DNA from: Alphaproteobacteria bacterium
GTDB taxonomy: Bacteria; Pseudomonadota; Alphaproteobacteria; UBA6615
DNA length: 64,000 nucleotides
Assembly: GCA_965261975.1 (NCBI GenBank)
Contig: CBDHEC010000056.1
Location: 64,001-128,000, forward strand
Reading direction: 5' to 3'
The position numbers were made by a program, and so were the translations under genes. This document shows, in pieces, positions 1 to 64,000 of the stretch (positions within the stretch are counted from its first letter, which is position 1; the number at the start of each line of letters is the position of its first letter). The notes beneath the pieces were generated by a model that saw only the letters and a program-made list of their open reading frames with translations, did not search any database and was not told the origin of the DNA.

Positions 1-996
1 TTGCTGATCCATCTGGGCAAGCAGGCCGAGACAGATCCGTCGGTGCTCGACAATCCGGAGAATGAGGAAGAAGAGGCAGCCTATGCCTCGATCAAGCAAC
101 GCCTCGCGGAACAGCCCGGCTGGTACTCGAAAGTTGCAGAGAGCCTCAAGGGTGTGACCGAGGAAACGACCACCGGCGTGCATCGCCTCTATGACATGGC
201 GAAAGCGGGCACGCTTCTGTTCCCGGCGATCAACGTCAATGATTCGGTGACCAAGTCGAAATTCGACAATCTCTATGGCTGCCGCGAGAGCCTGGTCGAC
301 GGCATTCGCCGCGGCACCGATGTGATGATGTCGGGCAAGGTCGCCGTCGTCGCCGGGTATGGCGAAGTGGGCAAGGGGTCTGCCGAATCCCTGCGCAACG
401 CCGGCTGCCGCGTGTTGGTCACCGAGATCGACCCCATCTGCGCCCTGCAGGCCGCGATGGAAGGTTACGAAGTCGTCACGATGGAAGAGGGTGCGGCTGT
501 CGGCGACATCTTCTGCACCGCGACGGGCAATGTGGACGTCATCACCGTCGATCATATGCGGGCGATGAAGGACCGGGCGATCGTGTGCAACATCGGCCAT
601 TTCGATTCCGAGATTCAGGTCGGTGGCCTGCGCAATTTCAAATGGCAGAACATCAAGCCCCAGGTGGACGAGATCGAGTTCCCCGATGGTAAGAAAATGA
701 TCCTGCTGTCGGAGGGCCGCCTGGTAAATCTCGGAAATGCCACGGGCCATCCGAGCTTTGTGATGAGCATGTCCTTTACCAACCAGGTGCTGGCGCAGAT
801 CGAACTGTGGAGCAACAACGGCGACGGCAAGTACGGCAAGGATGTTTATGTCCTGCCCAAGCATCTCGATGAGAAGGTCGCCACCCTGCATCTGGGCAAG
901 GTCGGGGCCAATCTGACCGCACTCACGGACAAGCAATCCGAGTATCTGGGAATTCCGGTCGCCGGCCCCTACAAGCCCGAGGCCTATCGCTACTAG
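1..996 (+). CDS. ahcY: S-adenosylhomocysteine hydrolase (5' part outside the window)
   Basis: [37 protein letters not shown] motif, [19 protein letters not shown]-terminal YRY. Confidence 0.98.
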
Positions 997-1144
997 GGGT
1001 CAGGTTCGACCGGACGCTGGCAGGGGCAGCAAGGAAGCGGTTCAAACCGGGCCGACAAGTCACTAGACTCGGATCGTTCCGCCCGATTCGAGGCGGCCTG
1101 CCGCCTTTGTGGTCGGCTGGTATGACTGTGCGAGACTGCAGCGC

Positions 1145-3496
1145 GTGTCGACACAAATACTGATCTTGATGATTGCCGCGGTTGCGGGCGCGTCCGCCAT
1201 CGTCGGCTATGCGCTCGGCCGGTTTTTCGGCGGCCGCAGATTGCGCGATACCGAGGCATTGGGCGCGCGTCTCGGGGCAACGCTCGCCACCGTCCCCGGC
1301 GGGTTCGTGACCTGGCTCGATGGCGGCGACCCCGCCATCTCGGATGGCCTGGCTGCGATGCTGGACGACGGCTCGGATTTCGACGCGTTTCTGGCGAAAT
1401 TCGGCGATACCGATCGCGAGCAGATCACACGCCGTGTTGAAGGGTTGCGGACACGCGGCGAGGGGTTTTCGCTGACCATGCTGACCATCGATGCCGGCCA
1501 GGCGCTGCGGATCGACGGGCGTCGCGCGCGCCATGCACCCCTCGACGTGTTGTGGGTCGCCGACGTCACCAACGAGACCGCCGTCCAGTCCGATACGGCG
1601 ATTCAGCTGACCGCGGCGCAGGTGGAGCGTGATGGCTACCGCGCGATGCTCGATGCATTGCCGTTCATGGTCTGGCGACGAAGCCGGGACCTGACCCTGG
1701 CACAGGTCAACCGGGCCTATGTCGATGCGATCAGCCCGGGTGCCCGCGAGGACGATACGCGCGCCTCGGAACTGGAGGATCTGGAAGCCAATATCGAGGC
1801 GCAGATTGCAGCCCGCGCGCAATCGACCGGGACACCGCAGTCGGAAAGTCGCCATGTGGTGATCGACGGGGCGCGCCGCCTGCTGGAATTCAACGAGGTA
1901 CCGGCTGATGATTTGGGCGTGATCGGCTACGCCGTGGATTTCACCCAGCTCGAAGAGGTACAGGAAGAATTGTCGAGCCATGTTGCCGCCCAAAGCGACG
2001 TGCTCGAGAACCTCGCCGTCGCGGTCGCGATCTACGGCTCGGACACGCGCCTCAAATTCTACAATAGCGCCTATGCCCGCCTGTGGGACGCCGATCCTGC
2101 CTGGCTCGACAGCGAACCGACCCTCGGCGATGAACTCGAGACGCTGCGTGATCGGCGCCTCGTGTCCGAGGAAGTCGATTTCGGTGCGTTCAAGCAGGAG
2201 CAGGTCGCGCTCTTCACGTCCCTGATTGCGCCGACCGAGACGCTGGTCCATCTGCCGGACGGCAAAACCCTCTTCAAACGCATCACGCCGCATCCGCTGG
2301 GTGGCCTGATGTTTACGTATGAGGATGTGACGGACCGTCTGACGATGGAGGCGCAGTACAACACGTTGATCGAGGTGCAGCGCCGGACACTCGACAATCT
2401 TTACGAAGGTGTCGCACTGGTCGGGCCCGATGGCAGGCTCAAGCTTTGCAACTCGGCCTATAGCCGCATCTGGCAATTCAGCGAGGCCGATCTCGCCGGT
2501 GAGCCGCAAATCTCCGTCCTGGTGGAGAAGGCTCGGCACTATTACGAAGTGGATGACGAGGCGACCTGGGACGAGTTGCGGAAGAAGGTCATCAGTCGCC
2601 TGATGTCCCGCGAACCCGTTTCGGGAAATCTTGACCGCGCCGACGGGACAGTCATCCAGTATACCGGCGTGCCGTTACCGGACGGCATGATGCTGATGAC
2701 CTATATCGACGTGTCGGATTCAAACCGGGTCGAGCGGGCATTGCGGGAACGCAACGAAGCGCTCGAGGAAGCCGACCGGCTGAAGTCGGAATTTGTGGCG
2801 AATGTGTCCTACGAGCTGCGCACCCCGCTGAATACGATTATCGGGTTTGCCGAGGTTCTGGACGGGGACATGTTCGGACCCCTGAACGAGCGCCAGGGCG
2901 AGTATATGGGTGGCATTCTCGAGGCGAGTGAAGCCTTGCTCGAGCTGATCAACGATATCCTCGATCTGGCGACCATCGAAGCCGGGTACATGACCCTCGA
3001 CCGGGGCCAGTTCGATATTCATACGATGATCGCCGGCGTGTTCACGCTCAACCGCGAGCGTGCCCGGGTGAAGGAACAGAAACTGGTTCTCGATTGTGCG
3101 CCGGATATCGGGTCGATGTATGCCGACGAGCGCCGCCTGAAACAGGTGCTGTTCAACCTGGTCAGCAACGCCATCAAGTTCACGCCCGAACGCGGTGTGA
3201 TCACTCTGTCTTCGAAAGTGAATGGCGATGATGTGGAGTTCCGTGTTGCCGATACCGGTGTGGGTATTCATGCCGATGAACGCGAGCGGGTGCTGGAGAA
3301 ATTCGAGCGGGGCAACCGGCCGCGTGGCCGGCAATCGGGTGTTGGTGCCGGCCTCGGGCTGAGCCTCGTGAAGAGCTTCGTTGAATTGCATGGCGGCGAT
3401 GTTGAGATCGAATCCGAGCCCGATAAGGGCACGGCCATTGTCTGCCGCTTGCCCCGCCGCGCGGTTGCCGCACAAACCGAGGAAGACGCGGTATGA
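1145..3496 (+). CDS. divL: DivL-like PAS-domain pseudo histidine kinase
   Basis: N-terminal TM helix, several PAS-like segments, H-box FVANVSYELRTPL with Tyr in place of His, HATPase boxes (NLVSNAIKFT, DTGVG, GAGLGL); lies between ahcY and tsaE. Start uncertain (GTG 1145 or ATG 1169). Confidence 0.85.
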   Translation: MSTQILILMIAAVAGASAIVGYALGRFFGGRRLRDTEALGARLGATLATVPGGFVTWLDGGDPAISDGLAAMLDDGSDFDAFLAKFGDTDREQITRRVEGLRTRGEGFSLTMLTIDAGQALRIDGRRARHAPLDVLWVADVTNETAVQSDTAIQLTAAQVERDGYRAMLDALPFMVWRRSRDLTLAQVNRAYVDAISPGAREDDTRASELEDLEANIEAQIAARAQSTGTPQSESRHVVIDGARRLLEFNEVPADDLGVIGYAVDFTQLEEVQEELSSHVAAQSDVLENLAVAVAIYGSDTRLKFYNSAYARLWDADPAWLDSEPTLGDELETLRDRRLVSEEVDFGAFKQEQVALFTSLIAPTETLVHLPDGKTLFKRITPHPLGGLMFTYEDVTDRLTMEAQYNTLIEVQRRTLDNLYEGVALVGPDGRLKLCNSAYSRIWQFSEADLAGEPQISVLVEKARHYYEVDDEATWDELRKKVISRLMSREPVSGNLDRADGTVIQYTGVPLPDGMMLMTYIDVSDSNRVERALRERNEALEEADRLKSEFVANVSYELRTPLNTIIGFAEVLDGDMFGPLNERQGEYMGGILEASEALLELINDILDLATIEAGYMTLDRGQFDIHTMIAGVFTLNRERARVKEQKLVLDCAPDIGSMYADERRLKQVLFNLVSNAIKFTPERGVITLSSKVNGDDVEFRVADTGVGIHADERERVLEKFERGNRPRGRQSGVGAGLGLSLVKSFVELHGGDVEIESEPDKGTAIVCRLPRRAVAAQTEEDAV

Positions 3497-4002
3497 CCGC
3501 GCGGGGATCGGCGGTTGAGCCGAACCGGACGTCCGCGGCGCGATATACGAGGCGCATCGATCTGCCGGACGCCGGTGCGACTGCAGCATTGGGGGTGGCG
3601 CTCGCGCCCTATCTGCGACCGGGCGATCTGTTGGCGTTGGCCGGCGATCTCGGCGCCGGCAAGACCACGCTGGCGCGGGGCGTGATCGGCGCGATGGGGC
3701 ATCGTGGAACGGTGCCGAGCCCGACCTTCACGCTCGTGCAGCACTACGAAACCGACCCGGTGCCGGTCTGGCACTTTGACCTGTACCGCATCGGCCACCC
3801 CGATGAGGTGATCGAGCTCGGCTATGATGAAGCCAGGGCAGATGGGGTCGTCCTGCTGGAATGGGCGGAACGCCTGGGGACGGAACTGCCGGCGACGCGG
3901 CTGGATATCGATCTCGAATATGTGGAGTCGGGCAGATCGCGGGTGGCCCACCTGTCGGGCCTGCAGGTATGGGCGGACCGGCTGCAAGATCTGAAACCAT
4001 GA
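3493..4002 (+). CDS. tsaE: tRNA t6A37 biosynthesis ATPase TsaE
   Basis: GDLGAGKTT P-loop, VPSPTFTLVQHY, HFDLYR, EWAE. Confidence 0.97.
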   Translation: MTARGSAVEPNRTSAARYTRRIDLPDAGATAALGVALAPYLRPGDLLALAGDLGAGKTTLARGVIGAMGHRGTVPSPTFTLVQHYETDPVPVWHFDLYRIGHPDEVIELGYDEARADGVVLLEWAERLGTELPATRLDIDLEYVESGRSRVAHLSGLQVWADRLQDLKP

Positions 4003-7000
4003 CCTCATCCGCGCGCGAATCCGGTGCGCTCCCCGCGCCGGGCCTCTATTCGATCGCGGCACACCGTCCGTTCCTTTCGGAACTGGCAATCGGAATTCTT
4101 TCCGCCTCCAGTGGCGATGAAGACCCCCTGGCGCTTGCGCGGACAACGGTGTTGCTGCCGACCCGACGCGCGTGCCGCGCGATGCAGGATGTGTTTCTCC
4201 GGCTGACCGATGGCGCCCCGCTGGTCCTGCCGCGGTTGATTCCGATCGGCGATATCGATGAAGACGAGATGCTGCTGACCGGTGAGCCGGCCGCGTTGCT
4301 GGGGGTCGGTGGCGAGGTGCCGCCGGCGGTGCCGGAACTGCGCCGGCGCGTGTTGCTGGCGCGGCTGCTGATGGCGCGCCCGATTGGGCGCACGCAAAAC
4401 CTGCCGGTCGATCATGCGATGGAACTGGCGGGTGAACTTGGACGCCTGCTGGACCAGGTTCAGACCGAGCGGCTCGATTTCGGCGCCCTGGAGAATCTGG
4501 TGCCCGATGCCTATGCCGCGCATTGGCAGGAAACCCTTGGCTTTTTGAAGATTCTGACCGAGACATGGCCGGCCGTGCTGGACGGCGAGGGGGCGATCGA
4601 CCCGGCGGAGCGGCGTAACCGCCTGCTGCAGGCACGTGGCGAGGCGTGGCGCCGGGACCCGCCGCGCGATCCGGTGATCGCCGCCGGCAGCACGGGCAGC
4701 ATCCCCGCGACCGCGGATCTGCTGGCGACGGTCGCGGGGTTGCCGTCTGGTTATGTCGTGCTGCCCGGGCTCGACCGCGTTCTCGATGCGGACTCTTGGG
4801 CCAATCTCGATTCCGGCCACCCGCAATTCGGCCTGCGGCAATTGCTGCAGCGTCTGGAGATGGATCGCATGGCTGTCGGCGAGTGGCCGGCTGCCACGGA
4901 TGTGCGCGGCAACGGGCCCGCGCGCGAACGGCTTATCGGCGAGGCGCTGCGTCCCGCGGCCACGACCCAGGCATGGCGCGAAGAGCGCGGCAATATCGGT
5001 GCGGATGCCTTGCAGGGGGTCGTGCAGATCGAGGCGCAGGAGCCGCATGAAGAAGCCGGTCTCATCGCACTGGTATTGCGCGAGGTGTTGGAGCATGACG
5101 GCCGTACGGCGGCGTTGATCACGCCGGACCGGGATCTCGCGCGGCGGGTGGCATCGATCATGGGTCGCTGGAGTGTCGATATTGATGACAGCGCGGGCAC
5201 GCCGCTGGCCGAGACGCCGCCGGGGATTTTCCTCCGGCTTGCGATCCGGGCGTTGCATGATGGCGTGGCGCCGATCCCGCTTCTGTCGATTCTCAAACAC
5301 CCGCTCGCGGCCGGTGGCCGCGCCCCGGCATCGTTCCGGGCCTCGGCCCGGGGGCTGGAACGGCTGGTCTTGCGCGGCCCGCGCCCGGCAAGCGGCTTTG
5401 CGGGGTTGCGCGCCGCGGCGCAAGCGCGCCACGAACAGGCTCTCGACCGCGCGGCGGAAGGCTTGTCGGGGCGCGACAATGCCGAAGCGCAAGATTATGG
5501 CGATGTGCTGTCCCTGATCGACCGGATTGCCGAGTTCGGGGCACCGATTACAGAGTTGCAGCAGAACTCGACGGTGATGTTGCCGGACTATGTGAGAGCC
5601 CATATCGCGTTCTGCGAGGCACTGGCCGCGAGCGACGAGATGCCCGGGGCGGCGCGCCTGTGGGCCGGTGATGCCGGGGAAGCCCTCGCGACATTCGTTT
5701 CGGAATTACTGGAGGCGGGCGACAGCCTTGGGCCGGTGCCGCCGGCACGATATCCCGCGCTGCTCGATTCACTTCTGGCCGGGCGTATGGTGCGGCCACG
5801 CTATGGGGCGCATCCGCGCCTGGCGATACTCGGCCCCCTGGAGGCGCGGCTTCAGCATTTCGATGTGACCATCCTGGGCAGCCTGAATGAGGGCAGCTGG
5901 CCGCCCGATCCGTCTGTCGATCCCTGGATGGGTCGCACGATGCGGGCGGATTTCGGGTTGCCGTCGCCCGAACGACGGATCGGGCTGAGCGCGCATGATT
6001 TTGCCCAGGCGTTCTGCGCGGGAGAAGTTGTCCTGACCCGCTCGGTGCGCGTGGACGGCGCGCCGAGCATGCCATCGCGCTGGTTGACCCGGCTCGGCGT
6101 GGCGACGCGGGCCCTGGACCTGCAGCCCGACCCCGACGCCGAGACCCGCGCGCGTGCCTACCGCGACTGGTGGCAGGAACTCGATGGACCGGGCGATGAA
6201 TCCGAGCCGGAATCAAGGCCCACGGTCCGCCCGCGCCCGTCGCCGCCCGTGGCCGCGCGCCCGCGCCGATTGTCCGTGACGCAGATCGAGACCTGGATGC
6301 GCGACCCGTATGCCATCTACGCGCGTGAGATTCTCAAGCTTCGCGCGTTGCCGCCGCTCGATCAGAATGCCGACGCGGCGATCTATGGCTCCCTGATTCA
6401 CGACATCCTGGATGGGTTCCTGGCTGAGTTACCGCCGGGCCCGTTGCCGGCCGATGCGGGCACCCGGTTGCACGCGCATGGTGCGTCGGCCCTCGCGCCC
6501 TATCGCAGTGTCCCGGCGGTCTGGACATTCTGGTGGCCGCGATTCCAGCGTATTGCCGACTGGGTACTGTCGGTCGAGGCCGGGCGCCGGGCGCGCCTCG
6601 AGGCGACCCATATGGAGGTCGCAGGTGCCATAGAATTTGACGCGCCGGGCGGCCGGTTCCGGTTGACGGCGCGCGCCGATCGCATCGACGAGCTGGTCGG
6701 CGGCGTGATCGCCGTGATCGATTTCAAGACCGGGGCGCCGCCGACCAAACGCGAGGTGCAGGCGGGATTCGCGCCGCAATTGCCTCTGGAGGCGGCAATG
6801 GTCGCCGAGGGTGGTTTCGCGGGTGTTCCGGCCAAACCGGTCGAGGAGCTGGCCTTCTGGCGCCTGTCGGGCGGGCGCGATCCGGGGCAGGTGCGCGATG
6901 CGGCCGATGACCCGGCGCAGGTCGCTGCCGAGGCCCTGGTCGGTGTAAAGGCGCTGGTGGCGCGGTTTGACGACCCGGCCACGGCCTATGAGGCGCGGCC

Positions 7001-7085
7001 GCGCCCCGATCACGCGCCCGCGTATTCCGACTATGAGCATCTGGCGCGGGTCAAGGAGTGGGCGAGCGGGGAGGGAGACATATGA
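3999..7085 (+). CDS. addB: Double-strand break repair protein AddB
   Basis: LPTRRACR, AAGSTGSIPATA, LSVTQIETWMRDPYAIYA, C-terminal PD-(D/E)xK nuclease (ADRID...IDFKTG). ATG at 3999 overlaps the tsaE stop (ATGA). Confidence 0.96.
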   Translation: MTSSARESGALPAPGLYSIAAHRPFLSELAIGILSASSGDEDPLALARTTVLLPTRRACRAMQDVFLRLTDGAPLVLPRLIPIGDIDEDEMLLTGEPAALLGVGGEVPPAVPELRRRVLLARLLMARPIGRTQNLPVDHAMELAGELGRLLDQVQTERLDFGALENLVPDAYAAHWQETLGFLKILTETWPAVLDGEGAIDPAERRNRLLQARGEAWRRDPPRDPVIAAGSTGSIPATADLLATVAGLPSGYVVLPGLDRVLDADSWANLDSGHPQFGLRQLLQRLEMDRMAVGEWPAATDVRGNGPARERLIGEALRPAATTQAWREERGNIGADALQGVVQIEAQEPHEEAGLIALVLREVLEHDGRTAALITPDRDLARRVASIMGRWSVDIDDSAGTPLAETPPGIFLRLAIRALHDGVAPIPLLSILKHPLAAGGRAPASFRASARGLERLVLRGPRPASGFAGLRAAAQARHEQALDRAAEGLSGRDNAEAQDYGDVLSLIDRIAEFGAPITELQQNSTVMLPDYVRAHIAFCEALAASDEMPGAARLWAGDAGEALATFVSELLEAGDSLGPVPPARYPALLDSLLAGRMVRPRYGAHPRLAILGPLEARLQHFDVTILGSLNEGSWPPDPSVDPWMGRTMRADFGLPSPERRIGLSAHDFAQAFCAGEVVLTRSVRVDGAPSMPSRWLTRLGVATRALDLQPDPDAETRARAYRDWWQELDGPGDESEPESRPTVRPRPSPPVAARPRRLSVTQIETWMRDPYAIYAREILKLRALPPLDQNADAAIYGSLIHDILDGFLAELPPGPLPADAGTRLHAHGASALAPYRSVPAVWTFWWPRFQRIADWVLSVEAGRRARLEATHMEVAGAIEFDAPGGRFRLTARADRIDELVGGVIAVIDFKTGAPPTKREVQAGFAPQLPLEAAMVAEGGFAGVPAKPVEELAFWRLSGGRDPGQVRDAADDPAQVAAEALVGVKALVARFDDPATAYEARPRPDHAPAYSDYEHLARVKEWASGEGDI

Positions 7086-10000
7086 GCCTCACCGATTTCG
7101 ATCCCGATCTGCTTGACCGGGTCAGCATGCGGCAACGCGACGGTGCGGATGCCGGAGTGAGTGCCTGGGTGTCGGCCTCGGCGGGTGCGGGCAAGACCCG
7201 GGTCCTGCGCGACCGTGTTTTGCGGCTACTGCTCGCGGGCGTGGCGCCCCAGCGGGTGCTGTGCCTGACCTTTACGAAGGCAGCCGCGGCGGAAATGGCG
7301 CGGCGGATCAATGCCGAGCTGGGCGATTGGGCGGTTCTGGACGACGGCGCGCTTCACGCGCGGCTATCGGAGTTGCTCGGTGCCGATCCGCCTGACGACG
7401 CGGCCCGCCGGGCCCGTCAGTTGTTCGCGCGCGTGCTCGAGGCGCCGGGCGGCATGAAGATCATGACCATCCATGCCTTCTGCCAGTCGGTATTGCGCCG
7501 GTTTCCGCTCGAGGCGGGCGTGGTGCCTCATTTTCAGGTCATGGAGGAGCGTGACGCCGGCGAGTTGCTGGAAGATGCGAAGGCAGAGTTGCTGGCCAGC
7601 GCGCATATGGACGATGGCGATCTGGGCATGTCGGTCGCCAATGTGGCCGGGCGGGTACACGAGATGCGCTTCCCCGATCTCCTCAACGAGATATCCCGCG
7701 CCCGGGCGCCGTTCGCCGATATGCTGCAGAACTTCGGCGGCCTCGACGGTGTTCGCGCGCGGATCGCCGGAACCCTCGACGTGGCACCGGACACCGACCC
7801 GGCGGTGGTTCTCGAAAGTGCATGTGCGGACAGCGCGTTCGACGGTGCCTCTCTGCGCCACGCGGTGGAGACCCTGGCCGGGGGGTCTTCGGGCGACAGC
7901 AAGCGCGCCGCCCTCATAGGTGACTGGCTCTCGGGAGATGCCGAGGCGCGTGGCGAAAGCTTCGATGCCTATGCGCTGGCTTATCTCACGCAGCAGGGAG
8001 AGCCCCGCAAGCAGCTCGCGACCAAGGCGATCCGGGAAAAGCATCCCGATGTAGATGCGGCGTTGCAGGCCGAGGGCGAGCGCCTGTTGGCGGTACGCGA
8101 ACTGCTGCGGAAAGCCGATCTGTACCAGGCGAACAGCGCCCTGATCCGGCTCGCGGCAGAGCTCGTGGCGCGCTACGAAGCACGCAAGGCCGCGAGCGGC
8201 CGGCTGGACTATGATGACCTGATCGCGCGCACGCGCAGCTTGTTGCGCGGCGACGGTGCGGCGGCCTGGGTGTTGTTCAAGCTGGACGGCGGCATCGACC
8301 ATGTCCTGATCGACGAGGCGCAGGATACCAACCCGGAACAATGGGACGTCGTGCTGGCCCTGGTGGAGGAGTTTTTCGCCGGGATGGGGGCCGGAGATGA
8401 AGCGGCCGAGGCTGCGGGGCTGCCCGCGCGTAGCGTGTTTGCCGTCGGCGATGCGAAGCAGTCGATCTACAGTTTCCAGGGCGCCGATCCGAGCCGGTTC
8501 GAGGCGGTCCGAAAGTTCCTTGAAGCCCGTGCGACGGATGCCCGACGGGCGTGGAAGAATGTCGCGCTCGATTTCTCGTTCCGTTCGTCTCGTCCCGTTC
8601 TCGAGGCGGTCGACCGGGTCTTTGCGGAACCCCGGGCCGGGGCCGGGGTGGTCGATCCCGATGCGCCGGCCCAACACACGCCGTTGCGGGACAGGGCGGC
8701 GGGCCGCGTCGAGCTCTGGCCACCGCTTGTCGTCGACAAGCTCGACGAACCCGAACCATGGAAGCCACCTGTCGATCCGGTCACGAGGGCCGGTGCGATG
8801 GAGCAGCTGGCCGAGTTGATCGCCACACGCACGGCCGACTGGCTCGCCTCCGACGAGATGCTCGAAAGCCAGGGACGGCCGATCGAGGCCGGTGACATCA
8901 TGGTGTTGGTGCGCCAGCGCGGTGATTTCGTCGAGGCCCTTGTCCGGGCGTTCAAGGCCCGCGGCGTGCCGGTCGCCGGTGTCGACCGAATGATCCTCAG
9001 CGAGCAGATCACGGTCATGGATCTCCTGGCTCTGGGTGCGTTCCTGCTGTTACCCGAGGATGATCTGAACCTAGCGACCTTGCTCAAGAGCCCGCTGATC
9101 GGTTTCGACGAGGATCTTCTGTTCACGCTGGCCCACGACCGGGGCGAGGACAGCCTCTGGCCGACGCTGGCCCGGCGTCGAGACGCGGATTCGCGATTTG
9201 CCGAGGCGCACGACCTGTTGGCCGACTTGCTGGCGCGGGTCGATTTCGAGCGCCCCTATGAGCTTTATGCCGGTGTGCTCGCGCGGGGCGGCCGGGCGCG
9301 GCTGTTTGCGCGCCTCGGACCCGATGCGGCGGACCCGATCGACGAGTTTCTCTCCCTTGCATTGACCTATGAGCGCAGCCACGCCCCGACCTTGCAGGGG
9401 TTCCTGCATTGGGTCGCCGCGGGGCAGGCGGAGATCAAACGCGACCTCGACCAGACCGGTGGCGCGGTGCGGGTGATGACGGTCCATGGCGCCAAGGGAC
9501 TGGAGGCCCCGATCGTGTTCCTGCCCGATACGACGCGCCTGCCGCGCATGCTGCCGAACATTCTCTGGGATGAAGACGATCGGGGGGCGTATTTCCTCTG
9601 GTTGCCCCGGGCCGATGATGCGGATGCCCGAACCCAGTCTCTGCGCGAACGGGTTCGTGCGCGGCGTGATGAAGAATATCGACGGCTTCTCTATGTGGCG
9701 ATGACCCGGGCCGAGGAGCGCCTCTATGTCTGTGGCTGGAACGCACCTGCCGAGGGTTCCTGGTACGACCTCATCCGCCCGGCAATGGCGTCGGTGGCGC
9801 GGGTTGTCGAAGACCCCGTCCTGGCGTCGATCGCGACCGAGGAGACACCGGTTCTTCGGCTGTCCGCACCCCAGCGCGGGGCGGTCGAGCAGGCCGAAAA
9901 TGACGCTCCGCCGCCGACGACAGCACCACCGGTCTGGCTTGGGCAGCCCGCACCACCTGAGCCCGCCCCGCCGCGGCCGCTGGCCCCGTCCAACCCCGGC

Positions 10001-10573
10001 GAGGACCCGCCGGTGCGCGCGCCGGCCGGGCCCGCCGAGGACGGTGCGCGTTTCGTGCGGGGCAATATCCTGCACCGGTTGTTGCAATGGTTGCCGTCGC
10101 TGGCGCCGGACCAGCGCCGCGATTCGGCTCTGCGGTACCTTGCGCGACCCGGGCTGGGTCTCGACCCCGCTGCACAAGCCGCGCTTGCGGGCGAGGTGAT
10201 GGGGGTTCTGGACGCGGGCGATTTTTCCCATTTGTTCGGAGCGGATAGCCTTGCGGAGGTGTCGATTACCGGAACGGCGACCGCGCCGGACGGCACAATC
10301 TTTGTGATCTCCGGGCAAATCGACCGGCTTGTGCTTTCCGACGGGCGGGTTGCGATCGTCGATTACAAGTCGAACCGCCCACCCCCGGCGCACGCAACCG
10401 ATGTAGCCCCGATTTACCTGCGCCAGATGGCGGCTTACCGGCACGTTGTCCGTGAAACCTGGCCCGACCGGGAGGTCGATGCATACCTGCTCTGGACCGA
10501 TGCGCCACGCCTGATGTCGTTGCCGAACGAGGTGCTCGACCCCTTCGCGCCGACGGGTCGCACGCCTGTGTGA
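7082..10573 (+). CDS. addA: Double-strand break repair helicase/nuclease AddA
   Basis: ASAGAGKT, LTFTKAAAAEM, DEAQDT, VGDAKQSIYSFQGA, MTVHGAKGLE, YVAMTRA, C-terminal IDRL...VDYKS. Confidence 0.97.
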   Translation: MSLTDFDPDLLDRVSMRQRDGADAGVSAWVSASAGAGKTRVLRDRVLRLLLAGVAPQRVLCLTFTKAAAAEMARRINAELGDWAVLDDGALHARLSELLGADPPDDAARRARQLFARVLEAPGGMKIMTIHAFCQSVLRRFPLEAGVVPHFQVMEERDAGELLEDAKAELLASAHMDDGDLGMSVANVAGRVHEMRFPDLLNEISRARAPFADMLQNFGGLDGVRARIAGTLDVAPDTDPAVVLESACADSAFDGASLRHAVETLAGGSSGDSKRAALIGDWLSGDAEARGESFDAYALAYLTQQGEPRKQLATKAIREKHPDVDAALQAEGERLLAVRELLRKADLYQANSALIRLAAELVARYEARKAASGRLDYDDLIARTRSLLRGDGAAAWVLFKLDGGIDHVLIDEAQDTNPEQWDVVLALVEEFFAGMGAGDEAAEAAGLPARSVFAVGDAKQSIYSFQGADPSRFEAVRKFLEARATDARRAWKNVALDFSFRSSRPVLEAVDRVFAEPRAGAGVVDPDAPAQHTPLRDRAAGRVELWPPLVVDKLDEPEPWKPPVDPVTRAGAMEQLAELIATRTADWLASDEMLESQGRPIEAGDIMVLVRQRGDFVEALVRAFKARGVPVAGVDRMILSEQITVMDLLALGAFLLLPEDDLNLATLLKSPLIGFDEDLLFTLAHDRGEDSLWPTLARRRDADSRFAEAHDLLADLLARVDFERPYELYAGVLARGGRARLFARLGPDAADPIDEFLSLALTYERSHAPTLQGFLHWVAAGQAEIKRDLDQTGGAVRVMTVHGAKGLEAPIVFLPDTTRLPRMLPNILWDEDDRGAYFLWLPRADDADARTQSLRERVRARRDEEYRRLLYVAMTRAEERLYVCGWNAPAEGSWYDLIRPAMASVARVVEDPVLASIATEETPVLRLSAPQRGAVEQAENDAPPPTTAPPVWLGQPAPPEPAPPRPLAPSNPGEDPPVRAPAGPAEDGARFVRGNILHRLLQWLPSLAPDQRRDSALRYLARPGLGLDPAAQAALAGEVMGVLDAGDFSHLFGADSLAEVSITGTATAPDGTIFVISGQIDRLVLSDGRVAIVDYKSNRPPPAHATDVAPIYLRQMAAYRHVVRETWPDREVDAYLLWTDAPRLMSLPNEVLDPFAPTGRTPV

Positions 10574-10594
10574 TCGCTCGGTGAGGTCCGAATT

Positions 10595-10623
10595 CTTGAC
10601 GACGCATTGATGTGAACCTACCT
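10595..10623 (+). promoter_or_regulatory. Putative trxA promoter (CTTGAC-N17-CTACCT)
   Basis: Resembles alphaproteobacterial RpoD/RpoH consensus; about 65 bp upstream of the trxA ATG. Confidence 0.45.
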
Positions 10624-10687
10624 TCGTTTCCAACGAAAGTTACACAGTGGCGCCTGCCCGCGCCCGGACCGCTGAAAAGGATTGAGC

Positions 10688-11008
10688 ATGCCCTCCAAAC
10701 AAATCACGGATGATTCCTTCGAGACCGATGTACTGCAGTCGGACAAGCCTGTTCTGGTGGATTTCTGGGCCGAATGGTGCGGCCCGTGCAAGCAGATCGG
10801 CCCGACCCTCGAAGAGCTCGCCAATGACAAGGATGGCGATGTCGTCGTTGCGAAGCTGAACATCGATGACAACCCGATGACCCCGTCGAAATACGGCGTC
10901 CGCGGCATCCCGACATTGCTGCTGTTCAAGGATGGCCAGGTGGCATCCATGAAGGTCGGCAGCCTGCCCAAGAGCCAGATTTACGATTGGGTTGAATCGG
11001 TCCTCTAG
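10688..11008 (+). CDS. trxA: Thioredoxin
   Basis: [20 protein letters not shown]; follows addA. Confidence 0.97.
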
Positions 11009-11029
11009 ACCATCCCCGATACGACATCG

Positions 11030-11057
11030 AAAACCCCGCCTTGTTGGCGGGGTTTTT
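11030..11057. terminator. Bidirectional intrinsic terminator
   Basis: AAAACCCCGCC-ttgtt-GGCGGGGTTTTT between convergent genes. Confidence 0.85.
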
Positions 11058-11092
11058 ATTTGGCCGGGCGGCCTGTCATATCCCGGCGAGGC

Positions 11093-12169
11093 CTAGGTGG
11101 CCTGTCCCCGTTCGCGGTAGCGCTCGAGGAACTGACGGCCACTTTCGTCATACATGAACGAGAGCAGGGTGTATCGCTGTCCCTTGGTCACGTCGGTCGC
11201 CTCGTGCAGCAGGTTGCATGAGAATATCGCTGCTTCCCCGGTCGCCGGGCGGTAGCTCGCCTGGCCATATTCCGGGAACCGTAATTCTCCACCCTCATGA
11301 TCCTCGGTGTTGAGGTTGAGGGTCATGGCGAAACGTCGATGCGCGGTGCCCAGCGTGGTGTTGTCGCGATGGGGGCGGAAGAACCCGCCGACATCGGCGT
11401 CGTACCGCACGATCTTGAACTCCTCGACGAAGCGAATATCGCTGTGGAAGGCGTTCCTGATCTCCGGCAGCACGCGGCGTTCGATCCGGCTGCCGATCGC
11501 CTCGAGCAAATCCTTGTCGACGACATGATGGTCCCGTCGCCGCTTGGTCACACCATCGGTGAGGTGCACCATCTTGCCTTCCTCCATGCGCAGCGTGCCG
11601 GAAGGCTCGTTGCCCCGGCTCTCGAATTGTTCGATCAGCCACTGGCAAAAGGAGGGTGAGAAGACTTCGGGGATAACCAGGATGGGCGGGTGCAGCTTTG
11701 CGGGCGAGGGAACCGGGGGGTCCATCGCGGCGATTTCGGCTGCCGCGCGTTCGGCGATCGGGGTGTCGCCGGGCCGGAGCACCGTGCGGACCTTCTGATC
11801 GGGCCCGAAGACGAAGCCGATCAGCTTGCCGCGGGCACCGAACCGGCTCGCGACTTTCTTGTCGGCGTCGGACAGGAGAAAAAACCCTGGTTCGTTCTCG
11901 GCGGCGATTCTCTGCACCAGGGGTATCGGGTCGGCGCTGATCGCGAACAGATGTGCCCCGGCCTCCAGCATGGCGGGTGCGGCGCGGAACATCGCCTGCA
12001 ACTCGCCCAGTGCGCCGGGGTCCTTCTGGGTCGGGTACAGCAGGACGAACAGCGGCCCGCCACGGGCCTTGTCGTTCAGATTGATGATGATGTCGCGCTG
12101 ATCGGGCAGGAAGAAATTCGGCGCGCGGTCGCCCCGTTCGAGCAGGTTTTCAAGCTTTGGTGCGCTCAT
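11093..12169 (-). CDS. AhpC/TSA-like domain fused to a 2OG-Fe(II) oxygenase
   Basis: N-terminal GDRAPNFFLPDQ...LYP...FAISAD...LLSD redoxin fold; C-terminal FFRPHRDN (HxD), EGGELRFPE, LLHEA, GQRYTL. Confidence 0.8.
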   Translation of the reverse strand: MSAPKLENLLERGDRAPNFFLPDQRDIIINLNDKARGGPLFVLLYPTQKDPGALGELQAMFRAAPAMLEAGAHLFAISADPIPLVQRIAAENEPGFFLLSDADKKVASRFGARGKLIGFVFGPDQKVRTVLRPGDTPIAERAAAEIAAMDPPVPSPAKLHPPILVIPEVFSPSFCQWLIEQFESRGNEPSGTLRMEEGKMVHLTDGVTKRRRDHHVVDKDLLEAIGSRIERRVLPEIRNAFHSDIRFVEEFKIVRYDADVGGFFRPHRDNTTLGTAHRRFAMTLNLNTEDHEGGELRFPEYGQASYRPATGEAAIFSCNLLHEATDVTKGQRYTLLSFMYDESGRQFLERYRERGQAT

Positions 12170-12251
12170 GTACTTGGTACTCCAGCGGGCCGATCCATGC
12201 CTATGACCTTGTCTACAGTACTGCCGGTGCTACGCCGGGTCCAAGAAGTGT

Positions 12252-13571
12252 TCAGTTGTTCGCGCGCAATGTCGCACCCACGAGCAGATGTGACCCGGTG
12301 ACGAGCACGCGTGCCGGCGTGGGGGTTTCGCCGATTTGTGACAGCGCGTCCGCGACCGATCCGGCTGCATGCGCCGTCAGACCGGCGCGTTCGGCGGCGG
12401 CGACCATATCCGTTACGGGCATGGCGCGGGGCTCGCCGTCGAGAGGGACGGCCGTGGCGCTGGTTGCGAGCGTCGTGAAGGGGGCCAGAAAACCGGAGAT
12501 ATCCTTGTCGTCCAGCATGGCGAAGATGAGGTGGAACGGGCGTGAGCTCCGTGCCTGGAGATCGCCAAAGGCATCTGACAGCGCTGCAGCCCCCATCGGG
12601 TTATGCGCCACATCCAGCCACAGTTCGGCCCCGTCGGGAAGCAACGCCGGGAGCGGGCCCGATGTCAGCCGCTGCATCCGACCTGGCCATCGCGCGTGCG
12701 CGAGGCCGGTTTGTATGGCGTCATCGCCAACGCCGGGAAACGCGCAGACGTCGAGGCAGGCCGCGGCAAGGGCCGCGTTGTCGATTTGGTGGCGCCCCGG
12801 CAGGCCGGGTCGGGGCAGGTTCCATTGGGTCCCGCCGCGTGTGTAGTCGCCGCCGCCATCGGCTGCGGCGGCGGCTTGCCATTCGACGCCGGCGCGATAG
12901 AGCGGCGCGCCGATATCATCCGCATAACGGTCGATCACGGCGGCGGCGTCGGGGTGTTGGGGGGCCACGATGGACGCCACGTCGTGCTTCTGGATAGCGG
13001 CCTTCTCGCCCGCGATCTCGGCCAGCGTGTTTCCGAGGAAGCCCATATGGTCGTAGCCGATCGGGGTGATGATGGTCGCGGCGGGCCCGGCGACGACGTT
13101 GGTGGCATCGAACCGGCCGCCCAGCCCCGTCTCCAGCAACACGACATCTGCGCGCGCACGGGCCATGGCAAGGAAGGCCGCGGCCGTGGTGATCTCGTAT
13201 TCGGTGATGGGCCTGCCGGCGTTGCGATCTTCGATCTCCTCCAGCAGCATCCGCAATGCTGCATCGGACATGATCTCGCCGGCGATCTTGTAACGTTCGG
13301 CGAAGCGCTGCAGATGCGGCGACGTATAGGCGCTGACTTTCAGGCCGGCGGCCGTCAGGCATGCGTCGAGGAAGGCGGTTGTCGACCCCTTGCCGTTGGT
13401 GCCGGCGATGTGAATGACCGGCGCCAGCTTGGCTTGCGGGTTGTCGAGGTCCGACAGCAGCCGGTGCATCCGGTCGAGGGACAGGTCGATACGGTCGGGG
13501 TGGTAGGTGACAAACCGCGCGAGGATGGCCGCGATCGCGCTTTCGTCTGCGCCGGGGACGCTAGTCCCCAT
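12252..13571 (-). CDS. folC: Folylpolyglutamate/dihydrofolate synthase
   Basis: HIAGTNGKGST, YTSPHL, ETGLGGRFDATN, LDVAHN; follows accD. Confidence 0.96.
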   Translation of the reverse strand: MGTSVPGADESAIAAILARFVTYHPDRIDLSLDRMHRLLSDLDNPQAKLAPVIHIAGTNGKGSTTAFLDACLTAAGLKVSAYTSPHLQRFAERYKIAGEIMSDAALRMLLEEIEDRNAGRPITEYEITTAAAFLAMARARADVVLLETGLGGRFDATNVVAGPAATIITPIGYDHMGFLGNTLAEIAGEKAAIQKHDVASIVAPQHPDAAAVIDRYADDIGAPLYRAGVEWQAAAAADGGGDYTRGGTQWNLPRPGLPGRHQIDNAALAAACLDVCAFPGVGDDAIQTGLAHARWPGRMQRLTSGPLPALLPDGAELWLDVAHNPMGAAALSDAFGDLQARSSRPFHLIFAMLDDKDISGFLAPFTTLATSATAVPLDGEPRAMPVTDMVAAAERAGLTAHAAGSVADALSQIGETPTPARVLVTGSHLLVGATLRANN

Positions 13572-14502
13572 TTGCGGAACTGGCGGCCGGGTCGTCGGCA
13601 GGGGCGGGCGCCGTCAGGGCGATGGGCGTCGGTTCGCCGCCGGTCGCGTCGCCACGGCCTTCGCGCAGAAGGTTCAGCATCTGCGCAATGGTCGCCTGCA
13701 TCTCGCCGCGCGGCACAACCATATCGACCATTCCGTGCTCGCGCAGGGATTCTGCGGTCTGAAAGCCCTCGGGAAGCTCTTCGCGGATAGTGTCCTTGAT
13801 GACGCGTTTGCCGGCGAAGCCGATGGTGGCGCCGGGCTCGGCAATCTGAATGTCCCCCAGCATCGCGAAGGATGCGGAGACACCGCCCGTGGTCGGGTCG
13901 GTCAGGATGACAATATAGGGAAGGCCGGCTTCGCGGACCTGCTCGACCGCCAACACCGTGCGCGGCATCTGGATCAGGCTGAGCATGCCTTCCTGCATCC
14001 GCGCGCCGCCCGATGCGGGGATGGCGATCAGGGCCGCATCCTGTGCGATGGCTTCCCGTGCGGCGGCGAGCAGGCCTTCACCCACGGCCTGGCCCATGGA
14101 CCCGCCCATGAAGCCGAAATCGAAGGCCGCGATGACGACCTTCTGGCCGCCGATCGTGCCATGGCCGACGACGATCGCTTCCGTCTCGCCGGACTTGCTC
14201 TGGGCGTCCTTGAGGCGATCGGTATAGCGCCGGCTATCGCGAAACTTGAGCGGGTCCGGTTTGACGGCCTGAAATTCGACCCGGGTGAACTCACCATCGT
14301 CGAACAGGAAACCCATGCGTGCCGCAGCGGGCAGGCGGATATGATGTCCGCAAGCGTGGCAGACATGCAGATTGTCGCTGAGTTCGCGATGGAACAACAT
14401 CTGCTCGCACGATGGGCATTTGTGCCAGAGATTATCCGGGACGTCCTTCTTGCCGACCAGCGCTTGAATTTTCGGTCGGACGAAATCGGTCAGCCAGCTC
14501 AT
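13561..14502 (-). CDS. accD: Acetyl-CoA carboxylase carboxyltransferase beta subunit
   Basis: CPSC...CHAC zinc finger, FMGGSMG, SGGARMQEG, PTTGGVSASFA. Confidence 0.97.
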   Translation of the reverse strand: MSWLTDFVRPKIQALVGKKDVPDNLWHKCPSCEQMLFHRELSDNLHVCHACGHHIRLPAAARMGFLFDDGEFTRVEFQAVKPDPLKFRDSRRYTDRLKDAQSKSGETEAIVVGHGTIGGQKVVIAAFDFGFMGGSMGQAVGEGLLAAAREAIAQDAALIAIPASGGARMQEGMLSLIQMPRTVLAVEQVREAGLPYIVILTDPTTGGVSASFAMLGDIQIAEPGATIGFAGKRVIKDTIREELPEGFQTAESLREHGMVDMVVPRGEMQATIAQMLNLLREGRGDATGGEPTPIALTAPAPADDPAASSANGD

Positions 14503-14521
14503 TGGATCCTCGCTTGCCTGA

Positions 14522-15364
14522 TCATTTCGCCGCCTCGCGCACGCCCTCGGCGAGCGAGCGGGTGAGGTCGAGTACGTTCGTTACCAGTTCCGGCTTCGCC
14601 TTGCCGTTTGCATCCAGATTATCAGCGACCGTCTGCACGATGGCCGAACCGACCACAGCGGCGTCGGCGATTTGTGCGACCGCGCCGGCTTGCTCGGCTG
14701 TTCGGATGCCGAAGCCCACGGCGATCGGCAGGTCGGTATGCTTTCGCAGGCGCTCGATCGAGGCCTGAATATCCGACGCATCGGCCGATTTCGTGCCCGT
14801 GATCCCGGCGATTGCGACGTAATAGACGAAGCCCGATGTGTTCGCGATCACGGCGGGCAAGCGCACATCGTCGGTTGTCGGGGTGGCGAGGCGGATGAAG
14901 TGCATGCCCGCGTCCAATGCCGGCAGGCACAGCTCGACATCTTCCTCGGGCGGCAGATCGACCACGATCAGGCCATCGACGCCGGCGTCGCGCGCGTCGG
15001 CGAGGAACCGGTCGACGCCGTAGATATAGATGGGGTTGTAGTAGCCCATCAGGATGATCGGCGTTTCGTTGTCGTCGGCCCGGAACCGGCGGACCATGTC
15101 GAGGGTCCGGTCGAGGCGCGCACCGCCGGCCTTGGCGCGCAGGCCGGCCGCCTGGATCGCGGGCCCGTCGGCCATGGGGTCGGAATACATCACACCCAGC
15201 TCGATCAGGTCCGCGCCCGCGCCGGGCAATCCCTGCAGGATCTCGAAGCTGGTCTCGAGGTCCGGGTCGGCAGCCATCACAAACGGGATGAAGGCCGCAC
15301 GCTTCTCGCCCGCGAGCTTCTTGAATCGCGCCTCGATGCGGCCGCTGGTCTCGCCCCGGCTCAC
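14522..15364 (-). CDS. trpA: Tryptophan synthase alpha chain
   Basis: [36 protein letters not shown]; GTG start overlaps the trpB stop. Confidence 0.97.
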
Positions 15365-16575
15365 AGCGCCACTCCCAGCGCGTCGGCGATCGTGAACACA
15401 TCCTTGTCGCCGCGCCCGCACATATTCATGACCAGCAGATGGTCGGCGGGCAGGTCGCCCGCGATCTTGCCGACATGGGCCAGCGCGTGGGACGGCTCAA
15501 GTGCGGGGACGATGCCCTCCAGGCGCGAGCAGAGCTGAAAGGCGTCGAGCGCTTCCTGGTCGGTGACCGAGACATACTCGACCCGGCCGGACTCATGCAG
15601 CCAGGAATGTTCCGGACCGATGCCCGGGTAGTCGAGCCCGGCGGAGATCGAATGGGCGTCGAGAATCTGGCCGTCGTCATCCTGCAGCAGGAACGTCCGG
15701 TTGCCATGCAGCACGCCCGGGCGCCCGCCGGTCAGGGAGGCGGCGTGTTCGCCGGTCTCGATGCCATGGCCCGCGGCCTCGACACCGATGATGTGCACAT
15801 CCTTGTCGTCGAGGAAGGGATAGAACAGACCCATCGCGTTGGATCCGCCGCCGATGCAGGCGATGAGTGAATCCGGCAGGCGGCCTTCCGCAGCCTGCAT
15901 CTGCGCCTTCGTCTCTTCGCCGATGATCTTCTGGAAATCCCGTACCATCGCCGGGTAGGGGTGAGGGCCCGCCACCGTGCCGATCAGATAATAGGTATCC
16001 TCGACATTCGCGACCCAGTCGCGCAGGGCATCGTTCATCGCATCCTTGAGGGTCGCCGTGCCGCTGGTAACGGGAATGACCTCCGCGCCCAGGAGCTTCA
16101 TCCGGAACACGTTCGGGGCCTGCCGCTCGATATCCGTCGCGCCCATATAGACCACGCATTGCAGGCCGAAGCGCGCGCAGACCGTGGCCGTGGCGACGCC
16201 GTGCTGACCCGCGCCGGTTTCGGCGATGATCCGCTTCTTGCCCATGCGCTTGGCAAGCAGGATCTGGCCCATGCAGTTGTTGATCTTGTGGGCGCCGGTA
16301 TGGTTCAGCTCGTCGCGCTTGAAATAGATCTTCGCACCGCCGAAATGCTCCGTGATCCGCTCGGCGAAATAGAGCGGGCTCGGCCGTCCCACATAGTGGG
16401 TCAGATACTCATCCAGCTCGGCCTGGAAGCTCGGGTCGGCCTTCGCGTCCTCGTAGGCCTGCTCGACTTCGAGAATTAGCGGCATTAGCGTTTCGGCGAC
16501 AAACCGGCCGCCGAAAATGCCGAAATGCCCGTGTTCGTCCGGGCCGTTATGGTAGCTGTTGGGTTCCGCACTCAT
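15361..16575 (-). CDS. trpB: Tryptophan synthase beta chain
   Basis: [11 protein letters not shown] (PLP lysine), [30 protein letters not shown]. Confidence 0.98.
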
Positions 16576-16621
16576 CGTCGCTGCTTATACATCGTTGTTG
16601 GTCTGCTCAACAGTAAACCCG

Positions 16622-17269
16622 TCACAGGCTTCCCACCTCTTCCAGGAATGTTCTGATCCGGGCCGGGTCCTTGCGGCCCGGGGCGGCCTCCACGCCCGAT
16701 GATACATCGACGATGGTGGCCCCTGACGCGAGAACGGCCTCGGTCACGTTATCTGCGTTGATCCCGCCCGCGAGCATCCAGGGGACCGGCCATTCATGGG
16801 CCGACAACAAGGTCCAGTCGAAGGCCAGCGCGTTGCCGCCGGGCAGGGCGTCGGTCATTTCCTTCGGCGCCTTGGCGTCGAACATCAGCCAGTCGACCGC
16901 GCCGGCATAGGCGTGGGTTGCCTCGATGTCGTCGGCGTTCGCGACCTTGATCACCTTCATGACCGGCAGCCCCGTGCGCTCACGAATGTCGAGGCAGCGA
17001 TCGGGGCTCTCGGCGCCATGCAACTGGATCAGGTCGAGCGGCACCTTCGCCAGCACCGTGTCGAGCAGGGCGTCATCGGGGTCGACGAACAGCCCGACCC
17101 TGGCCACACCTGCCGGCACGAGCGCGGCCAGCGTGGCGGCGGTTTCGGGGTCGAGCGCGCGCGGGCTCGGCGGATAGAAGACGAGGCCGACATAGCGCGC
17201 GCCCGCCTCGATGGCCGTGCGCATCGCGGTTTCGTCGTTGATGCCACAAATCTTGGCGGTCACCTTCAT
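16622..17269 (-). CDS. trpF: Phosphoribosylanthranilate isomerase
   Basis: KICGI, SPR, IQLHGAE, LAGG, VDVSSGVE; ATG at 17269 overlaps the pyrF stop. Confidence 0.96.
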   Translation of the reverse strand: MKVTAKICGINDETAMRTAIEAGARYVGLVFYPPSPRALDPETAATLAALVPAGVARVGLFVDPDDALLDTVLAKVPLDLIQLHGAESPDRCLDIRERTGLPVMKVIKVANADDIEATHAYAGAVDWLMFDAKAPKEMTDALPGGNALAFDWTLLSAHEWPVPWMLAGGINADNVTEAVLASGATIVDVSSGVEAAPGRKDPARIRTFLEEVGSL

Positions 17270-17985
17270 CCGGCCAGCTCGTTCGAAATTCGCGCGGCGG
17301 CGGCGGCGGGATCGTCGGCGCCCGTGATGGGGCGGCCGATCACCAGGACGTCGGCGCCGTCGTTGCGGGCCTGGGCGGGGGTCGTGATGCGTTTCTGGTC
17401 GCCTGTCGCCGCCCATTCAGGGCGGATGCCTGGCACGATCAGCTTGAAGTCGGGCCCGCAGGCCGCGCGGATGGCGCTGATCTCGGCCGGCGAACACACC
17501 ACCCCGTCGAGCCCCTCGGACTGGACGAGCTGCGCCAGGCGAACGACCTGATCGCGCGCCGGTGTGGATTGGCCGACCGCCGACAAGTCGGCATCATCGA
17601 GGCTGGTCAGCACTGTCACGGCGATGACGAGAGGCCGTTGTGACCCGCCGGATTGCTCGGCCGCCTCGCGTGCCGCGGCCAGCATCGCCGGGCCGCCCGC
17701 GGCGTGGACATTGACGATCGCCGTGCCGAGATCGGCGACCGCGCGGACCGCGCCGGCGACCGTGTTGGGGATGTCGTGGAACTTGAGGTCGAGGAAGACC
17801 GGCAGGCCGAGATCGACGATCGCACGGACCCCGTCTGCGCCGTTCGCCGAGAAGAATTCGAGCCCGGTCTTCACCCCGCCCACATGCCCGCGCAAAGCCT
17901 CGGCCCAGGCGCGTGCCTGGCCGAGATCGGTGGTGTCGAGGGCCGCGAAGACGGGGTTTGCGGGCAATTGTGGCTGGTTCGTCAT
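17266..17985 (-). CDS. pyrF: Orotidine-5'-phosphate decarboxylase
   Basis: FLDLKFHDIPNTV, VTVLTS, PGIRP, DQKR, VIGRPIT; start reassigned to ATG 17985 (MTNQPQL). Confidence 0.97.
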   Translation of the reverse strand: MTNQPQLPANPVFAALDTTDLGQARAWAEALRGHVGGVKTGLEFFSANGADGVRAIVDLGLPVFLDLKFHDIPNTVAGAVRAVADLGTAIVNVHAAGGPAMLAAAREAAEQSGGSQRPLVIAVTVLTSLDDADLSAVGQSTPARDQVVRLAQLVQSEGLDGVVCSPAEISAIRAACGPDFKLIVPGIRPEWAATGDQKRITTPAQARNDGADVLVIGRPITGADDPAAAAARISNELAG

Positions 17986-17998
17986 GACAGCGCAGCTT

Positions 17999-19198
17999 CT
18001 AGCAGAGGTCCGTCCTCTGGTCACGTACCCGGAGCACCTCGGTGAGGCACAGAAACAGGTGATAGAAACTCGATGCGGGTGCGGTTTCGGCGAATCCGCG
18101 ACCGTTGGCGTCCAGATGGTCCTGCCAGTTGCCGTGGCCGACGGCGAGATACAGGCCGAACAGGCGCGACAAAAGCTGCTCGAGATGCCCGGCCGCATCG
18201 GTGTCGGGGCCGTCTTCCAGGCGCGCCAACTGTGCCTTGATGGCCTCGGTCTGGACCCATAGGCGCTTGTTGTCGTCGAGCGAGGTGCCGTGGCCGAGCC
18301 GGGCATCGTCCCCGCTGCGCAGCACCGAATCGAACGCCAGGCCCTGGGCCGGCCCGGGCTCATGATCGCTGCCATGGGCCATGGCGAACGCGTAAAGCGC
18401 GTTTGCTTCCGCCCGCATATCTGCACCGCTGGCCTCGGCGTAGCGCCGGAGCAGCCACACCCATTCGAAATGGTGTCCGGGTTCGACGATCTGTCCGGCG
18501 GTGCCGGGTGCGGTCGCCCAGTCCGCGTCGAAGAACTCGCCAAGGGTGCCGGTGCCGGGGTCGAGAAAGCGGGTGCGGAACAGATCAATGATCACCCGCG
18601 CCCGGTCGAGATAGGCCGTGTCGGCGGTGGCGCCGTGAAGCGCGAGCAATGCTTCCAGCAGATGCATATGGGGGTTCTGGCGGCGCGGCAGGTCATGTGC
18701 CGGGTTTTCGAAATACCCGCCATGCGCCGGGTCCGCGAGGTTTTCGTCGAGAAAGGCCAGCGTGCGTTCAGCCCAGATCAGCGCATCGGGATCGCCGCTG
18801 GCGCGGTGGTACCAGGCAAAGGCATAGAGCGCGAAAGCTTGCTCATAGGCCTCGATCCGGACATCGGCCGGGGTGCCGTCGCGGGCGGTCGAGAAAACAA
18901 ATCCGCCGCCATCCTCGCGCCAGTAATGCCGGGTGAGAAACTCATAGCCGCCGCGTGCGACATCGAGGGCGCTCGGGCCGCCGGCAGGCGGGTTCCAGCC
19001 CAGACGATGTGCATGGCTGTAGACATAAATCTGCCGCGCCTGCACGCGCATGCGCTTGTCGCGGTCGTACAACGGTTTGCCGTCGAGGGTCAGGCATTCG
19101 ACGAAGCCGCCCGCCATATCGTCATACCCGGCATGGGACCAGAGCGGCAGCGCCTGGCGGGTCAGCCATTCATGGATATGGGCCGCGTCGATGGTCAT
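17999..19198 (-). CDS. AGE (N-acylglucosamine 2-epimerase) family epimerase/isomerase, mannose-6-phosphate isomerase-like
   Basis: RVQARQIY, QNPHMHLLEA, EPGHHFEW, RLWVQTE, ASSFYH. Confidence 0.85.
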   Translation of the reverse strand: MTIDAAHIHEWLTRQALPLWSHAGYDDMAGGFVECLTLDGKPLYDRDKRMRVQARQIYVYSHAHRLGWNPPAGGPSALDVARGGYEFLTRHYWREDGGGFVFSTARDGTPADVRIEAYEQAFALYAFAWYHRASGDPDALIWAERTLAFLDENLADPAHGGYFENPAHDLPRRQNPHMHLLEALLALHGATADTAYLDRARVIIDLFRTRFLDPGTGTLGEFFDADWATAPGTAGQIVEPGHHFEWVWLLRRYAEASGADMRAEANALYAFAMAHGSDHEPGPAQGLAFDSVLRSGDDARLGHGTSLDDNKRLWVQTEAIKAQLARLEDGPDTDAAGHLEQLLSRLFGLYLAVGHGNWQDHLDANGRGFAETAPASSFYHLFLCLTEVLRVRDQRTDLC

Positions 19199-20151
19199 GG
19201 TCCTATCCGGTCGATCAAAAGTTCCGCGGCCGCGAGGTCCTCGAGCGCCGTTCCCACGGATTTGAACATGGTGATCTCGGTGATGGAAGAGCGACCGATA
19301 TGCTCATCCCGGCATAATTCGGAGAGCTCGGCGACGATATCGTCCGGGGCGATCAGGCCGGCAGCCAGGGGCTGGGTGATGTCGCCGGCCTCGGACATGG
19401 CGCCCGCGCGGGTATCGACAAAAATACGTGCGCGGCCGATGGCCGTGTCGTCTGCCTCGCGCATGTCCGGGCGAAAGCCGCCCACCAGATCGACATGGGT
19501 GCCCGGTCCGAGCCATTCGCCGTCGAAAACCGGCACGCGAGATGTGGTCGCGCAGCTGACGATGTCCGCATCGGCGATTGCGGCCTCCAGATCGTCGCAG
19601 GCCGCGATGTCGAACCCCTGGCCGGACATCCGGCGGGCGAGGCTTTCGGCCTTTTCCCGGTCGCGCCCCCATACGGCGACTTGGGCGATCGGGCGCTCGG
19701 CGCGATGGGCCGTGATCAGGTCCGGTGCGAGCCGGCCGGTGCCGATCATGACAAGCCGCTGCGAATCCGGTCGTGACAGAAACCGTGACGCGAGCGCGGA
19801 CGCAGCCGCTGTGCGTCGCGCGGTCAGGGCGGGCCCGTCGATCAGAGCGCGCGGCGCGCCTGATTGTCCATCGAGCAACAGATAGACGCCCTGGACGGAG
19901 GGTTGAGGTGTGCCTTGTGACGGGTTGTCCGGATGAACCGTGACCGTTTTCACGCCGATATGGCGTGGCGGCAGCTCATTGTCCCATGCGGGCATCAACA
20001 GCAATGTTGCGTCGTCTCGCGCGCCCATGGGGATGCTGTGATGGTGGCGGACCGGTGCGACGGCGCCATCGCGAAACGCCGCGTGCAACGCCGCCACGAG
20101 GCTGGGCGCGTCGAGCAATGCGTCGACGGTTGCCGGGTCGATGGTCTGCAA
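19195..20151 (-). CDS. Ornithine cyclodeaminase/mu-crystallin family protein
   Basis: LLLMPAW, GVK.V.V.PDN, LTARRTAAASALA, GTG, FKSVGTALEDLAAA. Confidence 0.88.
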   Translation of the reverse strand: MQTIDPATVDALLDAPSLVAALHAAFRDGAVAPVRHHHSIPMGARDDATLLLMPAWDNELPPRHIGVKTVTVHPDNPSQGTPQPSVQGVYLLLDGQSGAPRALIDGPALTARRTAAASALASRFLSRPDSQRLVMIGTGRLAPDLITAHRAERPIAQVAVWGRDREKAESLARRMSGQGFDIAACDDLEAAIADADIVSCATTSRVPVFDGEWLGPGTHVDLVGGFRPDMREADDTAIGRARIFVDTRAGAMSEAGDITQPLAAGLIAPDDIVAELSELCRDEHIGRSSITEITMFKSVGTALEDLAAAELLIDRIGP

Positions 20152-20158
20152 GCCGGGA

Positions 20159-20479
20159 CTAGTCCGTGCGCGCCGGTGGCTGTGCCACGGGCGTCGGCGA
20201 GGTTGTGCGTTCGGCGGCGTCCAGCTTGCGTTCGAGCTCGCGGATTTTTCCCGCTCGTTCGCGCGCGCGCCTTCGCGTCGGTGCAGCGGTGATCCACATC
20301 AATGTTGCGCCAAGGGCAAACCCGACCCCGAGACCGATAAACACGAAAATGAACAGAGGCCATGTGATGACCAGATCGAGCGGCCAGAGACTGACGCCGG
20401 CGTCACCGCGATTGTTGACCGCGAAGACGACCACGATGATCGCGACCGGAATGGTAATTAGCAAGCGCAGGCGGTTCAC
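20159..20479 (-). CDS. LapA (lipopolysaccharide assembly protein A) domain membrane protein
   Basis: Two TM helices, FAVNNR...V.LWP, basic coiled tail; GGAG RBS before GTG 20479; downstream of ihfB. Confidence 0.8.
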   Translation of the reverse strand: MNRLRLLITIPVAIIVVVFAVNNRGDAGVSLWPLDLVITWPLFIFVFIGLGVGFALGATLMWITAAPTRRRARERAGKIRELERKLDAAERTTSPTPVAQPPARTD

Positions 20480-20657
20480 GACGCATCTCCAGGGTCGGTC
20501 ATGGATTCTGCCAGTTAGTTCAAAGCATTGCCGTCGGCGGACTGCGATCGGCACCCATGCCTGACAATGGGGCCGAGTTTACCCCATTCGTCGTGTGAAT
20601 GAATGATGTGCGTGGACGTTGGCGTCAGAAAGTCCGACGATGGCGTCAGGCTGCGGA

Positions 20658-20939
20658 TTACTCGCCGTTGAGGCGTTCGCGCAGTTCCTTGCCGGTCTTG
20701 AAATAGGGAACAACCTTGGCGTCGACATCGACGGCGGCGCCGGTGCGTGGGTTCCGGCCGGTTCGTGCGGCGCGTTGTTTGACCGAAAAGGCGCCGAAAC
20801 CACGCAGTTCGACCCGGTCCCCGCGCGCCAGGGCAGCGGTGATCTCTTCCAGGATTGTTGCCACGATACGTTCCGCGTCGCGTTGCAGCAGGTGCGGGTT
20901 GCGCTCGGCCAGGCGCTGTATCAATTCCGACTTGGTCAT
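20658..20939 (-). CDS. ihfB: Integration host factor beta subunit
   Basis: [36 protein letters not shown]. Confidence 0.97.
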
Positions 20940-21012
20940 CCTATTCCCCCGGGGATTCGCCAATCCCGCATATTCGCCTTCCCCCGAAGGCTCAGCTGCC
21001 ATTCTGTTAACG

Positions 21013-21924
21013 TCAGCGCGCCGAAGGTTGCCAAAGCGAAACCAGACCGTCAAGTGTTAATGCATTGGAAAACAACGATTTTCCCGCAAGTCCCGTGATC
21101 TTCTCCAGGAAACTGTCCGAGTCGGCGTTGGTCCGCACGGATTCGACCGGGAGTCCGCCGGGGACATCGCGCTCTCGAACCATCCAGTCGATTGCCGCCG
21201 CCTCGTCGCCGATTGCATCGATCAGGTTATTCTCCACCGCCTGACGCCCCGAGAACACGCGGCCATCGGCCAGACGGCGGACGGCCTCGGTATCGATGGG
21301 CCGGCGGTCGATCACCAGATCGACAAAAAAGTCATAGAGATCGAGCACCACCTGCTCCGTCACGGCCCGGCCCTCAGGTGTCAGGGGTTCGACGGGCGAG
21401 GGGACCCCTTTCAGCTCACTCGACTTGATGGTGACGGGCTCGACACCGATCCGGTCGAGCAGGTCGCTCACATTGGCGGTTTGCAGGATGACCCCGATGG
21501 AGCCGGTGATCGTGCCCTCGCGAGCGAAGACCCGGTCGGTGGCAATGGCCGTCATATAGGCGGCTGACGTGGCCACGGTGCCCATCACGGTGGCGACCGG
21601 CTTGGCTTGCGCGATGGCGCGCAGGCCGTTGTACAGGTCCTCACCGCCGACGACGCTGCCGCCGGGGCTGTCGATATGCACGATCACGCCGCGTACGTTG
21701 TCGTCCTCGGCCAGCCGGGCCAGGATCCGGCTGCGGGCATCATCGCGGACGATCACGCCCTCGATCTGAATGCGGACGATCCGTTCGCCGCTTAACAACG
21801 TGCCCTGGGCCTGCAAATAGGCCAGTACCGCACCGACCATGACCAGCAACGTGACGGCCTGCCAGACACGCAGCCGGCGTTTCAGCCGGCGGCGGTCAAG
21901 CAGGGCGTCCGTTTCGTAGGACAT
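21013..21924 (-). CDS. sppA: Signal peptide peptidase SppA (S49)
   Basis: [29 protein letters not shown]; between rpsA and ihfB. Confidence 0.92.
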
Positions 21925-21948
21925 GGCGGCCGGAAAGGCGCGGAAGTC

Positions 21949-23817
<1,869 letters not shown>

Positions 23818-23949
23818 GTGACGATACGTCCTTTCAGATCATACTTGTCATGCCAACCGGTTGGTTCCGGCGGTCTTTCGCACCCACACGTCTGTCCGGC
23901 CAATCCGGACATTGAAACGGTGCTGGATACGCAAACATTCCAGCCGAGA

Positions 23950-24582
23950 TTAACTGGATAGATCCTCGATATAGGCCCGTGTCTCTTCGAAGACGGCGTC
24001 GGGCGTTTTATCTGAAGTATCGATCTCGCGTGCGTCCCCCGACTGCAATGGGGAGACCTCTCGAGTGCGATCGCGCTCGTCACGCGCTTCTATCTCGGCC
24101 AGGACGGCGGGATATGTACTCTCTAAGCCCTTTTCCTGCAACTCTTTATGGCGCCGTTCCGCCCGGATTTCGGGGCGGGCCGTGACGAAGAGTTTTACGT
24201 CCGCATCCGGACACACGACCGAGCCGATGTCGCGCCCGTCCAGGACGGCCCCCGCCTTACCGTCGGGCGGCGTTTGTGCGAAGCCCCGCTGGAAGTCGAG
24301 CAGCACCGCGCGCACGTCGGGAATCGCCGCCACCTGCGAGGCCGCGTCGGCCACCGTTTCAGTGTGCAGGTCGACGGATTCCAGTTTCGCAGGGTCGAGC
24401 GCTCTGGCCGCACGGACCGCGTCGTTTTCGTTGGACGGATCGCCGCCATCGGCGAGCACGAGGTAGCCCACTGAACGATAAAGACGGCCGGTATCCAGAA
24501 AGGCGAAATCGAAATGCGCCGCGAGCCGCCTGGCCAGTGTGCCCTTGCCGGCGGCAGCCGGTCCGTCGATCGCGATGATCAT
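23950..24582 (-). CDS. cmk: Cytidylate kinase
   Basis: IAIDGPAAAGKGT, LDTGRLYR, DGRDIG, RDERD; ATG 24582 overlaps the aroA stop. Confidence 0.97.
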   Translation of the reverse strand: MIIAIDGPAAAGKGTLARRLAAHFDFAFLDTGRLYRSVGYLVLADGGDPSNENDAVRAARALDPAKLESVDLHTETVADAASQVAAIPDVRAVLLDFQRGFAQTPPDGKAGAVLDGRDIGSVVCPDADVKLFVTARPEIRAERRHKELQEKGLESTYPAVLAEIEARDERDRTREVSPLQSGDAREIDTSDKTPDAVFEETRAYIEDLSS

Positions 24583-25946
24583 GCGCTTTGTTCCGTGCCG
24601 ACTTCCGAAATATCCGCACCGAGCTCGCCCATGGTCTCGATGAATCCCGGAAAACTCGTCTGGACGGTGCGGACATCGTCGATCGTGACCGGGTTTTCCG
24701 TCGCCAGGCCGAGGACCAGGAAGCTCATCGCGATCCGATGGTCGAGATTGGCGGCAATTTCGCCGCCGCCGGGCGGCGGGCCGTCGCAACCCTGGATCAC
24801 CAGCCGGTCTTCCTCGCTCCACACGGCCACCCCGCAGGCCGCGAGCCCCGCTTCCACGGCGGCCAGGCGGTCGCTTTCCTTGACCCGCAATTCGCCGACA
24901 CCCTCGAACACGGTGGTCCCCGACGCGCAGGCCGCCGCCGCCGCCAGCACGGGATACTCGTCGATCATGGACGGTGCACGTTCCGCAGGCACGATCACGC
25001 CTTTCAGGGATCGGGCGCGGATGCACAGGTCGGCGACGGGTTCACCGCCGACATCGCGGGGATTGTCGCGGGAGATATCGGCACCCATTTCGGTCAATGT
25101 ATCGAACAGGCCGATGCGGGCCGGGTTCATGCCGACCGCCGGCAGGTGTACCTCCGAGCCCGTGACGATCGCCGCGGCGACGGCCGGGAAGGCGGCCGAA
25201 CTCGGGTCGGCGGGGACTTCTATTTCCGCCGCATTCAGTTCTGGCAGGCCGGTGATCGTGATCCGGCGGCCTTCATCCGTTTCCGTGATCTCGAGTTCCG
25301 CACCCATATGGGCGAGCATGCGCTCGGTATGGTCGCGGGTTGGTGCGGCTTCGATCACGCTCGTTTTCCCGGGCGCGTGGAGCCCGGCCAGAAGAATCGC
25401 GGATTTCACCTGGGCCGATGGCACCGGCAGTACATATTCCATGGGCAGCAGGTCGGCGGTGCCGGTGATCGACAGGGGCATCCGGCCGCCGTCACGCGAC
25501 GACGATTGTATCCCCATCTCGGTGAGCGGTTCGATGACCCGGCCCATGGGCCGGGCGCGCAGGGAATCGTCGCCGGTCAGGATGGCGGTGAAATCATGGC
25601 CGGCGAGCAGGCCGCAGAGGAGCCGGGCCGCGGTGCCGGAGTTGCCCATGTCCAGCACGTCGTCGGGTGCGTGCAGGCCACCCACACCGACGCCGTGGAT
25701 TTCCCAGGCGCCGTTATCGCCACGCGTGATGGCGACCCCCATGCGACGCAGGGCGGCCGCCGTGGCCAGCACGTCCTCGCCCTCGAGCAGCCCTTCCGCG
25801 CGGGTCGTTCCGACGGCGAGCGCGCCCAGCATCAGCGCGCGATGCGAGATCGATTTGTCGCCGGGCACGCGCACCCGGCCGGTGAGGGCCGTGCTGTGGC
25901 GCGCGGTTGCGGGAGCGGGAGATTGGGTTGTGGCGTTGTCGGTCAT
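24579..25946 (-). CDS. aroA: 3-phosphoshikimate 1-carboxyvinyltransferase (EPSP synthase, class II)
   Basis: PGDKSISHR, GNSGT, SAQVKSA, RDHTE, KESDR, DHRIAM. Confidence 0.97.
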   Translation of the reverse strand: MTDNATTQSPAPATARHSTALTGRVRVPGDKSISHRALMLGALAVGTTRAEGLLEGEDVLATAAALRRMGVAITRGDNGAWEIHGVGVGGLHAPDDVLDMGNSGTAARLLCGLLAGHDFTAILTGDDSLRARPMGRVIEPLTEMGIQSSSRDGGRMPLSITGTADLLPMEYVLPVPSAQVKSAILLAGLHAPGKTSVIEAAPTRDHTERMLAHMGAELEITETDEGRRITITGLPELNAAEIEVPADPSSAAFPAVAAAIVTGSEVHLPAVGMNPARIGLFDTLTEMGADISRDNPRDVGGEPVADLCIRARSLKGVIVPAERAPSMIDEYPVLAAAAACASGTTVFEGVGELRVKESDRLAAVEAGLAACGVAVWSEEDRLVIQGCDGPPPGGGEIAANLDHRIAMSFLVLGLATENPVTIDDVRTVQTSFPGFIETMGELGADISEVGTEQSA

Positions 25947-26138
25947 GGCTTCTGTCTTGTCCGGGCGGCGACCGATTAGCACAAGTTTCGGTGCCGGGCC
26001 ATGAACCTGGTGGGCCTTTGCGGCGTCTTTGGCGCCGCCGGGTTGCGACAAAGTGAGTGTGGACCGCAGATTTGCTTTTGACAGGCCGTGCTGTTCATGG
26101 CACACGGCGCGTCCGAAACACACCGGAGGGTACCACCA

Positions 26139-26489
26139 GTGGCAAAACCCGAATGGGGCGTAAAGCGGACATGCTTGGCATGTGGCGCACGCTTCTATGA
26201 CATGCAGAAATCACCGATCGTCTGCCCGAGCTGCGAAGCCGAGTTCGACCCGGAGGCGATCTTCCGCCCGCGGCGCAATCGCCCGGCCGACGCCGAGGCT
26301 CCCGCACCGGCGAATGACGACGCCGCCAAGCCGGCCGCCACCGCGGAGGATGAGGTCGAAGCGTTGGTCAGCGACGTTGAGGTCGAGGATGACGACGACG
26401 ATGATGATGCCGCGCTCGCGCCGGACCTCGACGACGATGAGGATGATGAGCCCGTTGTCGTGATCAAGAACGACGACGACGAGAGCTAG
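26139..26489 (+). CDS. TIGR02300 (FYDLN_acid) family protein
   Basis: AKPEWGVKRTCLACGARFYDM...CPSC zinc ribbon with an Asp/Glu-rich tail; divergent from aroA, upstream of tRNA-Ala. Confidence 0.9.
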   Translation: MAKPEWGVKRTCLACGARFYDMQKSPIVCPSCEAEFDPEAIFRPRRNRPADAEAPAPANDDAAKPAATAEDEVEALVSDVEVEDDDDDDDAALAPDLDDDEDDEPVVVIKNDDDES

Positions 26490-26592
26490 GCGGGCCAAGG
26501 GGAAAAACCACTTGCGTTGATCGGCGGGTCCAGTATCTTCCCGCCGCCCGGCCGAAAGGCCGAACGCCACAAGATTAGAGTTCAAGAGTTTT

Positions 26593-26668
<76 letters not shown>

Positions 26669-26671
26669 TTT

Positions 26672-26712
26672 AAAACAAGGGCTTAGCGAGAAATCGCTAG
26701 GCCCTTTGTTTT
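26672..26712 (+). terminator. Stem-loop/terminator after tRNA-Ala
   Basis: AAAACAAGGGCTTAGCGA-gaaa-TCGCTAGGCCCTTTGTTTT imperfect inverted repeat. Confidence 0.75.
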
Positions 26713-26715
26713 GCC

Positions 26716-26734
26716 GGGTAAGCGCTGGGTAAGC
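26716..26734. repeat. GGGTAAGC direct repeat, possible integrase arm-type sites at an att junction
   Basis: GGGTAAGC-gct-GGGTAAGC directly after the post-tRNA hairpin. Confidence 0.45.
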
Positions 26735-26953
26735 AGGTGTCGCGATCTGGCCCGGGGATCGCTGGATGTTGTGGGGGCCTTGCTGGGCAATAGCCGAAGC
26801 GATGCGTTCGGTTTTCGGACCGATGCCACCTAATAACGAATCTCCTTGACCTGACTCGCCTGTGTTCCCATCTTCAGTGGGTCAGCCTCGTGGACTCGAG
26901 GGCGGGCATACATCAACGAGCTGCCGGACGGTGGCATCGATAAGGAGAAAGAC

Positions 26954-28135
26954 ATGCTGGAAAAATTCCGGTTCAAGACAGCGTACGCGCGTCGCATTCC
27001 CGATCCCAATTTCAAGAACGAGCACGGCACGGAGAGGCACCTCTTCGTCATGCCGGTGAAGTCGATTCCGACAGGAATCGGGCTCGACCCCAACGCCCGC
27101 AAGCCCAACATTCAGAAGCGTGTCTATCGTAAGGTGGAGGCGAGCCTGCTTCAGCAGGACGACAGCCCGAAGGGCACGTTCCACCTGAAGAGCAAGGGCA
27201 TCACGATCATCGCCCAGGCAGTGAAGCAGCTTGGCGACAACGAGTACGAGGTGGCCATCGAGTCCGGTATCCACGGGATCGTTGATGGCGGCCATACTTA
27301 CAAGCTCATCACTGAAAACCAGGATAATGACGATCTTTCCGATGACCAGTACGTGAACGTTGAAGTTCGCGTTGGAGTCCCTGAGCGGTGGATTCCGGAA
27401 ATTGCCGGCGGCCTCAATACGTCGGTGCAGGTCCAGGACATGAGCCTTGACGATCTCTCTGGTCAGTTTGAATGGCTGAAGGGTTGTCTTCGTGGTGAAT
27501 CGTACTTCGACAAGATCGCTTGGTCTGAGAACGATCCGGGTGACTACGATGCCCGTGACATCATCAGCATGCTGTTGTGCTTCAACGTGGCGCTGTTCCC
27601 GAACGATCAGGAAGAACATCCGGTCGCGGCGTACGAGAAGAAGTCTGCGGCTCTGAAGATGTTCGAGGAGAACACTGAGAGCTTCAAGCGCATGAAGCCG
27701 ATCATCAAGGACATCCTGCGTTTCCACGACATCGTCTCGATGCATGGTCGGCAGCTCTACAATCAGGCTGGTGGTGCCAAGGGCGGTTCACTCGCATTCG
27801 TCGATCACCGCAAGCGTAGGAAGTACCAGTTTACCTTCACGGGCGAGGAAGATGCGTTCCGGCTCGCGCCGGGTGCCCTCTATCCGATGATGGCGTCGTT
27901 CCGCTGGTATGTCGTCCAGGATCAGGAAACCCTGAAGATGAAATGGCGCGGCGGGTTCAAGGCGGTTCTTGCTGCCTGGCAGGATCTGGGCGGTGATCTG
28001 ATGCGGGCGACGGTCCAGACCAGCAACGAGCTGGGACGTAACCCGCAGTCGATCGGCAAGAGCCGCAATCACTGGTCGAATCTGCACTCGCGGGTCGTGA
28101 AGTACGACCTGATGAGCCAGCAGCAGTCTGCCTGA
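26954..28135 (+). CDS. AIPR (abortive infection phage resistance) family protein
   Basis: NARKP, FHLKSKGITII, GIVDGGHT (variant of the AIPR/ParB-like IVNG.QT motif), LNTSVQV; AAGGAG RBS; lower GC than flanks. Confidence 0.7.
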   Translation: MLEKFRFKTAYARRIPDPNFKNEHGTERHLFVMPVKSIPTGIGLDPNARKPNIQKRVYRKVEASLLQQDDSPKGTFHLKSKGITIIAQAVKQLGDNEYEVAIESGIHGIVDGGHTYKLITENQDNDDLSDDQYVNVEVRVGVPERWIPEIAGGLNTSVQVQDMSLDDLSGQFEWLKGCLRGESYFDKIAWSENDPGDYDARDIISMLLCFNVALFPNDQEEHPVAAYEKKSAALKMFEENTESFKRMKPIIKDILRFHDIVSMHGRQLYNQAGGAKGGSLAFVDHRKRRKYQFTFTGEEDAFRLAPGALYPMMASFRWYVVQDQETLKMKWRGGFKAVLAAWQDLGGDLMRATVQTSNELGRNPQSIGKSRNHWSNLHSRVVKYDLMSQQQSA

Positions 28136-28289
28136 CGAGACTTGGGCCGGGCGGTCTTGCGTTCCACGCAGGGCCGCCCCTCGCCCGTTCGCCTTGACGT
28201 CTGTACACCGCGACAATCACACCGATGGCGAGCATGCGGCCTTAATGTCTACCCAGGGTAGACTTGGTGGGCATGTTCAAGGGGGAAAC

Positions 28290-28741
28290 ATGAACGAGGA
28301 TCCCAAGGGCGGCGATCTTTTCATCGTCGATAACAGTATTTCTGGGTGGACGGCGCTCCGCTACCTGACCGAGTGGGCGGAGCTCGCGAAGAGCTTCGAC
28401 GTCGCCACTGGTTACTTCGAGATCGGCGGGCTGCTCGCCATGGAGGACAATTGGCAGCAGCTCGACAAGATTCGAATTCTCATGGGCGACGAGACGACGG
28501 CGCGTTCAAAGAAGGCGATCCTCGAGGCCATTCGCTCGAACGCAGAGGCACGCCTCGACGACAGCCTCGAGGCCGAGAAGACCGACCGGCCTTTCCTCGA
28601 TGGCGTTCCCGCGATCGAGGCGGCGCTGCGCGCAGGAAAGATCGAGTGCCGTGTCTATAATAAGGACAAGTTCCACGCGAAGGCCTACATCACCCATGCC
28701 AAAGTCGATGTGATCGGTGCCCAGGCGCTGGTCGGTTCGAG
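28290..28741 (+). pseudogene. N-terminal phospholipase D-like (HxK) nuclease domain, probably of a PLD-helicase defence protein, truncated by IS3
   Basis: FDVATGYF, IRILMG, KFHAKAYI, ALVGSS; the frame runs into the IS left end exactly at the GSS(N) motif. Confidence 0.75.
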
Positions 28742-28816
28742 TGACCTGCTCCCCTGAATTCGGTCCAGGGAAATTGAGAGAGTCCGGCTAACCTGAACCT
28801 CGAGGAGGAGGAGACG

Positions 28817-29095
28817 ATGAGCCGGAAGCGATACACCCCAGAACAGATTATCGGGATGCTGCGGGAGGCCGAGGTGCGCCTGTCGCAGGGCGAGACGGTC
28901 GGCGTGATCTGCCGAGGTCTGAGTATCTCGGAGCAGAGTTATTACCGCTGGCGTCGCGAGTATGGCGGATTGCGAGTGGACCAGGCGAAGCGTCTGAAGG
29001 AACTGGAGAAGGAGAACGCGCGGCTTCGGCGGGCGGTCTCTGATCTGACGCTGGACAAGCTGATCCTGAAAGAGGTTGCGGAGGGAAACTTCTAA
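28817..29095 (+). CDS. IS3 transposase OrfA (HTH)
   Basis: [36 protein letters not shown]; GAGGAGGAG RBS. Confidence 0.93.
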
Positions 29096-29967
29096 GCCCC
29101 GCACGCCGTCGTGCCGCGGTCGATCACGTGCAGAGCCGGTTCGATGTATCGGAACGCCGTGCCTGTCGTGTGATTGGCCAACACCGCTCGACGCAGCGCC
29201 GCACAGCGGTCCGTCGTGACGATGAAGACGCCCTGACGGCTGCGATTGTTGATCTGGCATCCAAATATGGCCGTTACGGCTATCGCCGGGTCGCGGCGCT
29301 GCTGCGTGCCCAGGGGTGGCACGTCAACGTCAAACGGGTGTGGCGTATCTGGCGGCGTGAGGGGCTGAAGGTGCCCTCAAAACAGCCCAAACGCGGGCGG
29401 TTGTGGCTCAATGACGGGTCGTGTGTTCGGCTCAGGCCGAGCTGGCCGAACCATGTCTGGGCCTACGACTTCGTCCAGGATCGCACGCATGACGGCCGTG
29501 CTATCCGGATGCTGACGGTGATCGACGAGTACACCCGCCAGTGCCTGGCCATCGAGGTTGCCCGCCGCCTGCGTCACGACGATGTGCTGCAGGTGCTGGC
29601 CGAGCTGTTCACGCGGCATGGGCCGCCGGATCACATCCGCTCGGACAACGGCAGTGAGTTCACTGCCATCGCCGTGCGCGATTGGCTGCCGAGGCTTGGC
29701 GTGAAGACGCTGTTCATCGAACCCGGGTCGCCCTGGGAGAACGGCTACAACGAGAGCTTCAATGGCAAGCTGCGCGACGAGCTGCTCAACGGCGAGATCT
29801 TCTACACGCTACAGGAGGCGACGGTGCTCATCGAACGCTGGCGCCAGCACTACAACACCGTCAGGCCGCACAGTTCGCTCGGCTACAGGCCACCCGCGCC
29901 AGTCACGGTCTTGCCGCCAATGGCCAGATCGAACTACCCTCAAACCGTCCGGACCCTCTCACAGTGA
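29092..29967 (+). CDS. IS3 transposase OrfB (DDE), expressed by -1 frameshift
   Basis: [48 protein letters not shown]; slippery G GGA AAC at 29083-29089. Confidence 0.93.
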
Positions 29968-30041
29968 CTGGACCCATGATCAGGGGCAGGCCAATGTAGT
30001 CGAAGCTGTCGGTCACGAGATGGTCCGGATCGCGGGAATGG

Positions 30042-30656
30042 TCAGGCCGCCGCTGCGTAGGCCGCCTGGAGCGCCGGGCGGGCCTTCAGGCACTCGATAT
30101 AGGCCGCCACGTTCGGCTTGTCGGAGATATCGGCGCCCAGGCGGGCGGCCACGATGGTGGCATGGCCGGACATGATGTCGGCGCCCGAGAAGTCCCCGGC
30201 CAGATAGTCCCGGTCCGCGAGCCGTTGCTCGACGGCGCCCAGCATCCGGGTCAGGAGCTTGGTCGCCCGGTCGATATTGACCTGGTTGCGCCGCGCCTCG
30301 GACAGGAAGAATTTCTCCACCACAATCGTGTTCACCGGCGGCATCAACATCCCCTCGGCATAATGCAGCCACTGGAGGTACTCGGCGAAATCCGGCGAGG
30401 CCTGGTCGGGCACCAGCGCGCCGTTGCCGTATCTGGCCAGCACATACTCGACGATAGCGCCGGATTCGAAGATTGTCACCTCGCCATCGTCAAGCGCCGG
30501 CACCCGGCCCATGGGGTGGACCTTGAGATAGTCGTCGGCGCGCATGTCCGAGCTGCCGAGCTTGAAGGTCTCCAGCTCGTAGGGCAGGCCCAGCTCCTCG
30601 AACAGCCAGATGATCCGGGTCGAGCGGGTCTCTGGTGCGTGATAGATCTTCATCAT
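30042..30656 (-). CDS. Glutathione S-transferase family protein
   Basis: TRSTRIIWLFEELG, HPMGRVPAL, FESGAI, FSGADIM. Confidence 0.92.
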   Translation of the reverse strand: MMKIYHAPETRSTRIIWLFEELGLPYELETFKLGSSDMRADDYLKVHPMGRVPALDDGEVTIFESGAIVEYVLARYGNGALVPDQASPDFAEYLQWLHYAEGMLMPPVNTIVVEKFFLSEARRNQVNIDRATKLLTRMLGAVEQRLADRDYLAGDFSGADIMSGHATIVAARLGADISDKPNVAAYIECLKARPALQAAYAAAA

Positions 30657-30669
30657 GGCGCGCGCGTCT

Positions 30670-30987
30670 TCACACCACGTCGAAGATGGCGCGGGTCAGG
30701 GTCTCGCGATTGATCATCGCCATGTATTCCTTCACCACGTCGGGGATCGTGTCGATGTTGCTGATCGAATTGCGCGCATCCTCGGCAGTCTTCCAGGTGA
30801 CGATGATGGCCCACACGTCGTCCTCGTCGCGGCCGATCTCGCGGTGCAGGAAACCGGGCTGGGCGCTGGTGAATTCCGCGCCCACCTGTCGACAGAGCGC
30901 GAGATAAGCATCGGGGTCGGCCCCATCATTGAGCTTGTAGTTCACGATCTCGACGGCGTAGGGCGGGGTCAGCTGGGGCGTGGGCAT
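30670..30987 (-). CDS. Small ABM-like (dimeric alpha/beta barrel) protein
   Basis: VEIVNYKL...AQPGFLHRE...IVTW pattern; AGGAG RBS before ATG 30987. Confidence 0.65.
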   Translation of the reverse strand: MPTPQLTPPYAVEIVNYKLNDGADPDAYLALCRQVGAEFTSAQPGFLHREIGRDEDDVWAIIVTWKTAEDARNSISNIDTIPDVVKEYMAMINRETLTRAIFDVV

Positions 30988-31136
30988 GGCGGGTCTCTCC
31001 TGTTCATGTTGCCCCTTTGTACGAACCGGGGATCGGGCGTGCAAATCCGATGTGATCCGTTCATGCGCATTGAGAAGAACGGGGAATGCTGTTCCGGCAT
31101 GGGCTAATGTGTCCGGCAAATAGGAGGACACCGAAA

Positions 31137-31934
31137 ATGCCCAAACTCGTCGATCTCACCCGCCCCATCGATTCCCGAAACCGCGAACTCGTCAGCCCCG
31201 CCATGCAGGGCCTGGCGAACATCTTCGGCCCCGACATCAAATATCTCCGCCCCGAGGAACTCGGGCGCGACCGGATGACGGAGTTCTTCGGCTGCGGCGC
31301 CGAGCACCTGCCCGACGGTGAGGGCTGGGGCGAGGAAGTCCTGAATGACATGAACACCCACTGCTCGACCCATGTGGACGCGCCCTATCACAGCGGCAAC
31401 ACCATCGAGGGCAAGCCGGCGCGCAAGATTCACGAGATCGACGTGCAGGAGCTGTTCTGCCCCGGCATGGTGCTCGACATGCGCCCCTACGCCAAGCCGG
31501 ACACCGCATTTTCCATCGAGGATCTGCAGGCGGCGATCGATGCCGTCGGCCGGCCGATCGAGGAGGGTGACGCGGTGATGTTGCGCACGGGCCAGGAACG
31601 CTATGGCATGAAGGACCCCGAATTCTGGACCTATCCGGGCATGACCCGCGACGGCACCGTGTTCCTGACCGGGCAGGGCGCAAGGGTGCTGGGCACGGAC
31701 GCGGTCGGCTGGGACCGGCCGTTCCCCGTGATGAAGAAGGCGTTCGAGGAGACCGGCGACAAGAGCGAAATCTGGGACGGGCATTTCGCCGTGCGAGAGC
31801 GCGAGGCCTTCATCGTCCAGCAGCTCGACAATCTGGCCGCCCTGCCGCCGACGGGATACATGGTCGCCTTCTTCCCGATCCGGCTGGTCGGCACCAGTGC
31901 GGCCCCGGCGCGGGTCGTGGCGTTCCTGGATTAG
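31137..31934 (+). CDS. Cyclase/kynurenine formamidase family metal hydrolase
   Basis: LVDLTRP, THCSTHVDAPYH, LRTG, LGTD, AAPARVVA; AGGAGG RBS. Confidence 0.9.
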   Translation: MPKLVDLTRPIDSRNRELVSPAMQGLANIFGPDIKYLRPEELGRDRMTEFFGCGAEHLPDGEGWGEEVLNDMNTHCSTHVDAPYHSGNTIEGKPARKIHEIDVQELFCPGMVLDMRPYAKPDTAFSIEDLQAAIDAVGRPIEEGDAVMLRTGQERYGMKDPEFWTYPGMTRDGTVFLTGQGARVLGTDAVGWDRPFPVMKKAFEETGDKSEIWDGHFAVREREAFIVQQLDNLAALPPTGYMVAFFPIRLVGTSAAPARVVAFLD

Positions 31935-32047
31935 GCGGCAGGAGCCACACGCCATACGTGCAACGAATGTCTAATAGACCGGCGCGGGGCATTCGGGTTG
32001 ATTGGGGACAGGAGGCGGTTGCGTAGCTTATGCCGCGCTGCCATCTA

Positions 32048-32113
32048 GTTCCTCCGTTCCCCCGACCCCGTCATGGGGTTATTTAGTGCAGGGCTCCGCC
32101 CTGCACTTTTTTT
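32048..32113 (+). ncRNA. Candidate small regulatory RNA with CU-rich anti-SD segment
   Basis: Promoter-like TTGCGT-N17-CATCTA (32019-32047), GTTCCTCCGTTCCCCC, small hairpin GACCCC/GGGGTT, then a strong terminator. Confidence 0.35.
32085..32113 (+). terminator. Intrinsic terminator
   Basis: AGTGCAGGGC-tcc-GCCCTGCACT followed by a T run. Confidence 0.85.
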
Positions 32114-32214
32114 GTCCGGATCGTCGCCCGGGCTCCACATTCGACCTTTTGTGGTAGGTTCCCCGCCCGGGCCGGTCGTGGTGACCGGCGGGTATGCGCG
32201 GGTACGGCGAGCCA

Positions 32215-35200
32215 ATGCTGACCAACTGGACCATTCTTGTTGCGTCGCTGATCTATATCGGCGTCTTGTTTGCGATCGCGTCGTGGGGCGATCGCAAGGC
32301 GGAGCGCCATGGCTCTCGCATCCGCGCCAAGCCGGTGATCTATGCCCTGTCGCTGGCGGTCTACTGCACGTCGTGGACCTTCTATGGCAGCGTCGGGCTG
32401 GCCTCGAGCTCGGGCTATGACTTTGTCCCGGTCTATCTCGGCCCGATCCTCTTGTTCACGGCGGGCTACTTTGTGCTGCGCAAGATCGTGCGGATCGGCA
32501 AGGCCGAGAACATCACCACCATCGCCGACTTCATCGCCGCGCGCTTCGGCAAGAGCCAGGTACTGGCCGCGGTCGTGACCCTGGTCGTCGTGATCGGCAT
32601 CCTTCCCTATATCGCGCTGCAGCTGAAGGCGGTCTCGACCAGCTTCAACGTGCTGGTCAGCTATCCCGAGATCATCATGCCGGCCGGCGTGGCGGGCACG
32701 GCCTGGTGGACCGATACAGCACTGGTTGTGGCGCTGTTGATGGCCGTGTTCTCGATCATGTTCGGCACCCGCAACATCGATGCGACCGAGCATCATCAAG
32801 GGATGATGCTGGCCATTGCGTTTGAATCGATCGTGAAGCTGGTGGCATTTCTGGCGGCGGGAATCTTCGTCACCTTCTACATGTTCGACGGGTTCGGCGA
32901 TCTGGCGGCGCGCGCCGGCGCGGTGGATCGTATCGCGGAGCGGTTTGCCGTCGATATTCACATATCCAGCTGGGTCACGATCACGCTGCTGTCGCTGATG
33001 GCGATCATCTGCCTGCCCCGCCAGTTCCATGTGGCTGTGGTGGAGAATGCGGATGAAGGCGAACTGAAGACGGCCGCCTGGATGTTTCCGGCTTATCTCG
33101 TACTGATCAACATCTTCGTCATTCCCATCGCGCTGGCCGGGATGCTGCTGTTCGGCAATGGCGGGGTCGATGCCGACACCTTTGTGCTCACCCTGCCGAT
33201 GCTGGCCCAGCAGGAGACTCTCACCCTGTTCGTTTTCATCGGCGGCCTGTCGGCGGCCACGGGTATGGTGATCGTCGCCACCGTGGCCCTGGCGACGATG
33301 ATCTCGAACGATGTGTTCATGCCGCTCTACCTGCGCTATCGCCATGGCGGCGCGCGCGGTGATGCCGATGTGGGCGCTACGCTTTTGAATGTCCGACGGA
33401 TCGCGATGACCGCGATCCTGCTCCTGGCCTTCGCCTATTACAGGGTGGCGGGCGAGGGGCAGGCGTTGGCGTCGATCGGGCTGATTTCCTTTGCCGGTGT
33501 CGCCCAGTTCGCCCCGGCGATCTTCGGGGGTATTTTCTGGTCCCGCGCGACCCGCGTGGGCGCGCTTGCCGGCATCCTCGCGGGCAGTGCGGTCTGGCTC
33601 TACACGCTGCTGCTGCCGACCTTCGCCGCCAGCTCATGGTTCCCGGAGACGCTGCTCACGGCGGGACCCGCTGGCATCGCCATGCTGCGGCCGCAGGCAT
33701 TGTTCGGCGTGGAATTTGGTGACCCGCTGTCCCATGGCGTGTTCTGGAGCCTGGCGGCCAACATCACGTTGCTGGTGGTCCTCTCGCTGCTCAACAAGCC
33801 GAGCGTGGTCGAGCGCGGGCAGGCGCGGGCTTTCGTCGAGGTGATGGGCGCAGAACGCACGGCACGGCCAAGGACATATAAGGGCGTTCTCACGATCCGG
33901 GATCTGGCGGATCTGACGAGGCGTTATCTGGGGGCGGCCGTTTCGGACCGGGCCTTCGCGGAGTATCTGGCCGAACGGGAGCCGACATTATCGGCGGACG
34001 ACCCGGTCGATGCCGGCGTGCTGCGCTTTGCCGAGCGCCTGCTCGCCAGCGCGATCGGTGCTTCGTCGGCGCGGCTCGTGATCTCCCTGTCGCTCGAGCG
34101 CGAGGATATCGACATCGAGAGCGCCATGTCGCTGCTCGACGATGCGTCGGCGGCCATCCAGTACAACCGTGAATTGTTGCAGATGACAATGGAGAATATG
34201 CGCCAGGGTATCGCGGTGTTCGACGAGGATTTGCGGCTGGCATGGCACAATGAGCGCTTCCGGGACTATCTCGGCCTGCCGGAAAAATACGGTCGCGTGG
34301 GCGTACCGGTCGAAGACATTATCCGCTACTCCGCCGAGCAGGGCGAATACGGGCCGGGCGAGGTCGAGACGATCGTCAACGACCTGTTGGCGCAGTATCG
34401 CACGCGCGAACCCGCAACCTATGAACGCCGTCTCGACGACGGCACGGTGCTCGAGGTCCTCACCAGCCCGATGCCCGCGGGCGGGGTCGCGGTGAGCCTG
34501 ATGGACCTGACCGATCGCGTGTTGGCGGCGGCGGAGCTTGAGGAGGCCAAGCGCGACCTGGAGCAACGCGTGGATGAGCGCACCCGCGACCTGATGGATC
34601 TGAACGAACAGCTGCGCCGTGCCTCGGACGCCGCACAGCAGGCCAATCTGGGCAAGACGCGGTTCCTCGCGGCAGCCAGCCATGACCTGCTGCAGCCTCT
34701 GAATGCTGCGCGGCTGTTCCTGTCGTCGCTGGCCGAAAAACCGATCGAGAATGAGAATGCCGAACTGGTGGGCCGGGTCGACACATCCCTGCGCTCGGTC
34801 GAGGAACTCCTGTCGGGCTTGCTGGATATCTCGAAGCTCGATGCGGGCGGTGTCGCGCCGCAGATCGAGGATTTCAATGTCGGTGAATTGCTGCGCGCTC
34901 TGGGGACGGAGTTTGCCCCCTTTGCCGAGGAACGCGACATCGACCTGCGGGTGATCGACTCGAACCGAATCTTGCGCAGTGACCGGCAGCAGTTGCGGCG
35001 CATCCTGCAGAACCTTCTCTCCAATGCGATCCGTTATACGCCCACCGGCGGGCGCGTGTTGATCGGCTGCCGGAGCGCGGGTGAGCGGGTGAAACTGGAG
35101 GTCTGGGATACCGGCCCCGGAATTCCGGCGGACATGCGCGATGCTGTGTTCCAGGAGTTTCAGCGCCTCCCCCATGGCGAGACCGACGACAAGGGGCTGG

Positions 35201-35763
35201 GCCTGGGGCTCGCCATTGTCGACCGGATCGCGCGCATCCTCGGCCATACGATCGAGCTGCGCAGTAATCGCGACAAGGGTTCCGTGTTTGCGGTGACGGT
35301 ACCGCGCGGGCTGGTTTCGACCGAGACCGACCCGGCGGTATCACGTCCGGTGATTCGCGCGGGCGAGCTGGCCGGTGCCGTGGTGCTTTGCATCGACGAC
35401 AATCGGGATGTTCGCGAGGGTATGGCGTCGCTGCTGGGCGGCTGGGACTGCGATGTGCGTACCGCGGCGGCCGGCAGCGAGTGGCGGCGCGAGCTGGGCG
35501 GAGACGCACCGGACATCATCGTCGCCGATTATCATCTCGCCGGTGGTGAAAAGGGCCCCGACGTGATCACCGAAGTCTGCGGGGTCTACGAGCGGGTGAT
35601 CCCGGCGATCATTGTGACGGCCGATCCGGGCGAGGAGCTTCGCGAGGAGGCCGGACGGCGCGGGCATGTGGTGCTGTCCAAGCCCGTCAAACCCGCGGCG
35701 CTGCGCGCGCTGATGACGCGCATGCTGGCGCAACGCGCAACGGTGCGCCGCGAAGCGTCCTGA
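32215..35763 (+). CDS. Sodium:solute symporter-PAS hybrid histidine kinase (CrbS/MxtR/PrlS family)
   Basis: YALSLAVYCTSWTFYGSVG, PYIALQLKA, LPRQFH SLC5-like domain; STAC-like segment LASAIGASSAR; H-box ASHDLLQPL; C-terminal receiver. Confidence 0.93.
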   Translation: MLTNWTILVASLIYIGVLFAIASWGDRKAERHGSRIRAKPVIYALSLAVYCTSWTFYGSVGLASSSGYDFVPVYLGPILLFTAGYFVLRKIVRIGKAENITTIADFIAARFGKSQVLAAVVTLVVVIGILPYIALQLKAVSTSFNVLVSYPEIIMPAGVAGTAWWTDTALVVALLMAVFSIMFGTRNIDATEHHQGMMLAIAFESIVKLVAFLAAGIFVTFYMFDGFGDLAARAGAVDRIAERFAVDIHISSWVTITLLSLMAIICLPRQFHVAVVENADEGELKTAAWMFPAYLVLINIFVIPIALAGMLLFGNGGVDADTFVLTLPMLAQQETLTLFVFIGGLSAATGMVIVATVALATMISNDVFMPLYLRYRHGGARGDADVGATLLNVRRIAMTAILLLAFAYYRVAGEGQALASIGLISFAGVAQFAPAIFGGIFWSRATRVGALAGILAGSAVWLYTLLLPTFAASSWFPETLLTAGPAGIAMLRPQALFGVEFGDPLSHGVFWSLAANITLLVVLSLLNKPSVVERGQARAFVEVMGAERTARPRTYKGVLTIRDLADLTRRYLGAAVSDRAFAEYLAEREPTLSADDPVDAGVLRFAERLLASAIGASSARLVISLSLEREDIDIESAMSLLDDASAAIQYNRELLQMTMENMRQGIAVFDEDLRLAWHNERFRDYLGLPEKYGRVGVPVEDIIRYSAEQGEYGPGEVETIVNDLLAQYRTREPATYERRLDDGTVLEVLTSPMPAGGVAVSLMDLTDRVLAAAELEEAKRDLEQRVDERTRDLMDLNEQLRRASDAAQQANLGKTRFLAAASHDLLQPLNAARLFLSSLAEKPIENENAELVGRVDTSLRSVEELLSGLLDISKLDAGGVAPQIEDFNVGELLRALGTEFAPFAEERDIDLRVIDSNRILRSDRQQLRRILQNLLSNAIRYTPTGGRVLIGCRSAGERVKLEVWDTGPGIPADMRDAVFQEFQRLPHGETDDKGLGLGLAIVDRIARILGHTIELRSNRDKGSVFAVTVPRGLVSTETDPAVSRPVIRAGELAGAVVLCIDDNRDVREGMASLLGGWDCDVRTAAAGSEWRRELGGDAPDIIVADYHLAGGEKGPDVITEVCGVYERVIPAIIVTADPGEELREEAGRRGHVVLSKPVKPAALRALMTRMLAQRATVRREAS

Positions 35764-35781
35764 ATTCAAGATTTCGTCGGA

Positions 35782-36447
35782 TCAGCCCGCCGGGATTTCG
35801 CGCGCGGGGTCGTCGACATTGAGGCGGCCGGCGAGGATAACGGCTTGGGTGCGGCTGTTGACGCCCAGTTTCTGCAGGATCGCCGAGACGTGGGATTTGA
35901 CCGTCGCTTCGGATATTTCGAGATCATAGGCGATCTGCTTGTTCAGCTTGCCGTCCGACAGCATGCCCAGCACGCGAAGCTGCTGGGGGGTGAGTGTCGT
36001 CAGGCGCGCGGCGAGCCGCGCGTCTTCTTCTGACGTATCGGGCAGGTCGTTTACCCCGGTCGGCAACCAGTTGTTGCCGGCGATGATGTCGCGGACCGCG
36101 CCGCGGATGTCATCCATCGGCGCTGATTTGGGAATGAATCCGGCCGCGCCGTAGTCGACCGCCTGGCGCATGATGCGCGCGTCCGTGCTGGCGGAGATCA
36201 TCGCGATCGGGACCTCGGGGAATTCGGATCGCAGATAGACCAGGCCGGTGAAGCCACGCATCCCGGGCATATGCAGGTCGAGCAACAGGAGATCCGGTAC
36301 ACCCTCGCGGCGGATCGTCGCTTCCGCTTCCGCCAGGCTCGCGGCCTCGTGGAAAACGGCACCGGACATATCCTGCGCGATGGTTTGCTTGAGGGCGTCG
36401 CGCACCAGCGGATGGTCGTCCGCTATGACGATGACGCAATCAGACAT
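35782..36447 (-). CDS. NarL/LuxR-type response regulator (CrbR/ErdR/PrlR-like)
   Basis: IADDHPL, LLDLHMPG, GFIPKS, LTPQQ, NKQIAY, TVKSHVSAIL; convergent with the kinase. Confidence 0.93.
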   Translation of the reverse strand: MSDCVIVIADDHPLVRDALKQTIAQDMSGAVFHEAASLAEAEATIRREGVPDLLLLDLHMPGMRGFTGLVYLRSEFPEVPIAMISASTDARIMRQAVDYGAAGFIPKSAPMDDIRGAVRDIIAGNNWLPTGVNDLPDTSEEDARLAARLTTLTPQQLRVLGMLSDGKLNKQIAYDLEISEATVKSHVSAILQKLGVNSRTQAVILAGRLNVDDPAREIPAG

Positions 36448-36543
36448 TGGGCCTCCCCCCGGTTCCGGATCGTTGTCCGGGCACTGTTGCCGTTACCTTA
36501 GGCTGGCCGGACCGACGGCGTCCAGCGTGCGTTGGCCTGCCGG

Positions 36544-37965
36544 TCAGGCGGCGGGGTCGAGAGCATCGGTTTTTCCGTCGGGCGCATCTATACCGGCGTA
36601 GAGCCGGTCGCGCAGGCCCGCGCCGTTGACCTCGCACATCGATCGCAACTCACCGTTGATCGGAACCTGGAAGGCGCACTGGGCGACGCGTTCACGCCCG
36701 GCGGGCGTGTCGAGTTCATCGGCGCTCATGAAATGATGGGCGACGACGGAGAAACGGTGCAGCTGGGTTCGGCCGGTCAGGGCCCGCAGGGCAAATCGCA
36801 TCGGCCGGTCGGGATCGAACCGCCGGGCCCAGCCCCAGCCCGTCGCGGGAACATCCCAGAAGAAGAAACGCGGCGCGCGAAACAGCATGCCGATGAGCCG
36901 CGCGGCGGCCTCCGACGGCCGGTCGGCGCGAAAGGTAGCACCGGCAAAACTGGCGAACAGCCGGTCGAGGAAGCGCCGGTCGCGCACGCTGCTCTCGGGG
37001 CTGAGGGGGACGAAGCGGGGGCCGGTGTCCACCTCGGCGGTCGTGCCGATCACGAAGCGGCTGCAGTCGGGGTGGGCCATGAACCACTGGTTGGCGGTGA
37101 GCCGGTCGCGGTTGGTTTCCTCGATCGACAGGCCGCGTTCGATTTCGGCCCACAGGGCCTCGGCGGTGATCCGGCCGATGCCGTCTTCTGTGCGGCCGAC
37201 ATGGGCCACGGGCAGCAGGCCGACCATGCGGAACACGTCGGCGTTGGCCTGGGCGAAGGCCACGATGTCGCCCACCTCGGGCAGATTGTCTTGTGTCACG
37301 GTGACCGTGCTGGCCACCCGCAGTGTGCGGCCGGTCTCGCGGCGGACCCGGCGGATCATGGCGACGAACCGCGCGCGCAAATCCATCAGCTCGGCCTCGC
37401 GGGTTGCGTACTTGAACTCCCGGTCGCGGCGCCCGCGTTGGGTGGTGTCGATGTGGAGGCTGAGTTCTTCCAGCCCGCCCTCGACCATCAGGCGCTTAAG
37501 CAGGTCCGGGTCGCGCAGGAAACCGTCGCCATGGCTCATCAGCATCGGGATCAGCTCGATGTCGCGCGCGTGGCGCAGAATCTCGATCACGTCTTCGGCG
37601 GGTCGCAGCGCGACCTCGCCGTCGGTCAGCTGCACGTTGCCCCAGGGGCCGAGCGCGGCGCGCAGCAGGTCGAGCTGCGCCTTGACGTCGGCCAGCGGCA
37701 GTTCCGGGGTGCGGTTGGCGTCGGCCCCCAGATAGCAGCCGCGGCAGGCGAAGTCGCATTTCGGCATCACGCCGATGGTCGCCCCGCAGCCTTCCTCGTG
37801 GCGGCCATACATCTGGTTGGCGGTCCGGAAACGCGGGTCGAGCCGCGCCCATGCCGCGTCCAGGCTGTCGCGTGTCTCGCGCGAGACCGGCCTGCGCAAC
37901 AGCCGCCAAAGGCGCGCCGCGCTGACAGGACGGTTGTGAGAGGAAGTGGTCCCGAGGAAACTCAT
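36544..37965 (-). CDS. Radical SAM protein resembling tetraether synthase (Tes/GDGT-MAS, MJ0619 family)
   Basis: CDFACRGC motif, QLTDGE, NLPEVGDIV...LPV...GR, HPDC, HFM...ERVAQC...SMCEVN. Confidence 0.8.
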   Translation of the reverse strand: MSFLGTTSSHNRPVSAARLWRLLRRPVSRETRDSLDAAWARLDPRFRTANQMYGRHEEGCGATIGVMPKCDFACRGCYLGADANRTPELPLADVKAQLDLLRAALGPWGNVQLTDGEVALRPAEDVIEILRHARDIELIPMLMSHGDGFLRDPDLLKRLMVEGGLEELSLHIDTTQRGRRDREFKYATREAELMDLRARFVAMIRRVRRETGRTLRVASTVTVTQDNLPEVGDIVAFAQANADVFRMVGLLPVAHVGRTEDGIGRITAEALWAEIERGLSIEETNRDRLTANQWFMAHPDCSRFVIGTTAEVDTGPRFVPLSPESSVRDRRFLDRLFASFAGATFRADRPSEAAARLIGMLFRAPRFFFWDVPATGWGWARRFDPDRPMRFALRALTGRTQLHRFSVVAHHFMSADELDTPAGRERVAQCAFQVPINGELRSMCEVNGAGLRDRLYAGIDAPDGKTDALDPAA

Positions 37966-38079
37966 CGCGTCGCCCGTTTTTCTGAAGCCCTGATGGGGGT
38001 CTTCGAACGAGGCTTATGTAGCGACCGCCCTGGCGGGCGGGGACTCAACTTATCGTGTTGTGGCTGCGACCAGTCGCCG

Positions 38080-38787
38080 TTACGACGCGGGCCCCGGCAG
38101 GGTGATGCCGTAGCGCCAGCGTTCGATGGTCACGTCTGAGAACACGCCGCCATAGTTGAGCGGTTCGCCTTCCCAGAATTCGTCACAGGCCGCGCGGTCG
38201 GGATATTCCATGATCATCATCGAGCCGATCATCTGGCTGCCATCGTCGTTGAACATGGGCCCGCGGGCCACGTAACGATCCATCACCGAGGCCTGATACT
38301 TGTGATGGGCCTCGGCAACCGCGGCGCGCTTCGCCTCGGAATCCTCGCCGTCCATCGCGGTGACCACGAACTGCTCCCAGCCTTCGGTGCGCGGATAGTC
38401 GGACCAGCGCAGATCCATCGACGACGACCAGCGGGTGATCGATATCTCGCCGAAGGCGCCGGCCTGGGTGTAGCCCTCGTTGTCCATCCAGGCCTGGGCG
38501 GCCGCCTTGTCGGGTGCGTCGATGAGCGCCATCGCCCCGGCCGGGGCGGAACCGTCATCGGTCAGCAGGGGCCCGGAGAAGCGGATCTGGTTCTGATGGG
38601 CGCGCAGATAGGCCTGGTGGGCGTCCATCGCCGATTCACGCAGTTCGAGCCCGCCATCGGCCTTGAAATAGCCCTTGCAGATCCAGCTCGGGCTCTTGGT
38701 CCGGTAATATTCGTCGAGTTCGGCCTCGGAAAGGCCGTAGCGCGGATCGCCGGGCAGGGCGCCGGACGGATTGTTGGGATCGGACAT
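38080..38787 (-). CDS. Tandem YciI-domain protein
   Basis: Two repeats of R...AH..Y...GP...DDGS..G.M; start reassigned to ATG 38787 (MSDPNNP). Confidence 0.78.
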   Translation of the reverse strand: MSDPNNPSGALPGDPRYGLSEAELDEYYRTKSPSWICKGYFKADGGLELRESAMDAHQAYLRAHQNQIRFSGPLLTDDGSAPAGAMALIDAPDKAAAQAWMDNEGYTQAGAFGEISITRWSSSMDLRWSDYPRTEGWEQFVVTAMDGEDSEAKRAAVAEAHHKYQASVMDRYVARGPMFNDDGSQMIGSMMIMEYPDRAACDEFWEGEPLNYGGVFSDVTIERWRYGITLPGPAS

Positions 38788-38952
38788 CGTGCTGGTTCCC
38801 CCTGATTGAGTGATGTTGGCCGCATGGTCGCCGCTGACGTGGCCAAACACAAGGCGTCCGGCCGCAACCCACATATGTGGAATCTGGAGATTCGCCCGTC
38901 GGGTCCTTTCCCGTCTAAGCTGGGGTGCAGCACAACAAGGGGAGGACACATC

Positions 38953-39477
38953 ATGGCACGCACATTCCGTCGTGTGGTCACGGGCCACAACGCCGCCGGC
39001 AAGTCGATCATCTGGAAGGACGGTGATGCCCCCCAGACCATCGAGCCATTGCCGGGCCTGTTCCTGCACGAATATTGGGAGACGACGGCACCCGCCGACA
39101 ACACCGGCGAGACGGACACGGCAATTCGTGAGAATTCCATCGAGCCCCATGATCCCAACGGGACGATTTTCCGGGTCGTCGATTTCCCGCCTGACGAGGC
39201 CTGGAAGGGGGCCGACGTCGGCGCGGCCTTCGACGAGATGGGCTCGGGCGCGGCCCATGACGGTGATTCCGAGACGGATGGCATGCACGAGACCCAGACG
39301 ACCGATTTCGCCATCGTGCTCGAGGGCGAAATGTGGGCGGTCATGGAGGAGGGCGAGACTCTCCTGAAGGCGGGCGACGTGCTGGTCCAGCGCGGCACCA
39401 ACCACGCCTGGTCGAACCGGTCGGGCAAGAATGCCGCGATTGCCTTCGTGCTGATCGGCGCGAAACCGCGGAGCTAG
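38953..39477 (+). CDS. Cupin domain protein
   Basis: RRVVTGH, MHETQTTDFAIVLEGE, GDVLVQRGTNHAWSN; GGAGG RBS. Confidence 0.9.
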   Translation: MARTFRRVVTGHNAAGKSIIWKDGDAPQTIEPLPGLFLHEYWETTAPADNTGETDTAIRENSIEPHDPNGTIFRVVDFPPDEAWKGADVGAAFDEMGSGAAHDGDSETDGMHETQTTDFAIVLEGEMWAVMEEGETLLKAGDVLVQRGTNHAWSNRSGKNAAIAFVLIGAKPRS

Positions 39478-39481
39478 CCGA

Positions 39482-39874
39482 ATGACCGCAAAACTCCGAC
39501 ACTTTGCCCTGTCCGTTCCTGACCCCCAGAAGGCTGCGGCGTTCTATGAGAATGCGCTGGGCATGACCCGGGTGGGCGAGAACGACCATCCCGGCGCCAC
39601 GGCGGTGTATCTCACCGACGGCACGGTCAATCTGGCATTGCTGCGCTACAAGACCGAGGAGGCCGCGGGCGGCGACCCGGAAAAGTTCGGCGTGCATCAC
39701 TTCGGTTTCATCGTCGATGACGTCGAGGCCGCCCAGGGCGAGATCGAGGCGGCGGGCGGCAACTGGCTGATGGGCGAGGCGAAGGACGCGGGCGCGTTCT
39801 ACGAGATCAAGTACCGCGACCCGGACGGGGTGATCTTCGACATCAACGAGGGCGGCTGGAAGACGGAGGGGTAG
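39482..39874 (+). CDS. VOC/glyoxalase family protein
   Basis: LRHFAL.V.D, YLTDG.VNLAL, HHFGF.VDD, DPDG..FD. Confidence 0.9.
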   Translation: MTAKLRHFALSVPDPQKAAAFYENALGMTRVGENDHPGATAVYLTDGTVNLALLRYKTEEAAGGDPEKFGVHHFGFIVDDVEAAQGEIEAAGGNWLMGEAKDAGAFYEIKYRDPDGVIFDINEGGWKTEG

Positions 39875-39888
39875 GGCGTTTGGATGCT

Positions 39889-40215
39889 CTAGTTGATGAA
39901 CTTTAGCCCAAACAAGATCTTCAATATCTTTTGAACATTTTTTCTACAGGCATCTACATCTGCGTCTGAGACAGTAGTACTTGCTCGTTCATGTATAATT
40001 TTGTTTCTCATTTCATAATAGTGTTTGGCTTTTTCTAGTAATTCATCCGGAATATCTATTTTTGACGATACTTCTTTTATTACTTTGTGACGGCTTTTAA
40101 ACAAATCCCTGATTCGACCATCGGAGTATTGCTGCTGTGGAAAGAGGTCAGATCGGTGGACTATGAACTCTTTGAGAGAGATTTCGAAATTGCTGTCGAG
40201 CAAAATTAACGACAT
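39889..40215 (-). CDS. HEPN-like domain, in-frame C-terminal continuation of the GHKL ATPase gene
   Basis: Helical-looking, LLDSNFEI..KE and RNKIIH (Rx4H); same frame as 40237-41487, separated by one TAG. Confidence 0.6.
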   Translation of the reverse strand: MSLILLDSNFEISLKEFIVHRSDLFPQQQYSDGRIRDLFKSRHKVIKEVSSKIDIPDELLEKAKHYYEMRNKIIHERASTTVSDADVDACRKNVQKILKILFGLKFIN

Positions 40216-40236
40216 CCGGTTTCTGGTATCAAATTT

Positions 40237-41487
40237 CTACCTTGAAACGACATCCACAGCGCCAATTGCTTCAATGAGACCCAGTGTCCAAGGCATCTTG
40301 TCGAGCTGCTTTTTATTCTTTTCCCTCAGGTGTTCGATCTGTTGTTTTCTTACCTTCGGTAGAGGTGGAAGGCTGATTTTCTGACTATTTGTTATTTGAG
40401 CTTTTGGGATTTTTGTAATCTTACCTTGCGTGTGTCTAAACACCTTGGCGTCCCACTCATGCTTAAGTCGCCGTGAGAGTTTTGAAAAATGAGCTACGAG
40501 TTGGATAAGGGTTGGTCGTATTTTTTGGAATGCAAGGTGATCGTAGTTGATCCCATTCTTGCTGCTGTTCCAGGGCATCAAAATGGCTGGCCCTTCTAAC
40601 CTCACGATAACGCGGCACAGAGAAGCATCGGGATGAGGTACTCCTGCCTCGGAAGTAACAAAATATCCCACTTCTCGTGTTCTCAGTTCCTTAACTATCA
40701 TCCTATTGTTACAATAAAAGTAAACGCCATAATTGTCTGCATCTGGTTCACGGTCTTTTATTAGGCCAGCAGTAATATCGGCTGTAATATGCTGACTATC
40801 ATTTAGAGGTATTTTGATTTTGCAGTTTTGAGGTGCGTATGACGGTGGGTAAGACCAGTTGTCGTATTTTGTTTTTTTTATCTTTGTCCCATTTACGACT
40901 AGGGAGCATTTTGAGCCGAGGAAGTGAGAGTATGTTTCACCCAAATGTCTAATAATCTCTGGTTCGTCGGACTCATCGAAAGTCTTTCTTAGGTTCGAAA
41001 TATGAACTTGTGTTGTGCCTGCAGAGAGATTTGGAATCTCGAATGCTGCGATTTCCCAGTCATTCGTTTCTAGCCAATCATCTTCGATATCTACTTGAAA
41101 ACTTGAGCCTGATTTAGGGCGCGTCTTAATCTGGATGGTGCGACCTAACGCAACTCCTGCTCGCTTACTCCCAACACCAAAAATTCCAATCGATTGAGCG
41201 TTCGGATCGTTGCCGCTGCCACCTGGCGCGACTAGGAGCCTCAGATCACTTTGTTTAACGCCCCCCGCATTGTCGGTTACGGTGATCGTCTGGTGATCGG
41301 AATCTAGTACTACATTGATCTCCAGTTTCTTCTTCTGGTTTCCAAGCAGCCAAATATCGAACGCGTTGTCGACTAATTCACACAGTCCAGTTTTTAGGTC
41401 GTAGTCAGCGATTATCGACCAAAACATTCTTTTTTCGGGAGTCGCATCGATCGGTGCAATTTCCGTTTTTCGAGTTACAGCATTCAT
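40237..41487 (-). CDS. MORC-type GHKL ATPase on an AT-rich islet, interrupted by TAG at 40237-40239
   Basis: ELVDNAFD, TDNAGG, IGIFGVGSK, GT.V GHKL boxes; YGVYFYCNNRMI S5-like segment. Confidence 0.8.
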   Translation of the reverse strand: MNAVTRKTEIAPIDATPEKRMFWSIIADYDLKTGLCELVDNAFDIWLLGNQKKKLEINVVLDSDHQTITVTDNAGGVKQSDLRLLVAPGGSGNDPNAQSIGIFGVGSKRAGVALGRTIQIKTRPKSGSSFQVDIEDDWLETNDWEIAAFEIPNLSAGTTQVHISNLRKTFDESDEPEIIRHLGETYSHFLGSKCSLVVNGTKIKKTKYDNWSYPPSYAPQNCKIKIPLNDSQHITADITAGLIKDREPDADNYGVYFYCNNRMIVKELRTREVGYFVTSEAGVPHPDASLCRVIVRLEGPAILMPWNSSKNGINYDHLAFQKIRPTLIQLVAHFSKLSRRLKHEWDAKVFRHTQGKITKIPKAQITNSQKISLPPLPKVRKQQIEHLREKNKKQLDKMPWTLGLIEAIGAVDVVSR

Positions 41488-41861
41488 GGGGGACCCCGAA
41501 CTTCAGTGCTGTGAAAGCGTTGCGATAGTAAGAACGTGAACACAACTTTATCGAGAGTTTCGATTCCTGAATATCCAGAGTAGGTCGTATTCGAGCTCCC
41601 ACCAACCCAAATTCCTCTAGCGAAAAGTGCTGCATCGGGCGTCGGCTGCGAGCGTCTCAGCCAATTCGATACCGGACACGAGGGCGCCGAAGGGGCCGTC
41701 TGGCGGATCGACGGAGAGCTTGCTCATACACCGATACTAACACCGACAGACACCGCCGGTTCGCCCCCCGAACTTCAACCTGTCGCCGGGCGTTTCCCTG
41801 TGTGGGGTGGTCGCGGTAGTCTGGTGCCAACAAACAAGATTACCTCCCGGGAGTAAAGTTG

Positions 41862-43232
41862 ATGGCGCGCACATTGATCAAGGGCGGCTGGGTCGTGTCG
41901 ATGGACGATGCGATCGGCGATATTCGCGGCGGCGACGTGCTGATCGAGGACGACCGGATCGTCGAGGTCGGCCGCAACATCGACGCCGGCGATGCGGAAG
42001 TGATCGACGCGTCCAACATGATCGTCAGCCCCGGCATCGTGAATGCGCACGAGCACACCTGGCAGACCGGGGTGCGCGGGGTCGTCGCCGACTGGACGAT
42101 GTTCGAATACTCCACCCTGATGCACGCGACGTCGGTGCCTCACTTCACGCCCGACGACATCCGCCTGGCGAACCTCTGCGGCGCGCTGAACCAGATCAAC
42201 TGCGGCAGCACCACGCTGTTCGACTGGCATCACTGCAACGCCACGACGGATCACACGGACGCCGCGATCGACGCGCTGGAGGAATCGGGCATCCGCGCCG
42301 TCTATGGTCATGGCCAGACCAAGACCGCGTCCAAGCCCGGTGAGCCGCCGTTCAACGAGACCCCGCACTCGCGCGAACGGGTCGAGCGGCTCCGCAAGGG
42401 GCGGCTCGCTTCGGACGACGGGCTGATCACCATGGCCATATGCATCCAGGGGATGGGTTTCTCGGTCTGGGAATGCTTCGAGCACGACGTTCGTCTGGCC
42501 CGGGACATGGGCCTCTACTGGTCGAACCACACGGGTGCACAGGGAATTCCGCTGTTCTCCGAGGGTTCGGTGCACAAGCTGAATGATCTCGGCCTGCTCG
42601 GTCCGGATGCCGACTTCGTCCATGCGACCAACCTGACCGACGACGAGATGAAGATGATCATCGATGCCGGCGGCTCGATCACCGTCGCGGCCGAGTGCGA
42701 GAGCAACTTCGGCCATGGCAACCCGGTGACCGGCCGGGTGCTCGGTTTCGGCGGTACGCCGGCCTTCGGGGTGGATCTGCAGTCGAACGTCTCCGGCGAC
42801 ATGTTCTCGGTCGTGCGTTATGCGCTGCAGTTCGAGCGAGCCATGTACACGGACGATCGGCCGCGCCCGACCAAGGCGATGCCCGAGCATCTGAAAACGC
42901 GTGTCGCGCTTGAATGGGCGACGATCGACAACGCCCGGGCGCTCGGGCTTGACGACCGGATCGGCTCGCTGACGCCCGGCAAGCAGGCGGACGTGATCCT
43001 CGTGCGTGGCGACGACCTCAACACCTGCCCGGTGCATGACCCGGTCCAGACGCTGATCTTCATGGCCACGCCGTCGAACGTGGACACGGTCTTCGTCAAC
43101 GGCGAGGTGAAGAAACGCGACGGCAAGCTGGTCTACCCGGAAGCCGCGCTGCGTGAGACCCTGGGCAAGCTCGCCGAGTCCGGCCGCCGTATCCTCGATG
43201 CCGCCGGTGTGATGCAAGCGGCGGCGGAATAG
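41862..43232 (+). CDS. Amidohydrolase family protein (deaminase/chlorohydrolase-like)
   Basis: PGIVNAHEHTWQ (HxH), FVHAT, FGVD, ATIDNARALG, GSLTPGKQAD. Confidence 0.9.
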   Translation: MARTLIKGGWVVSMDDAIGDIRGGDVLIEDDRIVEVGRNIDAGDAEVIDASNMIVSPGIVNAHEHTWQTGVRGVVADWTMFEYSTLMHATSVPHFTPDDIRLANLCGALNQINCGSTTLFDWHHCNATTDHTDAAIDALEESGIRAVYGHGQTKTASKPGEPPFNETPHSRERVERLRKGRLASDDGLITMAICIQGMGFSVWECFEHDVRLARDMGLYWSNHTGAQGIPLFSEGSVHKLNDLGLLGPDADFVHATNLTDDEMKMIIDAGGSITVAAECESNFGHGNPVTGRVLGFGGTPAFGVDLQSNVSGDMFSVVRYALQFERAMYTDDRPRPTKAMPEHLKTRVALEWATIDNARALGLDDRIGSLTPGKQADVILVRGDDLNTCPVHDPVQTLIFMATPSNVDTVFVNGEVKKRDGKLVYPEAALRETLGKLAESGRRILDAAGVMQAAAE

Positions 43233-43255
43233 GTGCGGGGCAGGGTCGAAACATC

Positions 43256-44422
43256 GTGACCGCCAACCGATGGATGGTGCTTGGTGCGCTTTTCCTGGCG
43301 CGCTCGGCGCTGGGCTATCACTTCCAGTCCGTCGCGTCGGTCTCGCCGCTGCTGGTCGAGGACCTTGGTATCGACTTCACCGCAGTTGGTACCCTGATCG
43401 GTCTTTTCAGCCTGCTCGGGGTTCTGACGGCCCTGCCGTCGGGCTTCCTCGCCCAGCGCTTTGGCGAGCGCCGGGTATGCCTGTCCGGCCTCGCGATGAT
43501 GACGGCGGGCGGCTTCGTGATGTGGCTGGGCGACGACTTCGCCACGATCAGTGTCGGCCGGATGATCGCCGGCACCGGTGGGGTGGTGATCACGGTCGTC
43601 ATGGTGAAGATCGTCGGCGACTTGTTCGAAGGTAAGGAAGTGGTCACCGCCATGGCCATCCTGATGAACAGCTGGCCGGTGGGTATCGCCATCGGCCTCT
43701 ACACCCAGGGCGCCATGGCCGAAGCCTGGGGCTGGCAGGCGGTTTTCCTGACGGCGGGTATCGGCTCTCTCGTCGGCATGTTGCTGGTCGCCATCCTGTA
43801 CCGGCCGGCGGCACGTAACGTCTCGCGGCCTCTGCAGCGCCTGGCGATCACCCGGGCCGAGGCCACCAGGGTCTCGCTCGCGGGGATCGTCTGGGTGCTC
43901 TACAACGCCGGTTACCTGATGGTGCTGTCCTTCGGGCCCGCCATGCTGGTGTTGCGCGGCATGGATGTCGTGGCGGCGGGCCTGCTGCTTGCCAACGCCA
44001 CCTTTGTCTACATGTTCGCGATTCCGCTGGGGGGCTGGGTATCCGAGAAGCTGGCACGGCCGAACCTGGTCATGGTGGCCTGCTTTGCGCTCGGGGCGTT
44101 GATGGTCGCCCTCGTGCCCCTCGTCGACGCACCTCTGCTGCTGTTCATCATGGCGGCGATCTTCATCGGCATACCCACCGGCAACGTGATGGCGCTGACC
44201 GTCGAGACGGTACGGGCCGAGCACCGCAACACGGGCACCGGCCTGTATCACACCTGGAACCATGCGGGCCTGTTCGTCGGGCCGGCGCTCGCGGGTTGGA
44301 TCGTCACCCGGACCGGTGACCCGGCGACGGCCATGTTCTTTGGTGGCGTGACAATGGTCCTCGCCATCGTCGCGCTGGGGGCGCTGCGGTTCTTGCAATG
44401 GCGCGAAGCCCGTGCCGTCTGA
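43256..44422 (+). CDS. MFS transporter
   Basis: About 12 hydrophobic helices, G.LAQRFGERR motif A, GRMIAG.G, GWQAVF. Confidence 0.88.
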   Translation: MTANRWMVLGALFLARSALGYHFQSVASVSPLLVEDLGIDFTAVGTLIGLFSLLGVLTALPSGFLAQRFGERRVCLSGLAMMTAGGFVMWLGDDFATISVGRMIAGTGGVVITVVMVKIVGDLFEGKEVVTAMAILMNSWPVGIAIGLYTQGAMAEAWGWQAVFLTAGIGSLVGMLLVAILYRPAARNVSRPLQRLAITRAEATRVSLAGIVWVLYNAGYLMVLSFGPAMLVLRGMDVVAAGLLLANATFVYMFAIPLGGWVSEKLARPNLVMVACFALGALMVALVPLVDAPLLLFIMAAIFIGIPTGNVMALTVETVRAEHRNTGTGLYHTWNHAGLFVGPALAGWIVTRTGDPATAMFFGGVTMVLAIVALGALRFLQWREARAV

Positions 44423-45098
44423 ACCGAGCCTCGGTGTCGTCATTCCCGCGTTGAATGTGGGGGCGGGCCTCGCGCGTACGCTCGAAGGCCTGGCGGCGGC
44501 GCGGGACATCTTCGATCTGGACATCCTGGTGGTGGATGGCGGCTCCGATGACGACACGGTCGCGGTGGCCAAATCTCTGGGCGCGCGGGTGATCGAGGCG
44601 CCGAGAGGCCGCGGCACCCAGCTGGCCGCCGGGGCCGACCAGGTGCGTGGCGACTGGCTGTTGTTCCTGCATGCCGACACGGTTCTCGGGGCGGGCTGGG
44701 CGGTCGAGCTGGCGGCGTTCATGATCGCCGAGCGCCACCGCGCCGCCTATTTCCGCTTCCGGCTCGACGATGATGCGCCCGGCGCGCGACGGATCGAGCG
44801 GCTGGTGGCGTGGCGTTGCCGGGTGCTGGGCCTGCCCTATGGCGATCAGGGCCTGGCGATCCCGCGCGATCTCTACACGGCGTTCGGCGGCTATCCCGAC
44901 CAACCGCTGATGGAGGATGTCTATCTTGCGCGTAGGATGGGCCGCAGCCGGCTGGCGGGGCTGGAAACGGCGGCGTTGACGTCCGCCGTGCGTTATCGCG
45001 AAGGTGGCTACTGGCGCCGCCCATCGCGGAACCTGTTCTGCCTGTTTCTGTATCTCATGGGCATGCCGGCGCGGATGATTGACCAGATCTACAGATGA
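44412..45098 (+). CDS. GT2 transferase, TIGR04283-like (rSAM/selenodomain-associated transferase 2)
   Basis: VVIPALN, VVDGGSDD, GRGTQL, LFLHADT, LPYGDQGL, LMEDV, TSA.RY. Confidence 0.88.
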   Translation: MPSEPSLGVVIPALNVGAGLARTLEGLAAARDIFDLDILVVDGGSDDDTVAVAKSLGARVIEAPRGRGTQLAAGADQVRGDWLLFLHADTVLGAGWAVELAAFMIAERHRAAYFRFRLDDDAPGARRIERLVAWRCRVLGLPYGDQGLAIPRDLYTAFGGYPDQPLMEDVYLARRMGRSRLAGLETAALTSAVRYREGGYWRRPSRNLFCLFLYLMGMPARMIDQIYR

Positions 45099-45703
45099 AG
45101 CCCCATCTCGTCATCTTTGCCCGCGCGCCCCGGCGCGGCGCGGTCAAGCGGCGGCTGGCCGCGGATATCGGGGATGGTCCCGCGCTCGCCTTCTATCGCC
45201 GGACCCTGCATGACGTGACGCGGCGGCTGGGCAGCGATCCGCGCTGGCGTACCTGGCTGGCGGTCACGCCGGATGGAGATGCCCTGCGGCCAGGCCTTTG
45301 GCCAGCCGTGCCCGGGGTCGGATTGATCCCGCAGGGCCAGGGTGATCTGGGTGCACGCATGGCCCGGCCGATGACGATGCTCCCCCCGGGCCCGGTGATC
45401 GTCGTCGGCACGGACATCCCCGACATTTCGGCAGACCATATCGCCGACGGGTTTGCGGCACTCGGCAACCATGAGTTTGTCTTCGGTCCGGCAGCCGATG
45501 GCGGTTACTGGTTGGTCGGCGCACGCCGGCGCCCGGCGATGTCCGGAAGGATATTCCGCGACGTCCGCTGGAGCACCGAGCATGCCCTGGCCGATACCCT
45601 CGCGGGTCTGCCGGGGAAGGCCCGCGTGGCGATGCTGGATGAGCTCGATGATGTGGACGATGGCGCGGCCTGGGCCGCGTGGCGTGCACGCCGCCGCCCG
45701 TGA
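45095..45703 (+). CDS. DUF2064/TIGR04282-like transferase (rSAM/selenodomain-associated transferase 1)
   Basis: IFARAP..G.VKRRLA, QGQGDLGARM, GTDIP, GPAADGGYWLVG, VRWST, DVDD. Confidence 0.9.
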   Translation: MKPHLVIFARAPRRGAVKRRLAADIGDGPALAFYRRTLHDVTRRLGSDPRWRTWLAVTPDGDALRPGLWPAVPGVGLIPQGQGDLGARMARPMTMLPPGPVIVVGTDIPDISADHIADGFAALGNHEFVFGPAADGGYWLVGARRRPAMSGRIFRDVRWSTEHALADTLAGLPGKARVAMLDELDDVDDGAAWAAWRARRRP

Positions 45704-45793
45704 CGAAATAGTTGTCAACAAACCGTGACGTGACTTCCGGTCTGTTCCGTACGACATGGTGACCGCTACAATCGCGGTCCCAGCGGGGAAAGC

Positions 45794-46834
45794 ATGGAAT
45801 CGATCTACTACGTCATCTCGTGGCTCTGCCACCGGCGCTGTGCGCATTGCTACGACACGCGCTTTCGCCCCTATGTGCGCGATGAACGCGACGCCGTGGT
45901 GGGCGAGGCGGTGACGAACCATGCGAAGATCGTGGCCAATCTGCCCGACCGCATGACCTATCGCGAAAGCGATGACGGCCCGGAGAAACCGGGGCGTGTC
46001 ATCCTGTCAGGGGGCGAGGTGCTGCTCGACGAGATTCGCGAGCCGGTGCTCTATCCGGTGATGGACATGCTGCGCGAGAAGTACGCCGACGCGGGCGGGG
46101 TGCGGGTGGTGGTGCAGACGACCGGCGATCTGGTCACCGCGGAAATTCTCGACGAGCTGCTGGCCCACGGCCTGTGGCAACTCTCGATCACGGGTATGGA
46201 CGATTTCCATGTTGGCCATGAAGGCGACAAGCGCGTGCCCCTGATGGAACATCTGACGGGTCTGGTCGAGGCGGCGGGCTTGTTGCCGACGGGTCGGCGC
46301 CATGACGGCACCGACGGGCGGGGTAGCGAGACGCCTGTCTATTCCTTCATGGGGGCGAACCCGGAAGAGTGGATCGGGCCGATCTGGCCGCGCGGGCGGG
46401 CCTGGGAGAACGAACTCTCAAGCGCGACCCTCGACGATAATTTCTGCAACCGCTGGTCGGGCGGGCTCAACTTCATGAACCATGGAAAGATCGGTTCCGA
46501 GGTGTCGATCGAGCCCAACGGCAATGTCTATCCCTGCTGCCTCAAGACCAAGGCGCCGCTCGGCAACCTCACCGAGGAACCGCTCACGGAGATTCTGGAC
46601 AGCCTCGTCGGCCACCCGGCGTTCGAGGCGCTCAATGACGGCGCGCCGGAACGCATGGGCCTGGCCTTTGGCTGGGACGAGGACACCTTCCGCAAGAACA
46701 GCGAAACCAAGACGCCTTCGGGCGAGACCTACCGCAACCTTTGTATCGGCTGCGATCGGTTCCACGATCAGGTACTTGGCCCGCTCATCGAAGGCCTGCG
46801 CCAGGCGCGTCTGAGCCGGCGGACGGCCGCATGA
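45794..46834 (+). CDS. Radical SAM/SPASM domain protein
   Basis: CHRRCAHC, LSGGE, QTTG; C...IEPNGNVYPCC...GNL...CIGC auxiliary-cluster pattern. Confidence 0.9.
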   Translation: MESIYYVISWLCHRRCAHCYDTRFRPYVRDERDAVVGEAVTNHAKIVANLPDRMTYRESDDGPEKPGRVILSGGEVLLDEIREPVLYPVMDMLREKYADAGGVRVVVQTTGDLVTAEILDELLAHGLWQLSITGMDDFHVGHEGDKRVPLMEHLTGLVEAAGLLPTGRRHDGTDGRGSETPVYSFMGANPEEWIGPIWPRGRAWENELSSATLDDNFCNRWSGGLNFMNHGKIGSEVSIEPNGNVYPCCLKTKAPLGNLTEEPLTEILDSLVGHPAFEALNDGAPERMGLAFGWDEDTFRKNSETKTPSGETYRNLCIGCDRFHDQVLGPLIEGLRQARLSRRTAA

Positions 46835-47907
46835 GCCGCCGGATAGAAGGCGTGTGTGGGGCCCTGGCCCAGCGTCTCGGCGTGCCGGTCACGGATCTAC
46901 ACCCTTTGCCGGATACGGGCCTCGCCCATGATCATGTCCGGATCGGCGATACGGGCACCCTGGCGCGGGTGCCCAAGCAGAGCCAGCTCGGCCTCGCAGC
47001 GGCGGAGAATCTAGATTATCAGGCCGCCTGTTTCGCACGTGCCTCGGCGAGCGGGCATGTGCCCCATCTGCATGAAAAGTTATCGCCCGACGGCGCACTG
47101 CCCATGGGCGCATTGATCGTCGATCTGATCGACGGACGGCCGCTGTCTCTGCCGGGCGATTTGGCGGCGATGGCCGAATGCCTGGCGGCGATCCATGGGA
47201 TGCCCCTACCGGAAGTGGATGGCCGCGCGCCGTTGAAGGATCCGGTCGATCCGATGGCCGATACGTTCACGGAAATCATGACCCAGGCGGCTTATGTCGC
47301 GGCGGCGGAACTGCACCCGGATGCCGAATCCCAGATTCGCGAGGAGTTGCAGGTGGCCGGCGCGACCCTGGCCCGCGACGCCCGCCCGCCCCGGACGCTC
47401 ATCGCGTTCGACGCCCATCCGGGAAACTACCTGATGACGTCGGGGGAGCTGGGGGATGACCGCGCGGTTCTGGTCGATCTGGAGAAGGCGCGGTATGGCG
47501 CGGCGGGTTTCGATCTGGCCCACGCCACCCTCTACACCTCGACCACCTGGGACGTGGACAGCCATGCGGTGCTGGACCGCGGCCAGGTGGATGATTTTCA
47601 TGGGGCGTGGCTCGACGCTGTGCCCGGAGAACTCGCCACGGCGACCGAACCGTGGCTGCAGCCGCTGCGCCGCATGATGTGGCTCTGGTCCGTGACCTGG
47701 TGTGCCAAATGGCGTGTCGAGTCCCGCGAGACCGTGGCGACCGAACCGAAAGAAAATGAGTCTACCGAGAACTGGTCGGCCGAACTCAGCGAAGACGCGC
47801 TCGTCGCCCATGTGGCCGGCCGCGTCGCCGATTATCTCGACCCCGACACCATCACCCGCGTTCGCGCCGACTGGGCGCCAACGGCACCGGCCGCCGTTGC
47901 GGTCTAA
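46831..47907 (+). CDS. APH/choline kinase-like phosphotransferase
   Basis: LAAIH, FDAHPGN (Dx4N), LVDLEKA (DxE), DLAH; ATGA overlap with the radical SAM gene. Confidence 0.8.
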   Translation: MSRRIEGVCGALAQRLGVPVTDLHPLPDTGLAHDHVRIGDTGTLARVPKQSQLGLAAAENLDYQAACFARASASGHVPHLHEKLSPDGALPMGALIVDLIDGRPLSLPGDLAAMAECLAAIHGMPLPEVDGRAPLKDPVDPMADTFTEIMTQAAYVAAAELHPDAESQIREELQVAGATLARDARPPRTLIAFDAHPGNYLMTSGELGDDRAVLVDLEKARYGAAGFDLAHATLYTSTTWDVDSHAVLDRGQVDDFHGAWLDAVPGELATATEPWLQPLRRMMWLWSVTWCAKWRVESRETVATEPKENESTENWSAELSEDALVAHVAGRVADYLDPDTITRVRADWAPTAPAAVAV

Positions 47908-47929
47908 CCAACATGAAAGAGGACCACAG

Positions 47930-49132
47930 ATGCGTATCCTGACAGCGGCATTGGCCGGTTTCCTGGCGCTCGCGCCGCTCACCGCAAGCTCGGCGATGGC
48001 CCAGAGCTGGAACGAGGTGGTCGACAAGGCGCGCGGGCAGCTCGTGTTCTGGAACGCCTGGGGCGGCGATGAACGTATCAACGCCTACATTGCCTGGGCG
48101 GGTGACCAGGTGCAGGCCCGCTACGGCGTGACGGTGCAGCATGTGAAGCTCGCCGATACGGCCGAGGCGGTAGCCCGGGTCGTGGCGGAGAAGGCCGCTG
48201 GCCGCAATGACGGCGGTTCGGTCGATCTCATCTGGATCAATGGCGAGAATTTCGCGGCGATGAAGCGAAACAACCTGCTGTTCGGCCCGTGGACGCAGAA
48301 TGCGCCGAACTATCGTTTCGTCGATACGGAGAACAAGAAGACCACGACCGTGGACTTCACGGTGCCGGTAGACAATTTGGAGGCGCCCTGGGGCATGGCG
48401 CAGTTCGTGTTCATGCACGACACGGCGAATGTCGAAACGCCGCCGGACTCCATCCTGGGCCTGCTGGAGTGGGCGAAAAACAACCCTGGTCGTTTCACCT
48501 ATCCCCAGCCGCCGAATTTCCTCGGCACCACTTTCCTCAAGCAGGCGCTGATCGAGCTCGTCGTCAGTCCGTCTGCACTCCAGGCGCCGGCGGCGAATGT
48601 GGCCGAGAACACGGCGCCGCTGTGGGCCTATCTCGATGCGCTGCATCCGCTGATGTGGCGGCGCGGCGAGGTCTATCCGCAGAACGGCCCGGCCCTGCTG
48701 CGGCTCCTCGACGATGGCGAAATCTCGATCGCGCTGTCGTTCGAGCCGGCCGAGGCGTCGGGCCTGATCGCCCAGGGTAAGCTACCCGACACGGTACGTA
48801 CCTTCGTGCTCAACAACGGGACCATCGGCAACACGAATTTCGTTGCCATTCCCTTCAACGCCAACGCCAAGGAAGGGGCGATGGTGATGGCCAACTTCCT
48901 GATGTCACCCGAGGCCCAGGCCCACAAACAGAATCCTGAAGTGTGGGGCAGCTTCACGGTGCTCGATGTAAACCGGCTGCCGGAGGACTCGAAGGCGGCG
49001 TTCCAGGATCTCGAGCTCGGGGTCGCGACCCTGTCGCCGGGAGAGCTCGGCATCACCCAGCTGGAGCCGCATCCGTCCTGGGTTGCCGCGCTCGAGGCCG
49101 AGTGGGCCAAGCGCTACGCCAGCGGGAAATAG
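47930..49132 (+). CDS. ynjB: ABC transporter substrate-binding protein, YnjB-like
   Basis: Signal peptide, NAWGG, DLIWINGENF, EAPWG.AQ, PP.FLGTTFLKQ, GTIGN..FVAIP.NA. Confidence 0.88.
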   Translation: MRILTAALAGFLALAPLTASSAMAQSWNEVVDKARGQLVFWNAWGGDERINAYIAWAGDQVQARYGVTVQHVKLADTAEAVARVVAEKAAGRNDGGSVDLIWINGENFAAMKRNNLLFGPWTQNAPNYRFVDTENKKTTTVDFTVPVDNLEAPWGMAQFVFMHDTANVETPPDSILGLLEWAKNNPGRFTYPQPPNFLGTTFLKQALIELVVSPSALQAPAANVAENTAPLWAYLDALHPLMWRRGEVYPQNGPALLRLLDDGEISIALSFEPAEASGLIAQGKLPDTVRTFVLNNGTIGNTNFVAIPFNANAKEGAMVMANFLMSPEAQAHKQNPEVWGSFTVLDVNRLPEDSKAAFQDLELGVATLSPGELGITQLEPHPSWVAALEAEWAKRYASGK

Positions 49133-49137
49133 CCGCG

Positions 49138-50835
49138 ATGGGGGCGTCCTCGCCTTTGCGTTGGGTGCCCGTGGTGACCCTGCTGTTGCTGCTGGGGCCG
49201 GTGGTAGCCGGCCTGCTCGGCACGCTGTTTCCCGCCTTCGGCTATCTGCCCGCGTTGGGCCGCACGACGTTCAGCCTGGAGCCGTGGCGGGCGCTGTTTG
49301 CGGCACCCGGCGTGGCGGAATCGATCCGGCTGTCCTTCGTGACCGGGCTGGCCGTCACGGTCGTATCGTTTGCCGTGGTCATCCTGTTCGTCGCCGGCTG
49401 GCACGGCACGCGTTCCTTCGCGCGGGTCCAGAAGCTGCTCTCGCCGCTGCTTTCGGTACCCCATGTGACCGTCGCGTTCGGGCTGGCGTTTCTGTTGGCC
49501 CCGTCGGGCTGGATCTTCCGCCTGACCTCGCCCTGGCTGACCGGTTATGACCGGCCGCCGGATTTGATTATCGTCCAGGACCCGGACGGTCTGGCGCTGA
49601 TCGCCGGGCTGGTCGTGAAGGAAATCCCGTTTCTTTTTTTGATGACCCTGGCCGCGATCGGGCAGGTGGATGCCGCCCGGGTTCGGACCATGGCCCGCAC
49701 CCTGGGTTACGGCACTATCGCGGCCTGGCTGAAGGCGGTGTTTCCGCTGGTCTATCGCCAGATACGCCTGCCGGTCTTCGCCGTCCTGGCGTTTGCCGCC
49801 TCGGTGGTGGATGTCTCGGTGGTGCTCGCCCCCTCGACCCCGCCGCCGTTCGCCGTTCAGCTGGTGCGCTGGTTCAATGATCCAGACCTGGCGCTGCGAT
49901 TCGTGGCGTCGGCGGGGGCGCTGGTTCAGCTCGGCCTCGTGGTCGCGGCGATCTTCGTCTGGTGGCTGGGTGAACGCGTGGTGGCCTGTCTCGGCCGTGT
50001 CTGGATCCGCGCGGGCAGCCGCGGGCGGCGCGATTTCCCACTGCGCGTTGCCGCCGCCACAGCATTGACGGCGAGTTTCCTGGCGGCGTTCCTCGGTCTG
50101 GCAAGCATGGCGCTGTGGTCGATCGCCGGGCGCTGGCGGTTCCCCGATCCGCTGCCGTCGACCCTTTCGCTCGACGCCTGGACGACCAACGCCGACCGGC
50201 TGACAAATGCCACATTGAACACCGCGACCATCGGGATCGCCGCCGCACTGGTGGGGCTGGCGCTTACGGTGGGTTGTCTGGAGAACGAGGCACGGTTCGG
50301 CAAACGCGCCACGAACCGGGCGTTGTGGCTGCTCTATGTGCCATTGCTGGTGCCCCAGATCGCCTTCCTGTTCGGCACCCAGATCCTGCTGGTGATGAGC
50401 GATCTGGACGGCGCCTGGATCGCGGTCGCCTGGGCCCATCTGGTGTTCGTGCTGCCCTATGTCTTTCTGTCGCTCGCCGATCCCTACCGGGCCTGGGATG
50501 CACGTTACGCCCGGGCGGCGTTGTGTCTGGGCGCGTCACCGCTGCGGGTGTTCTGCCGGGTCAAGCTGCCGATGCTGTTGCGGCCAATCCTGATCGCCGC
50601 CGCCGTCGGGTTCACGGTCTCGATGGGTCAGTATCTGCCGACATTGTTCGCCGGCGCGGGGCGCGTCGACACGTTGACCACGGAAGCGGTATCCCTGGCG
50701 TCGGGAGCCGACAGGCGCGCCATCGGCGCCTACGCGCTGCTGCAGATGATCCTGCCGTTTATCGCCTTCGGGCTGGCGGCGGCCGCGCCGGCATGGCTGT
50801 TCCGCAACCGGCGCGGCCTGACGGTTACGGCCTGA
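49138..50835 (+). CDS. ynjC: ABC transporter permease, YnjC-like (two BPD domains)
   Basis: LPAFGYLP, LLSVPH, PSGW, KEIPF, ASVVD, HLVFVLPY, QYLPT, TLTTEAV. Confidence 0.88.
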   Translation: MGASSPLRWVPVVTLLLLLGPVVAGLLGTLFPAFGYLPALGRTTFSLEPWRALFAAPGVAESIRLSFVTGLAVTVVSFAVVILFVAGWHGTRSFARVQKLLSPLLSVPHVTVAFGLAFLLAPSGWIFRLTSPWLTGYDRPPDLIIVQDPDGLALIAGLVVKEIPFLFLMTLAAIGQVDAARVRTMARTLGYGTIAAWLKAVFPLVYRQIRLPVFAVLAFAASVVDVSVVLAPSTPPPFAVQLVRWFNDPDLALRFVASAGALVQLGLVVAAIFVWWLGERVVACLGRVWIRAGSRGRRDFPLRVAAATALTASFLAAFLGLASMALWSIAGRWRFPDPLPSTLSLDAWTTNADRLTNATLNTATIGIAAALVGLALTVGCLENEARFGKRATNRALWLLYVPLLVPQIAFLFGTQILLVMSDLDGAWIAVAWAHLVFVLPYVFLSLADPYRAWDARYARAALCLGASPLRVFCRVKLPMLLRPILIAAAVGFTVSMGQYLPTLFAGAGRVDTLTTEAVSLASGADRRAIGAYALLQMILPFIAFGLAAAAPAWLFRNRRGLTVTA

Positions 50836-50912
50836 TGCTCGTGGCTTGACAGGCTGGCCTCCGAACGGGCCCACTGCGGCCAACAACAGACGATCATCCC
50901 CGGGGAGAAATC

Positions 50913-51566
50913 ATGAAGTTATTCGGCTACTGGCGCTCACTCGCCGCGTTTCGAGTACGTATCGCGCTCAACCTCAAGGGCCAGCCCTTCGAGGTCGTCT
51001 CGACCGACCTGATCAAGGGCGAGCAGTTCGACCCGGAATATCTCAAGATCAACCCCCAGGGCGTTGTGCCGGCGCTGGTGACCGATGACGGGAACGCGCT
51101 GACCCAGTCGATGGCGATCCTCGAATATCTCGACGAGACCTATCCCGAGCCGGCCCTGCTGCCGACCGATGCCATGGCCCGTGCGCGGGTCCGGTCGCTG
51201 TGCATGATCCTGGTGGCGGACATGCACCCGCTGGTGGTGCCGCGGATCCGCAAATACATCACCCAGGATTGGGGCCATAGCGAGGAAGAACTCGCCGCGT
51301 GGATCGGCAACTGGACCAAGCTCGGGCTTGCCGCGATCGAGAAGCACCTGGTCGAAGACGGTACGTCGGGCAAATATTGTGAAGGCGATCAGGTGACCCT
51401 GGCCGACCTCTGCCTGGTGCCCCAGGTGGGTGCGGCGACCCTGTTCAAGATCCCGCTGGACGACTATCCGAACTGCGTGCGCATCTTCAAGACATGCATG
51501 GAGAACCCGGCCTTCTTCGACGCGCGGCCGCAGGCCCAGCCGGACTTCCCCGAGGACATGAAGTAG
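50913..51566 (+). CDS. maiA: Maleylacetoacetate isomerase (GST zeta)
   Basis: GYWRSLAAFRVRIALNLKG, NPQG.VP.L, QSMAILEYL, DMHPL, LADLCLVPQV, QPD. Confidence 0.9.
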   Translation: MKLFGYWRSLAAFRVRIALNLKGQPFEVVSTDLIKGEQFDPEYLKINPQGVVPALVTDDGNALTQSMAILEYLDETYPEPALLPTDAMARARVRSLCMILVADMHPLVVPRIRKYITQDWGHSEEELAAWIGNWTKLGLAAIEKHLVEDGTSGKYCEGDQVTLADLCLVPQVGAATLFKIPLDDYPNCVRIFKTCMENPAFFDARPQAQPDFPEDMK

Positions 51567-51578
51567 AAAACGGAAACC

Positions 51579-51600
51579 GGGCGGCTCAGCCGCCCTTTTT
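51579..51600 (+). terminator. Intrinsic terminator of maiA, overlapping the convergent gene's stop
   Basis: GGGCGGC-tca-GCCGCCC-TTTTT. Confidence 0.6.
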
Positions 51601-52209
51601 CTGAGCCCCCGCCGCGTCCATCAGCTGTTCCAGCACCTCGTAGGGCTGGGCGCCGACGACGCCCTTGGCGTCGGCTACATAGGTCGGAACGCCGGTCACA
51701 CCATACTGGCGGGATTTTTCCCAGTCCGCGTCGATCGCGGCCTCGAAGGTGCGTTTCTCCAGCACCTCGCGCGCGGCGGCACCATCGAGCCCGACCCCTT
51801 CGGCGATCTCCACCAGGAGATCGGCATCGCCGATGTTCTTGGCGTCGACGAAATAGGCCTCGTAGAGCTTCATGTGGATGGCATCGCCGCCCGGCTGGGT
51901 GTCGGCCCACTTGCCGAGCTCCTGGGCCAGCCGGCTGTTGTAGGTGTGGGTGCGCTTGCCGTAGGGCAGGCCTTCCTCGTCCATCCGCGCCTTCATGTTC
52001 TGGTACATGGCGTCGAGATCGACATCGCGGCCGGCGAAAAGCTGTTCCAGCGACTGGCCGTCGGCCGGCGTGTCGGGATGCAGCGGGAAGTGAACGGTCT
52101 GGATGTCGACGTCGTAGGCCTGGCGGAGTTTTTCAACACGCACGGTGCTGAGGTAACACCAGGGTCAAACGTAGTCGGCGAAGACCTCAAGGGTCACGGG
52201 ATCGGACAT
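51586..52209 (-). CDS. DsbA/FrnE-family oxidoreductase, predicted selenoprotein (Sec15 in U-P-W-C)
   Basis: ATG 52209 with an AAGGA RBS reads MSDPVTLEVFADYV-TGA-PWCYLSTVRVEKL..., matching the FrnE D..CPWC motif; also FPLHP, GVTGVP, GAQP. TGA at 52167-52165. Confidence 0.88.
52119..52164 (-). promoter_or_regulatory. Bacterial SECIS-like hairpin
   Basis: After UGA: lower stem CCUGG/CCAGG, upper stem UCAGCAC/GUGUUGA, loop CGUGC with G at position 2, loop starting 20 nt after UGA. Confidence 0.72.
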
Positions 52210-52304
52210 GGTTGGATTCCTTCGTGTGAGACGGCCTGCACCATAGCAGAGACAGGGCCGGGCGCGATAACATTGCCGGGACCTCTCACACCCCGGAGCC
52301 CGAT

Positions 52305-52748
52305 ATGACCGACCACACGATCCCGTCCCGCAAGCTCACCCATGATGGCATCCGTGCCCTAATTGATGCTGCCGTGGCCAAGGCCGACGAGATGGGGGTG
52401 CCCATGGGCATCGCCGTGGCCAATGACGGCGCGCGGATCGTCGGCTATCTCCTGATGGACGGCGCGCGCGTGCTGGCCCAGGACTCCGCCAGCGCCAAGG
52501 CGATGACGGCGGCGAGCCACCGCATGCCGACCCACGCCATCGATTACAATATCGGCATGGGCCTGTCGGTCTCGACGCAAGGCAAGGTGCTGCCGCTGCG
52601 CGGCGGCGTGCCGATCATCATCGACGGCTATTGCGTCGGCGGCATCGGCTGCGGCTCGGGCACGGGCGAAGAGGACCTCGTGGTGGCCAAGGCCGCGCTG
52701 GCGGCGATCGGCGCGGAGATTCCCGACGACGACGCCAGCGAGGGCTAG
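52305..52748 (+). CDS. GlcG/HbpS family heme-binding protein
   Basis: IAV..DG, MDGA, KAMTAA, GGVPI..DG..VGGIG.GSG...ED..VA. Confidence 0.9.
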   Translation: MTDHTIPSRKLTHDGIRALIDAAVAKADEMGVPMGIAVANDGARIVGYLLMDGARVLAQDSASAKAMTAASHRMPTHAIDYNIGMGLSVSTQGKVLPLRGGVPIIIDGYCVGGIGCGSGTGEEDLVVAKAALAAIGAEIPDDDASEG

Positions 52749-53930
52749 GCGGCGTCGCGCCGGACCATCACCACGAAGAAAAGCCAGGACAGGGTGGTGC
52801 AGCCGAGCATCAGCAGGCCGAGCTGCAGGAAAGAGGTCTGGACGAGGCTGGCCACCGCCAGGGTGCTCGCGAAACCGGCGCTCATCTGAATGAAGCCGCC
52901 CAGCGCCGCGGCGGAACCGGCGGTTGGAGGTGCGACCGCCGTGAGGGCGCCCGCCAGGCTGTTCGGCACCAGGAAGCCCGAGCCCCAGGAGTAGATGAAC
53001 ATCGGCACGATCAACGTGTAGGGCGTGTCGAGACCCATGAGCGCCAGCACCACCGTCGCGCCCGTTCCGGCAATCGCCAGGAGGCCGCCGATCGAGATCA
53101 TCCGGGCCCGCGAGACCCGCTGCGCCAGCCGGCTGGAGATATAGTTGCCGATGATGTAGCCGGCCGGCGTCGACAGGATGAAGAAACCGAACGCCTCGGG
53201 GGGTGACGCCCATGACCACGATGAAGGCGATGGGAGTCCCGGCGATGAAGGCCTGGAAGGTGGCGCCCATCGCGCCGGTGCTCAGGCTGTAGCCCATGAA
53301 ACGGGTCATGCGCGCGAGGCGCAGATAGGTCAGCGCGAGAGCGCCGGGACGGGTGTATTTGCGGGCCTCGGGCGGCAATGTTTCGCGCAGCGTCATCAGT
53401 GTCGCGAGCAGCACGCCGGCGCCGAGCAGCGCGGTGGCCAGGAAATTCGACTGCCAGCCGAAACGCACCTCGAGCTGCCCGCCGATCAGCGGCGCGACCA
53501 TGGGGGCAACCGCGAGGGACATGCCCAGATAGGCCATGGCCCGCGTGGCGGCGGGCCCGTCGGTGGTGTCGCGCACGATGGCACGCGAAATGACGATGCA
53601 GGTGCAGCCACCGATTGCCTGAACCACCCGGGCGGCAATGAGGAAGGTGATGTTCGGCGCCAGCGCGCAGGCCAGGCCGCCGAGGGTGAAAAGGACCAGA
53701 CCCGTGATCAGCGGCCGGCGCCGTCCGATCGCATCGGACAGCGGGCCGACCACCAGCTGCGCCAGCGCGAAGGCGCCGAGATAGACAGACACGGTCATCT
53801 GGGCGAGCGCCTGGCTGGTGTCGAGATGTTCCGCGATGGACGGCAGGGACGGCAAGAAGATCGTGATGGCCACCTGGCTGGCCACCATCAGCGACACCAG
53901 CAGGGCGATCGGGGCAGGCTGATCCGTCAT
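52745..53930 (-). pseudogene. Bcr/CflA family MFS efflux transporter with a +1 frameshift
   Basis: FLPSLP, GPLSDAIGRR, RAIVRD, FGWQ; frame switches at the G6 run 53198-53203; span 1186 bp = 3n+1. Confidence 0.8.
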
Positions 53931-54044
53931 GGATATTGATGTCCCGGCTGGGATGTCGCGAGGGGCGGTTGATGGCCCGAGTTGACCATTGCACTCGGCT
54001 GTCTTACCCCGCAGGGTAATGCCAAACGGGGGAGAAGAGGAACC

Positions 54045-55235
54045 ATGTCCAACGCAACCGACCAATGCGATACACGCACACGCTCCGGGCCCTTGGTGGG
54101 CCTCAAGGTGGTGGAACTGGCGGGGATCGGCCCCGGGCCCTTCGCGGCGATGCTGCTGGCCGACCTGGGCGCCGACGTCATCAAGATCGACCGCCCGGCC
54201 GATGCGGGCCTCGGGGTACCACGGGGTGCGGAGTTCGATCTGGCGACCCGCTCGCGACCTTCTGTTGCCGTCGATCTGAAGAACCCCGACGGCGTCGAGA
54301 CCGTGCTGCGGCTGGTCGAGAGCGCCGACGTGCTGATCGAGCCCTATCGCCCGGGCGTGACCGAGAAACTCGGCCTCGGCCCGGACGAGTGCATGGCCCG
54401 CAACCCGAAGCTGGTCTATGCGCGCATGACCGGGTTCGGCGGGACGGGCACCCTGGCCAAGGCGGCGGGCCATGACATCAACTACATCTCGCTATCGGGC
54501 GCGCTGCACGCGATCGGCGGCAAGGACAAGCCGACCCCGCCGCTCAACCTGATCGGCGATTATGGCGGGGGCGCGCTGTATCTCGCCTTCGGCGTCATGG
54601 CGGCGGTCTATGAGGCGCGCAGCAGCGGCGAGGGCCAGGTTGTGGATGTGGGCATGGTCGACGGCGCGGCGAGCCTGATGATCCCGGTGATCGGGTTGCA
54701 CGCGTCGGGTTACTTCACCGACGAGCGCGCCTCGAACATCCTCGATGGCGGGGCACCCTTCTATGACGCATTCGAATGCGCCGACGGGAAGTTCGTCTCC
54801 ATCGGTTCCATCGAGAAAAAATTCTACGCCATCCTGCTCGACAAGCTCGGCCTTGCCGACGCGGACCTGCCGGACCAGATGGACCGGGAACGCTGGCCCG
54901 AACTCAAGGCACGCTTTGCCAAGGTGATCGCGACCAAGACCCGCGACGAATGGGTCGAGATCATGGAGGGGACCGATGTTTGTTTCGCGCCGGTGATGTC
55001 CATGACCGAGGCGCATACACATCCCCACAACGTGGCCCGCGGCAACTTCGTCGAGGTGGCGGGAATCACCCAGCCGGGGGCGGCGCCGAAGTTTTCGCGC
55101 ACACCCGGCAAGATCCACTCGCCGCCGTCGGTGCCCGGCGAGCATACCGAGGAGGCGCTCGCCGCCTGGGGGCTGCCGGCGGACGACATCGCGACGCTGA
55201 AGGCCGCGGGCGCGATTGGGCGAAAAGAGAGCTAG
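54045..55235 (+). CDS. CaiB/BaiF family III CoA-transferase / alpha-methylacyl-CoA racemase
   Basis: ELAGIGPGPF, LADLGA, EPYRPGV.EKLGLGP, AGHDINY, PPLNLIGDYGGG, AP.FSRT. Confidence 0.92.
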   Translation: MSNATDQCDTRTRSGPLVGLKVVELAGIGPGPFAAMLLADLGADVIKIDRPADAGLGVPRGAEFDLATRSRPSVAVDLKNPDGVETVLRLVESADVLIEPYRPGVTEKLGLGPDECMARNPKLVYARMTGFGGTGTLAKAAGHDINYISLSGALHAIGGKDKPTPPLNLIGDYGGGALYLAFGVMAAVYEARSSGEGQVVDVGMVDGAASLMIPVIGLHASGYFTDERASNILDGGAPFYDAFECADGKFVSIGSIEKKFYAILLDKLGLADADLPDQMDRERWPELKARFAKVIATKTRDEWVEIMEGTDVCFAPVMSMTEAHTHPHNVARGNFVEVAGITQPGAAPKFSRTPGKIHSPPSVPGEHTEEALAAWGLPADDIATLKAAGAIGRKES

Positions 55236-55239
55236 CCTC

Positions 55240-56129
55240 GTGGCCACGAAGATTCCCTACAACCGCGAACTCGACTTCGAATATGGCCGGGTGGACGAAC
55301 TCACCCCGCTGATCCGCCGGGTGATCGCCAACAACCCCAGCGCCTTCACGTTCCACGGCACCGGCACCTATATCGTCGGGCATGGCCAGGTGGCGATCGT
55401 CGACCCGGGCCCGGACCTGGCCGAGCATGTGGACGCGCTGCTGGCTGCGATCCGCGGCGAGACGGTGAGCCATATCCTCGTGACCCACACCCACAACGAC
55501 CACTCGCCCGCCGTGAAGGCTGTGCAGGCCGCGACGGGCGCGCCGAGCTACGCCTATGGCCCCCATGGCACCCGGCCCGAGGACGGGGCGAGCGAGGGGG
55601 GCGCCGACTATGACTTCGCACCTGATCACGTGATCAGCGATGGCGATACGGTCACGGGCAACGGCTGGTCGGTCGAGGCGGTGCACACGCCCGGCCACTG
55701 CTCGAACCATCTGTGCTTTGCCCTGCAGGAGGAATCGACGCTCCTGTGCGGCGACCATGTGATGGGCTGGTCCACCTCCATCGTCTCGCCGCCCGACGGC
55801 GACATGGCAGCCTATATGGCCTCACTGGAGAAGGTGGGCCGGCACGAATCGCGGCCCGCTACTTCCCGACCCATGGCGCGCCGATCGATGACCCCAAGCC
55901 CTATGTGAAGGCCCTGCTGGCCCACCGCCACGAGCGCGAAGACCAGATCATGGCCGAGCTGGCGTCAGGCCCCGCGACCATCGAAGAGATGGTGCCGCGC
56001 ATGTATGCCGACGTCGACCCGAAGCTCTACCCGGCGGCCGCGCGCTCGGTGCTGGCCCACCTGATCCACATGGTGGAGACGGGGCGGGTGAAGGCGGACG
56101 GGGACGTGTACCGGTTGTTCGGTAACTAG
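55240..56129 (+). pseudogene. MBL-fold metallo-hydrolase with C-terminal winged helix (LACTB2-like), frameshifted
   Basis: VTHTHNDH, TPGH, GDHVMGWSTS in one frame; YFPTHG...HR..RE.QI...SVLAHL in another; shift near 55830-55860; span 890 bp = 3n+2. Confidence 0.8.
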
Positions 56130-56138
56130 GCTTCGCCT

Positions 56139-56780
56139 CTACTCCGGCGTGATGAAGTACTGGCCGCGCAGGAAGCGTGAGAGCGGCACCGGTCGCTCCG
56201 GGTCGGGCTTTGGCGGGTTGTGGATGTGCCGCTCGGCCTCGGCCATCGCGATGCGGGTGATGCCGGCCACGTCGAGCAGGCGGGACTCATCGAAACTCCG
56301 GAACGCCAGGTCGACCAGCTCGCCGTCGCCCGCCAGTTTGCCGTTTGCCTTGTCCGCCTCCACCAGGAAGAAGCGCGCATCGAACCGGCGCGTGCGGCCG
56401 GGCGGGGTGATGGCCCGGAAGAAATAGTCGAGGCCGTCCAGGTGCGGGTGCAGCACGCCGTCCTCGGCGTCTCCGATCAGCAGGCCTGTTTCCTCCCAGG
56501 TCTCGCGCACGGCTGCCGATGCGATGGCGCGCGCACGGGTCGGGTTGGCGGCAGCACGCTCCAGCCGGGCCTGCACGTCGGCGGGCAGCGGCGTCTCCGG
56601 CTTCAGCCGCCCGTCGTTCGTCTCCACCCGGCCGCCGGGAAACACATAGGCGTGGGGCATGAAGACATGGTTGTGGTGGCGACGCCCCATCAGCACCTCG
56701 ACGGTGCCCCGGCGGCGGCGCCAGACAACCATGGTCGCGGCGTCGACGGGGCGGCGTGAACGTTGAGGTTTCTCGGCCAT
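56139..56780 (-). CDS. NUDIX hydrolase
   Basis: VLMGRR, VFPGG, AVRETWEETG, AITP...RRFDARFF. Confidence 0.9.
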   Translation of the reverse strand: MAEKPQRSRRPVDAATMVVWRRRRGTVEVLMGRRHHNHVFMPHAYVFPGGRVETNDGRLKPETPLPADVQARLERAAANPTRARAIASAAVRETWEETGLLIGDAEDGVLHPHLDGLDYFFRAITPPGRTRRFDARFFLVEADKANGKLAGDGELVDLAFRSFDESRLLDVAGITRIAMAEAERHIHNPPKPDPERPVPLSRFLRGQYFITPE

Positions 56781-56800
56781 GCCTGGCGAATCCCGGGACG

Positions 56801-57454
56801 CTATTTGACCGTCGAGAAGGAGGTCGGCACCAGGTAGCGGTTCTGCTGGTCGATCACCCGGTGGCCGTTGGCGGCCTGGTAGAGCGGCCAGCGCGGGTCG
56901 GCGACGGCCTTGGCCTGGCGTTCCTCGCGGTCACCCTGGCTGTCCCAGTACCAGAGATGCACCACCTGGTTGATCTTGCCCGTGATCGACGAGAAATAGC
57001 CGATCAGCTGCCAGCCCGCGTCATCGATGACAGGTTTGGCCAGCGCCTTGGTGACTTCCACATAGTTGGGCACTTGCGTATAGGCGATGGTGTAGGTGCG
57101 CTCGTCCACGAAGCCCTTGGGGCTGCCGTTGCCCATGAAGGCGAACGGCTCGACCACGTCGGTCGCCTGCAGAAGCCGGTTGAACTGGGAGACCAGCTTG
57201 TCGGAGCTTCCCTGGCGGTACTCGGTCCATTCCGGGTCGTTGTAGAGCGACGCCCGGCAGTCCTGGCGGACTTGCGCGTTCTCCCACTTCCAGTAGTGGA
57301 CGACCGAATTGATCTCGCCGGTCTCGACCGTGTAGTAGCCGGCCGGTTCGAACCCGTGCTTGCGCTGAAGTGGTTGTCCGACCTCCTCGACATTCTTCAG
57401 GAATGCCGGCATCTGGCCCGGCTTGATGGCGTAGCGGCGCGCGTCGACGATCAT
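56801..57454 (-). CDS. Tandem NIPSNAP-domain protein
   Basis: Two repeats of R.Y.I...GY....G.IN.VVH.W.W...R...DP.W...NR.L; start ATG 57454. Confidence 0.85.
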   Translation of the reverse strand: MIVDARRYAIKPGQMPAFLKNVEEVGQPLQRKHGFEPAGYYTVETGEINSVVHYWKWENAQVRQDCRASLYNDPEWTEYRQGSSDKLVSQFNRLLQATDVVEPFAFMGNGSPKGFVDERTYTIAYTQVPNYVEVTKALAKPVIDDAGWQLIGYFSSITGKINQVVHLWYWDSQGDREERQAKAVADPRWPLYQAANGHRVIDQQNRYLVPTSFSTVK

Positions 57455-57564
57455 GCGCTTGTCTCCCCCGATCTTGTCTGGCCGCGTGCGATTGCCGCCG
57501 GGCCTTATCGGTGTATCGTGACATTCTTTGCGGGCGGTTGAAAGCCACGGCCCATGGGGAGCAG

Positions 57565-58488
57565 ATGATGGAAGAGGCAAAGATTTTGCAGGTCATAGAG
57601 ATCGGGGCGACCCTCGGGGAGAGCCCTGTCTGGTCGCCGGACGAGGGGGTGCTCTGGTGGCTCGATATCAAGGCGCCGGCGCTGCATCGCCACGACCCCC
57701 GGACGGGCGTCGACGACAGCTGGCCGCTGCCCCAGGAGACGGGCTCGATTGTTCTGCGCGAAGGCGGCGGATTGGTGGGCGCGTTGCGGGGCGGGTTCGC
57801 GTTTCTCGACCTGGGGGCGCCGGGCGAGATGATTCGGCCGGACTGGATCGGCGACCCGGAGCCCGACCGGCCGGTCAACCGGCTGAACGATGGCCGCGCC
57901 GATCGTCAGGGCCGCTTCTGGGCCGGGTCGATGCACGACCCCGATGGTCCCCCCCAGACATATTTCGAGCGCGAGCCGGTCGGTGCGTTTCATCGACTGG
58001 ATGCGGACGGGTCCATGCACCGGATGATCGACGGGATACTGGTGTCCAACGGGCTGTGCTGGTCACCCGATGGGACAACCATGTACACGGCGAATTCCCC
58101 GACCCGCGAAATGCATGCCTGGGACTATGACCCGGCGACCGGCGATATCGCGAACGAGCGCGTTTTCGCGACATTCCCCGAGGAAGACGGACGCGGCACC
58201 CCGGACGGGGCGATCGTCGATGCCGAGGGTGGAGTCTGGGTGGCGGAGTTTCGCGCGGGCCGTGTCACGAGGCTGACCCCCGATGGTGATGTCGATCGAA
58301 TGATCGCGCTGCCGGTGAGCCGGGTGACCTGTCCGATGTTCGGCGGGCCCGATCTCGAGACGCTCTATGTCACCACCGCGCGGATCATGCTGACCCCCGA
58401 CGAACTGGCGCGCGAACCCCTCGCCGGCGCTCTCTTCGCTCTCGATGCCGGGGTCAGCGGGCTACCCGAGGCGGCATTCCCCGGATAA
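57565..58488 (+). CDS. SMP-30/gluconolactonase family protein
   Basis: LGESPVW, RLNDG, GRFWAGSM, SNGLCWSPDG, PDG..VD.EG, FGGPDL.TLYVTTA. Confidence 0.92.
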   Translation: MMEEAKILQVIEIGATLGESPVWSPDEGVLWWLDIKAPALHRHDPRTGVDDSWPLPQETGSIVLREGGGLVGALRGGFAFLDLGAPGEMIRPDWIGDPEPDRPVNRLNDGRADRQGRFWAGSMHDPDGPPQTYFEREPVGAFHRLDADGSMHRMIDGILVSNGLCWSPDGTTMYTANSPTREMHAWDYDPATGDIANERVFATFPEEDGRGTPDGAIVDAEGGVWVAEFRAGRVTRLTPDGDVDRMIALPVSRVTCPMFGGPDLETLYVTTARIMLTPDELAREPLAGALFALDAGVSGLPEAAFPG

Positions 58489-58596
58489 CCCTCCGAAACC
58501 CGTGCCGCGATCGGCATGGAATTGCCTCAATCCCGACACCCGACAGCCCAGTTGCGCCGTCAGCCTTCAATCAGCCCTGTCAGGGAGGAGCGACGG

Positions 58597-58995
58597 ATGC
58601 GCGGGTTAACGGTGGTTGCATGGGTCATTGGCGGTTTGCCAGTTGTGGCGTTTGCCGCGACGCTCGCCTTGACCGACGGCGCACCGATACGCGCACCGTC
58701 CGCAGGGTCAGGGATGCCGGCCGCGGCACGCGCGGCGCCGGACTGGCTAGGGCAACCGGCCCTCGCGACGCCCGCCGGCATCCCTACTCGTGCCTGGGAC
58801 CAAGCGCCCCGGACGGTCGTGAGCTGGAAACCGCCGCCCGCGGCCGAGTTTCGACATGACCGTACCCGGGCGGGGTGGGACCAGCTGCGGCGGCTCGCCG
58901 AGTCCGGCGACCGGGACGCGATGGTGTTTCTCACATTGATGCGGGCCGGTGCGATCCCCGGCGCGGGACACGGGACCAGCCTGCCGGCACCTTGA
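58597..58995 (+). CDS. Hypothetical exported protein
   Basis: GGAGGAG RBS, hydrophobic N-terminus, Pro/Ala linker, Sel1-like C-terminal segment LAESGDRDAM. Confidence 0.45.
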   Translation: MRGLTVVAWVIGGLPVVAFAATLALTDGAPIRAPSAGSGMPAAARAAPDWLGQPALATPAGIPTRAWDQAPRTVVSWKPPPAAEFRHDRTRAGWDQLRRLAESGDRDAMVFLTLMRAGAIPGAGHGTSLPAP

Positions 58996-59020
58996 AATTT
59001 GCCGTTTCGAAACCATTTAA
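58991..59020 (+). promoter_or_regulatory. RpoH (sigma32)-type heat-shock promoter
   Basis: CTTGAAA-N15-CCATTTAA upstream of hsp20. Confidence 0.7.
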
Positions 59021-59139
59021 TGTCTACGCTGTGAGGCTCATGCGAGCGCATGGCGATCGAAATCAGGGGTGCCGTAATCGGGCCCCAAGGACCGTGATGC
59101 CGGCGGAGACTATGAAACCGGCTGGTGTCGCGGCCCGGA

Positions 59140-59159
59140 ACTCGCTCGAAAGGAGGAGT
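59140..59159 (+). promoter_or_regulatory. ROSE-like RNA thermometer, SD-sequestering hairpin
   Basis: ACUC-G-CUC/gaaag/GAG-GAGU: UCGCU motif with a bulged G pairs with the GGAGGAG SD just upstream of the ATG. Confidence 0.7.
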
Positions 59160-59166
59160 GACGGCA

Positions 59167-59619
59167 ATGCCACGTTTGTCCCCGCTCAACAGCCCGTTGA
59201 TGCTTGGATTCGATGAGTTCGAACGCACGCTCGAACGTATCTCCAAGGCCTCTTCGGACGGCTATCCCCCTTACAATATCGAACGCATCGGCGAGAATTT
59301 GCTGCGGATCACCCTCGCGGTGGCCGGATTTGCGCGCGACGATCTCGATATTGAACTCGAAGACAGCCAGCTCACGGTGCGCGGCCGCCAGGCCGAGCAG
59401 GAGGCGCGGGAGTATCTGCATCGCGGGATCGCCACGCGCATGTTTCAGCGCAGTTTCGTGCTGGCAGACGGTGTCGAGGTGACGGCGGCGTCGCTCGACA
59501 ATGGCCTGCTGCATATCGATGTGTCGCTGCCGCGGCCCGAACGCAATGTGCGCAAGATCGAGATCGAAGGCGAGGGTTCGCCAGCCCTCGATATGGAGAC
59601 GAAAGGACAGGCATCATGA
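59167..59619 (+). CDS. Hsp20/IbpA-family small heat shock protein
   Basis: LGFD, YPPYNIE, ITLAVAGF, YLHRGIA.R.F.R.F.LA, NGLLHID. Confidence 0.95.
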   Translation: MPRLSPLNSPLMLGFDEFERTLERISKASSDGYPPYNIERIGENLLRITLAVAGFARDDLDIELEDSQLTVRGRQAEQEAREYLHRGIATRMFQRSFVLADGVEVTAASLDNGLLHIDVSLPRPERNVRKIEIEGEGSPALDMETKGQAS

Positions 59620-59825
59620 TCATGAATGATGAAAAATTCAGCCCCGATCAATTTGCGGCGCTGGGCGTCGATCGTGTTGCCTATGTGCGCCCGGCAGTGG
59701 TCGATGGCCGCACCGTCTATGCGATCCACAATGCCGACGGGAATGAAATGGGCATGATGGCCGAGCGCGACATCGCGTTCGCGGCGGTCAAGCAGCATGA
59801 CATGGAGCCTGTCAGCGTTCACTAA
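59616..59825 (+). CDS. DUF1150 family protein
   Basis: FAALG...AYVRP, YAIH.ADG, A.AA..QH.M.PVSVH; coupled to hsp20. Confidence 0.85.
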   Translation: MIMNDEKFSPDQFAALGVDRVAYVRPAVVDGRTVYAIHNADGNEMGMMAERDIAFAAVKQHDMEPVSVH

Positions 59826-59850
59826 GTGGGCGCGCTGACGGCGCGCGGAC

Positions 59851-60333
59851 TTAGCTGGCGGCGCGAAGCGTCTCGGTGGCGGTAAAGCCGGTCTCGATCA
59901 ACAAGGCGTAGATGGCATCCGGGCTGTCGGAACCACGCAGCTTGTCGCAAAAGGCCCGGTCGCGCATGATTCGCGAGACCCGCGCGAGCGCCTTCAGGTG
60001 GTCGGCGCCGGCACCCTCTGGGGCAAGCAGCAGAAACACCAGATCCACCGGCTCATCGTCGATCGCATCGAAATCCACGGGCTTCTCGAGACGTGCGAAC
60101 ACGCCCTGCAAATGGCCGAGCCCGGGCAGTTTGCCATGGGGTATCGCAAGGCCGGCGCCCACACCGGTCGAGCCCAGGCGTTCGCGTTCGACCAGGATAT
60201 CGAACACCCGGCGCGCATCGGTTTTGAGGATTTCGCCCGCGGCTTTCGACAGTTCCTGCAGGACCTGTTTCTTGCTGGTCGCATGCAGGTCGGCGATGAC
60301 GCTGCCCGGTTCGAGAATGTCTTCGATATTCAT
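59851..60333 (-). CDS. ptsN: PTS IIA-like nitrogen regulatory protein
   Basis: SKKQ.L, RERLGSTG.G.G.AIPH, DFDAID..PVD, HLKALARVSR; start ATG 60333. Confidence 0.96.
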   Translation of the reverse strand: MNIEDILEPGSVIADLHATSKKQVLQELSKAAGEILKTDARRVFDILVERERLGSTGVGAGLAIPHGKLPGLGHLQGVFARLEKPVDFDAIDDEPVDLVFLLLAPEGAGADHLKALARVSRIMRDRAFCDKLRGSDSPDAIYALLIETGFTATETLRAAS

Positions 60334-60343
60334 GAGCTGTCCG

Positions 60344-60937
60344 TTAGGCCTCATTGTCCGGGCTGTCCGGCGCATCGATCCAGCCGACATTGCCGTCTGC
60401 GCGGCGGAAAACCACGCTCATGCCGCCATGTTTGGCATTGCGGAAAACCAGCGCGTGTCCGTCCGCCAGGTCCATGCGCATCACGGCCTCCGAGACCGTC
60501 AGGCTTTCGACCGAGGTCTGGTTCTCGGCGATGATCACCGGATTGTCGTCGGTCGGGACGTCATCGGACATATCCTCGTCGCCGGCATAGGGCGCGATGA
60601 CATATTCGGGCATCGTCGGGGTGCTGATCGTTTCGCGATCCTGGTGATGATCGCGCAGGCGTCGCTTGTGGCGCCGCAGCCGTTTGGCCAGATGCGCCAG
60701 GGCCACGTCGAAGGCCGCGTAGGGATCATCGGCTTCCTCATGGGCGCGCACGTGAATGCCGCGGCCTACATGCATGTTGATGTTGGCGCGGATTCGATAG
60801 GCTTCGCGCGACAACACCACGCTCGCGTCGACGGCGTCGGCGAAATACTTGTCCGTCGTATCGGTGATCGCGTCCTCGATATGGGAACGCAACGCGTCGC
60901 CCACATCGATCTGCTGTCCTGTCACATTGATTTGCAC
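60344..60937 (-). CDS. hpf: Ribosome hibernation promoting factor (long HPF/RaiA)
   Basis: I.VTG..IDVG.ALR, KRLRRHKRRLRDH, V.EAVM.MDL, R.DG..GWID; between rpoN and ptsN. Confidence 0.93.
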   Translation of the reverse strand: MQINVTGQQIDVGDALRSHIEDAITDTTDKYFADAVDASVVLSREAYRIRANINMHVGRGIHVRAHEEADDPYAAFDVALAHLAKRLRRHKRRLRDHHQDRETISTPTMPEYVIAPYAGDEDMSDDVPTDDNPVIIAENQTSVESLTVSEAVMRMDLADGHALVFRNAKHGGMSVVFRRADGNVGWIDAPDSPDNEA

Positions 60938-61113
60938 GGTTTGGAACGCCGTCTGTCGTTAGAAAAACTAGTCTCGGGGCCGCCATTGGGTGGCCTCGTT
61001 ATTCAACGCTTCGTTTCTTGTTGTACGTGTGACCTGCATCAATGCTGGTCGCGACGCTGCTTGTCTTTTGTTCGTACCGACCGTCTATCGCGCGGTCTCG
61101 CTTTGCGGCGCGG

Positions 61114-61142
61114 AACTTAGTCAGGCGCCGGGTGAGTGTCAA
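61114..61142 (-). promoter_or_regulatory. Sigma70-type promoter for hpf-ptsN
   Basis: Minus strand TTGACA-N17-TAAGTT in the rpoN-hpf spacer. Confidence 0.6.
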
Positions 61143-61218
61143 TACGGGCGGTAGCCTGTATCAGCGAGATGGGAAGATGGGTCGATTTTTCAAGTAACAG
61201 TCTGGGACTAAACGAGAA

Positions 61219-62694
61219 TCACCCGGCGGCCCGTTTCATGCGCCGGCGTTCGACAGAAGACGGAATCTTTAGCGAATCCCGATACTTGGCGACAGTTCGC
61301 CGGGCTATTTCCACACCCTCGCCGCGCAACATATCCACAATCTTGTCGTCGGACAGAATGGACTTGGCGGATTCGTTGTCGATCAGCAGTTTGATCTTGT
61401 GACGTACCGATTCGGCCGAATGGGCCTCGCCGTCGGTCGTGCTGCCGATTGCCGTCGTGAAGAAATATTTGAGTTCGAACAATCCGCGCGGGGTCGCCAT
61501 GTACTTGTTCGTCGTGACACGGCTGATGGTGCTTTCATGCAGGCTGACGGATTCAGCGATGTCGGCCAGGATCAGCGGTTTCAGATGCGCCACGCCGAGA
61601 CGGAAGAATGCGTCCTGCTGGCGAATGATCTCGGTCGCGACTTTCAGGATGGTGCGCGCGCGCTGGTCCAGCGCCCGTACCAGCCAGTTGGCCGCCTGGT
61701 AACGTTCCTGCACGAACTCCTTGTCGTCCCTCTCGCGCGTGACGGCGTTGATCTCGGCGTAATAGGCCCGATTCACGAGCACCCGCGGCAGGGTGTCGTT
61801 GTTGAGCTCGATCTCCCAGCCGCCGCCTTGCTTGGGGCGCATCATCACGTCTGCCGTGATGTATTCGGTGCTCGCGTAATCGAATTCCGCTGCTGGGTTC
61901 GGGTCCAGCGTCTTCAGCTCCGCCAGCATGTCGACCAGATCTTCCTCATCCACGCCGCAGGCGCGGCGCAGGCCGGGCAGGTCGTGCTTGGTCAGGAGGT
62001 CGAGATTGTCGAGCATGGCGCGCATCGCGGGGTCGAGGCGGTCACGTTCGGCCAGCTGCAGGGCGAAACATTCGATCAGATCACGCGCGAAGACGCCGGT
62101 CGGCTCGAAGGCCTTCAGGGTTTCGAGGACCTCGTCCACGAGCGTGATTTCACAACCGAGCTGTTCGGCCATCTCCTCGGTCGAGGCCGTCAGGAAGCCG
62201 CGATCGTCGAGTGAATCGATCAGTGCGCGTCCGATCAGTCTGCGGGTCGGATCGGCGATCGACAGATCAAGCTGGTCGGTCAGATGCTCGCGCAGCGTCA
62301 CCTCGCTGGCCATCGTCTGGTCTATCCCGGGCAATGAATCGCTGTCGCCGCGCGGTGCGGGTGCGCCGGCGCCCGCCGCGCGGAAAGGGTCGTCCTGCAG
62401 GACATTCGTGTAATCGGTATCGAGGGGGGCTTCGTCCGACCCCAGGCTGTCGCTGCTGGTCAGGGTCGCGGCGTCACCGTCGTCGCCGGAATTGGTGGCC
62501 GCTTCGGCCGGAACGCTCTCGTCTTCAATAACCGCATCTTCGCGCTCGAGGAGTGGATTCTCCTCAAGTTCGGTTTCAACGAAGGCCGCCAGTTCAAGAT
62601 TTGACAGTTGCAACAGCTTGATCGCCTGCTGCAACTGCGGCGTCATGACCGGCGCCTGCGTCTGTCGGACGTCGAGACGCGTTGTCAGAGCCAT
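61219..62694 (-). CDS. rpoN: RNA polymerase sigma-54 factor
   Basis: MTPQLQQAIKLLQLS, HESTISR, LSDD, RpoN box ARRTVAKYR. Confidence 0.98.
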   Translation of the reverse strand: MALTTRLDVRQTQAPVMTPQLQQAIKLLQLSNLELAAFVETELEENPLLEREDAVIEDESVPAEAATNSGDDGDAATLTSSDSLGSDEAPLDTDYTNVLQDDPFRAAGAGAPAPRGDSDSLPGIDQTMASEVTLREHLTDQLDLSIADPTRRLIGRALIDSLDDRGFLTASTEEMAEQLGCEITLVDEVLETLKAFEPTGVFARDLIECFALQLAERDRLDPAMRAMLDNLDLLTKHDLPGLRRACGVDEEDLVDMLAELKTLDPNPAAEFDYASTEYITADVMMRPKQGGGWEIELNNDTLPRVLVNRAYYAEINAVTRERDDKEFVQERYQAANWLVRALDQRARTILKVATEIIRQQDAFFRLGVAHLKPLILADIAESVSLHESTISRVTTNKYMATPRGLFELKYFFTTAIGSTTDGEAHSAESVRHKIKLLIDNESAKSILSDDKIVDMLRGEGVEIARRTVAKYRDSLKIPSSVERRRMKRAAG

Positions 62695-62706
62695 GGTTAA
62701 CGTCTT

Positions 62707-63492
62707 CTACAGACTGAATCTTTCGCCAAGGTAAACACGTCTTACATCGGCATGGGATACGATTTCGGACGGTGCGCCGCTCATCAGAACGGTGCCCTCA
62801 TGCAAGATATATGCCCGATCGACGATATCCAAGGTCTCACGTACATTATGATCGGTAATTAATACACCGATACCGCGGTCCTTGAGGTGGCTGACGAGGT
62901 CGCGGATGTCGGCCACCGCGATGGGATCGATGCCGGCGAGGGGCTCATCAAGCAGGATGAAATGCGGCTGGCTGGCCAGCGCGCGGGCGATCTCGACGCG
63001 TCGGCGTTCACCGCCCGACAGGGCCAGCGCCGGCGTGCGGCGCAGGTGGCTGATCGAGAATTCGGCCAGCAGGTCGTCGAGCATGGCCTCGCGCCGGTCG
63101 CGCTCGGGTTCGATCACTTCGAGGACCGAGCGGATATTCTGCTCGACCGACAGACCCCGGAAAATGGACGCTTCCTGCGGCAGATAGCCCACGCCAAGGC
63201 GTGCGCGCCGGTACATCGGGAGTTCGGTGATGTTGTGCCCGTCGAGGGAGATCGAGCCCGCGTCGGCGGTGAGGAGGCCGGTGATAATGTAGAAGCAGGT
63301 CGTCTTGCCCGCGCCGTTCGGCCCCAGCAGACCCACCGCTTCGCCCTGTTTGACGACCAGCGACACATCCCTGATGACCGGGCGCTTGCGGAAACGCTTG
63401 CCGATATTGCGGACGACCAGCCCCTCATTGCTGGAGACCAGCCGCGGCTTTCCGTCGGCGCCGATGTCACGTGGGGATGTTTGGTCCGTCAT
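62707..63492 (-). CDS. lptB: LPS export ABC transporter ATP-binding protein
   Basis: GPNGAGKTT, YLPQE.SIFR, LSGGERRR, LDEP.AG.DP, TDHNVRETL. Confidence 0.97.
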   Translation of the reverse strand: MTDQTSPRDIGADGKPRLVSSNEGLVVRNIGKRFRKRPVIRDVSLVVKQGEAVGLLGPNGAGKTTCFYIITGLLTADAGSISLDGHNITELPMYRRARLGVGYLPQEASIFRGLSVEQNIRSVLEVIEPERDRREAMLDDLLAEFSISHLRRTPALALSGGERRRVEIARALASQPHFILLDEPLAGIDPIAVADIRDLVSHLKDRGIGVLITDHNVRETLDIVDRAYILHEGTVLMSGAPSEIVSHADVRRVYLGERFSL

Positions 63493-64000
63493 TGGTTTCC
63501 ACTTGATCCCGGGTTGAACGGGCTTTTGGCCTTGGGAAGAAAAAGTCCGCGCACCCTTTCGCCCGACGGCGAAGAGAGCAGACGACTCTCACCCGTCTCC
63601 AAATTAACCTCTGCGCGCTCACCGTTCAATTGGGTGTCTCCGCGGGTGATCTTGACATTGCCCGTCACCGTGGCGATGCCCCGTGCGGGATCATAGTCGC
63701 CTTTCTCGGCGCGCACGATATCGGTCGGGGTCGAAACCAGGACATTGCCCACAGCATCAATGCGGTTCATCTCGGCCTGCTGGTTGCCCTCGCCGAAATG
63801 CGCGGTCAGCACGTCGGCGCGCACCCGACGATCGCCTCGAACGGCCAGCGCATCACCCCGCGCGACGGCCAGTTGCTGCGTCTCGTGATACTCCAGGCTG
63901 TCTCGCGCGGTGATGGTGTCTTCCGCGGTATCCAGTCGGATGTTGTCTCCGGTCATTACCAAAACGCCGCTGTCGATGTCGTAGACCGCCTTGTCGGATC
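63489..64000 (-). CDS. lptA: LptA/OstA-family LPS transport protein (5' part outside the window)
   Basis: Beta-jellyroll-like repeats, TGNVKITRG, G....VNL.TG, RVRG; directly upstream of lptB. Confidence 0.8.
   Translation of the reverse strand, partial: SDKAVYDIDSGVLVMTGDNIRLDTAEDTITARDSLEYHETQQLAVARGDALAVRGDRRVRADVLTAHFGEGNQQAEMNRIDAVGNVLVSTPTDIVRAEKGDYDPARGIATVTGNVKITRGDTQLNGERAEVNLETGESRLLSSPSGERVRGLFLPKAKSPFNPGSSGNQ

Follow-up and report, generated by a model that had tools for sequence, protein, structure and literature searches.

A horizontally acquired GHKL ATPase-HEPN candidate defence gene in an alphaproteobacterium, very probably disarmed by a recent amber mutation

The window, the whole 64-kb stretch of alphaproteobacterial DNA that was analysed (64,000 nucleotides), carries between two native metabolic genes a short islet with a single long gene on the minus strand (Table 1). 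The GC content of the islet is about 0.42 against 0.65 in the surrounding DNA, and the GC profile lies at 0.37-0.50 over about 39900-41550 and at 0.61-0.73 in the flanks, which agrees with the AT-rich islet described in an earlier note made from the sequence. In blastn comparisons, both flanks were found without the islet DNA in 7/7 same-genus loci examined, the alignments ending at 39859-39874 on the left and restarting at 41756-41849 on the right. The last ~170 bases of the left-hand glyoxalase gene show 89-96% identity in these seven loci, and the amidohydrolase gene on the right adjoins the glyoxalase gene in relatives too. A DNA search did not detect the islet in 40 related genomes, and its protein was absent from the 40 relatives except for one 25%-identical match restricted to the N-terminal module. 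In one related genome (locus L009, genome G002) the same spacer holds an intact gene of 0.95 kb, presumably TauD/TfdA-like as judged from its motifs, the N-terminus of which matches the 36-codon remnant found at the islet (14/24 residues identical, pairwise E 6e-8). The islet supplanted most of this TauD-like gene between the two metabolic genes, and represents a recently acquired, single-gene insertion. No terminal repeats, integrase or tRNA were found at the islet, the sole tRNA of the window lying at 26593. A 12-nt direct repeat occurs at 41494-41505 and 41766-41777, perhaps by chance (about 0.15 expected, by a rough estimate). A promoter and terminator scan returned sites no more numerous than in shuffled sequence, and no RNA run is listed among the public runs holding the stretch.

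Table 1. Coordinates of the islet, of the GHKL-HEPN gene and its parts, and of the flanking genes (positions in the window)
Feature	Position	Strand	Evidence or remark
Glyoxalase-family gene, left flank, native, GC-rich; stop is TAG	39482..39874	+	Pfam Glyoxalase E 1.4e-19
Strain-specific insertion: low-GC foreign DNA with the GHKL-HEPN gene and the displaced-gene 5' remnant	39875..41755	.	GC, blastn
Whole GHKL-HEPN gene including the in-frame TAG	41487..39889	minus	
Natural gene terminator, likewise TAG	39889..39891	-	Sequence reading
Distal 115 codons: remaining HEPN domain, both catalytic-type motifs	39892..40236	-	Alignments, HEPN-domain model
R494-N-K-I-I-H499, Rx4H motif	39991..40008	-	R, H invariant in 35/35 and 25/25
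E435-I-S-L-K439, Ex3K motif	40171..40185	-	E, K invariant in 35/35 C-terminal domains
In-frame amber codon 417	40237..40239	-	CTA on plus strand; sole disruption of the gene
Proximal ORF, 416 codons: GHKL ATPase, S5/transducer-like domain, helical linker, first HEPN-bundle helix	40240..41487	-	
GHKL (Bergerat-fold) ATP-binding domain, aa 30-149	41041..41400	-	Pfam; residue conservation
36-codon 5' remnant, TauD/TfdA-like gene	41623..41730	-	Match to L009 (G002)
Amidohydrolase gene, right flank, native	41859..43232	+	Pfam Amidohydro_1 E 2e-24

Reading of the ORFs and their translation gives a read-through gene of 532 codons, the 417th being TAG. The proximal ORF starts at the ATG at 41487 and ends ...DVVSR before the TAG, and the distal part reads KFDTRNRMSLILLD...RNKIIHER...FIN. 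The organisation proposed in the earlier note, with two parts sharing one frame, RNKIIH (Rx4H) in the distal part and an internal ATG that no Shine-Dalgarno sequence precedes, was reproduced: the first in-frame ATG 3' of the amber codon is codon 425 (40213-40215), and the 21 bases upstream of it hold no GGAGG-like stretch. If the TAG terminates translation, the distal 115 codons are not translated. Past the natural TAG there is no further stop for 29 codons, when another TAG follows, and a TGA comes after 63.

The N-terminal ~400 residues correspond, by Pfam and the structure model, to a GHKL ATPase plus S5/transducer module. Two Pfam families match aa 30-149, PF13589 HATPase_c_3 with 35.4 bits (cutoff 25) and PF02518 with 30.1 bits (cutoff 26.4), and in the model alignment an S5/transducer-like domain follows the GHKL domain directly, the two forming one module. 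The window copy carries the ATP-binding motifs E37-x3-N41-A-x-D44, D72-x-G-x-G76 and G101-x2-G-x-G106 (the definitions and numbering of ExxxNAxD, DxGxG and GxxGxG being those usual in the GHKL literature), and E37/N41/A42/D44, D72/G75/G76 and G101/G104/G106 are invariant in 25/25 aligned sequences. The ATPase modules of eukaryotic MORC2 and MORC3 are the best structural and PDB profile matches of residues ~1-410. When the full-length model was compared by Foldseek, the MORC3 ATPase module (5ix2_B) matched with E 4.5e-13 over 412 columns and MORC2 (9cdh_B) with E 7.7e-13, the first ~410 residues aligning with MORC3/MORC2 modules with E-values between 4.5e-13 and 1.9e-12 across 407-423 columns; the N+M domains of TRAP1/Hsp90 are nearly level with MORC in this search (about 1e-12). 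In the PDB sequence-profile search MORC3 was also best, at E 1.3e-3, and the MORC3/4 matches are weak (E 1.3e-3 to 8.6e-3). The MORC family is united by a MORC-specific sequence motif (Iyer et al. 2008, PMC2292703). In contrast to MORC2/MORC3, with which identity is 13-17%, the family described here is without CW, coiled-coil and chromatin-reader domains.

The C-terminal ~135 residues are predicted to fold into a HEPN bundle in which the Ex3K and Rx4H motifs are invariant, the Ex3K/Ex3[KR] motif having been defined as a HEPN feature by Anantharaman et al. (PMC3710099). The model of this domain has a pLDDT of 94.6. Its best VIA matches are 2hsb (Z 12.2), 5yep_B (11.6) and the Csm6 structure 6tug (11.5), followed by HEPN toxins, sacsin HEPN, AbiA, HepS, AbiV and LsoA; most of the top rows are HEPN-domain structures at Z 12.2-9.2 with 110-130 residues aligned, values to be read with the caveat that chance similarity between helical bundles can give a Z of about 13. 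In Foldseek HEPN toxins rank first as well, with E-values of 0.14 or higher. None of the 35 C-terminal domains lies above the gathering cutoff of the Pfam HEPN families (RiboL-PSP, LA2681, RnaseLS, Apea and others), the best sub-threshold matches being HEPN_RiboL-PSP (3/35, E 1.6e-4) and HEPN_LA2681 (1/35, E 0.051). Searching PDB sequences with a profile of the HEPN part returned nothing meaningful, and the TIGR-type ymh model in NCBIfam did not match the window's part. RnlA/LsoA clusters appeared as atlas leads for the HEPN part, with a score of 0.86-0.87, and one source labels an Afipia fragment as 'Apea-like HEPN domain'. The HEPN assignment of the earlier note is upheld by the invariance of Rx4H and Ex3K together with the match of the modelled fold to HEPN structures, and the motifs and the model suggest that this part is a putative RNase, metal-independent endoRNase activity being a trait of the HEPN superfamily.

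Searches with the read-through protein gave 1543 matches at E<=1e-3 (8000 scored). Counted in clusters of 90% identity, the family numbers no fewer than 1543, and 200 representatives were found at E<=1e-30. The family is sparsely distributed and crosses phyla, its members are continuous proteins of ~530 aa, and its genes are mostly lower in GC than their surroundings. Among the 120 best matches listed, 119 are 511-596 aa long and cover 96-100% of the read-through. Since full-length ~530-aa proteins are matched over 96-100%, with E down to 1e-227, the continuity of the frame across the TAG is not due to chance, and the fusion of ATPase and HEPN parts that the earlier note had proposed is borne out by homologues that run continuously over the full read-through length. 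Carriage on mobile elements amounts to one weak partial phage match and seven plasmid records, one of which is full-length, and frameshifted.

The residue found in homologues at the position of the TAG indicates what the gene has lost. In 117 homologues the residue is Q in 109, S in 3, H in 2, L in 2 and K in 1, and in a smaller alignment Gln occupies this column in 22/24 homologues, which points to CAG>TAG as the original change. The distal part retains all family-invariant residues; the window copy is off-consensus at just 2/117 and 2/37 columns conserved in at least 95% of sequences, and its deviation ranks 50 and 16 of 117, inside the family range. Apart from the stop there is no excess decay, which indicates that inactivation was recent, but the lack of a second lesion would be equally expected of a functional, selected stop. 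The earlier note had offered two readings of the amber codon, a nonsense mutation disarming the toxin, which it regarded as the simplest, and, speculatively, readthrough control. In the latter the codon would be a conditional gate, the toxic HEPN part being made solely on readthrough of TAG, for example by a phage suppressor tRNA; if so, the gene would be a suicide device triggered by suppressor tRNA. The location of the stop, with the effector's catalytic helices following immediately, and a downstream frame that is wholly intact with every invariant residue present, are in keeping with such a gate. However, a stop is found at this column in 0/117 homologues and 0/80 genome loci, being confined to this single lineage, and other copies are broken elsewhere by frameshifts, deletions and stops. 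Moreover, a CUA anticodon is absent from all 44 tRNAs that were found in the genome, and TAG is a normal stop there, ending 494/1303 long open frames. Suppression would in addition act on the TAG that terminates the gene itself and extend the C-terminus by 29-63 residues. With homologues continuous, no conserved stop, no CUA tRNA and TAG a common terminator, readthrough control is extremely unlikely, whereas the nonsense mutation fits both the continuous homologues and the Gln at the TAG column.

Breakage of this gene is not restricted to the window. In 11/78 informative genome loci it is broken at places other than codon 417, through frameshifts, deletions or stops at other positions, and broken copies are found in isolate genomes too (L017, L064 and a Rhizobium leguminosarum plasmid); many members of the family have been broken independently, the window copy among them. 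About one copy in seven is thus broken, which fits a costly, toxic and easily lost effector. The idea of a break hotspot at the ATPase/HEPN junction, raised by fragments ending at 410-418, was dropped because the non-homologous tails of broken copies span 109 to 478 with no concentration. These breaks, isolates included, also speak against the view that the organism's gene is intact and functional, the TAG having arisen through an error of assembly or sequencing or through a minority allele that became fixed in the consensus. The codon rests on one low-depth assembly of 59 contigs that is 94.6% complete, the sole run holding the stretch has a contig word depth of 5.65 and is possibly the source sample, and the remainder of the gene shows no decay, all of which leave some room for an error. 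Against it, a contig independently built from the public run is identical over 2301 bases (39600-41900) with 0 differences, and a consensus substitution error is rare at a word depth of 5.65. Because this run may be the assembly's source sample, the identical contig is not an independent confirmation of the TAG; on the whole, an error is quite unlikely.

A functional split, in which the 416-aa ATPase is kept for a role of its own and/or the HEPN part is re-initiated at codon 425, was also considered. The ATPase ORF is intact with every GHKL motif present, an ATG lies eight codons past the stop, and databases hold 57 matches to short, HEPN-only ORFs. Yet codon 425 has no Shine-Dalgarno-like sequence upstream, and a product started there would miss the first HEPN helix together with two invariant residues, T421 and R424. 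Each of the 57 short forms represents a cluster of just 1-4 sequences from 1-4 contigs, many of these contigs being short, and one of the forms is a frameshifted Afipia copy; such small clusters reveal no conserved split lineage, and a natural two-gene organisation was rejected as a candidate. Since break positions are, in addition, spread along the whole protein, a functional split is very unlikely. The gene is very probably a horizontally acquired GHKL-HEPN candidate defence gene that was recently disarmed by a CAG-to-TAG change at codon 417, that is, an ordinary pseudogene.

The genomic context of the family is compatible with defence in a subset of loci. The tally of Pfam domains in adjacent genes covered 76/152 adjacent ORFs at 39/80 loci, and a restriction-modification (R-M), nuclease, helicase, toxin-antitoxin, integrase or TIR gene adjoins in 17/39 of the scanned loci. 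The gene lies 3' of DndD/DndE-like genes in 5/80 loci. No conserved partner gene was identified, the largest neighbour cluster being present in 6/80 loci, and in the window the neighbours are metabolic genes and not a defence island. The earlier note could match the gene to no named system, a statement that holds in part: PADLOC-DB 2.0.0 gave no system match for the read-through protein, but the architecture class had been predicted in 2013 (PMC3710099).

That prediction, made computationally by Anantharaman et al. (2013, PMC3710099), describes paraMORC GHKL ATPases fused to a C-terminal HEPN domain of the Ymh family, for which a PrrC/RloC-like function was proposed. The family described here resembles these proteins in carrying an Rx4-6H HEPN domain C-terminal to a GHKL+S5-type ATPase, and in the R-M neighbourhoods of some members (within a type I R-M operon in 5-6/80 loci). 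It differs in that 0/35 of its C-terminal domains match PF09509 (Ymh), which is missing from the 25/28 families listed with matches at E<=10 to these 35 domains, and in that most loci, the window included, are without an R-M partner. The two sets may nevertheless coincide. PrrC itself guards the type I R-M operon in which it is embedded (PMC3710099); likewise, a subset of the GHKL-HEPN family is embedded in such operons, with the order hsdR-hsdS-gene-hsdM in L021 and L013. As in PrrC and RloC, an NTPase regulatory domain and a C-terminal HEPN domain are joined in one protein, but theirs is an ABC/Rad50-type (Rad50/SbcC-like) ATPase and here it is GHKL, which makes these proteins analogues and not homologues. 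With HepT/MntA, SO_3166, Csm6, HepS, AbiV and LsoA the family shares the helical bundle (Z 12.2-7.7) with Rx4H and Ex3K; unlike these HEPN toxins and Csm6-type RNases, with which identity is 6-16%, it has no cognate MNT antitoxin and no CARF domain, the regulator being the fused GHKL ATPase.

Two tested or described GHKL defence proteins are also comparable. VcSduA/paraMORC3, the GHKL-type Shedu of Vibrio cholerae, is a tested anti-phage protein whose defence requires both ATPase and nuclease residues (PMC12137116). Like it, the family here combines in one polypeptide a GHKL ATPase at the N-terminus, a clamp-like middle domain and a nuclease effector at the C-terminus; this effector is a putative, RNase-type HEPN domain, whereas that of VcSduA is a PD-(D/E)xK DNase. 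Neither Pfam nor PADLOC matched SduA_C/DUF4263 in the read-through protein. In one protein (P0256), however, the same N-terminal module (E 2e-38, profile positions 13-322) is fused to a Shedu SduA_C nuclease, just this module being common to both. Tiamat (TmtA) is a single-gene GHKL defence protein that requires ATPase activity (bioRxiv 10.64898/2026.09.30.754977) and likewise combines a GHL ATPase, middle domains and a C-terminal nuclease; it differs in its size of about 1600 aa, its sacsin/Hsp90-like ATPase and its PD-(D/E)xK effector (NOV_C/DUF3883), and the PADLOC TmtA model PDLC03966 matched just 72 residues (E 1.6e-3, 14.3 bits). No experimental test of any GHKL-HEPN family member was found in the literature. 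By analogy with these systems, the family is predicted to cut RNA, to depend on ATP and to defend against phages; its ATPase module, common to the phage-defending GHKL-type Shedu, makes it a reasonable candidate for an RNA-targeting counterpart. On balance, we favour the view that the intact family is a genuine defence system, possibly an uncatalogued single-gene GHKL-HEPN abortive infection system.

By the same analogy, the ATPase module of intact members, a MORC/paraMORC-type clamp, would most likely dimerise upon ATP, sensing a phage-derived cue, and would in this way license the HEPN dimer for cleavage of RNA (tRNA or mRNA), which may halt the infected cell or the phage. In the window copy the CAG-to-TAG change, right after the first HEPN helix, would stop translation, so that the largest possible product is an ATPase fragment of 416 aa that lacks the catalytic helices of the HEPN domain. 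Taken together, at this locus the amber codon is very probably a plain recent nonsense mutation and not a recoding signal; the interest lies in the family, which is large and uncatalogued, matching neither a model of PADLOC 2.0.0 nor, above threshold, any HEPN family of Pfam.

An ATG on the minus strand opens a frame of 416 codons, codon 417 is the amber codon TAG, and past it the frame stays open for another 115 codons up to a terminator that is likewise TAG. Counting on from the amber codon, the first ATG in frame is codon 425, which has no Shine-Dalgarno-like sequence ahead of it. GC content is 0.37-0.50 over about 39900-41550 versus 0.61-0.73 in the surroundings. The arrangement described in an earlier note, two ORFs in one frame on an AT-rich islet with TAG at codon 417, RNKIIH in the distal part and no Shine-Dalgarno sequence before the internal ATG, was recovered in every point. 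The 3.03-Mb assembly, in 59 contigs, has one copy of the gene.

Coordinates of the gene and its surroundings in the window, and breaks found in relatives (family residues)
Feature	Position	Strand	Remark
ATG of the 416-codon ORF	41487	-	
Codon 417 (TAG)	40237-40239 (plus-strand numbering)	-	
Terminator (TAG)	39889-39891	-	
RNKIIH (Rx4H)	39991-40008	-	distal part of GHKL-HEPN gene
12-nt direct repeat, copy 1	41494-41505		just upstream of GHKL-HEPN start codon
12-nt direct repeat, copy 2	41766-41777		native spacer ahead of amidohydrolase gene
36-codon 5' remnant of TauD/TfdA-like gene	41623-41730	-	14/24 identical, E 6e-8
YCII, cupin, glyoxalase genes	left of island		metabolic neighbours
Amidohydrolase gene, MFS transporter gene	right of island		metabolic neighbours
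Six frameshifts	near residues 75, 258, 306, 322, 345-422, 380		broken relatives
Two other in-frame stops			broken relatives
Deletion of HEPN part	after residue 413		one broken relative
Truncation	residue 324		one broken relative
5' end missing			one broken relative

The read-through protein (P0001, with X at the break) was searched against a collection of 5.8 billion proteins, with at least 1543 matches at E<=1e-3 among 8000 candidates scored. Of the 120 matches listed, 119 are continuous homologues of 511-596 aa, with query coverage of 96-100% and identity of 54-62%, and the remaining one is the 416-aa product of the window itself; a profile search of a 1.84-billion representative library gave 2848 proteins at E<=1e-3, of which 200 reach E<=1e-30. 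The residue that replaces TAG is mostly Gln, both in the alignment with 24 homologues (Q 22, S 1, L 1) and over 117 homologues with lengths of 500-560 aa (Q 109, S 3, H 2, L 2, K 1), and a change from CAG to TAG would therefore be the simplest history. In the former alignment the window copy retains all 27 family-invariant columns of the distal part; among the highly conserved columns it departs from the family at 2 of 117 in the proximal and 2 of 37 in the distal part, which is within the family spread, so the nonsense lesion is probably young. These data agree with the simplest reading proposed earlier, a nonsense mutation that disarms the toxin, since homologues run on with Gln and the product ends at residue 416, before the effector; the window copy is filed as an ordinary pseudogene. 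One public run, available as contigs only, holds a contig identical over 39600-41900 with a word depth of 5.65; as this run may be the source sample, it leaves some room for the TAG being an error or a minority allele, which we consider very improbable.

It had also been speculated that the stop might serve readthrough control. No stop was found at the position of codon 417 in any of 80 loci encoding relatives, and 11 of the 78 informative ones are broken in other ways (see table). None of the 44 tRNAs detected in the genome has a CUA anticodon, and TAG terminates 494 of its 1303 open frames of >=400 codons; amber suppression would also lengthen the protein by 29-63 residues, because the gene's own terminator is TAG. 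The absence of the stop from the 80 loci, the lack of a CUA tRNA and the common use of TAG as terminator speak strongly against the amber codon as a special signal, and make readthrough control very improbable. A break hotspot at the ATPase/HEPN junction, suggested by several database fragments ending near residues 410-418, was not borne out by a full tally of non-homologous tails, with breaks unclustered from residue 109 to 478. Short HEPN-only ORFs number 57, and their clusters have 1-4 members each; they thus form no stable split lineage. Three database proteins (P0235, P0238, P0229) are rearranged: in one, a type I HsdS-like N-terminus is fused straight to the HEPN region, at family position 418; another has lost an internal stretch, so that GHKL residue ~46 adjoins the HEPN domain; and in a third the first HEPN helix is interrupted by a poly-alanine insertion. 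The sole full-length plasmid copy, in a defence-gene neighbourhood of a Rhizobium leguminosarum megaplasmid, is likewise frameshifted. This copy (L090; CP050515.1, plasmid p_1, 3998-5564; 36% identical, frameshift near residue 220-233) is annotated as two hypothetical proteins and has as neighbours an AAA ATPase and endonuclease pair, a DUF4365 protein, a SEC-C protein and a DNA methyltransferase.

In the N-terminal module, Pfam HATPase_c_3 exceeds its cutoff on residues 30-149, and E37, N41, D44, D72, G75, G76, G101, G104 and G106, which we take to be the GHKL ATP-binding motif residues, are invariant in the window copy and 24 homologues. Against solved structures the family profile ranks MORC3 and MORC4 first, weakly (E 1.3e-3 to 8.6e-3). 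In the AlphaFold model of the whole read-through protein (pLDDT 80.7), residues 1 to ~410 align to the MORC3 ATPase module (5ix2_B, E 4.5e-13, 412 columns) and also to that of MORC2, with Hsp90/TRAP1 N and M domains scoring nearly level; the N-terminal part is thus predicted to be of GHL type, with a GHKL domain followed by a transducer/S5-like one. The earlier term MORC-type holds in that MORC3 and MORC2 are the nearest structures, with Hsp90/TRAP1 almost as close. More distant profile matches of 620-810 aa have only the N module in common with the family; among 17 scanned, a Shedu SduA_C nuclease is present in one and HhH domains in three, while no domain could be assigned to the C-termini of the remainder, and the ATPase module thus appears to bear interchangeable C-terminal domains. 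P0255, P0267 and P0270 have a C-terminal helix-hairpin-helix (HHH_5) domain where the family has HEPN, and many other distant relatives of 620-780 aa have C-terminal regions without a Pfam match. The closest relative genome encodes, elsewhere, a different GHKL protein (L091, G011:C2:121655-122854; open frame 459 aa) that is 25% identical in the N module only.

The last ~135 residues, modelled alone with 35 diverse sequences as input, form a six-helix bundle (pLDDT 94.6), and the best structural matches among 48,161 representative chains are nearly all HEPN domains (Z 12.2 for 2hsb, 11.6 for the SO_3166 toxin, 11.5 for Csm6 and 11.3 for HI0074, followed by more HEPN toxins, sacsin HEPN, AbiA, HepS, AbiV and LsoA). 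Foldseek also places HEPN toxins on top, yet with E>=0.14. Because chance alone can give helical bundles Z values this high, the fold counts only jointly with the two motifs, E435-x3-K439 and R494-x4-H499, both invariant in 35/35 domains and of the Ex3K and Rx4H types defined as HEPN signatures in the accessible text of PMC3710099. Taken together, motifs and top matches uphold the HEPN assignment. Pfam HEPN families gave no hit above threshold in the 35 domains, the best scores below it being RiboL-PSP in 3/35 (E 1.6e-4) and LA2681 in 1/35. In the full model the TAG falls between helix 399-415 and helix 422-444, and is predicted to lie past the first HEPN helix and ahead of both catalytic-type motifs.

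The glyoxalase and amidohydrolase genes flanking the island are adjacent in all seven same-genus loci aligned, 34-122 bp apart in six; the seventh (genome G002; L009 557-1591, minus strand) has between them an intact 0.95-kb gene, which from its motifs we take to be TauD/TfdA-like. As the window keeps only the first 36 codons of this gene, the rest must have given way to the foreign DNA. The spacer is variable within the genus, in the window comprising the TauD-like remnant beside foreign GHKL-HEPN DNA, and this variation points to replacement by insertion and deletion. Island DNA has no match in 40 related genomes, which at protein level yield one distant GHKL match only (25% identical, N module alone). 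No integrase, tRNA or convincing terminal repeat was found to mark the island; a 12-nt direct repeat without mismatch, for which a rough estimate gives about 0.15 expected occurrences in 2.25 kb, could be an insertion microhomology or chance.

Scanning one genome per species identified 157 stretches encoding relatives, and the best 80 of these span many phyla, including Alphaproteobacteria, Acidobacteriota, Bacteroidota, Verrucomicrobiota, Chloroflexota and Armatimonadota, with gene GC lower than flank GC in most. No partner gene is conserved throughout the 80 loci, the largest neighbour cluster covering six. In 5-6 of them the gene lies within a type I R-M operon in the order hsdR-hsdS-gene-hsdM (L013, L020, L021, L026 and L050; in L021 the gaps measure about 10-20 bp), an embedding of the kind seen for prrC in the EcoprrI locus. 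In five Bacteroidota loci (L059, L060, L063, L064, L065) it follows, on the same strand, genes for a DndD-like AAA_23/SMC protein and for a DndE + HerA/FtsK-like ATPase, which suggests a link to a phosphorothioate-type modification or restriction module. Among 39 of the 80 loci, for which immediately adjacent ORFs were tallied (76 of 152 ORFs), 17 adjoin an R-M, nuclease, helicase, toxin-antitoxin, integrase or TIR gene.

PADLOC-DB 2.0.0 lacks the family, in keeping with the earlier failure to match a named system. As far as the accessible text of the respective papers goes, Iyer et al. (2008) defined paraMORCs as GHKL+S5 proteins that belong to R-M systems and vary in their C-terminal nuclease or TIR domains (PMC2292703), and Anantharaman et al. 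(2013) described fusions of Ymh-type HEPN domains to paraMORCs, proposing a PrrC-like role (PMC3710099). The latter fusions have the same architecture as the present family, which differs in having no PF09509/Ymh match (none among the 35 C-terminal domains scanned) and in being mostly free-standing. In the portions of the literature on GHKL/HEPN, paraMORC/MORC and phage defence that were consulted, no GHKL-HEPN protein was found to have been tested by experiment. Among tested proteins the closest in architecture are, according to the parts of the sources consulted, VcSduA, a GHKL-type Shedu protein whose ATPase and nuclease residues are both needed for defence (PMC12137116), Tiamat, which combines a GHKL ATPase and a DNase (bioRxiv 10.64898/2026.09.30.754977), and the ABC-ATPase-HEPN anticodon nucleases PrrC and RloC (PMC3710099). 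By analogy, ATP would make the GHKL-transducer module dimerise, and the signal to which it responds would be a phage cue or, in operon-embedded copies, loss of the R-M partner; the HEPN dimer would then be released to cut RNA; the effector could not be made from the window copy, because its product would stop at residue 416. The family's kind is already known from computational prediction, and the family itself is filed as a further member.

Follow-up and report, generated by a model that had tools for sequence, protein, structure and literature searches.

A DsbA-family gene with an in-frame UGA codon very probably encodes an FrnE-type selenoprotein in an uncultured alphaproteobacterium

Introduction

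DsbA-like selenoproteins with a UxxC active site have been in print since 2005, when they were first described from the Sargasso Sea metagenome; the sections of that paper on the family report nine Sargasso sequences and place it in COG2761 (PMC1088965). In its available part, a 2026 review lists the same kind of protein as "DsbA-like protein form 1", with the PF01323 domain and a UxxC motif (PMC13188914). FrnE is described, in the passages at hand, as a cytoplasmic disulfide reductase/isomerase whose C-terminal CxxxxC tail, found in many members though not in every one, is proposed to regenerate the active site (PMC8945050).

Here, we describe a gene located on the minus strand of a 64-kb stretch of DNA from an uncultured alphaproteobacterial lineage (the window, i.e., the whole stretch that was analyzed). 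On the basis of sequence comparison and structure prediction, we propose that the product of this gene is very probably a thiol-disulfide oxidoreductase of 207 aa, which belongs to the FrnE type of the DsbA family and is probably cytoplasmic, and in which the UGA codon at 52167 to 52165 is read as selenocysteine (Sec).

Results

The open reading frame obtained by standard ORF calling extends from 51586 to 52143 on the minus strand, starts with a GTG codon (52141 to 52143), and encodes 185 aa, in which strand 1 of the AF2 model is missing together with the active site. Translation of the same frame further upstream reveals an ATG codon (52209 to 52207) followed by MSDPVTLEVFADYV, a TGA codon (52167 to 52165), and the residues PWCY. 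The full coding sequence, as confirmed by the sequence, the ORF list, and the translation, occupies positions 51586 to 52209 of the minus strand and comprises 207 aa plus the stop, with one in-frame TGA and with the TGA at 51588 to 51586 as the genuine stop. A Shine-Dalgarno-like GAAGGAA sequence (52217 to 52223, minus strand) is located 7 nt 5' of the ATG, with its AAGGA core (52222 to 52218) 8 nt before it; AAGGA/GGAAGG-like motifs could be read by eye upstream of the start in most alphaproteobacterial relatives, and in all 19 related loci that carry the TGA an ATG is likewise found upstream, either at this position or close to it. The original prediction that the frame extends upstream to the ATG at 52209, preceded by a ribosome-binding site, is borne out by these data.

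In the extended product, the in-frame TGA corresponds to residue 15, the first residue of a putative U-P-W-C motif, and the TGT codon at 52156 to 52158 corresponds to Cys18, the candidate resolving residue of the UxxC center, which is invariant in alignment A2. In this alignment of 36 sequences, residues V174, P175, and T176 of the G-V-T-G-V-P-T segment are invariant as well. The codon of Pro175 is at 51685 to 51687 (minus strand), and we take this residue to be the one in the cis-proline loop, which is set opposite the active site in DsbA/thioredoxin-fold enzymes.

The Pfam DSBA domain (PF01323) was recognized from residue 6 to residue 197, covering model positions 1 to 190 of 191 with an E value of 6.3e-36, and this full-length match was obtained only when the TGA was read through. 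The TGA thus coincides with the first residue of the active site in a complete DsbA/FrnE domain, in agreement with the earlier suggestion that it occupies the place of the nucleophilic Cys of CPWC. The AF2 model has a pLDDT of 91.8, and its first 11 residues form strand 1, with the active site beginning at residue 15. FrnE is the best match both in sequence among PDB entries (E value of 2e-23 over query residues 2 to 196, with its CPWC aligned to the U/CPWC of the query) and in fold (5cp1, TM score of 0.86); the top six fold matches consist of five FrnE entries and SCO1869, with TM scores of 0.83 to 0.86. The alignment of the UPWC motif with the CPWC of 5cnw/5cp1, taken with these fold matches, places the protein in the FrnE subfamily (cd03024). 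NCBIfam offered no specific model, the best being a partial match to the Rcas_1661 (seleno)lipoprotein model (40.5 bits versus a cutoff of 190). COG2761, which we assume to be the FrnE-type COG, agrees with the JGI names of the homologs. Furthermore, PF01323 and U15-P-W-C18 are the features by which the available family definitions describe the DsbA-like form 1 selenoprotein (PMC13188914, PMC1088965).

Since strand 1 is made by the first 11 residues and the active site is already reached at residue 15, there is no room for a signal peptide, and the protein is probably cytoplasmic. An assignment to periplasmic DsbA of the E. coli type was considered and rejected, given that the N-terminal leader is missing and that DsbA structures reach TM scores of only 0.5 to 0.65 at 14 to 18% identity. 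The C-terminal CxxxxC motif is absent, as Cys18 is the sole Cys of the protein, which ends in ...AAGAQKKGG; this motif is not strictly defining for FrnE, because some FrnE proteins, among those described in the available part of PMC8945050, also lack it.

The pairing of TGA with Cys codons in homologs, for which the original prediction had suggested a search, could be clearly recognized. Among the best 80 related loci from species-representative genomes, a TGA occupies the codon corresponding to 52167 to 52165 in 19 cases and a TGC/TGT in the remaining 61, and the context D-Y-V-x-P-W-C-Y is common to all 80. In the protein database, CPWC is present in 85 of 120 matches, and 30 of the 120 closest proteins begin just past the TGA, which confirms that gene-calling pipelines truncate the gene, as had been anticipated.

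A TGA codon is one base away from TGC/TGT, and it could in principle represent a nonsense mutation or a sequencing or assembly error in a Cys codon, which would turn the gene into a pseudogene; errors or decay do occur in the window sequence, as indicated by the frame break in the nearby MFS gene (52745 to 53930). However, the same TGA is found in 19 other species-representative genomes spanning three proteobacterial classes, both of its flanks are conserved at the protein level, the hairpin described below is kept only in TGA forms, and the same truncation recurs in 30 independent database clusters. The proteins of the TGA loci are 64 to 96% identical to that of the window, and the TGA loci are therefore not copies of one faulty assembly. 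We regard an error or a decayed gene as vanishingly improbable.

Coding conservation is evident on both flanks of the UGA, where amino acids are kept in spite of synonymous variation. This holds from codon +1 onward and for the 14 codons 5' of the TGA; in particular, at codons -8 to -1 the residues L, E, V/I, F, D, Y, and V are retained with two to six synonymous codons each. Since the amino acids are maintained while the synonymous sites vary, the 14 upstream codons appear to be translated. This observation bears on the possibility that translation starts at the GTG at 52143, or further downstream, to give a 185-aa DsbA-like protein without the active site, the 14 upstream codons being untranslated. 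Such a start is what ORF calling returns, and 30 of the 120 closest entries in the database show it as well, but the GTG, which is located inside the hairpin loop, is replaced by GGG in 5 of the 20 TGA sequences (window included), which agrees with the existence of 168-aa database forms whose start is farther 3'. In addition, the Shine-Dalgarno-like motif precedes the ATG at 52209 and not the GTG, and the shorter product would be deprived of strand 1, the beginning of helix 1, and the first ~20 positions of the Pfam model. A start at or beyond the GTG is thus extremely unlikely, and the ATG at 52207 to 52209 is taken as the true start codon.

Downstream of the UGA, the transcript can form a SECIS-type hairpin (52133 to 52151, minus strand), composed of the 5' arm UCAGCAC (52151 to 52145), the loop CGUGC (52144 to 52140), and the 3' arm GUGUUGA (52139 to 52133); the stem begins 13 nt and the loop 20 nt after the UGA. 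The hairpin alone has a folding energy of -7.8 kcal/mol (z = -2.97), with 1 of 200 shuffled sequences as stable, and the 60 nt 3' of the UGA adopt a two-stem shape of -18.1 kcal/mol (z = -1.9), which is equaled by 10 of 200 shuffled sequences, so that thermodynamics alone is only suggestive. For this 60-nt region, the z value is -1.9 in the window, +0.4 in the related locus L029, and -1.1 in the related locus L062. The folding energy of the 25-nt region was dropped as evidence, since it separates Sec forms (mean of -7.2 kcal/mol) poorly from Cys forms (mean of -5.4 kcal/mol).

The comparison among relatives is more informative, and the pairing that it reveals indicates that the hairpin is more than a product of chance. 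Across 18 distinct sequences, the upper helix is 99.2% paired, a value reached by none of 500 shuffles, and slid registers give only 28 to 43%. One base pair (21-31; 52147 with 52137 in the window) is compensatory, since 11 of the distinct sequences have C-G and the other 7 have U-A, and mismatched intermediates are absent; this single covarying pair may reflect one evolutionary event. The complete seven-pair helix is found in register in 19 of the 20 TGA sequences, the window included, versus 0 of the 61 Cys loci; in one TGA locus (L012), one pair is broken. Furthermore, synonymous sites at the hairpin are frozen in the TGA forms only: Arg+9 is encoded by CGT in 20/20 TGA sequences versus 1/58 Arg codons of the Cys loci, Leu+5 by CTC in 20/20 versus 18/61, and codon +10 ends in T in 20/20 versus 6/61. 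The original prediction had drawn a hairpin with two stems, of which the upper stands, whereas the lower (52163 to 52157 with 52125 to 52119) does not qualify as a conserved element, being 62.7% paired, with 465 of 500 shuffles as good.

The rules for bacterial SECIS (bSECIS) elements, as worded in the available part of the 2026 review, ask for a loop of 3 to 9 nt, an upper stem of 4 to 16 bp, a G at loop position 1 or 2, a distance of 16 to 37 nt from UGA to loop, and an energy of -7.5 kcal/mol or lower (PMC13188914). With a loop of 5 nt, a stem of 7 bp, a distance of 20 nt, and an energy of -7.8 kcal/mol, the hairpin lies within all of these ranges, and its loop contains a G at position 2 followed by a U, as the same text requires; the loop end bases, C and C, are unpaired, against a pattern that is "mostly" paired but optional in this model (PMC13188914). 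Together with the restriction of the helix to TGA forms, these values support the earlier proposal that the hairpin fits the bacterial SECIS model. The Rfam SECIS family gave no match in the whole window at gathering thresholds.

An alternative hairpin (UGGUGUU/ACCUC/AGCACCG; 52143 to 52161, minus strand), mutually exclusive with the SECIS-type one, is equally well paired (99.2%). It was ranked lower because its loop begins 10 nt from the UGA and lacks a G at position 1 or 2, features that place it outside the bSECIS rules as given in the accessible text of the review, because it shows no two-sided changes, and because its 5' arm consists of Trp/Cys codons already fixed by the protein.

With regard to the Sec machinery, selA, selB, selD, and tRNA-Sec were not found within the 64-kb window (ARAGORN, Rfam, and a Pfam scan of 47 ORFs), and Rfam and ARAGORN returned tRNA-Ala only. 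In two of the 19 related TGA loci, both betaproteobacterial, sel genes are close to the gene. L029 carries selA (581 bits; cutoff, 268), followed by selB (426 bits; cutoff, 242) and tRNA-SeC, with the gene 46 nt further on, and in L022 a selA-selB-tRNA-SeC cluster lies ~5.3 kb from the gene on the opposite strand. In both loci, selC overlaps the 3' terminus of selB. A tblastn search of the 80 loci and the window, in which the L029 SelA and SelB were the queries, gave matches in L029 and L022 only, and selD was seen in none of the 19 related TGA loci. Conservation, together with the proximity of selA-selB-selC to the gene in 2 of 19 relatives, suggests that the organism decodes Sec, in which case its genome would be expected to carry selABCD.

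The UGA might instead be read by a route other than Sec, either by a near-cognate Trp/Cys tRNA or through codon reassignment (codes 4 and 25), with the hairpin only stimulating read-through. Full-length database relatives with W (P0097), G (P0089), or R (P0043 and P0072) at the UGA position point in this direction; these forms may be gene-caller translations under other codes. However, TGA terminates 22 of the 42 Pfam-supported genes in the window, this gene included, and it is therefore not reassigned there. Moreover, the UGA pairs with the catalytic Cys, which is the classic Sec/Cys signature, the hairpin agrees with SelB-type SECIS rules as set out in the part of the review at hand (PMC13188914), and selA, selB, and tRNA-Sec adjoin the gene in L029 and L022. 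Read-through without Sec appears, all considered, very unlikely, and Sec insertion is the reading that we retain.

A scan of the window for further in-frame TGA codons with coding-like flanks returned four sites, and the DsbA site is the sole credible one among them. The remaining three include the ordinary stop of a response regulator at 35782.

As genomic context, the gene is flanked by a convergent glutathione S-transferase gene (50913 to 51566, plus strand; Pfam GST_N), which is shared by 11 of 14 alphaproteobacterial TGA loci, and by a divergent gene for an HbpS-like protein (52305 to 52748, plus strand; PF03928), found at full length in six related loci and in part in two. Apart from the sel genes, no functional context common to the neighborhoods of six related loci (L014, L018, L022, L029, L035, and L062) could be recognized.

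Discussion

The gene belongs to a selenoprotein family previously known from ocean metagenomes, and the mechanism that we propose follows the bacterial model of Sec insertion. The mRNA hairpin at 52151 to 52133 would act as the bacterial SECIS and bind SelB-GTP-Sec-tRNA(Sec), so that a ribosome arriving at the UGA, 13 nt 5' of the stem, would insert Sec and not terminate. The predicted product carries the U15-P-W-C18 center at the N terminus of helix 1, and its thioredoxin fold contains a helical insert. In this center, Sec15 would be the nucleophile that attacks the disulfides of putative substrates, and Cys18 would resolve the mixed selenenylsulfide.

If this reading is correct, the annotation has to be changed from the active-site-less protein of 185 aa produced by gene callers to a redox enzyme of 207 aa with a Sec-Cys active site. 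An uncultured alphaproteobacterial lineage would then be a probable user of selenocysteine, which bears on the selenium demand of marine bacteria. In addition, the locus offers selenoprotein finders a test case, in the form of a natural and compact SECIS (19 nt), for which the comparison of Sec with Cys forms provides a clean control. It does not introduce a new type of biology, given the publication of DsbA-like UxxC selenoproteins since 2005 (PMC1088965).

It is also possible to hypothesize, although we consider it rather unlikely, that the Sec FrnE-type form with its near-invariant SECIS is laterally mobile among Alpha-, Beta-, and Gammaproteobacteria, with or next to selA-selB-selC. Were this so, the gene, over formate dehydrogenase, could be a principal cause of the retention of Sec decoding in aerobic marine bacteria of the Rhodospirillaceae type. 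In a weaker variant of this hypothesis, the hairpins at 52161 to 52143 and 52151 to 52133 might form a switch tuning Sec insertion against termination.

Among known systems, periplasmic DsbA and the kappa-class GST/HCCA isomerase branches likewise have a helical insertion in their thioredoxin fold (Foldseek probability of 1.00) but are more distant than FrnE, with TM scores of 0.5 to 0.73 and identities of 12 to 19%; periplasmic DsbA has a signal peptide, for which the window protein leaves no space. In E. coli fdhF, the SECIS is a stem-loop within the coding sequence just 3' of the UGA; SelB contacts a G/U of its apical loop, and ~11 nt separate the UGA from the stem. The corresponding distance is similar in our case (13 nt), whereas there is no sequence similarity to the fdhF element, and the predicted hairpin is shorter (7 bp with a 5-nt loop) and has no evident bulged U.

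Streptomyces coelicolor SCO1869 (PDB 3gl5), a putative DsbA oxidoreductase whose function is uncharacterized according to its PDB title, is a Cys form that resembles the window protein (E value of 1.3e-19, TM score of 0.86, rmsd of 2.2 Å, and 32% identity). Deinococcus radiodurans FrnE (DR_0659; PDB 5cnw, 5cp1, and 5coh) is comparable, with TM scores of 0.83 to 0.86, rmsd values of 2.3 to 2.5 Å, and 31 to 32% identity; the active sites align (CPWC/UPWC), and both proteins probably lack an N-terminal signal sequence, but D. radiodurans FrnE has Cys where the window protein has the proposed Sec. In lacking the CxxxxC tail, the window protein is like the FrnE forms of S. roseofulvus and D. maricopensis mentioned in the available sections of PMC8945050.

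The window protein also corresponds to the published DsbA-like selenoprotein family, whose examples AACY01178397 and NIP15863.1 were compared with it by description. As far as the passages on this family in the two papers describe it (PMC1088965, PMC13188914), the shared features are PF01323, a UxxC motif with Sec in the first position, widespread Cys homologs, and a SECIS-like hairpin directly 3' of the UGA whose small apical loop contains a G. The location of the gene next to selA-selB-selC, which we noticed in two betaproteobacterial genomes, is not mentioned for the family in those same passages.

Reading frame and protein identity

The standard ORF (52143..51586, minus strand; 185 aa, GTG start) is in frame with an upstream ATG (52209-52207), which is preceded by a GAAGGAA motif (52223-52217) and opens MSDPVTLEVFADYV; an in-frame TGA (52167-52165) follows directly, then PWCYLSTVRVEKL, and the 207-aa read-through protein ends at a TGA stop (51588-51586). 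The ORF listing and the translation of the window bear out the coordinates and sequence letters of the original prediction. Pfam DSBA (PF01323) matches aa 6-197 of the read-through protein (model positions 1-190 of 191, E 6.3e-36) and places the internal TGA at position 1 of the CxxC-type active site.

The best solved relative by sequence is FrnE of D. radiodurans (E 2e-23), whose CPWC aligns with the active site, followed by SCO1869 of S. coelicolor (E 1.3e-19). The AlphaFold2 model, obtained from a 36-sequence alignment (pLDDT 91.8, pTM 0.86), presents a first strand at residues 5-11 and a helix starting at residue 16, immediately past U15. In the PDB, the folds nearest to it are those of five FrnE entries and SCO1869 (TM 0.83-0.86, rmsd 2.2-2.5 A), with kappa GSTs, YjbH, HCCA isomerases and periplasmic DsbAs at TM 0.5-0.73. 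Since the active site begins at residue 15, a signal peptide would not fit ahead of it, and the predicted protein would very probably be cytoplasmic. PMC8945050 describes FrnE as a disulfide reductase/isomerase of the cytoplasm that has a CP(W/F)C site and contributes to tolerance of cadmium, diamide and oxidative stress; according to the same source, many members end in a CxxxxC tail, presumed to regenerate the active site. The window protein lacks this tail, and C18 is its sole cysteine.

TGA and Cys codons in related genes

Of the 120 database proteins nearest to the window protein, 85 have the full length and the DYVCPWCY motif, while 30 are truncated forms (184, 185, 188 or 168 aa) whose first residue lies just past the TGA position and which include the closest relatives (71-92% identity). 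Five further full-length proteins differ in a motif residue: the Sec position is occupied by R (P0043 and P0072), G (P0089) or W (P0097), and in one protein the second active-site Cys is replaced by F. Translation of TGA by gene callers under codes 25 and 4 could account for the G and W, and the R could reflect a real CGA or another artefact.

Species-representative genomes yielded 325 matching stretches, 242 of them confirmed as relatives. In the best 80 of these, TGA occupies the aligned position 19 times and a Cys codon (TGC/TGT) 61 times, that is, the TGA/Cys pairing that had been proposed as a check. The TGA loci belong to alphaproteobacterial or Rhodospirillaceae-type MAGs (L001-L014), Gammaproteobacteria (L018), Burkholderiales, a Nitrosovibrio among them (L022, L029 and L035), and Pseudomonadales (L062). 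No locus identical to the window occurs among the 80, the nearest being L001 (96% protein identity).

TGA is an ordinary stop in the window organism, closing 22 of the 42 window genes with Pfam support. An accidental TGA in the active site was rejected, since the same TGA recurs in 19 related loci and the codons upstream of it are conserved as protein. In particular, with codons numbered from the TGA as 0, the 20 TGA sequences, namely those of the window and the 19 loci, use five codons for Leu-8 (Ile in the twentieth sequence), three for Val-1, and two each for Glu-7 and Phe-5, with the amino acids kept; amino acid conservation with varying codons is the signature of translated sequence.

A SECIS-type hairpin downstream of the TGA

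Directly 3' of the TGA lies the hairpin UCAGCAC-CGUGC-GUGUUGA (52151-52133, minus strand). Its 7-bp helix is 99.2% paired across the 18 distinct rows formed by the 20 TGA sequences, a value matched by 0 of 500 shuffles, with only 28-43% pairing in slid registers. One pair covaries (C-G in 11 rows, U-A in 7, no intermediates), possibly through one evolutionary event, and one pair is broken in L012. The original prediction was of a two-stem hairpin: its upper 7-bp helix stands, but its lower stem, 62.7% paired and no better than shuffles, could not be upheld as a conserved element.

With a 5-nt loop carrying G at position 2, then U or G, a 7-bp stem, a spacing of 20 nt and an energy of -7.8 kcal/mol, the hairpin agrees with the bacterial SECIS rules as quoted in PMC13188914 (a loop of 3-9 nt with G among its first two positions, a stem of 4-16 bp, UGA spacing 16-37 nt, -7.5 kcal/mol or lower). 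The fold z-scores against shuffles are modest, with -2.97 for the isolated hairpin and, over 60 nt, -1.9 for the window, +0.4 for L029 and -1.1 for L062.

Leu+5 is CTC and Arg+9 is CGT in all 20 TGA sequences, Thr+7 is ACC in 19 of them, and codons +8 and +10 do not vary in their third base; further downstream, in contrast, invariant Pro, Leu, Thr and Gly residues take 3-4 codons each. The freezing of synonymous sites coincides exactly with the hairpin. The in-register 7/7 helix occurs in 19/20 TGA sequences versus 0/61 Cys loci, where CGT accounts for 1 of 58 Arg+9 codons, CTC for 18/61 at Leu+5, and T for 6/61 third bases at +10. Cys relatives with the same amino acids (e.g., L017, LSTPRIE) use other codons and lack the helix. 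The pipeline's GTG start itself falls inside the SECIS loop and is GGG in 5/20 TGA sequences. A gammaproteobacterial Cys form (L074, 10037-10078, plus strand) retains 6/7 in-register pairs (UAAGUAC...GUAUUGA) after its TGC, perhaps the relic of a SECIS left by a Sec-to-Cys replacement.

A second hairpin, UGGUGUU/ACCUC/AGCACCG (52161-52143, minus strand), excludes the SECIS-type one and equals it in pairing (99.2% in all TGA forms); where codon +8 is GGG (5 sequences), it can reach 9 bp and is the predicted minimum-energy fold. As a SECIS, it fails the rules on loop content and distance from UGA, and its 5' arm is set by Trp and Cys codons regardless.

Selenocysteine machinery and gene neighbors

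No sel gene was found among the 47 window ORFs scanned, nor any other credible in-frame-TGA gene in the window, and the one tRNA of the window, a tRNA-Ala, is its sole Rfam match. Two TGA loci have machinery genes beside the TGA-bearing gene. In L029, the Nitrosovibrio MAG, selA (6623-7990; TIGR00474, 581 bits, cutoff 268), selB (7987-9906; TIGR00475, 426 bits, cutoff 242) and tRNA-SeC (9859-9954) share the strand of the TGA-bearing gene starting at 10001; in L022, a Burkholderiales MAG, selA, selB and tRNA-SeC (~4.6-7.9 kb) lie on the strand opposite to the TGA-bearing gene (10001). The other 17 TGA loci showed no sel genes within 10 kb, and selD was seen neither in the window nor in the 19 TGA loci. 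In both loci the selB ORF and the tRNA-SeC gene overlap at the selB 3' end, by 48 nt in L029 (7987-9954, plus strand) and by 59 nt in L022 (4575-6424, minus strand). These examples, which appear to be betaproteobacterial, match the overlap of selC with the selB 3' end that PMC13188914 cites from Mukai 2021.

A convergent GST gene adjoins the TGA gene in 11 of 14 alphaproteobacterial TGA loci, and a divergent HbpS-like gene is present in the window clade (full length in 6 loci, partial in 2); at most, these neighbors suggest a redox or detoxification setting. Other lineages have different neighbors.

Elsewhere in the window, an MFS-type transporter gene (52745-53930, minus strand) is split over two frames, with pieces starting at 53930 and 53101. 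Since its L002 counterpart (92% identical, one gap in 1215 nt) is a single open frame, the window copy carries a frameshift, due either to gene decay or to an assembly indel. A 358-aa ORF (11093-12169, minus strand) joins an AhpC/TSA peroxiredoxin-like region (aa 13-128) to a 2OG-Fe(II) oxygenase (aa 252-339) and adjoins a thioredoxin gene (10682-11008). The tRNA-Ala(GGC) gene (26593-26668) is followed after ~2.4 kb by an IS-type integrase (rve, HTH_21; 29128-29967), and the region 26593-29967 may represent an insertion at this tRNA gene. Genes for a radical SAM protein (36544-37965, minus strand) and a SPASM-domain protein (45794-46834, plus strand), ~8 kb apart, flank amidohydrolase, MFS transporter and glycosyltransferase genes; together they may form a cluster for peptide or cofactor maturation.

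Evolution of the Sec form

In a quick maximum-likelihood tree of 81 proteins, with the Sec/Cys column set to gap and the SECIS-encoded residues left in, the window belongs to a starred 14-member clade of Sec forms (99% support), and all 20 Sec forms plus 13 Cys forms make up one starred clade of 33 rows. Sec/Cys labels require 3 changes here versus a shuffled mean of 18.1, and the three Sec forms from betaproteobacteria group as sister to eight Cys forms of that class (94% support). The starred branches, taken alone, would be compatible with a single origin of the Sec form. Furthermore, the hairpin UCAGUAC-CG[U/G]GC-GUAUUGA is common to alpha (L013 and L014), beta and gamma lineages, from which we infer one origin, presumably followed by Sec-to-Cys replacements and/or lateral transfer.

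Relation to known selenoproteins

Overall, what had been observed in the window was confirmed and its interpretation supported, and we regard it as highly likely, on comparative sequence grounds, that this is a genuine selenoprotein gene. Its kind is already described in the literature; the case is of value as a useful annotation correction and as a clean comparative illustration of a minimal SECIS, with the linkage to selA-selB-selC in two betaproteobacteria as a small new note. A 2005 study of the Sargasso Sea reported a new 'DsbA-like protein' selenoprotein family of nine sequences (COG2761), with a UxxC redox motif, predicted SECIS and widespread Cys homologs (PMC1088965). A 2006 survey placed DsbA-like selenoproteins in four sequenced genomes, including Anaeromyxobacter dehalogenans, Desulfovibrio desulfuricans and Desulfotomaculum reducens (PMC1794560), and a 2026 review has the entry 'DsbA-like protein form 1, PF01323, UxxC' (PMC13188914). 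Compared with the family as these sources describe it, the window gene presents every testable defining feature.
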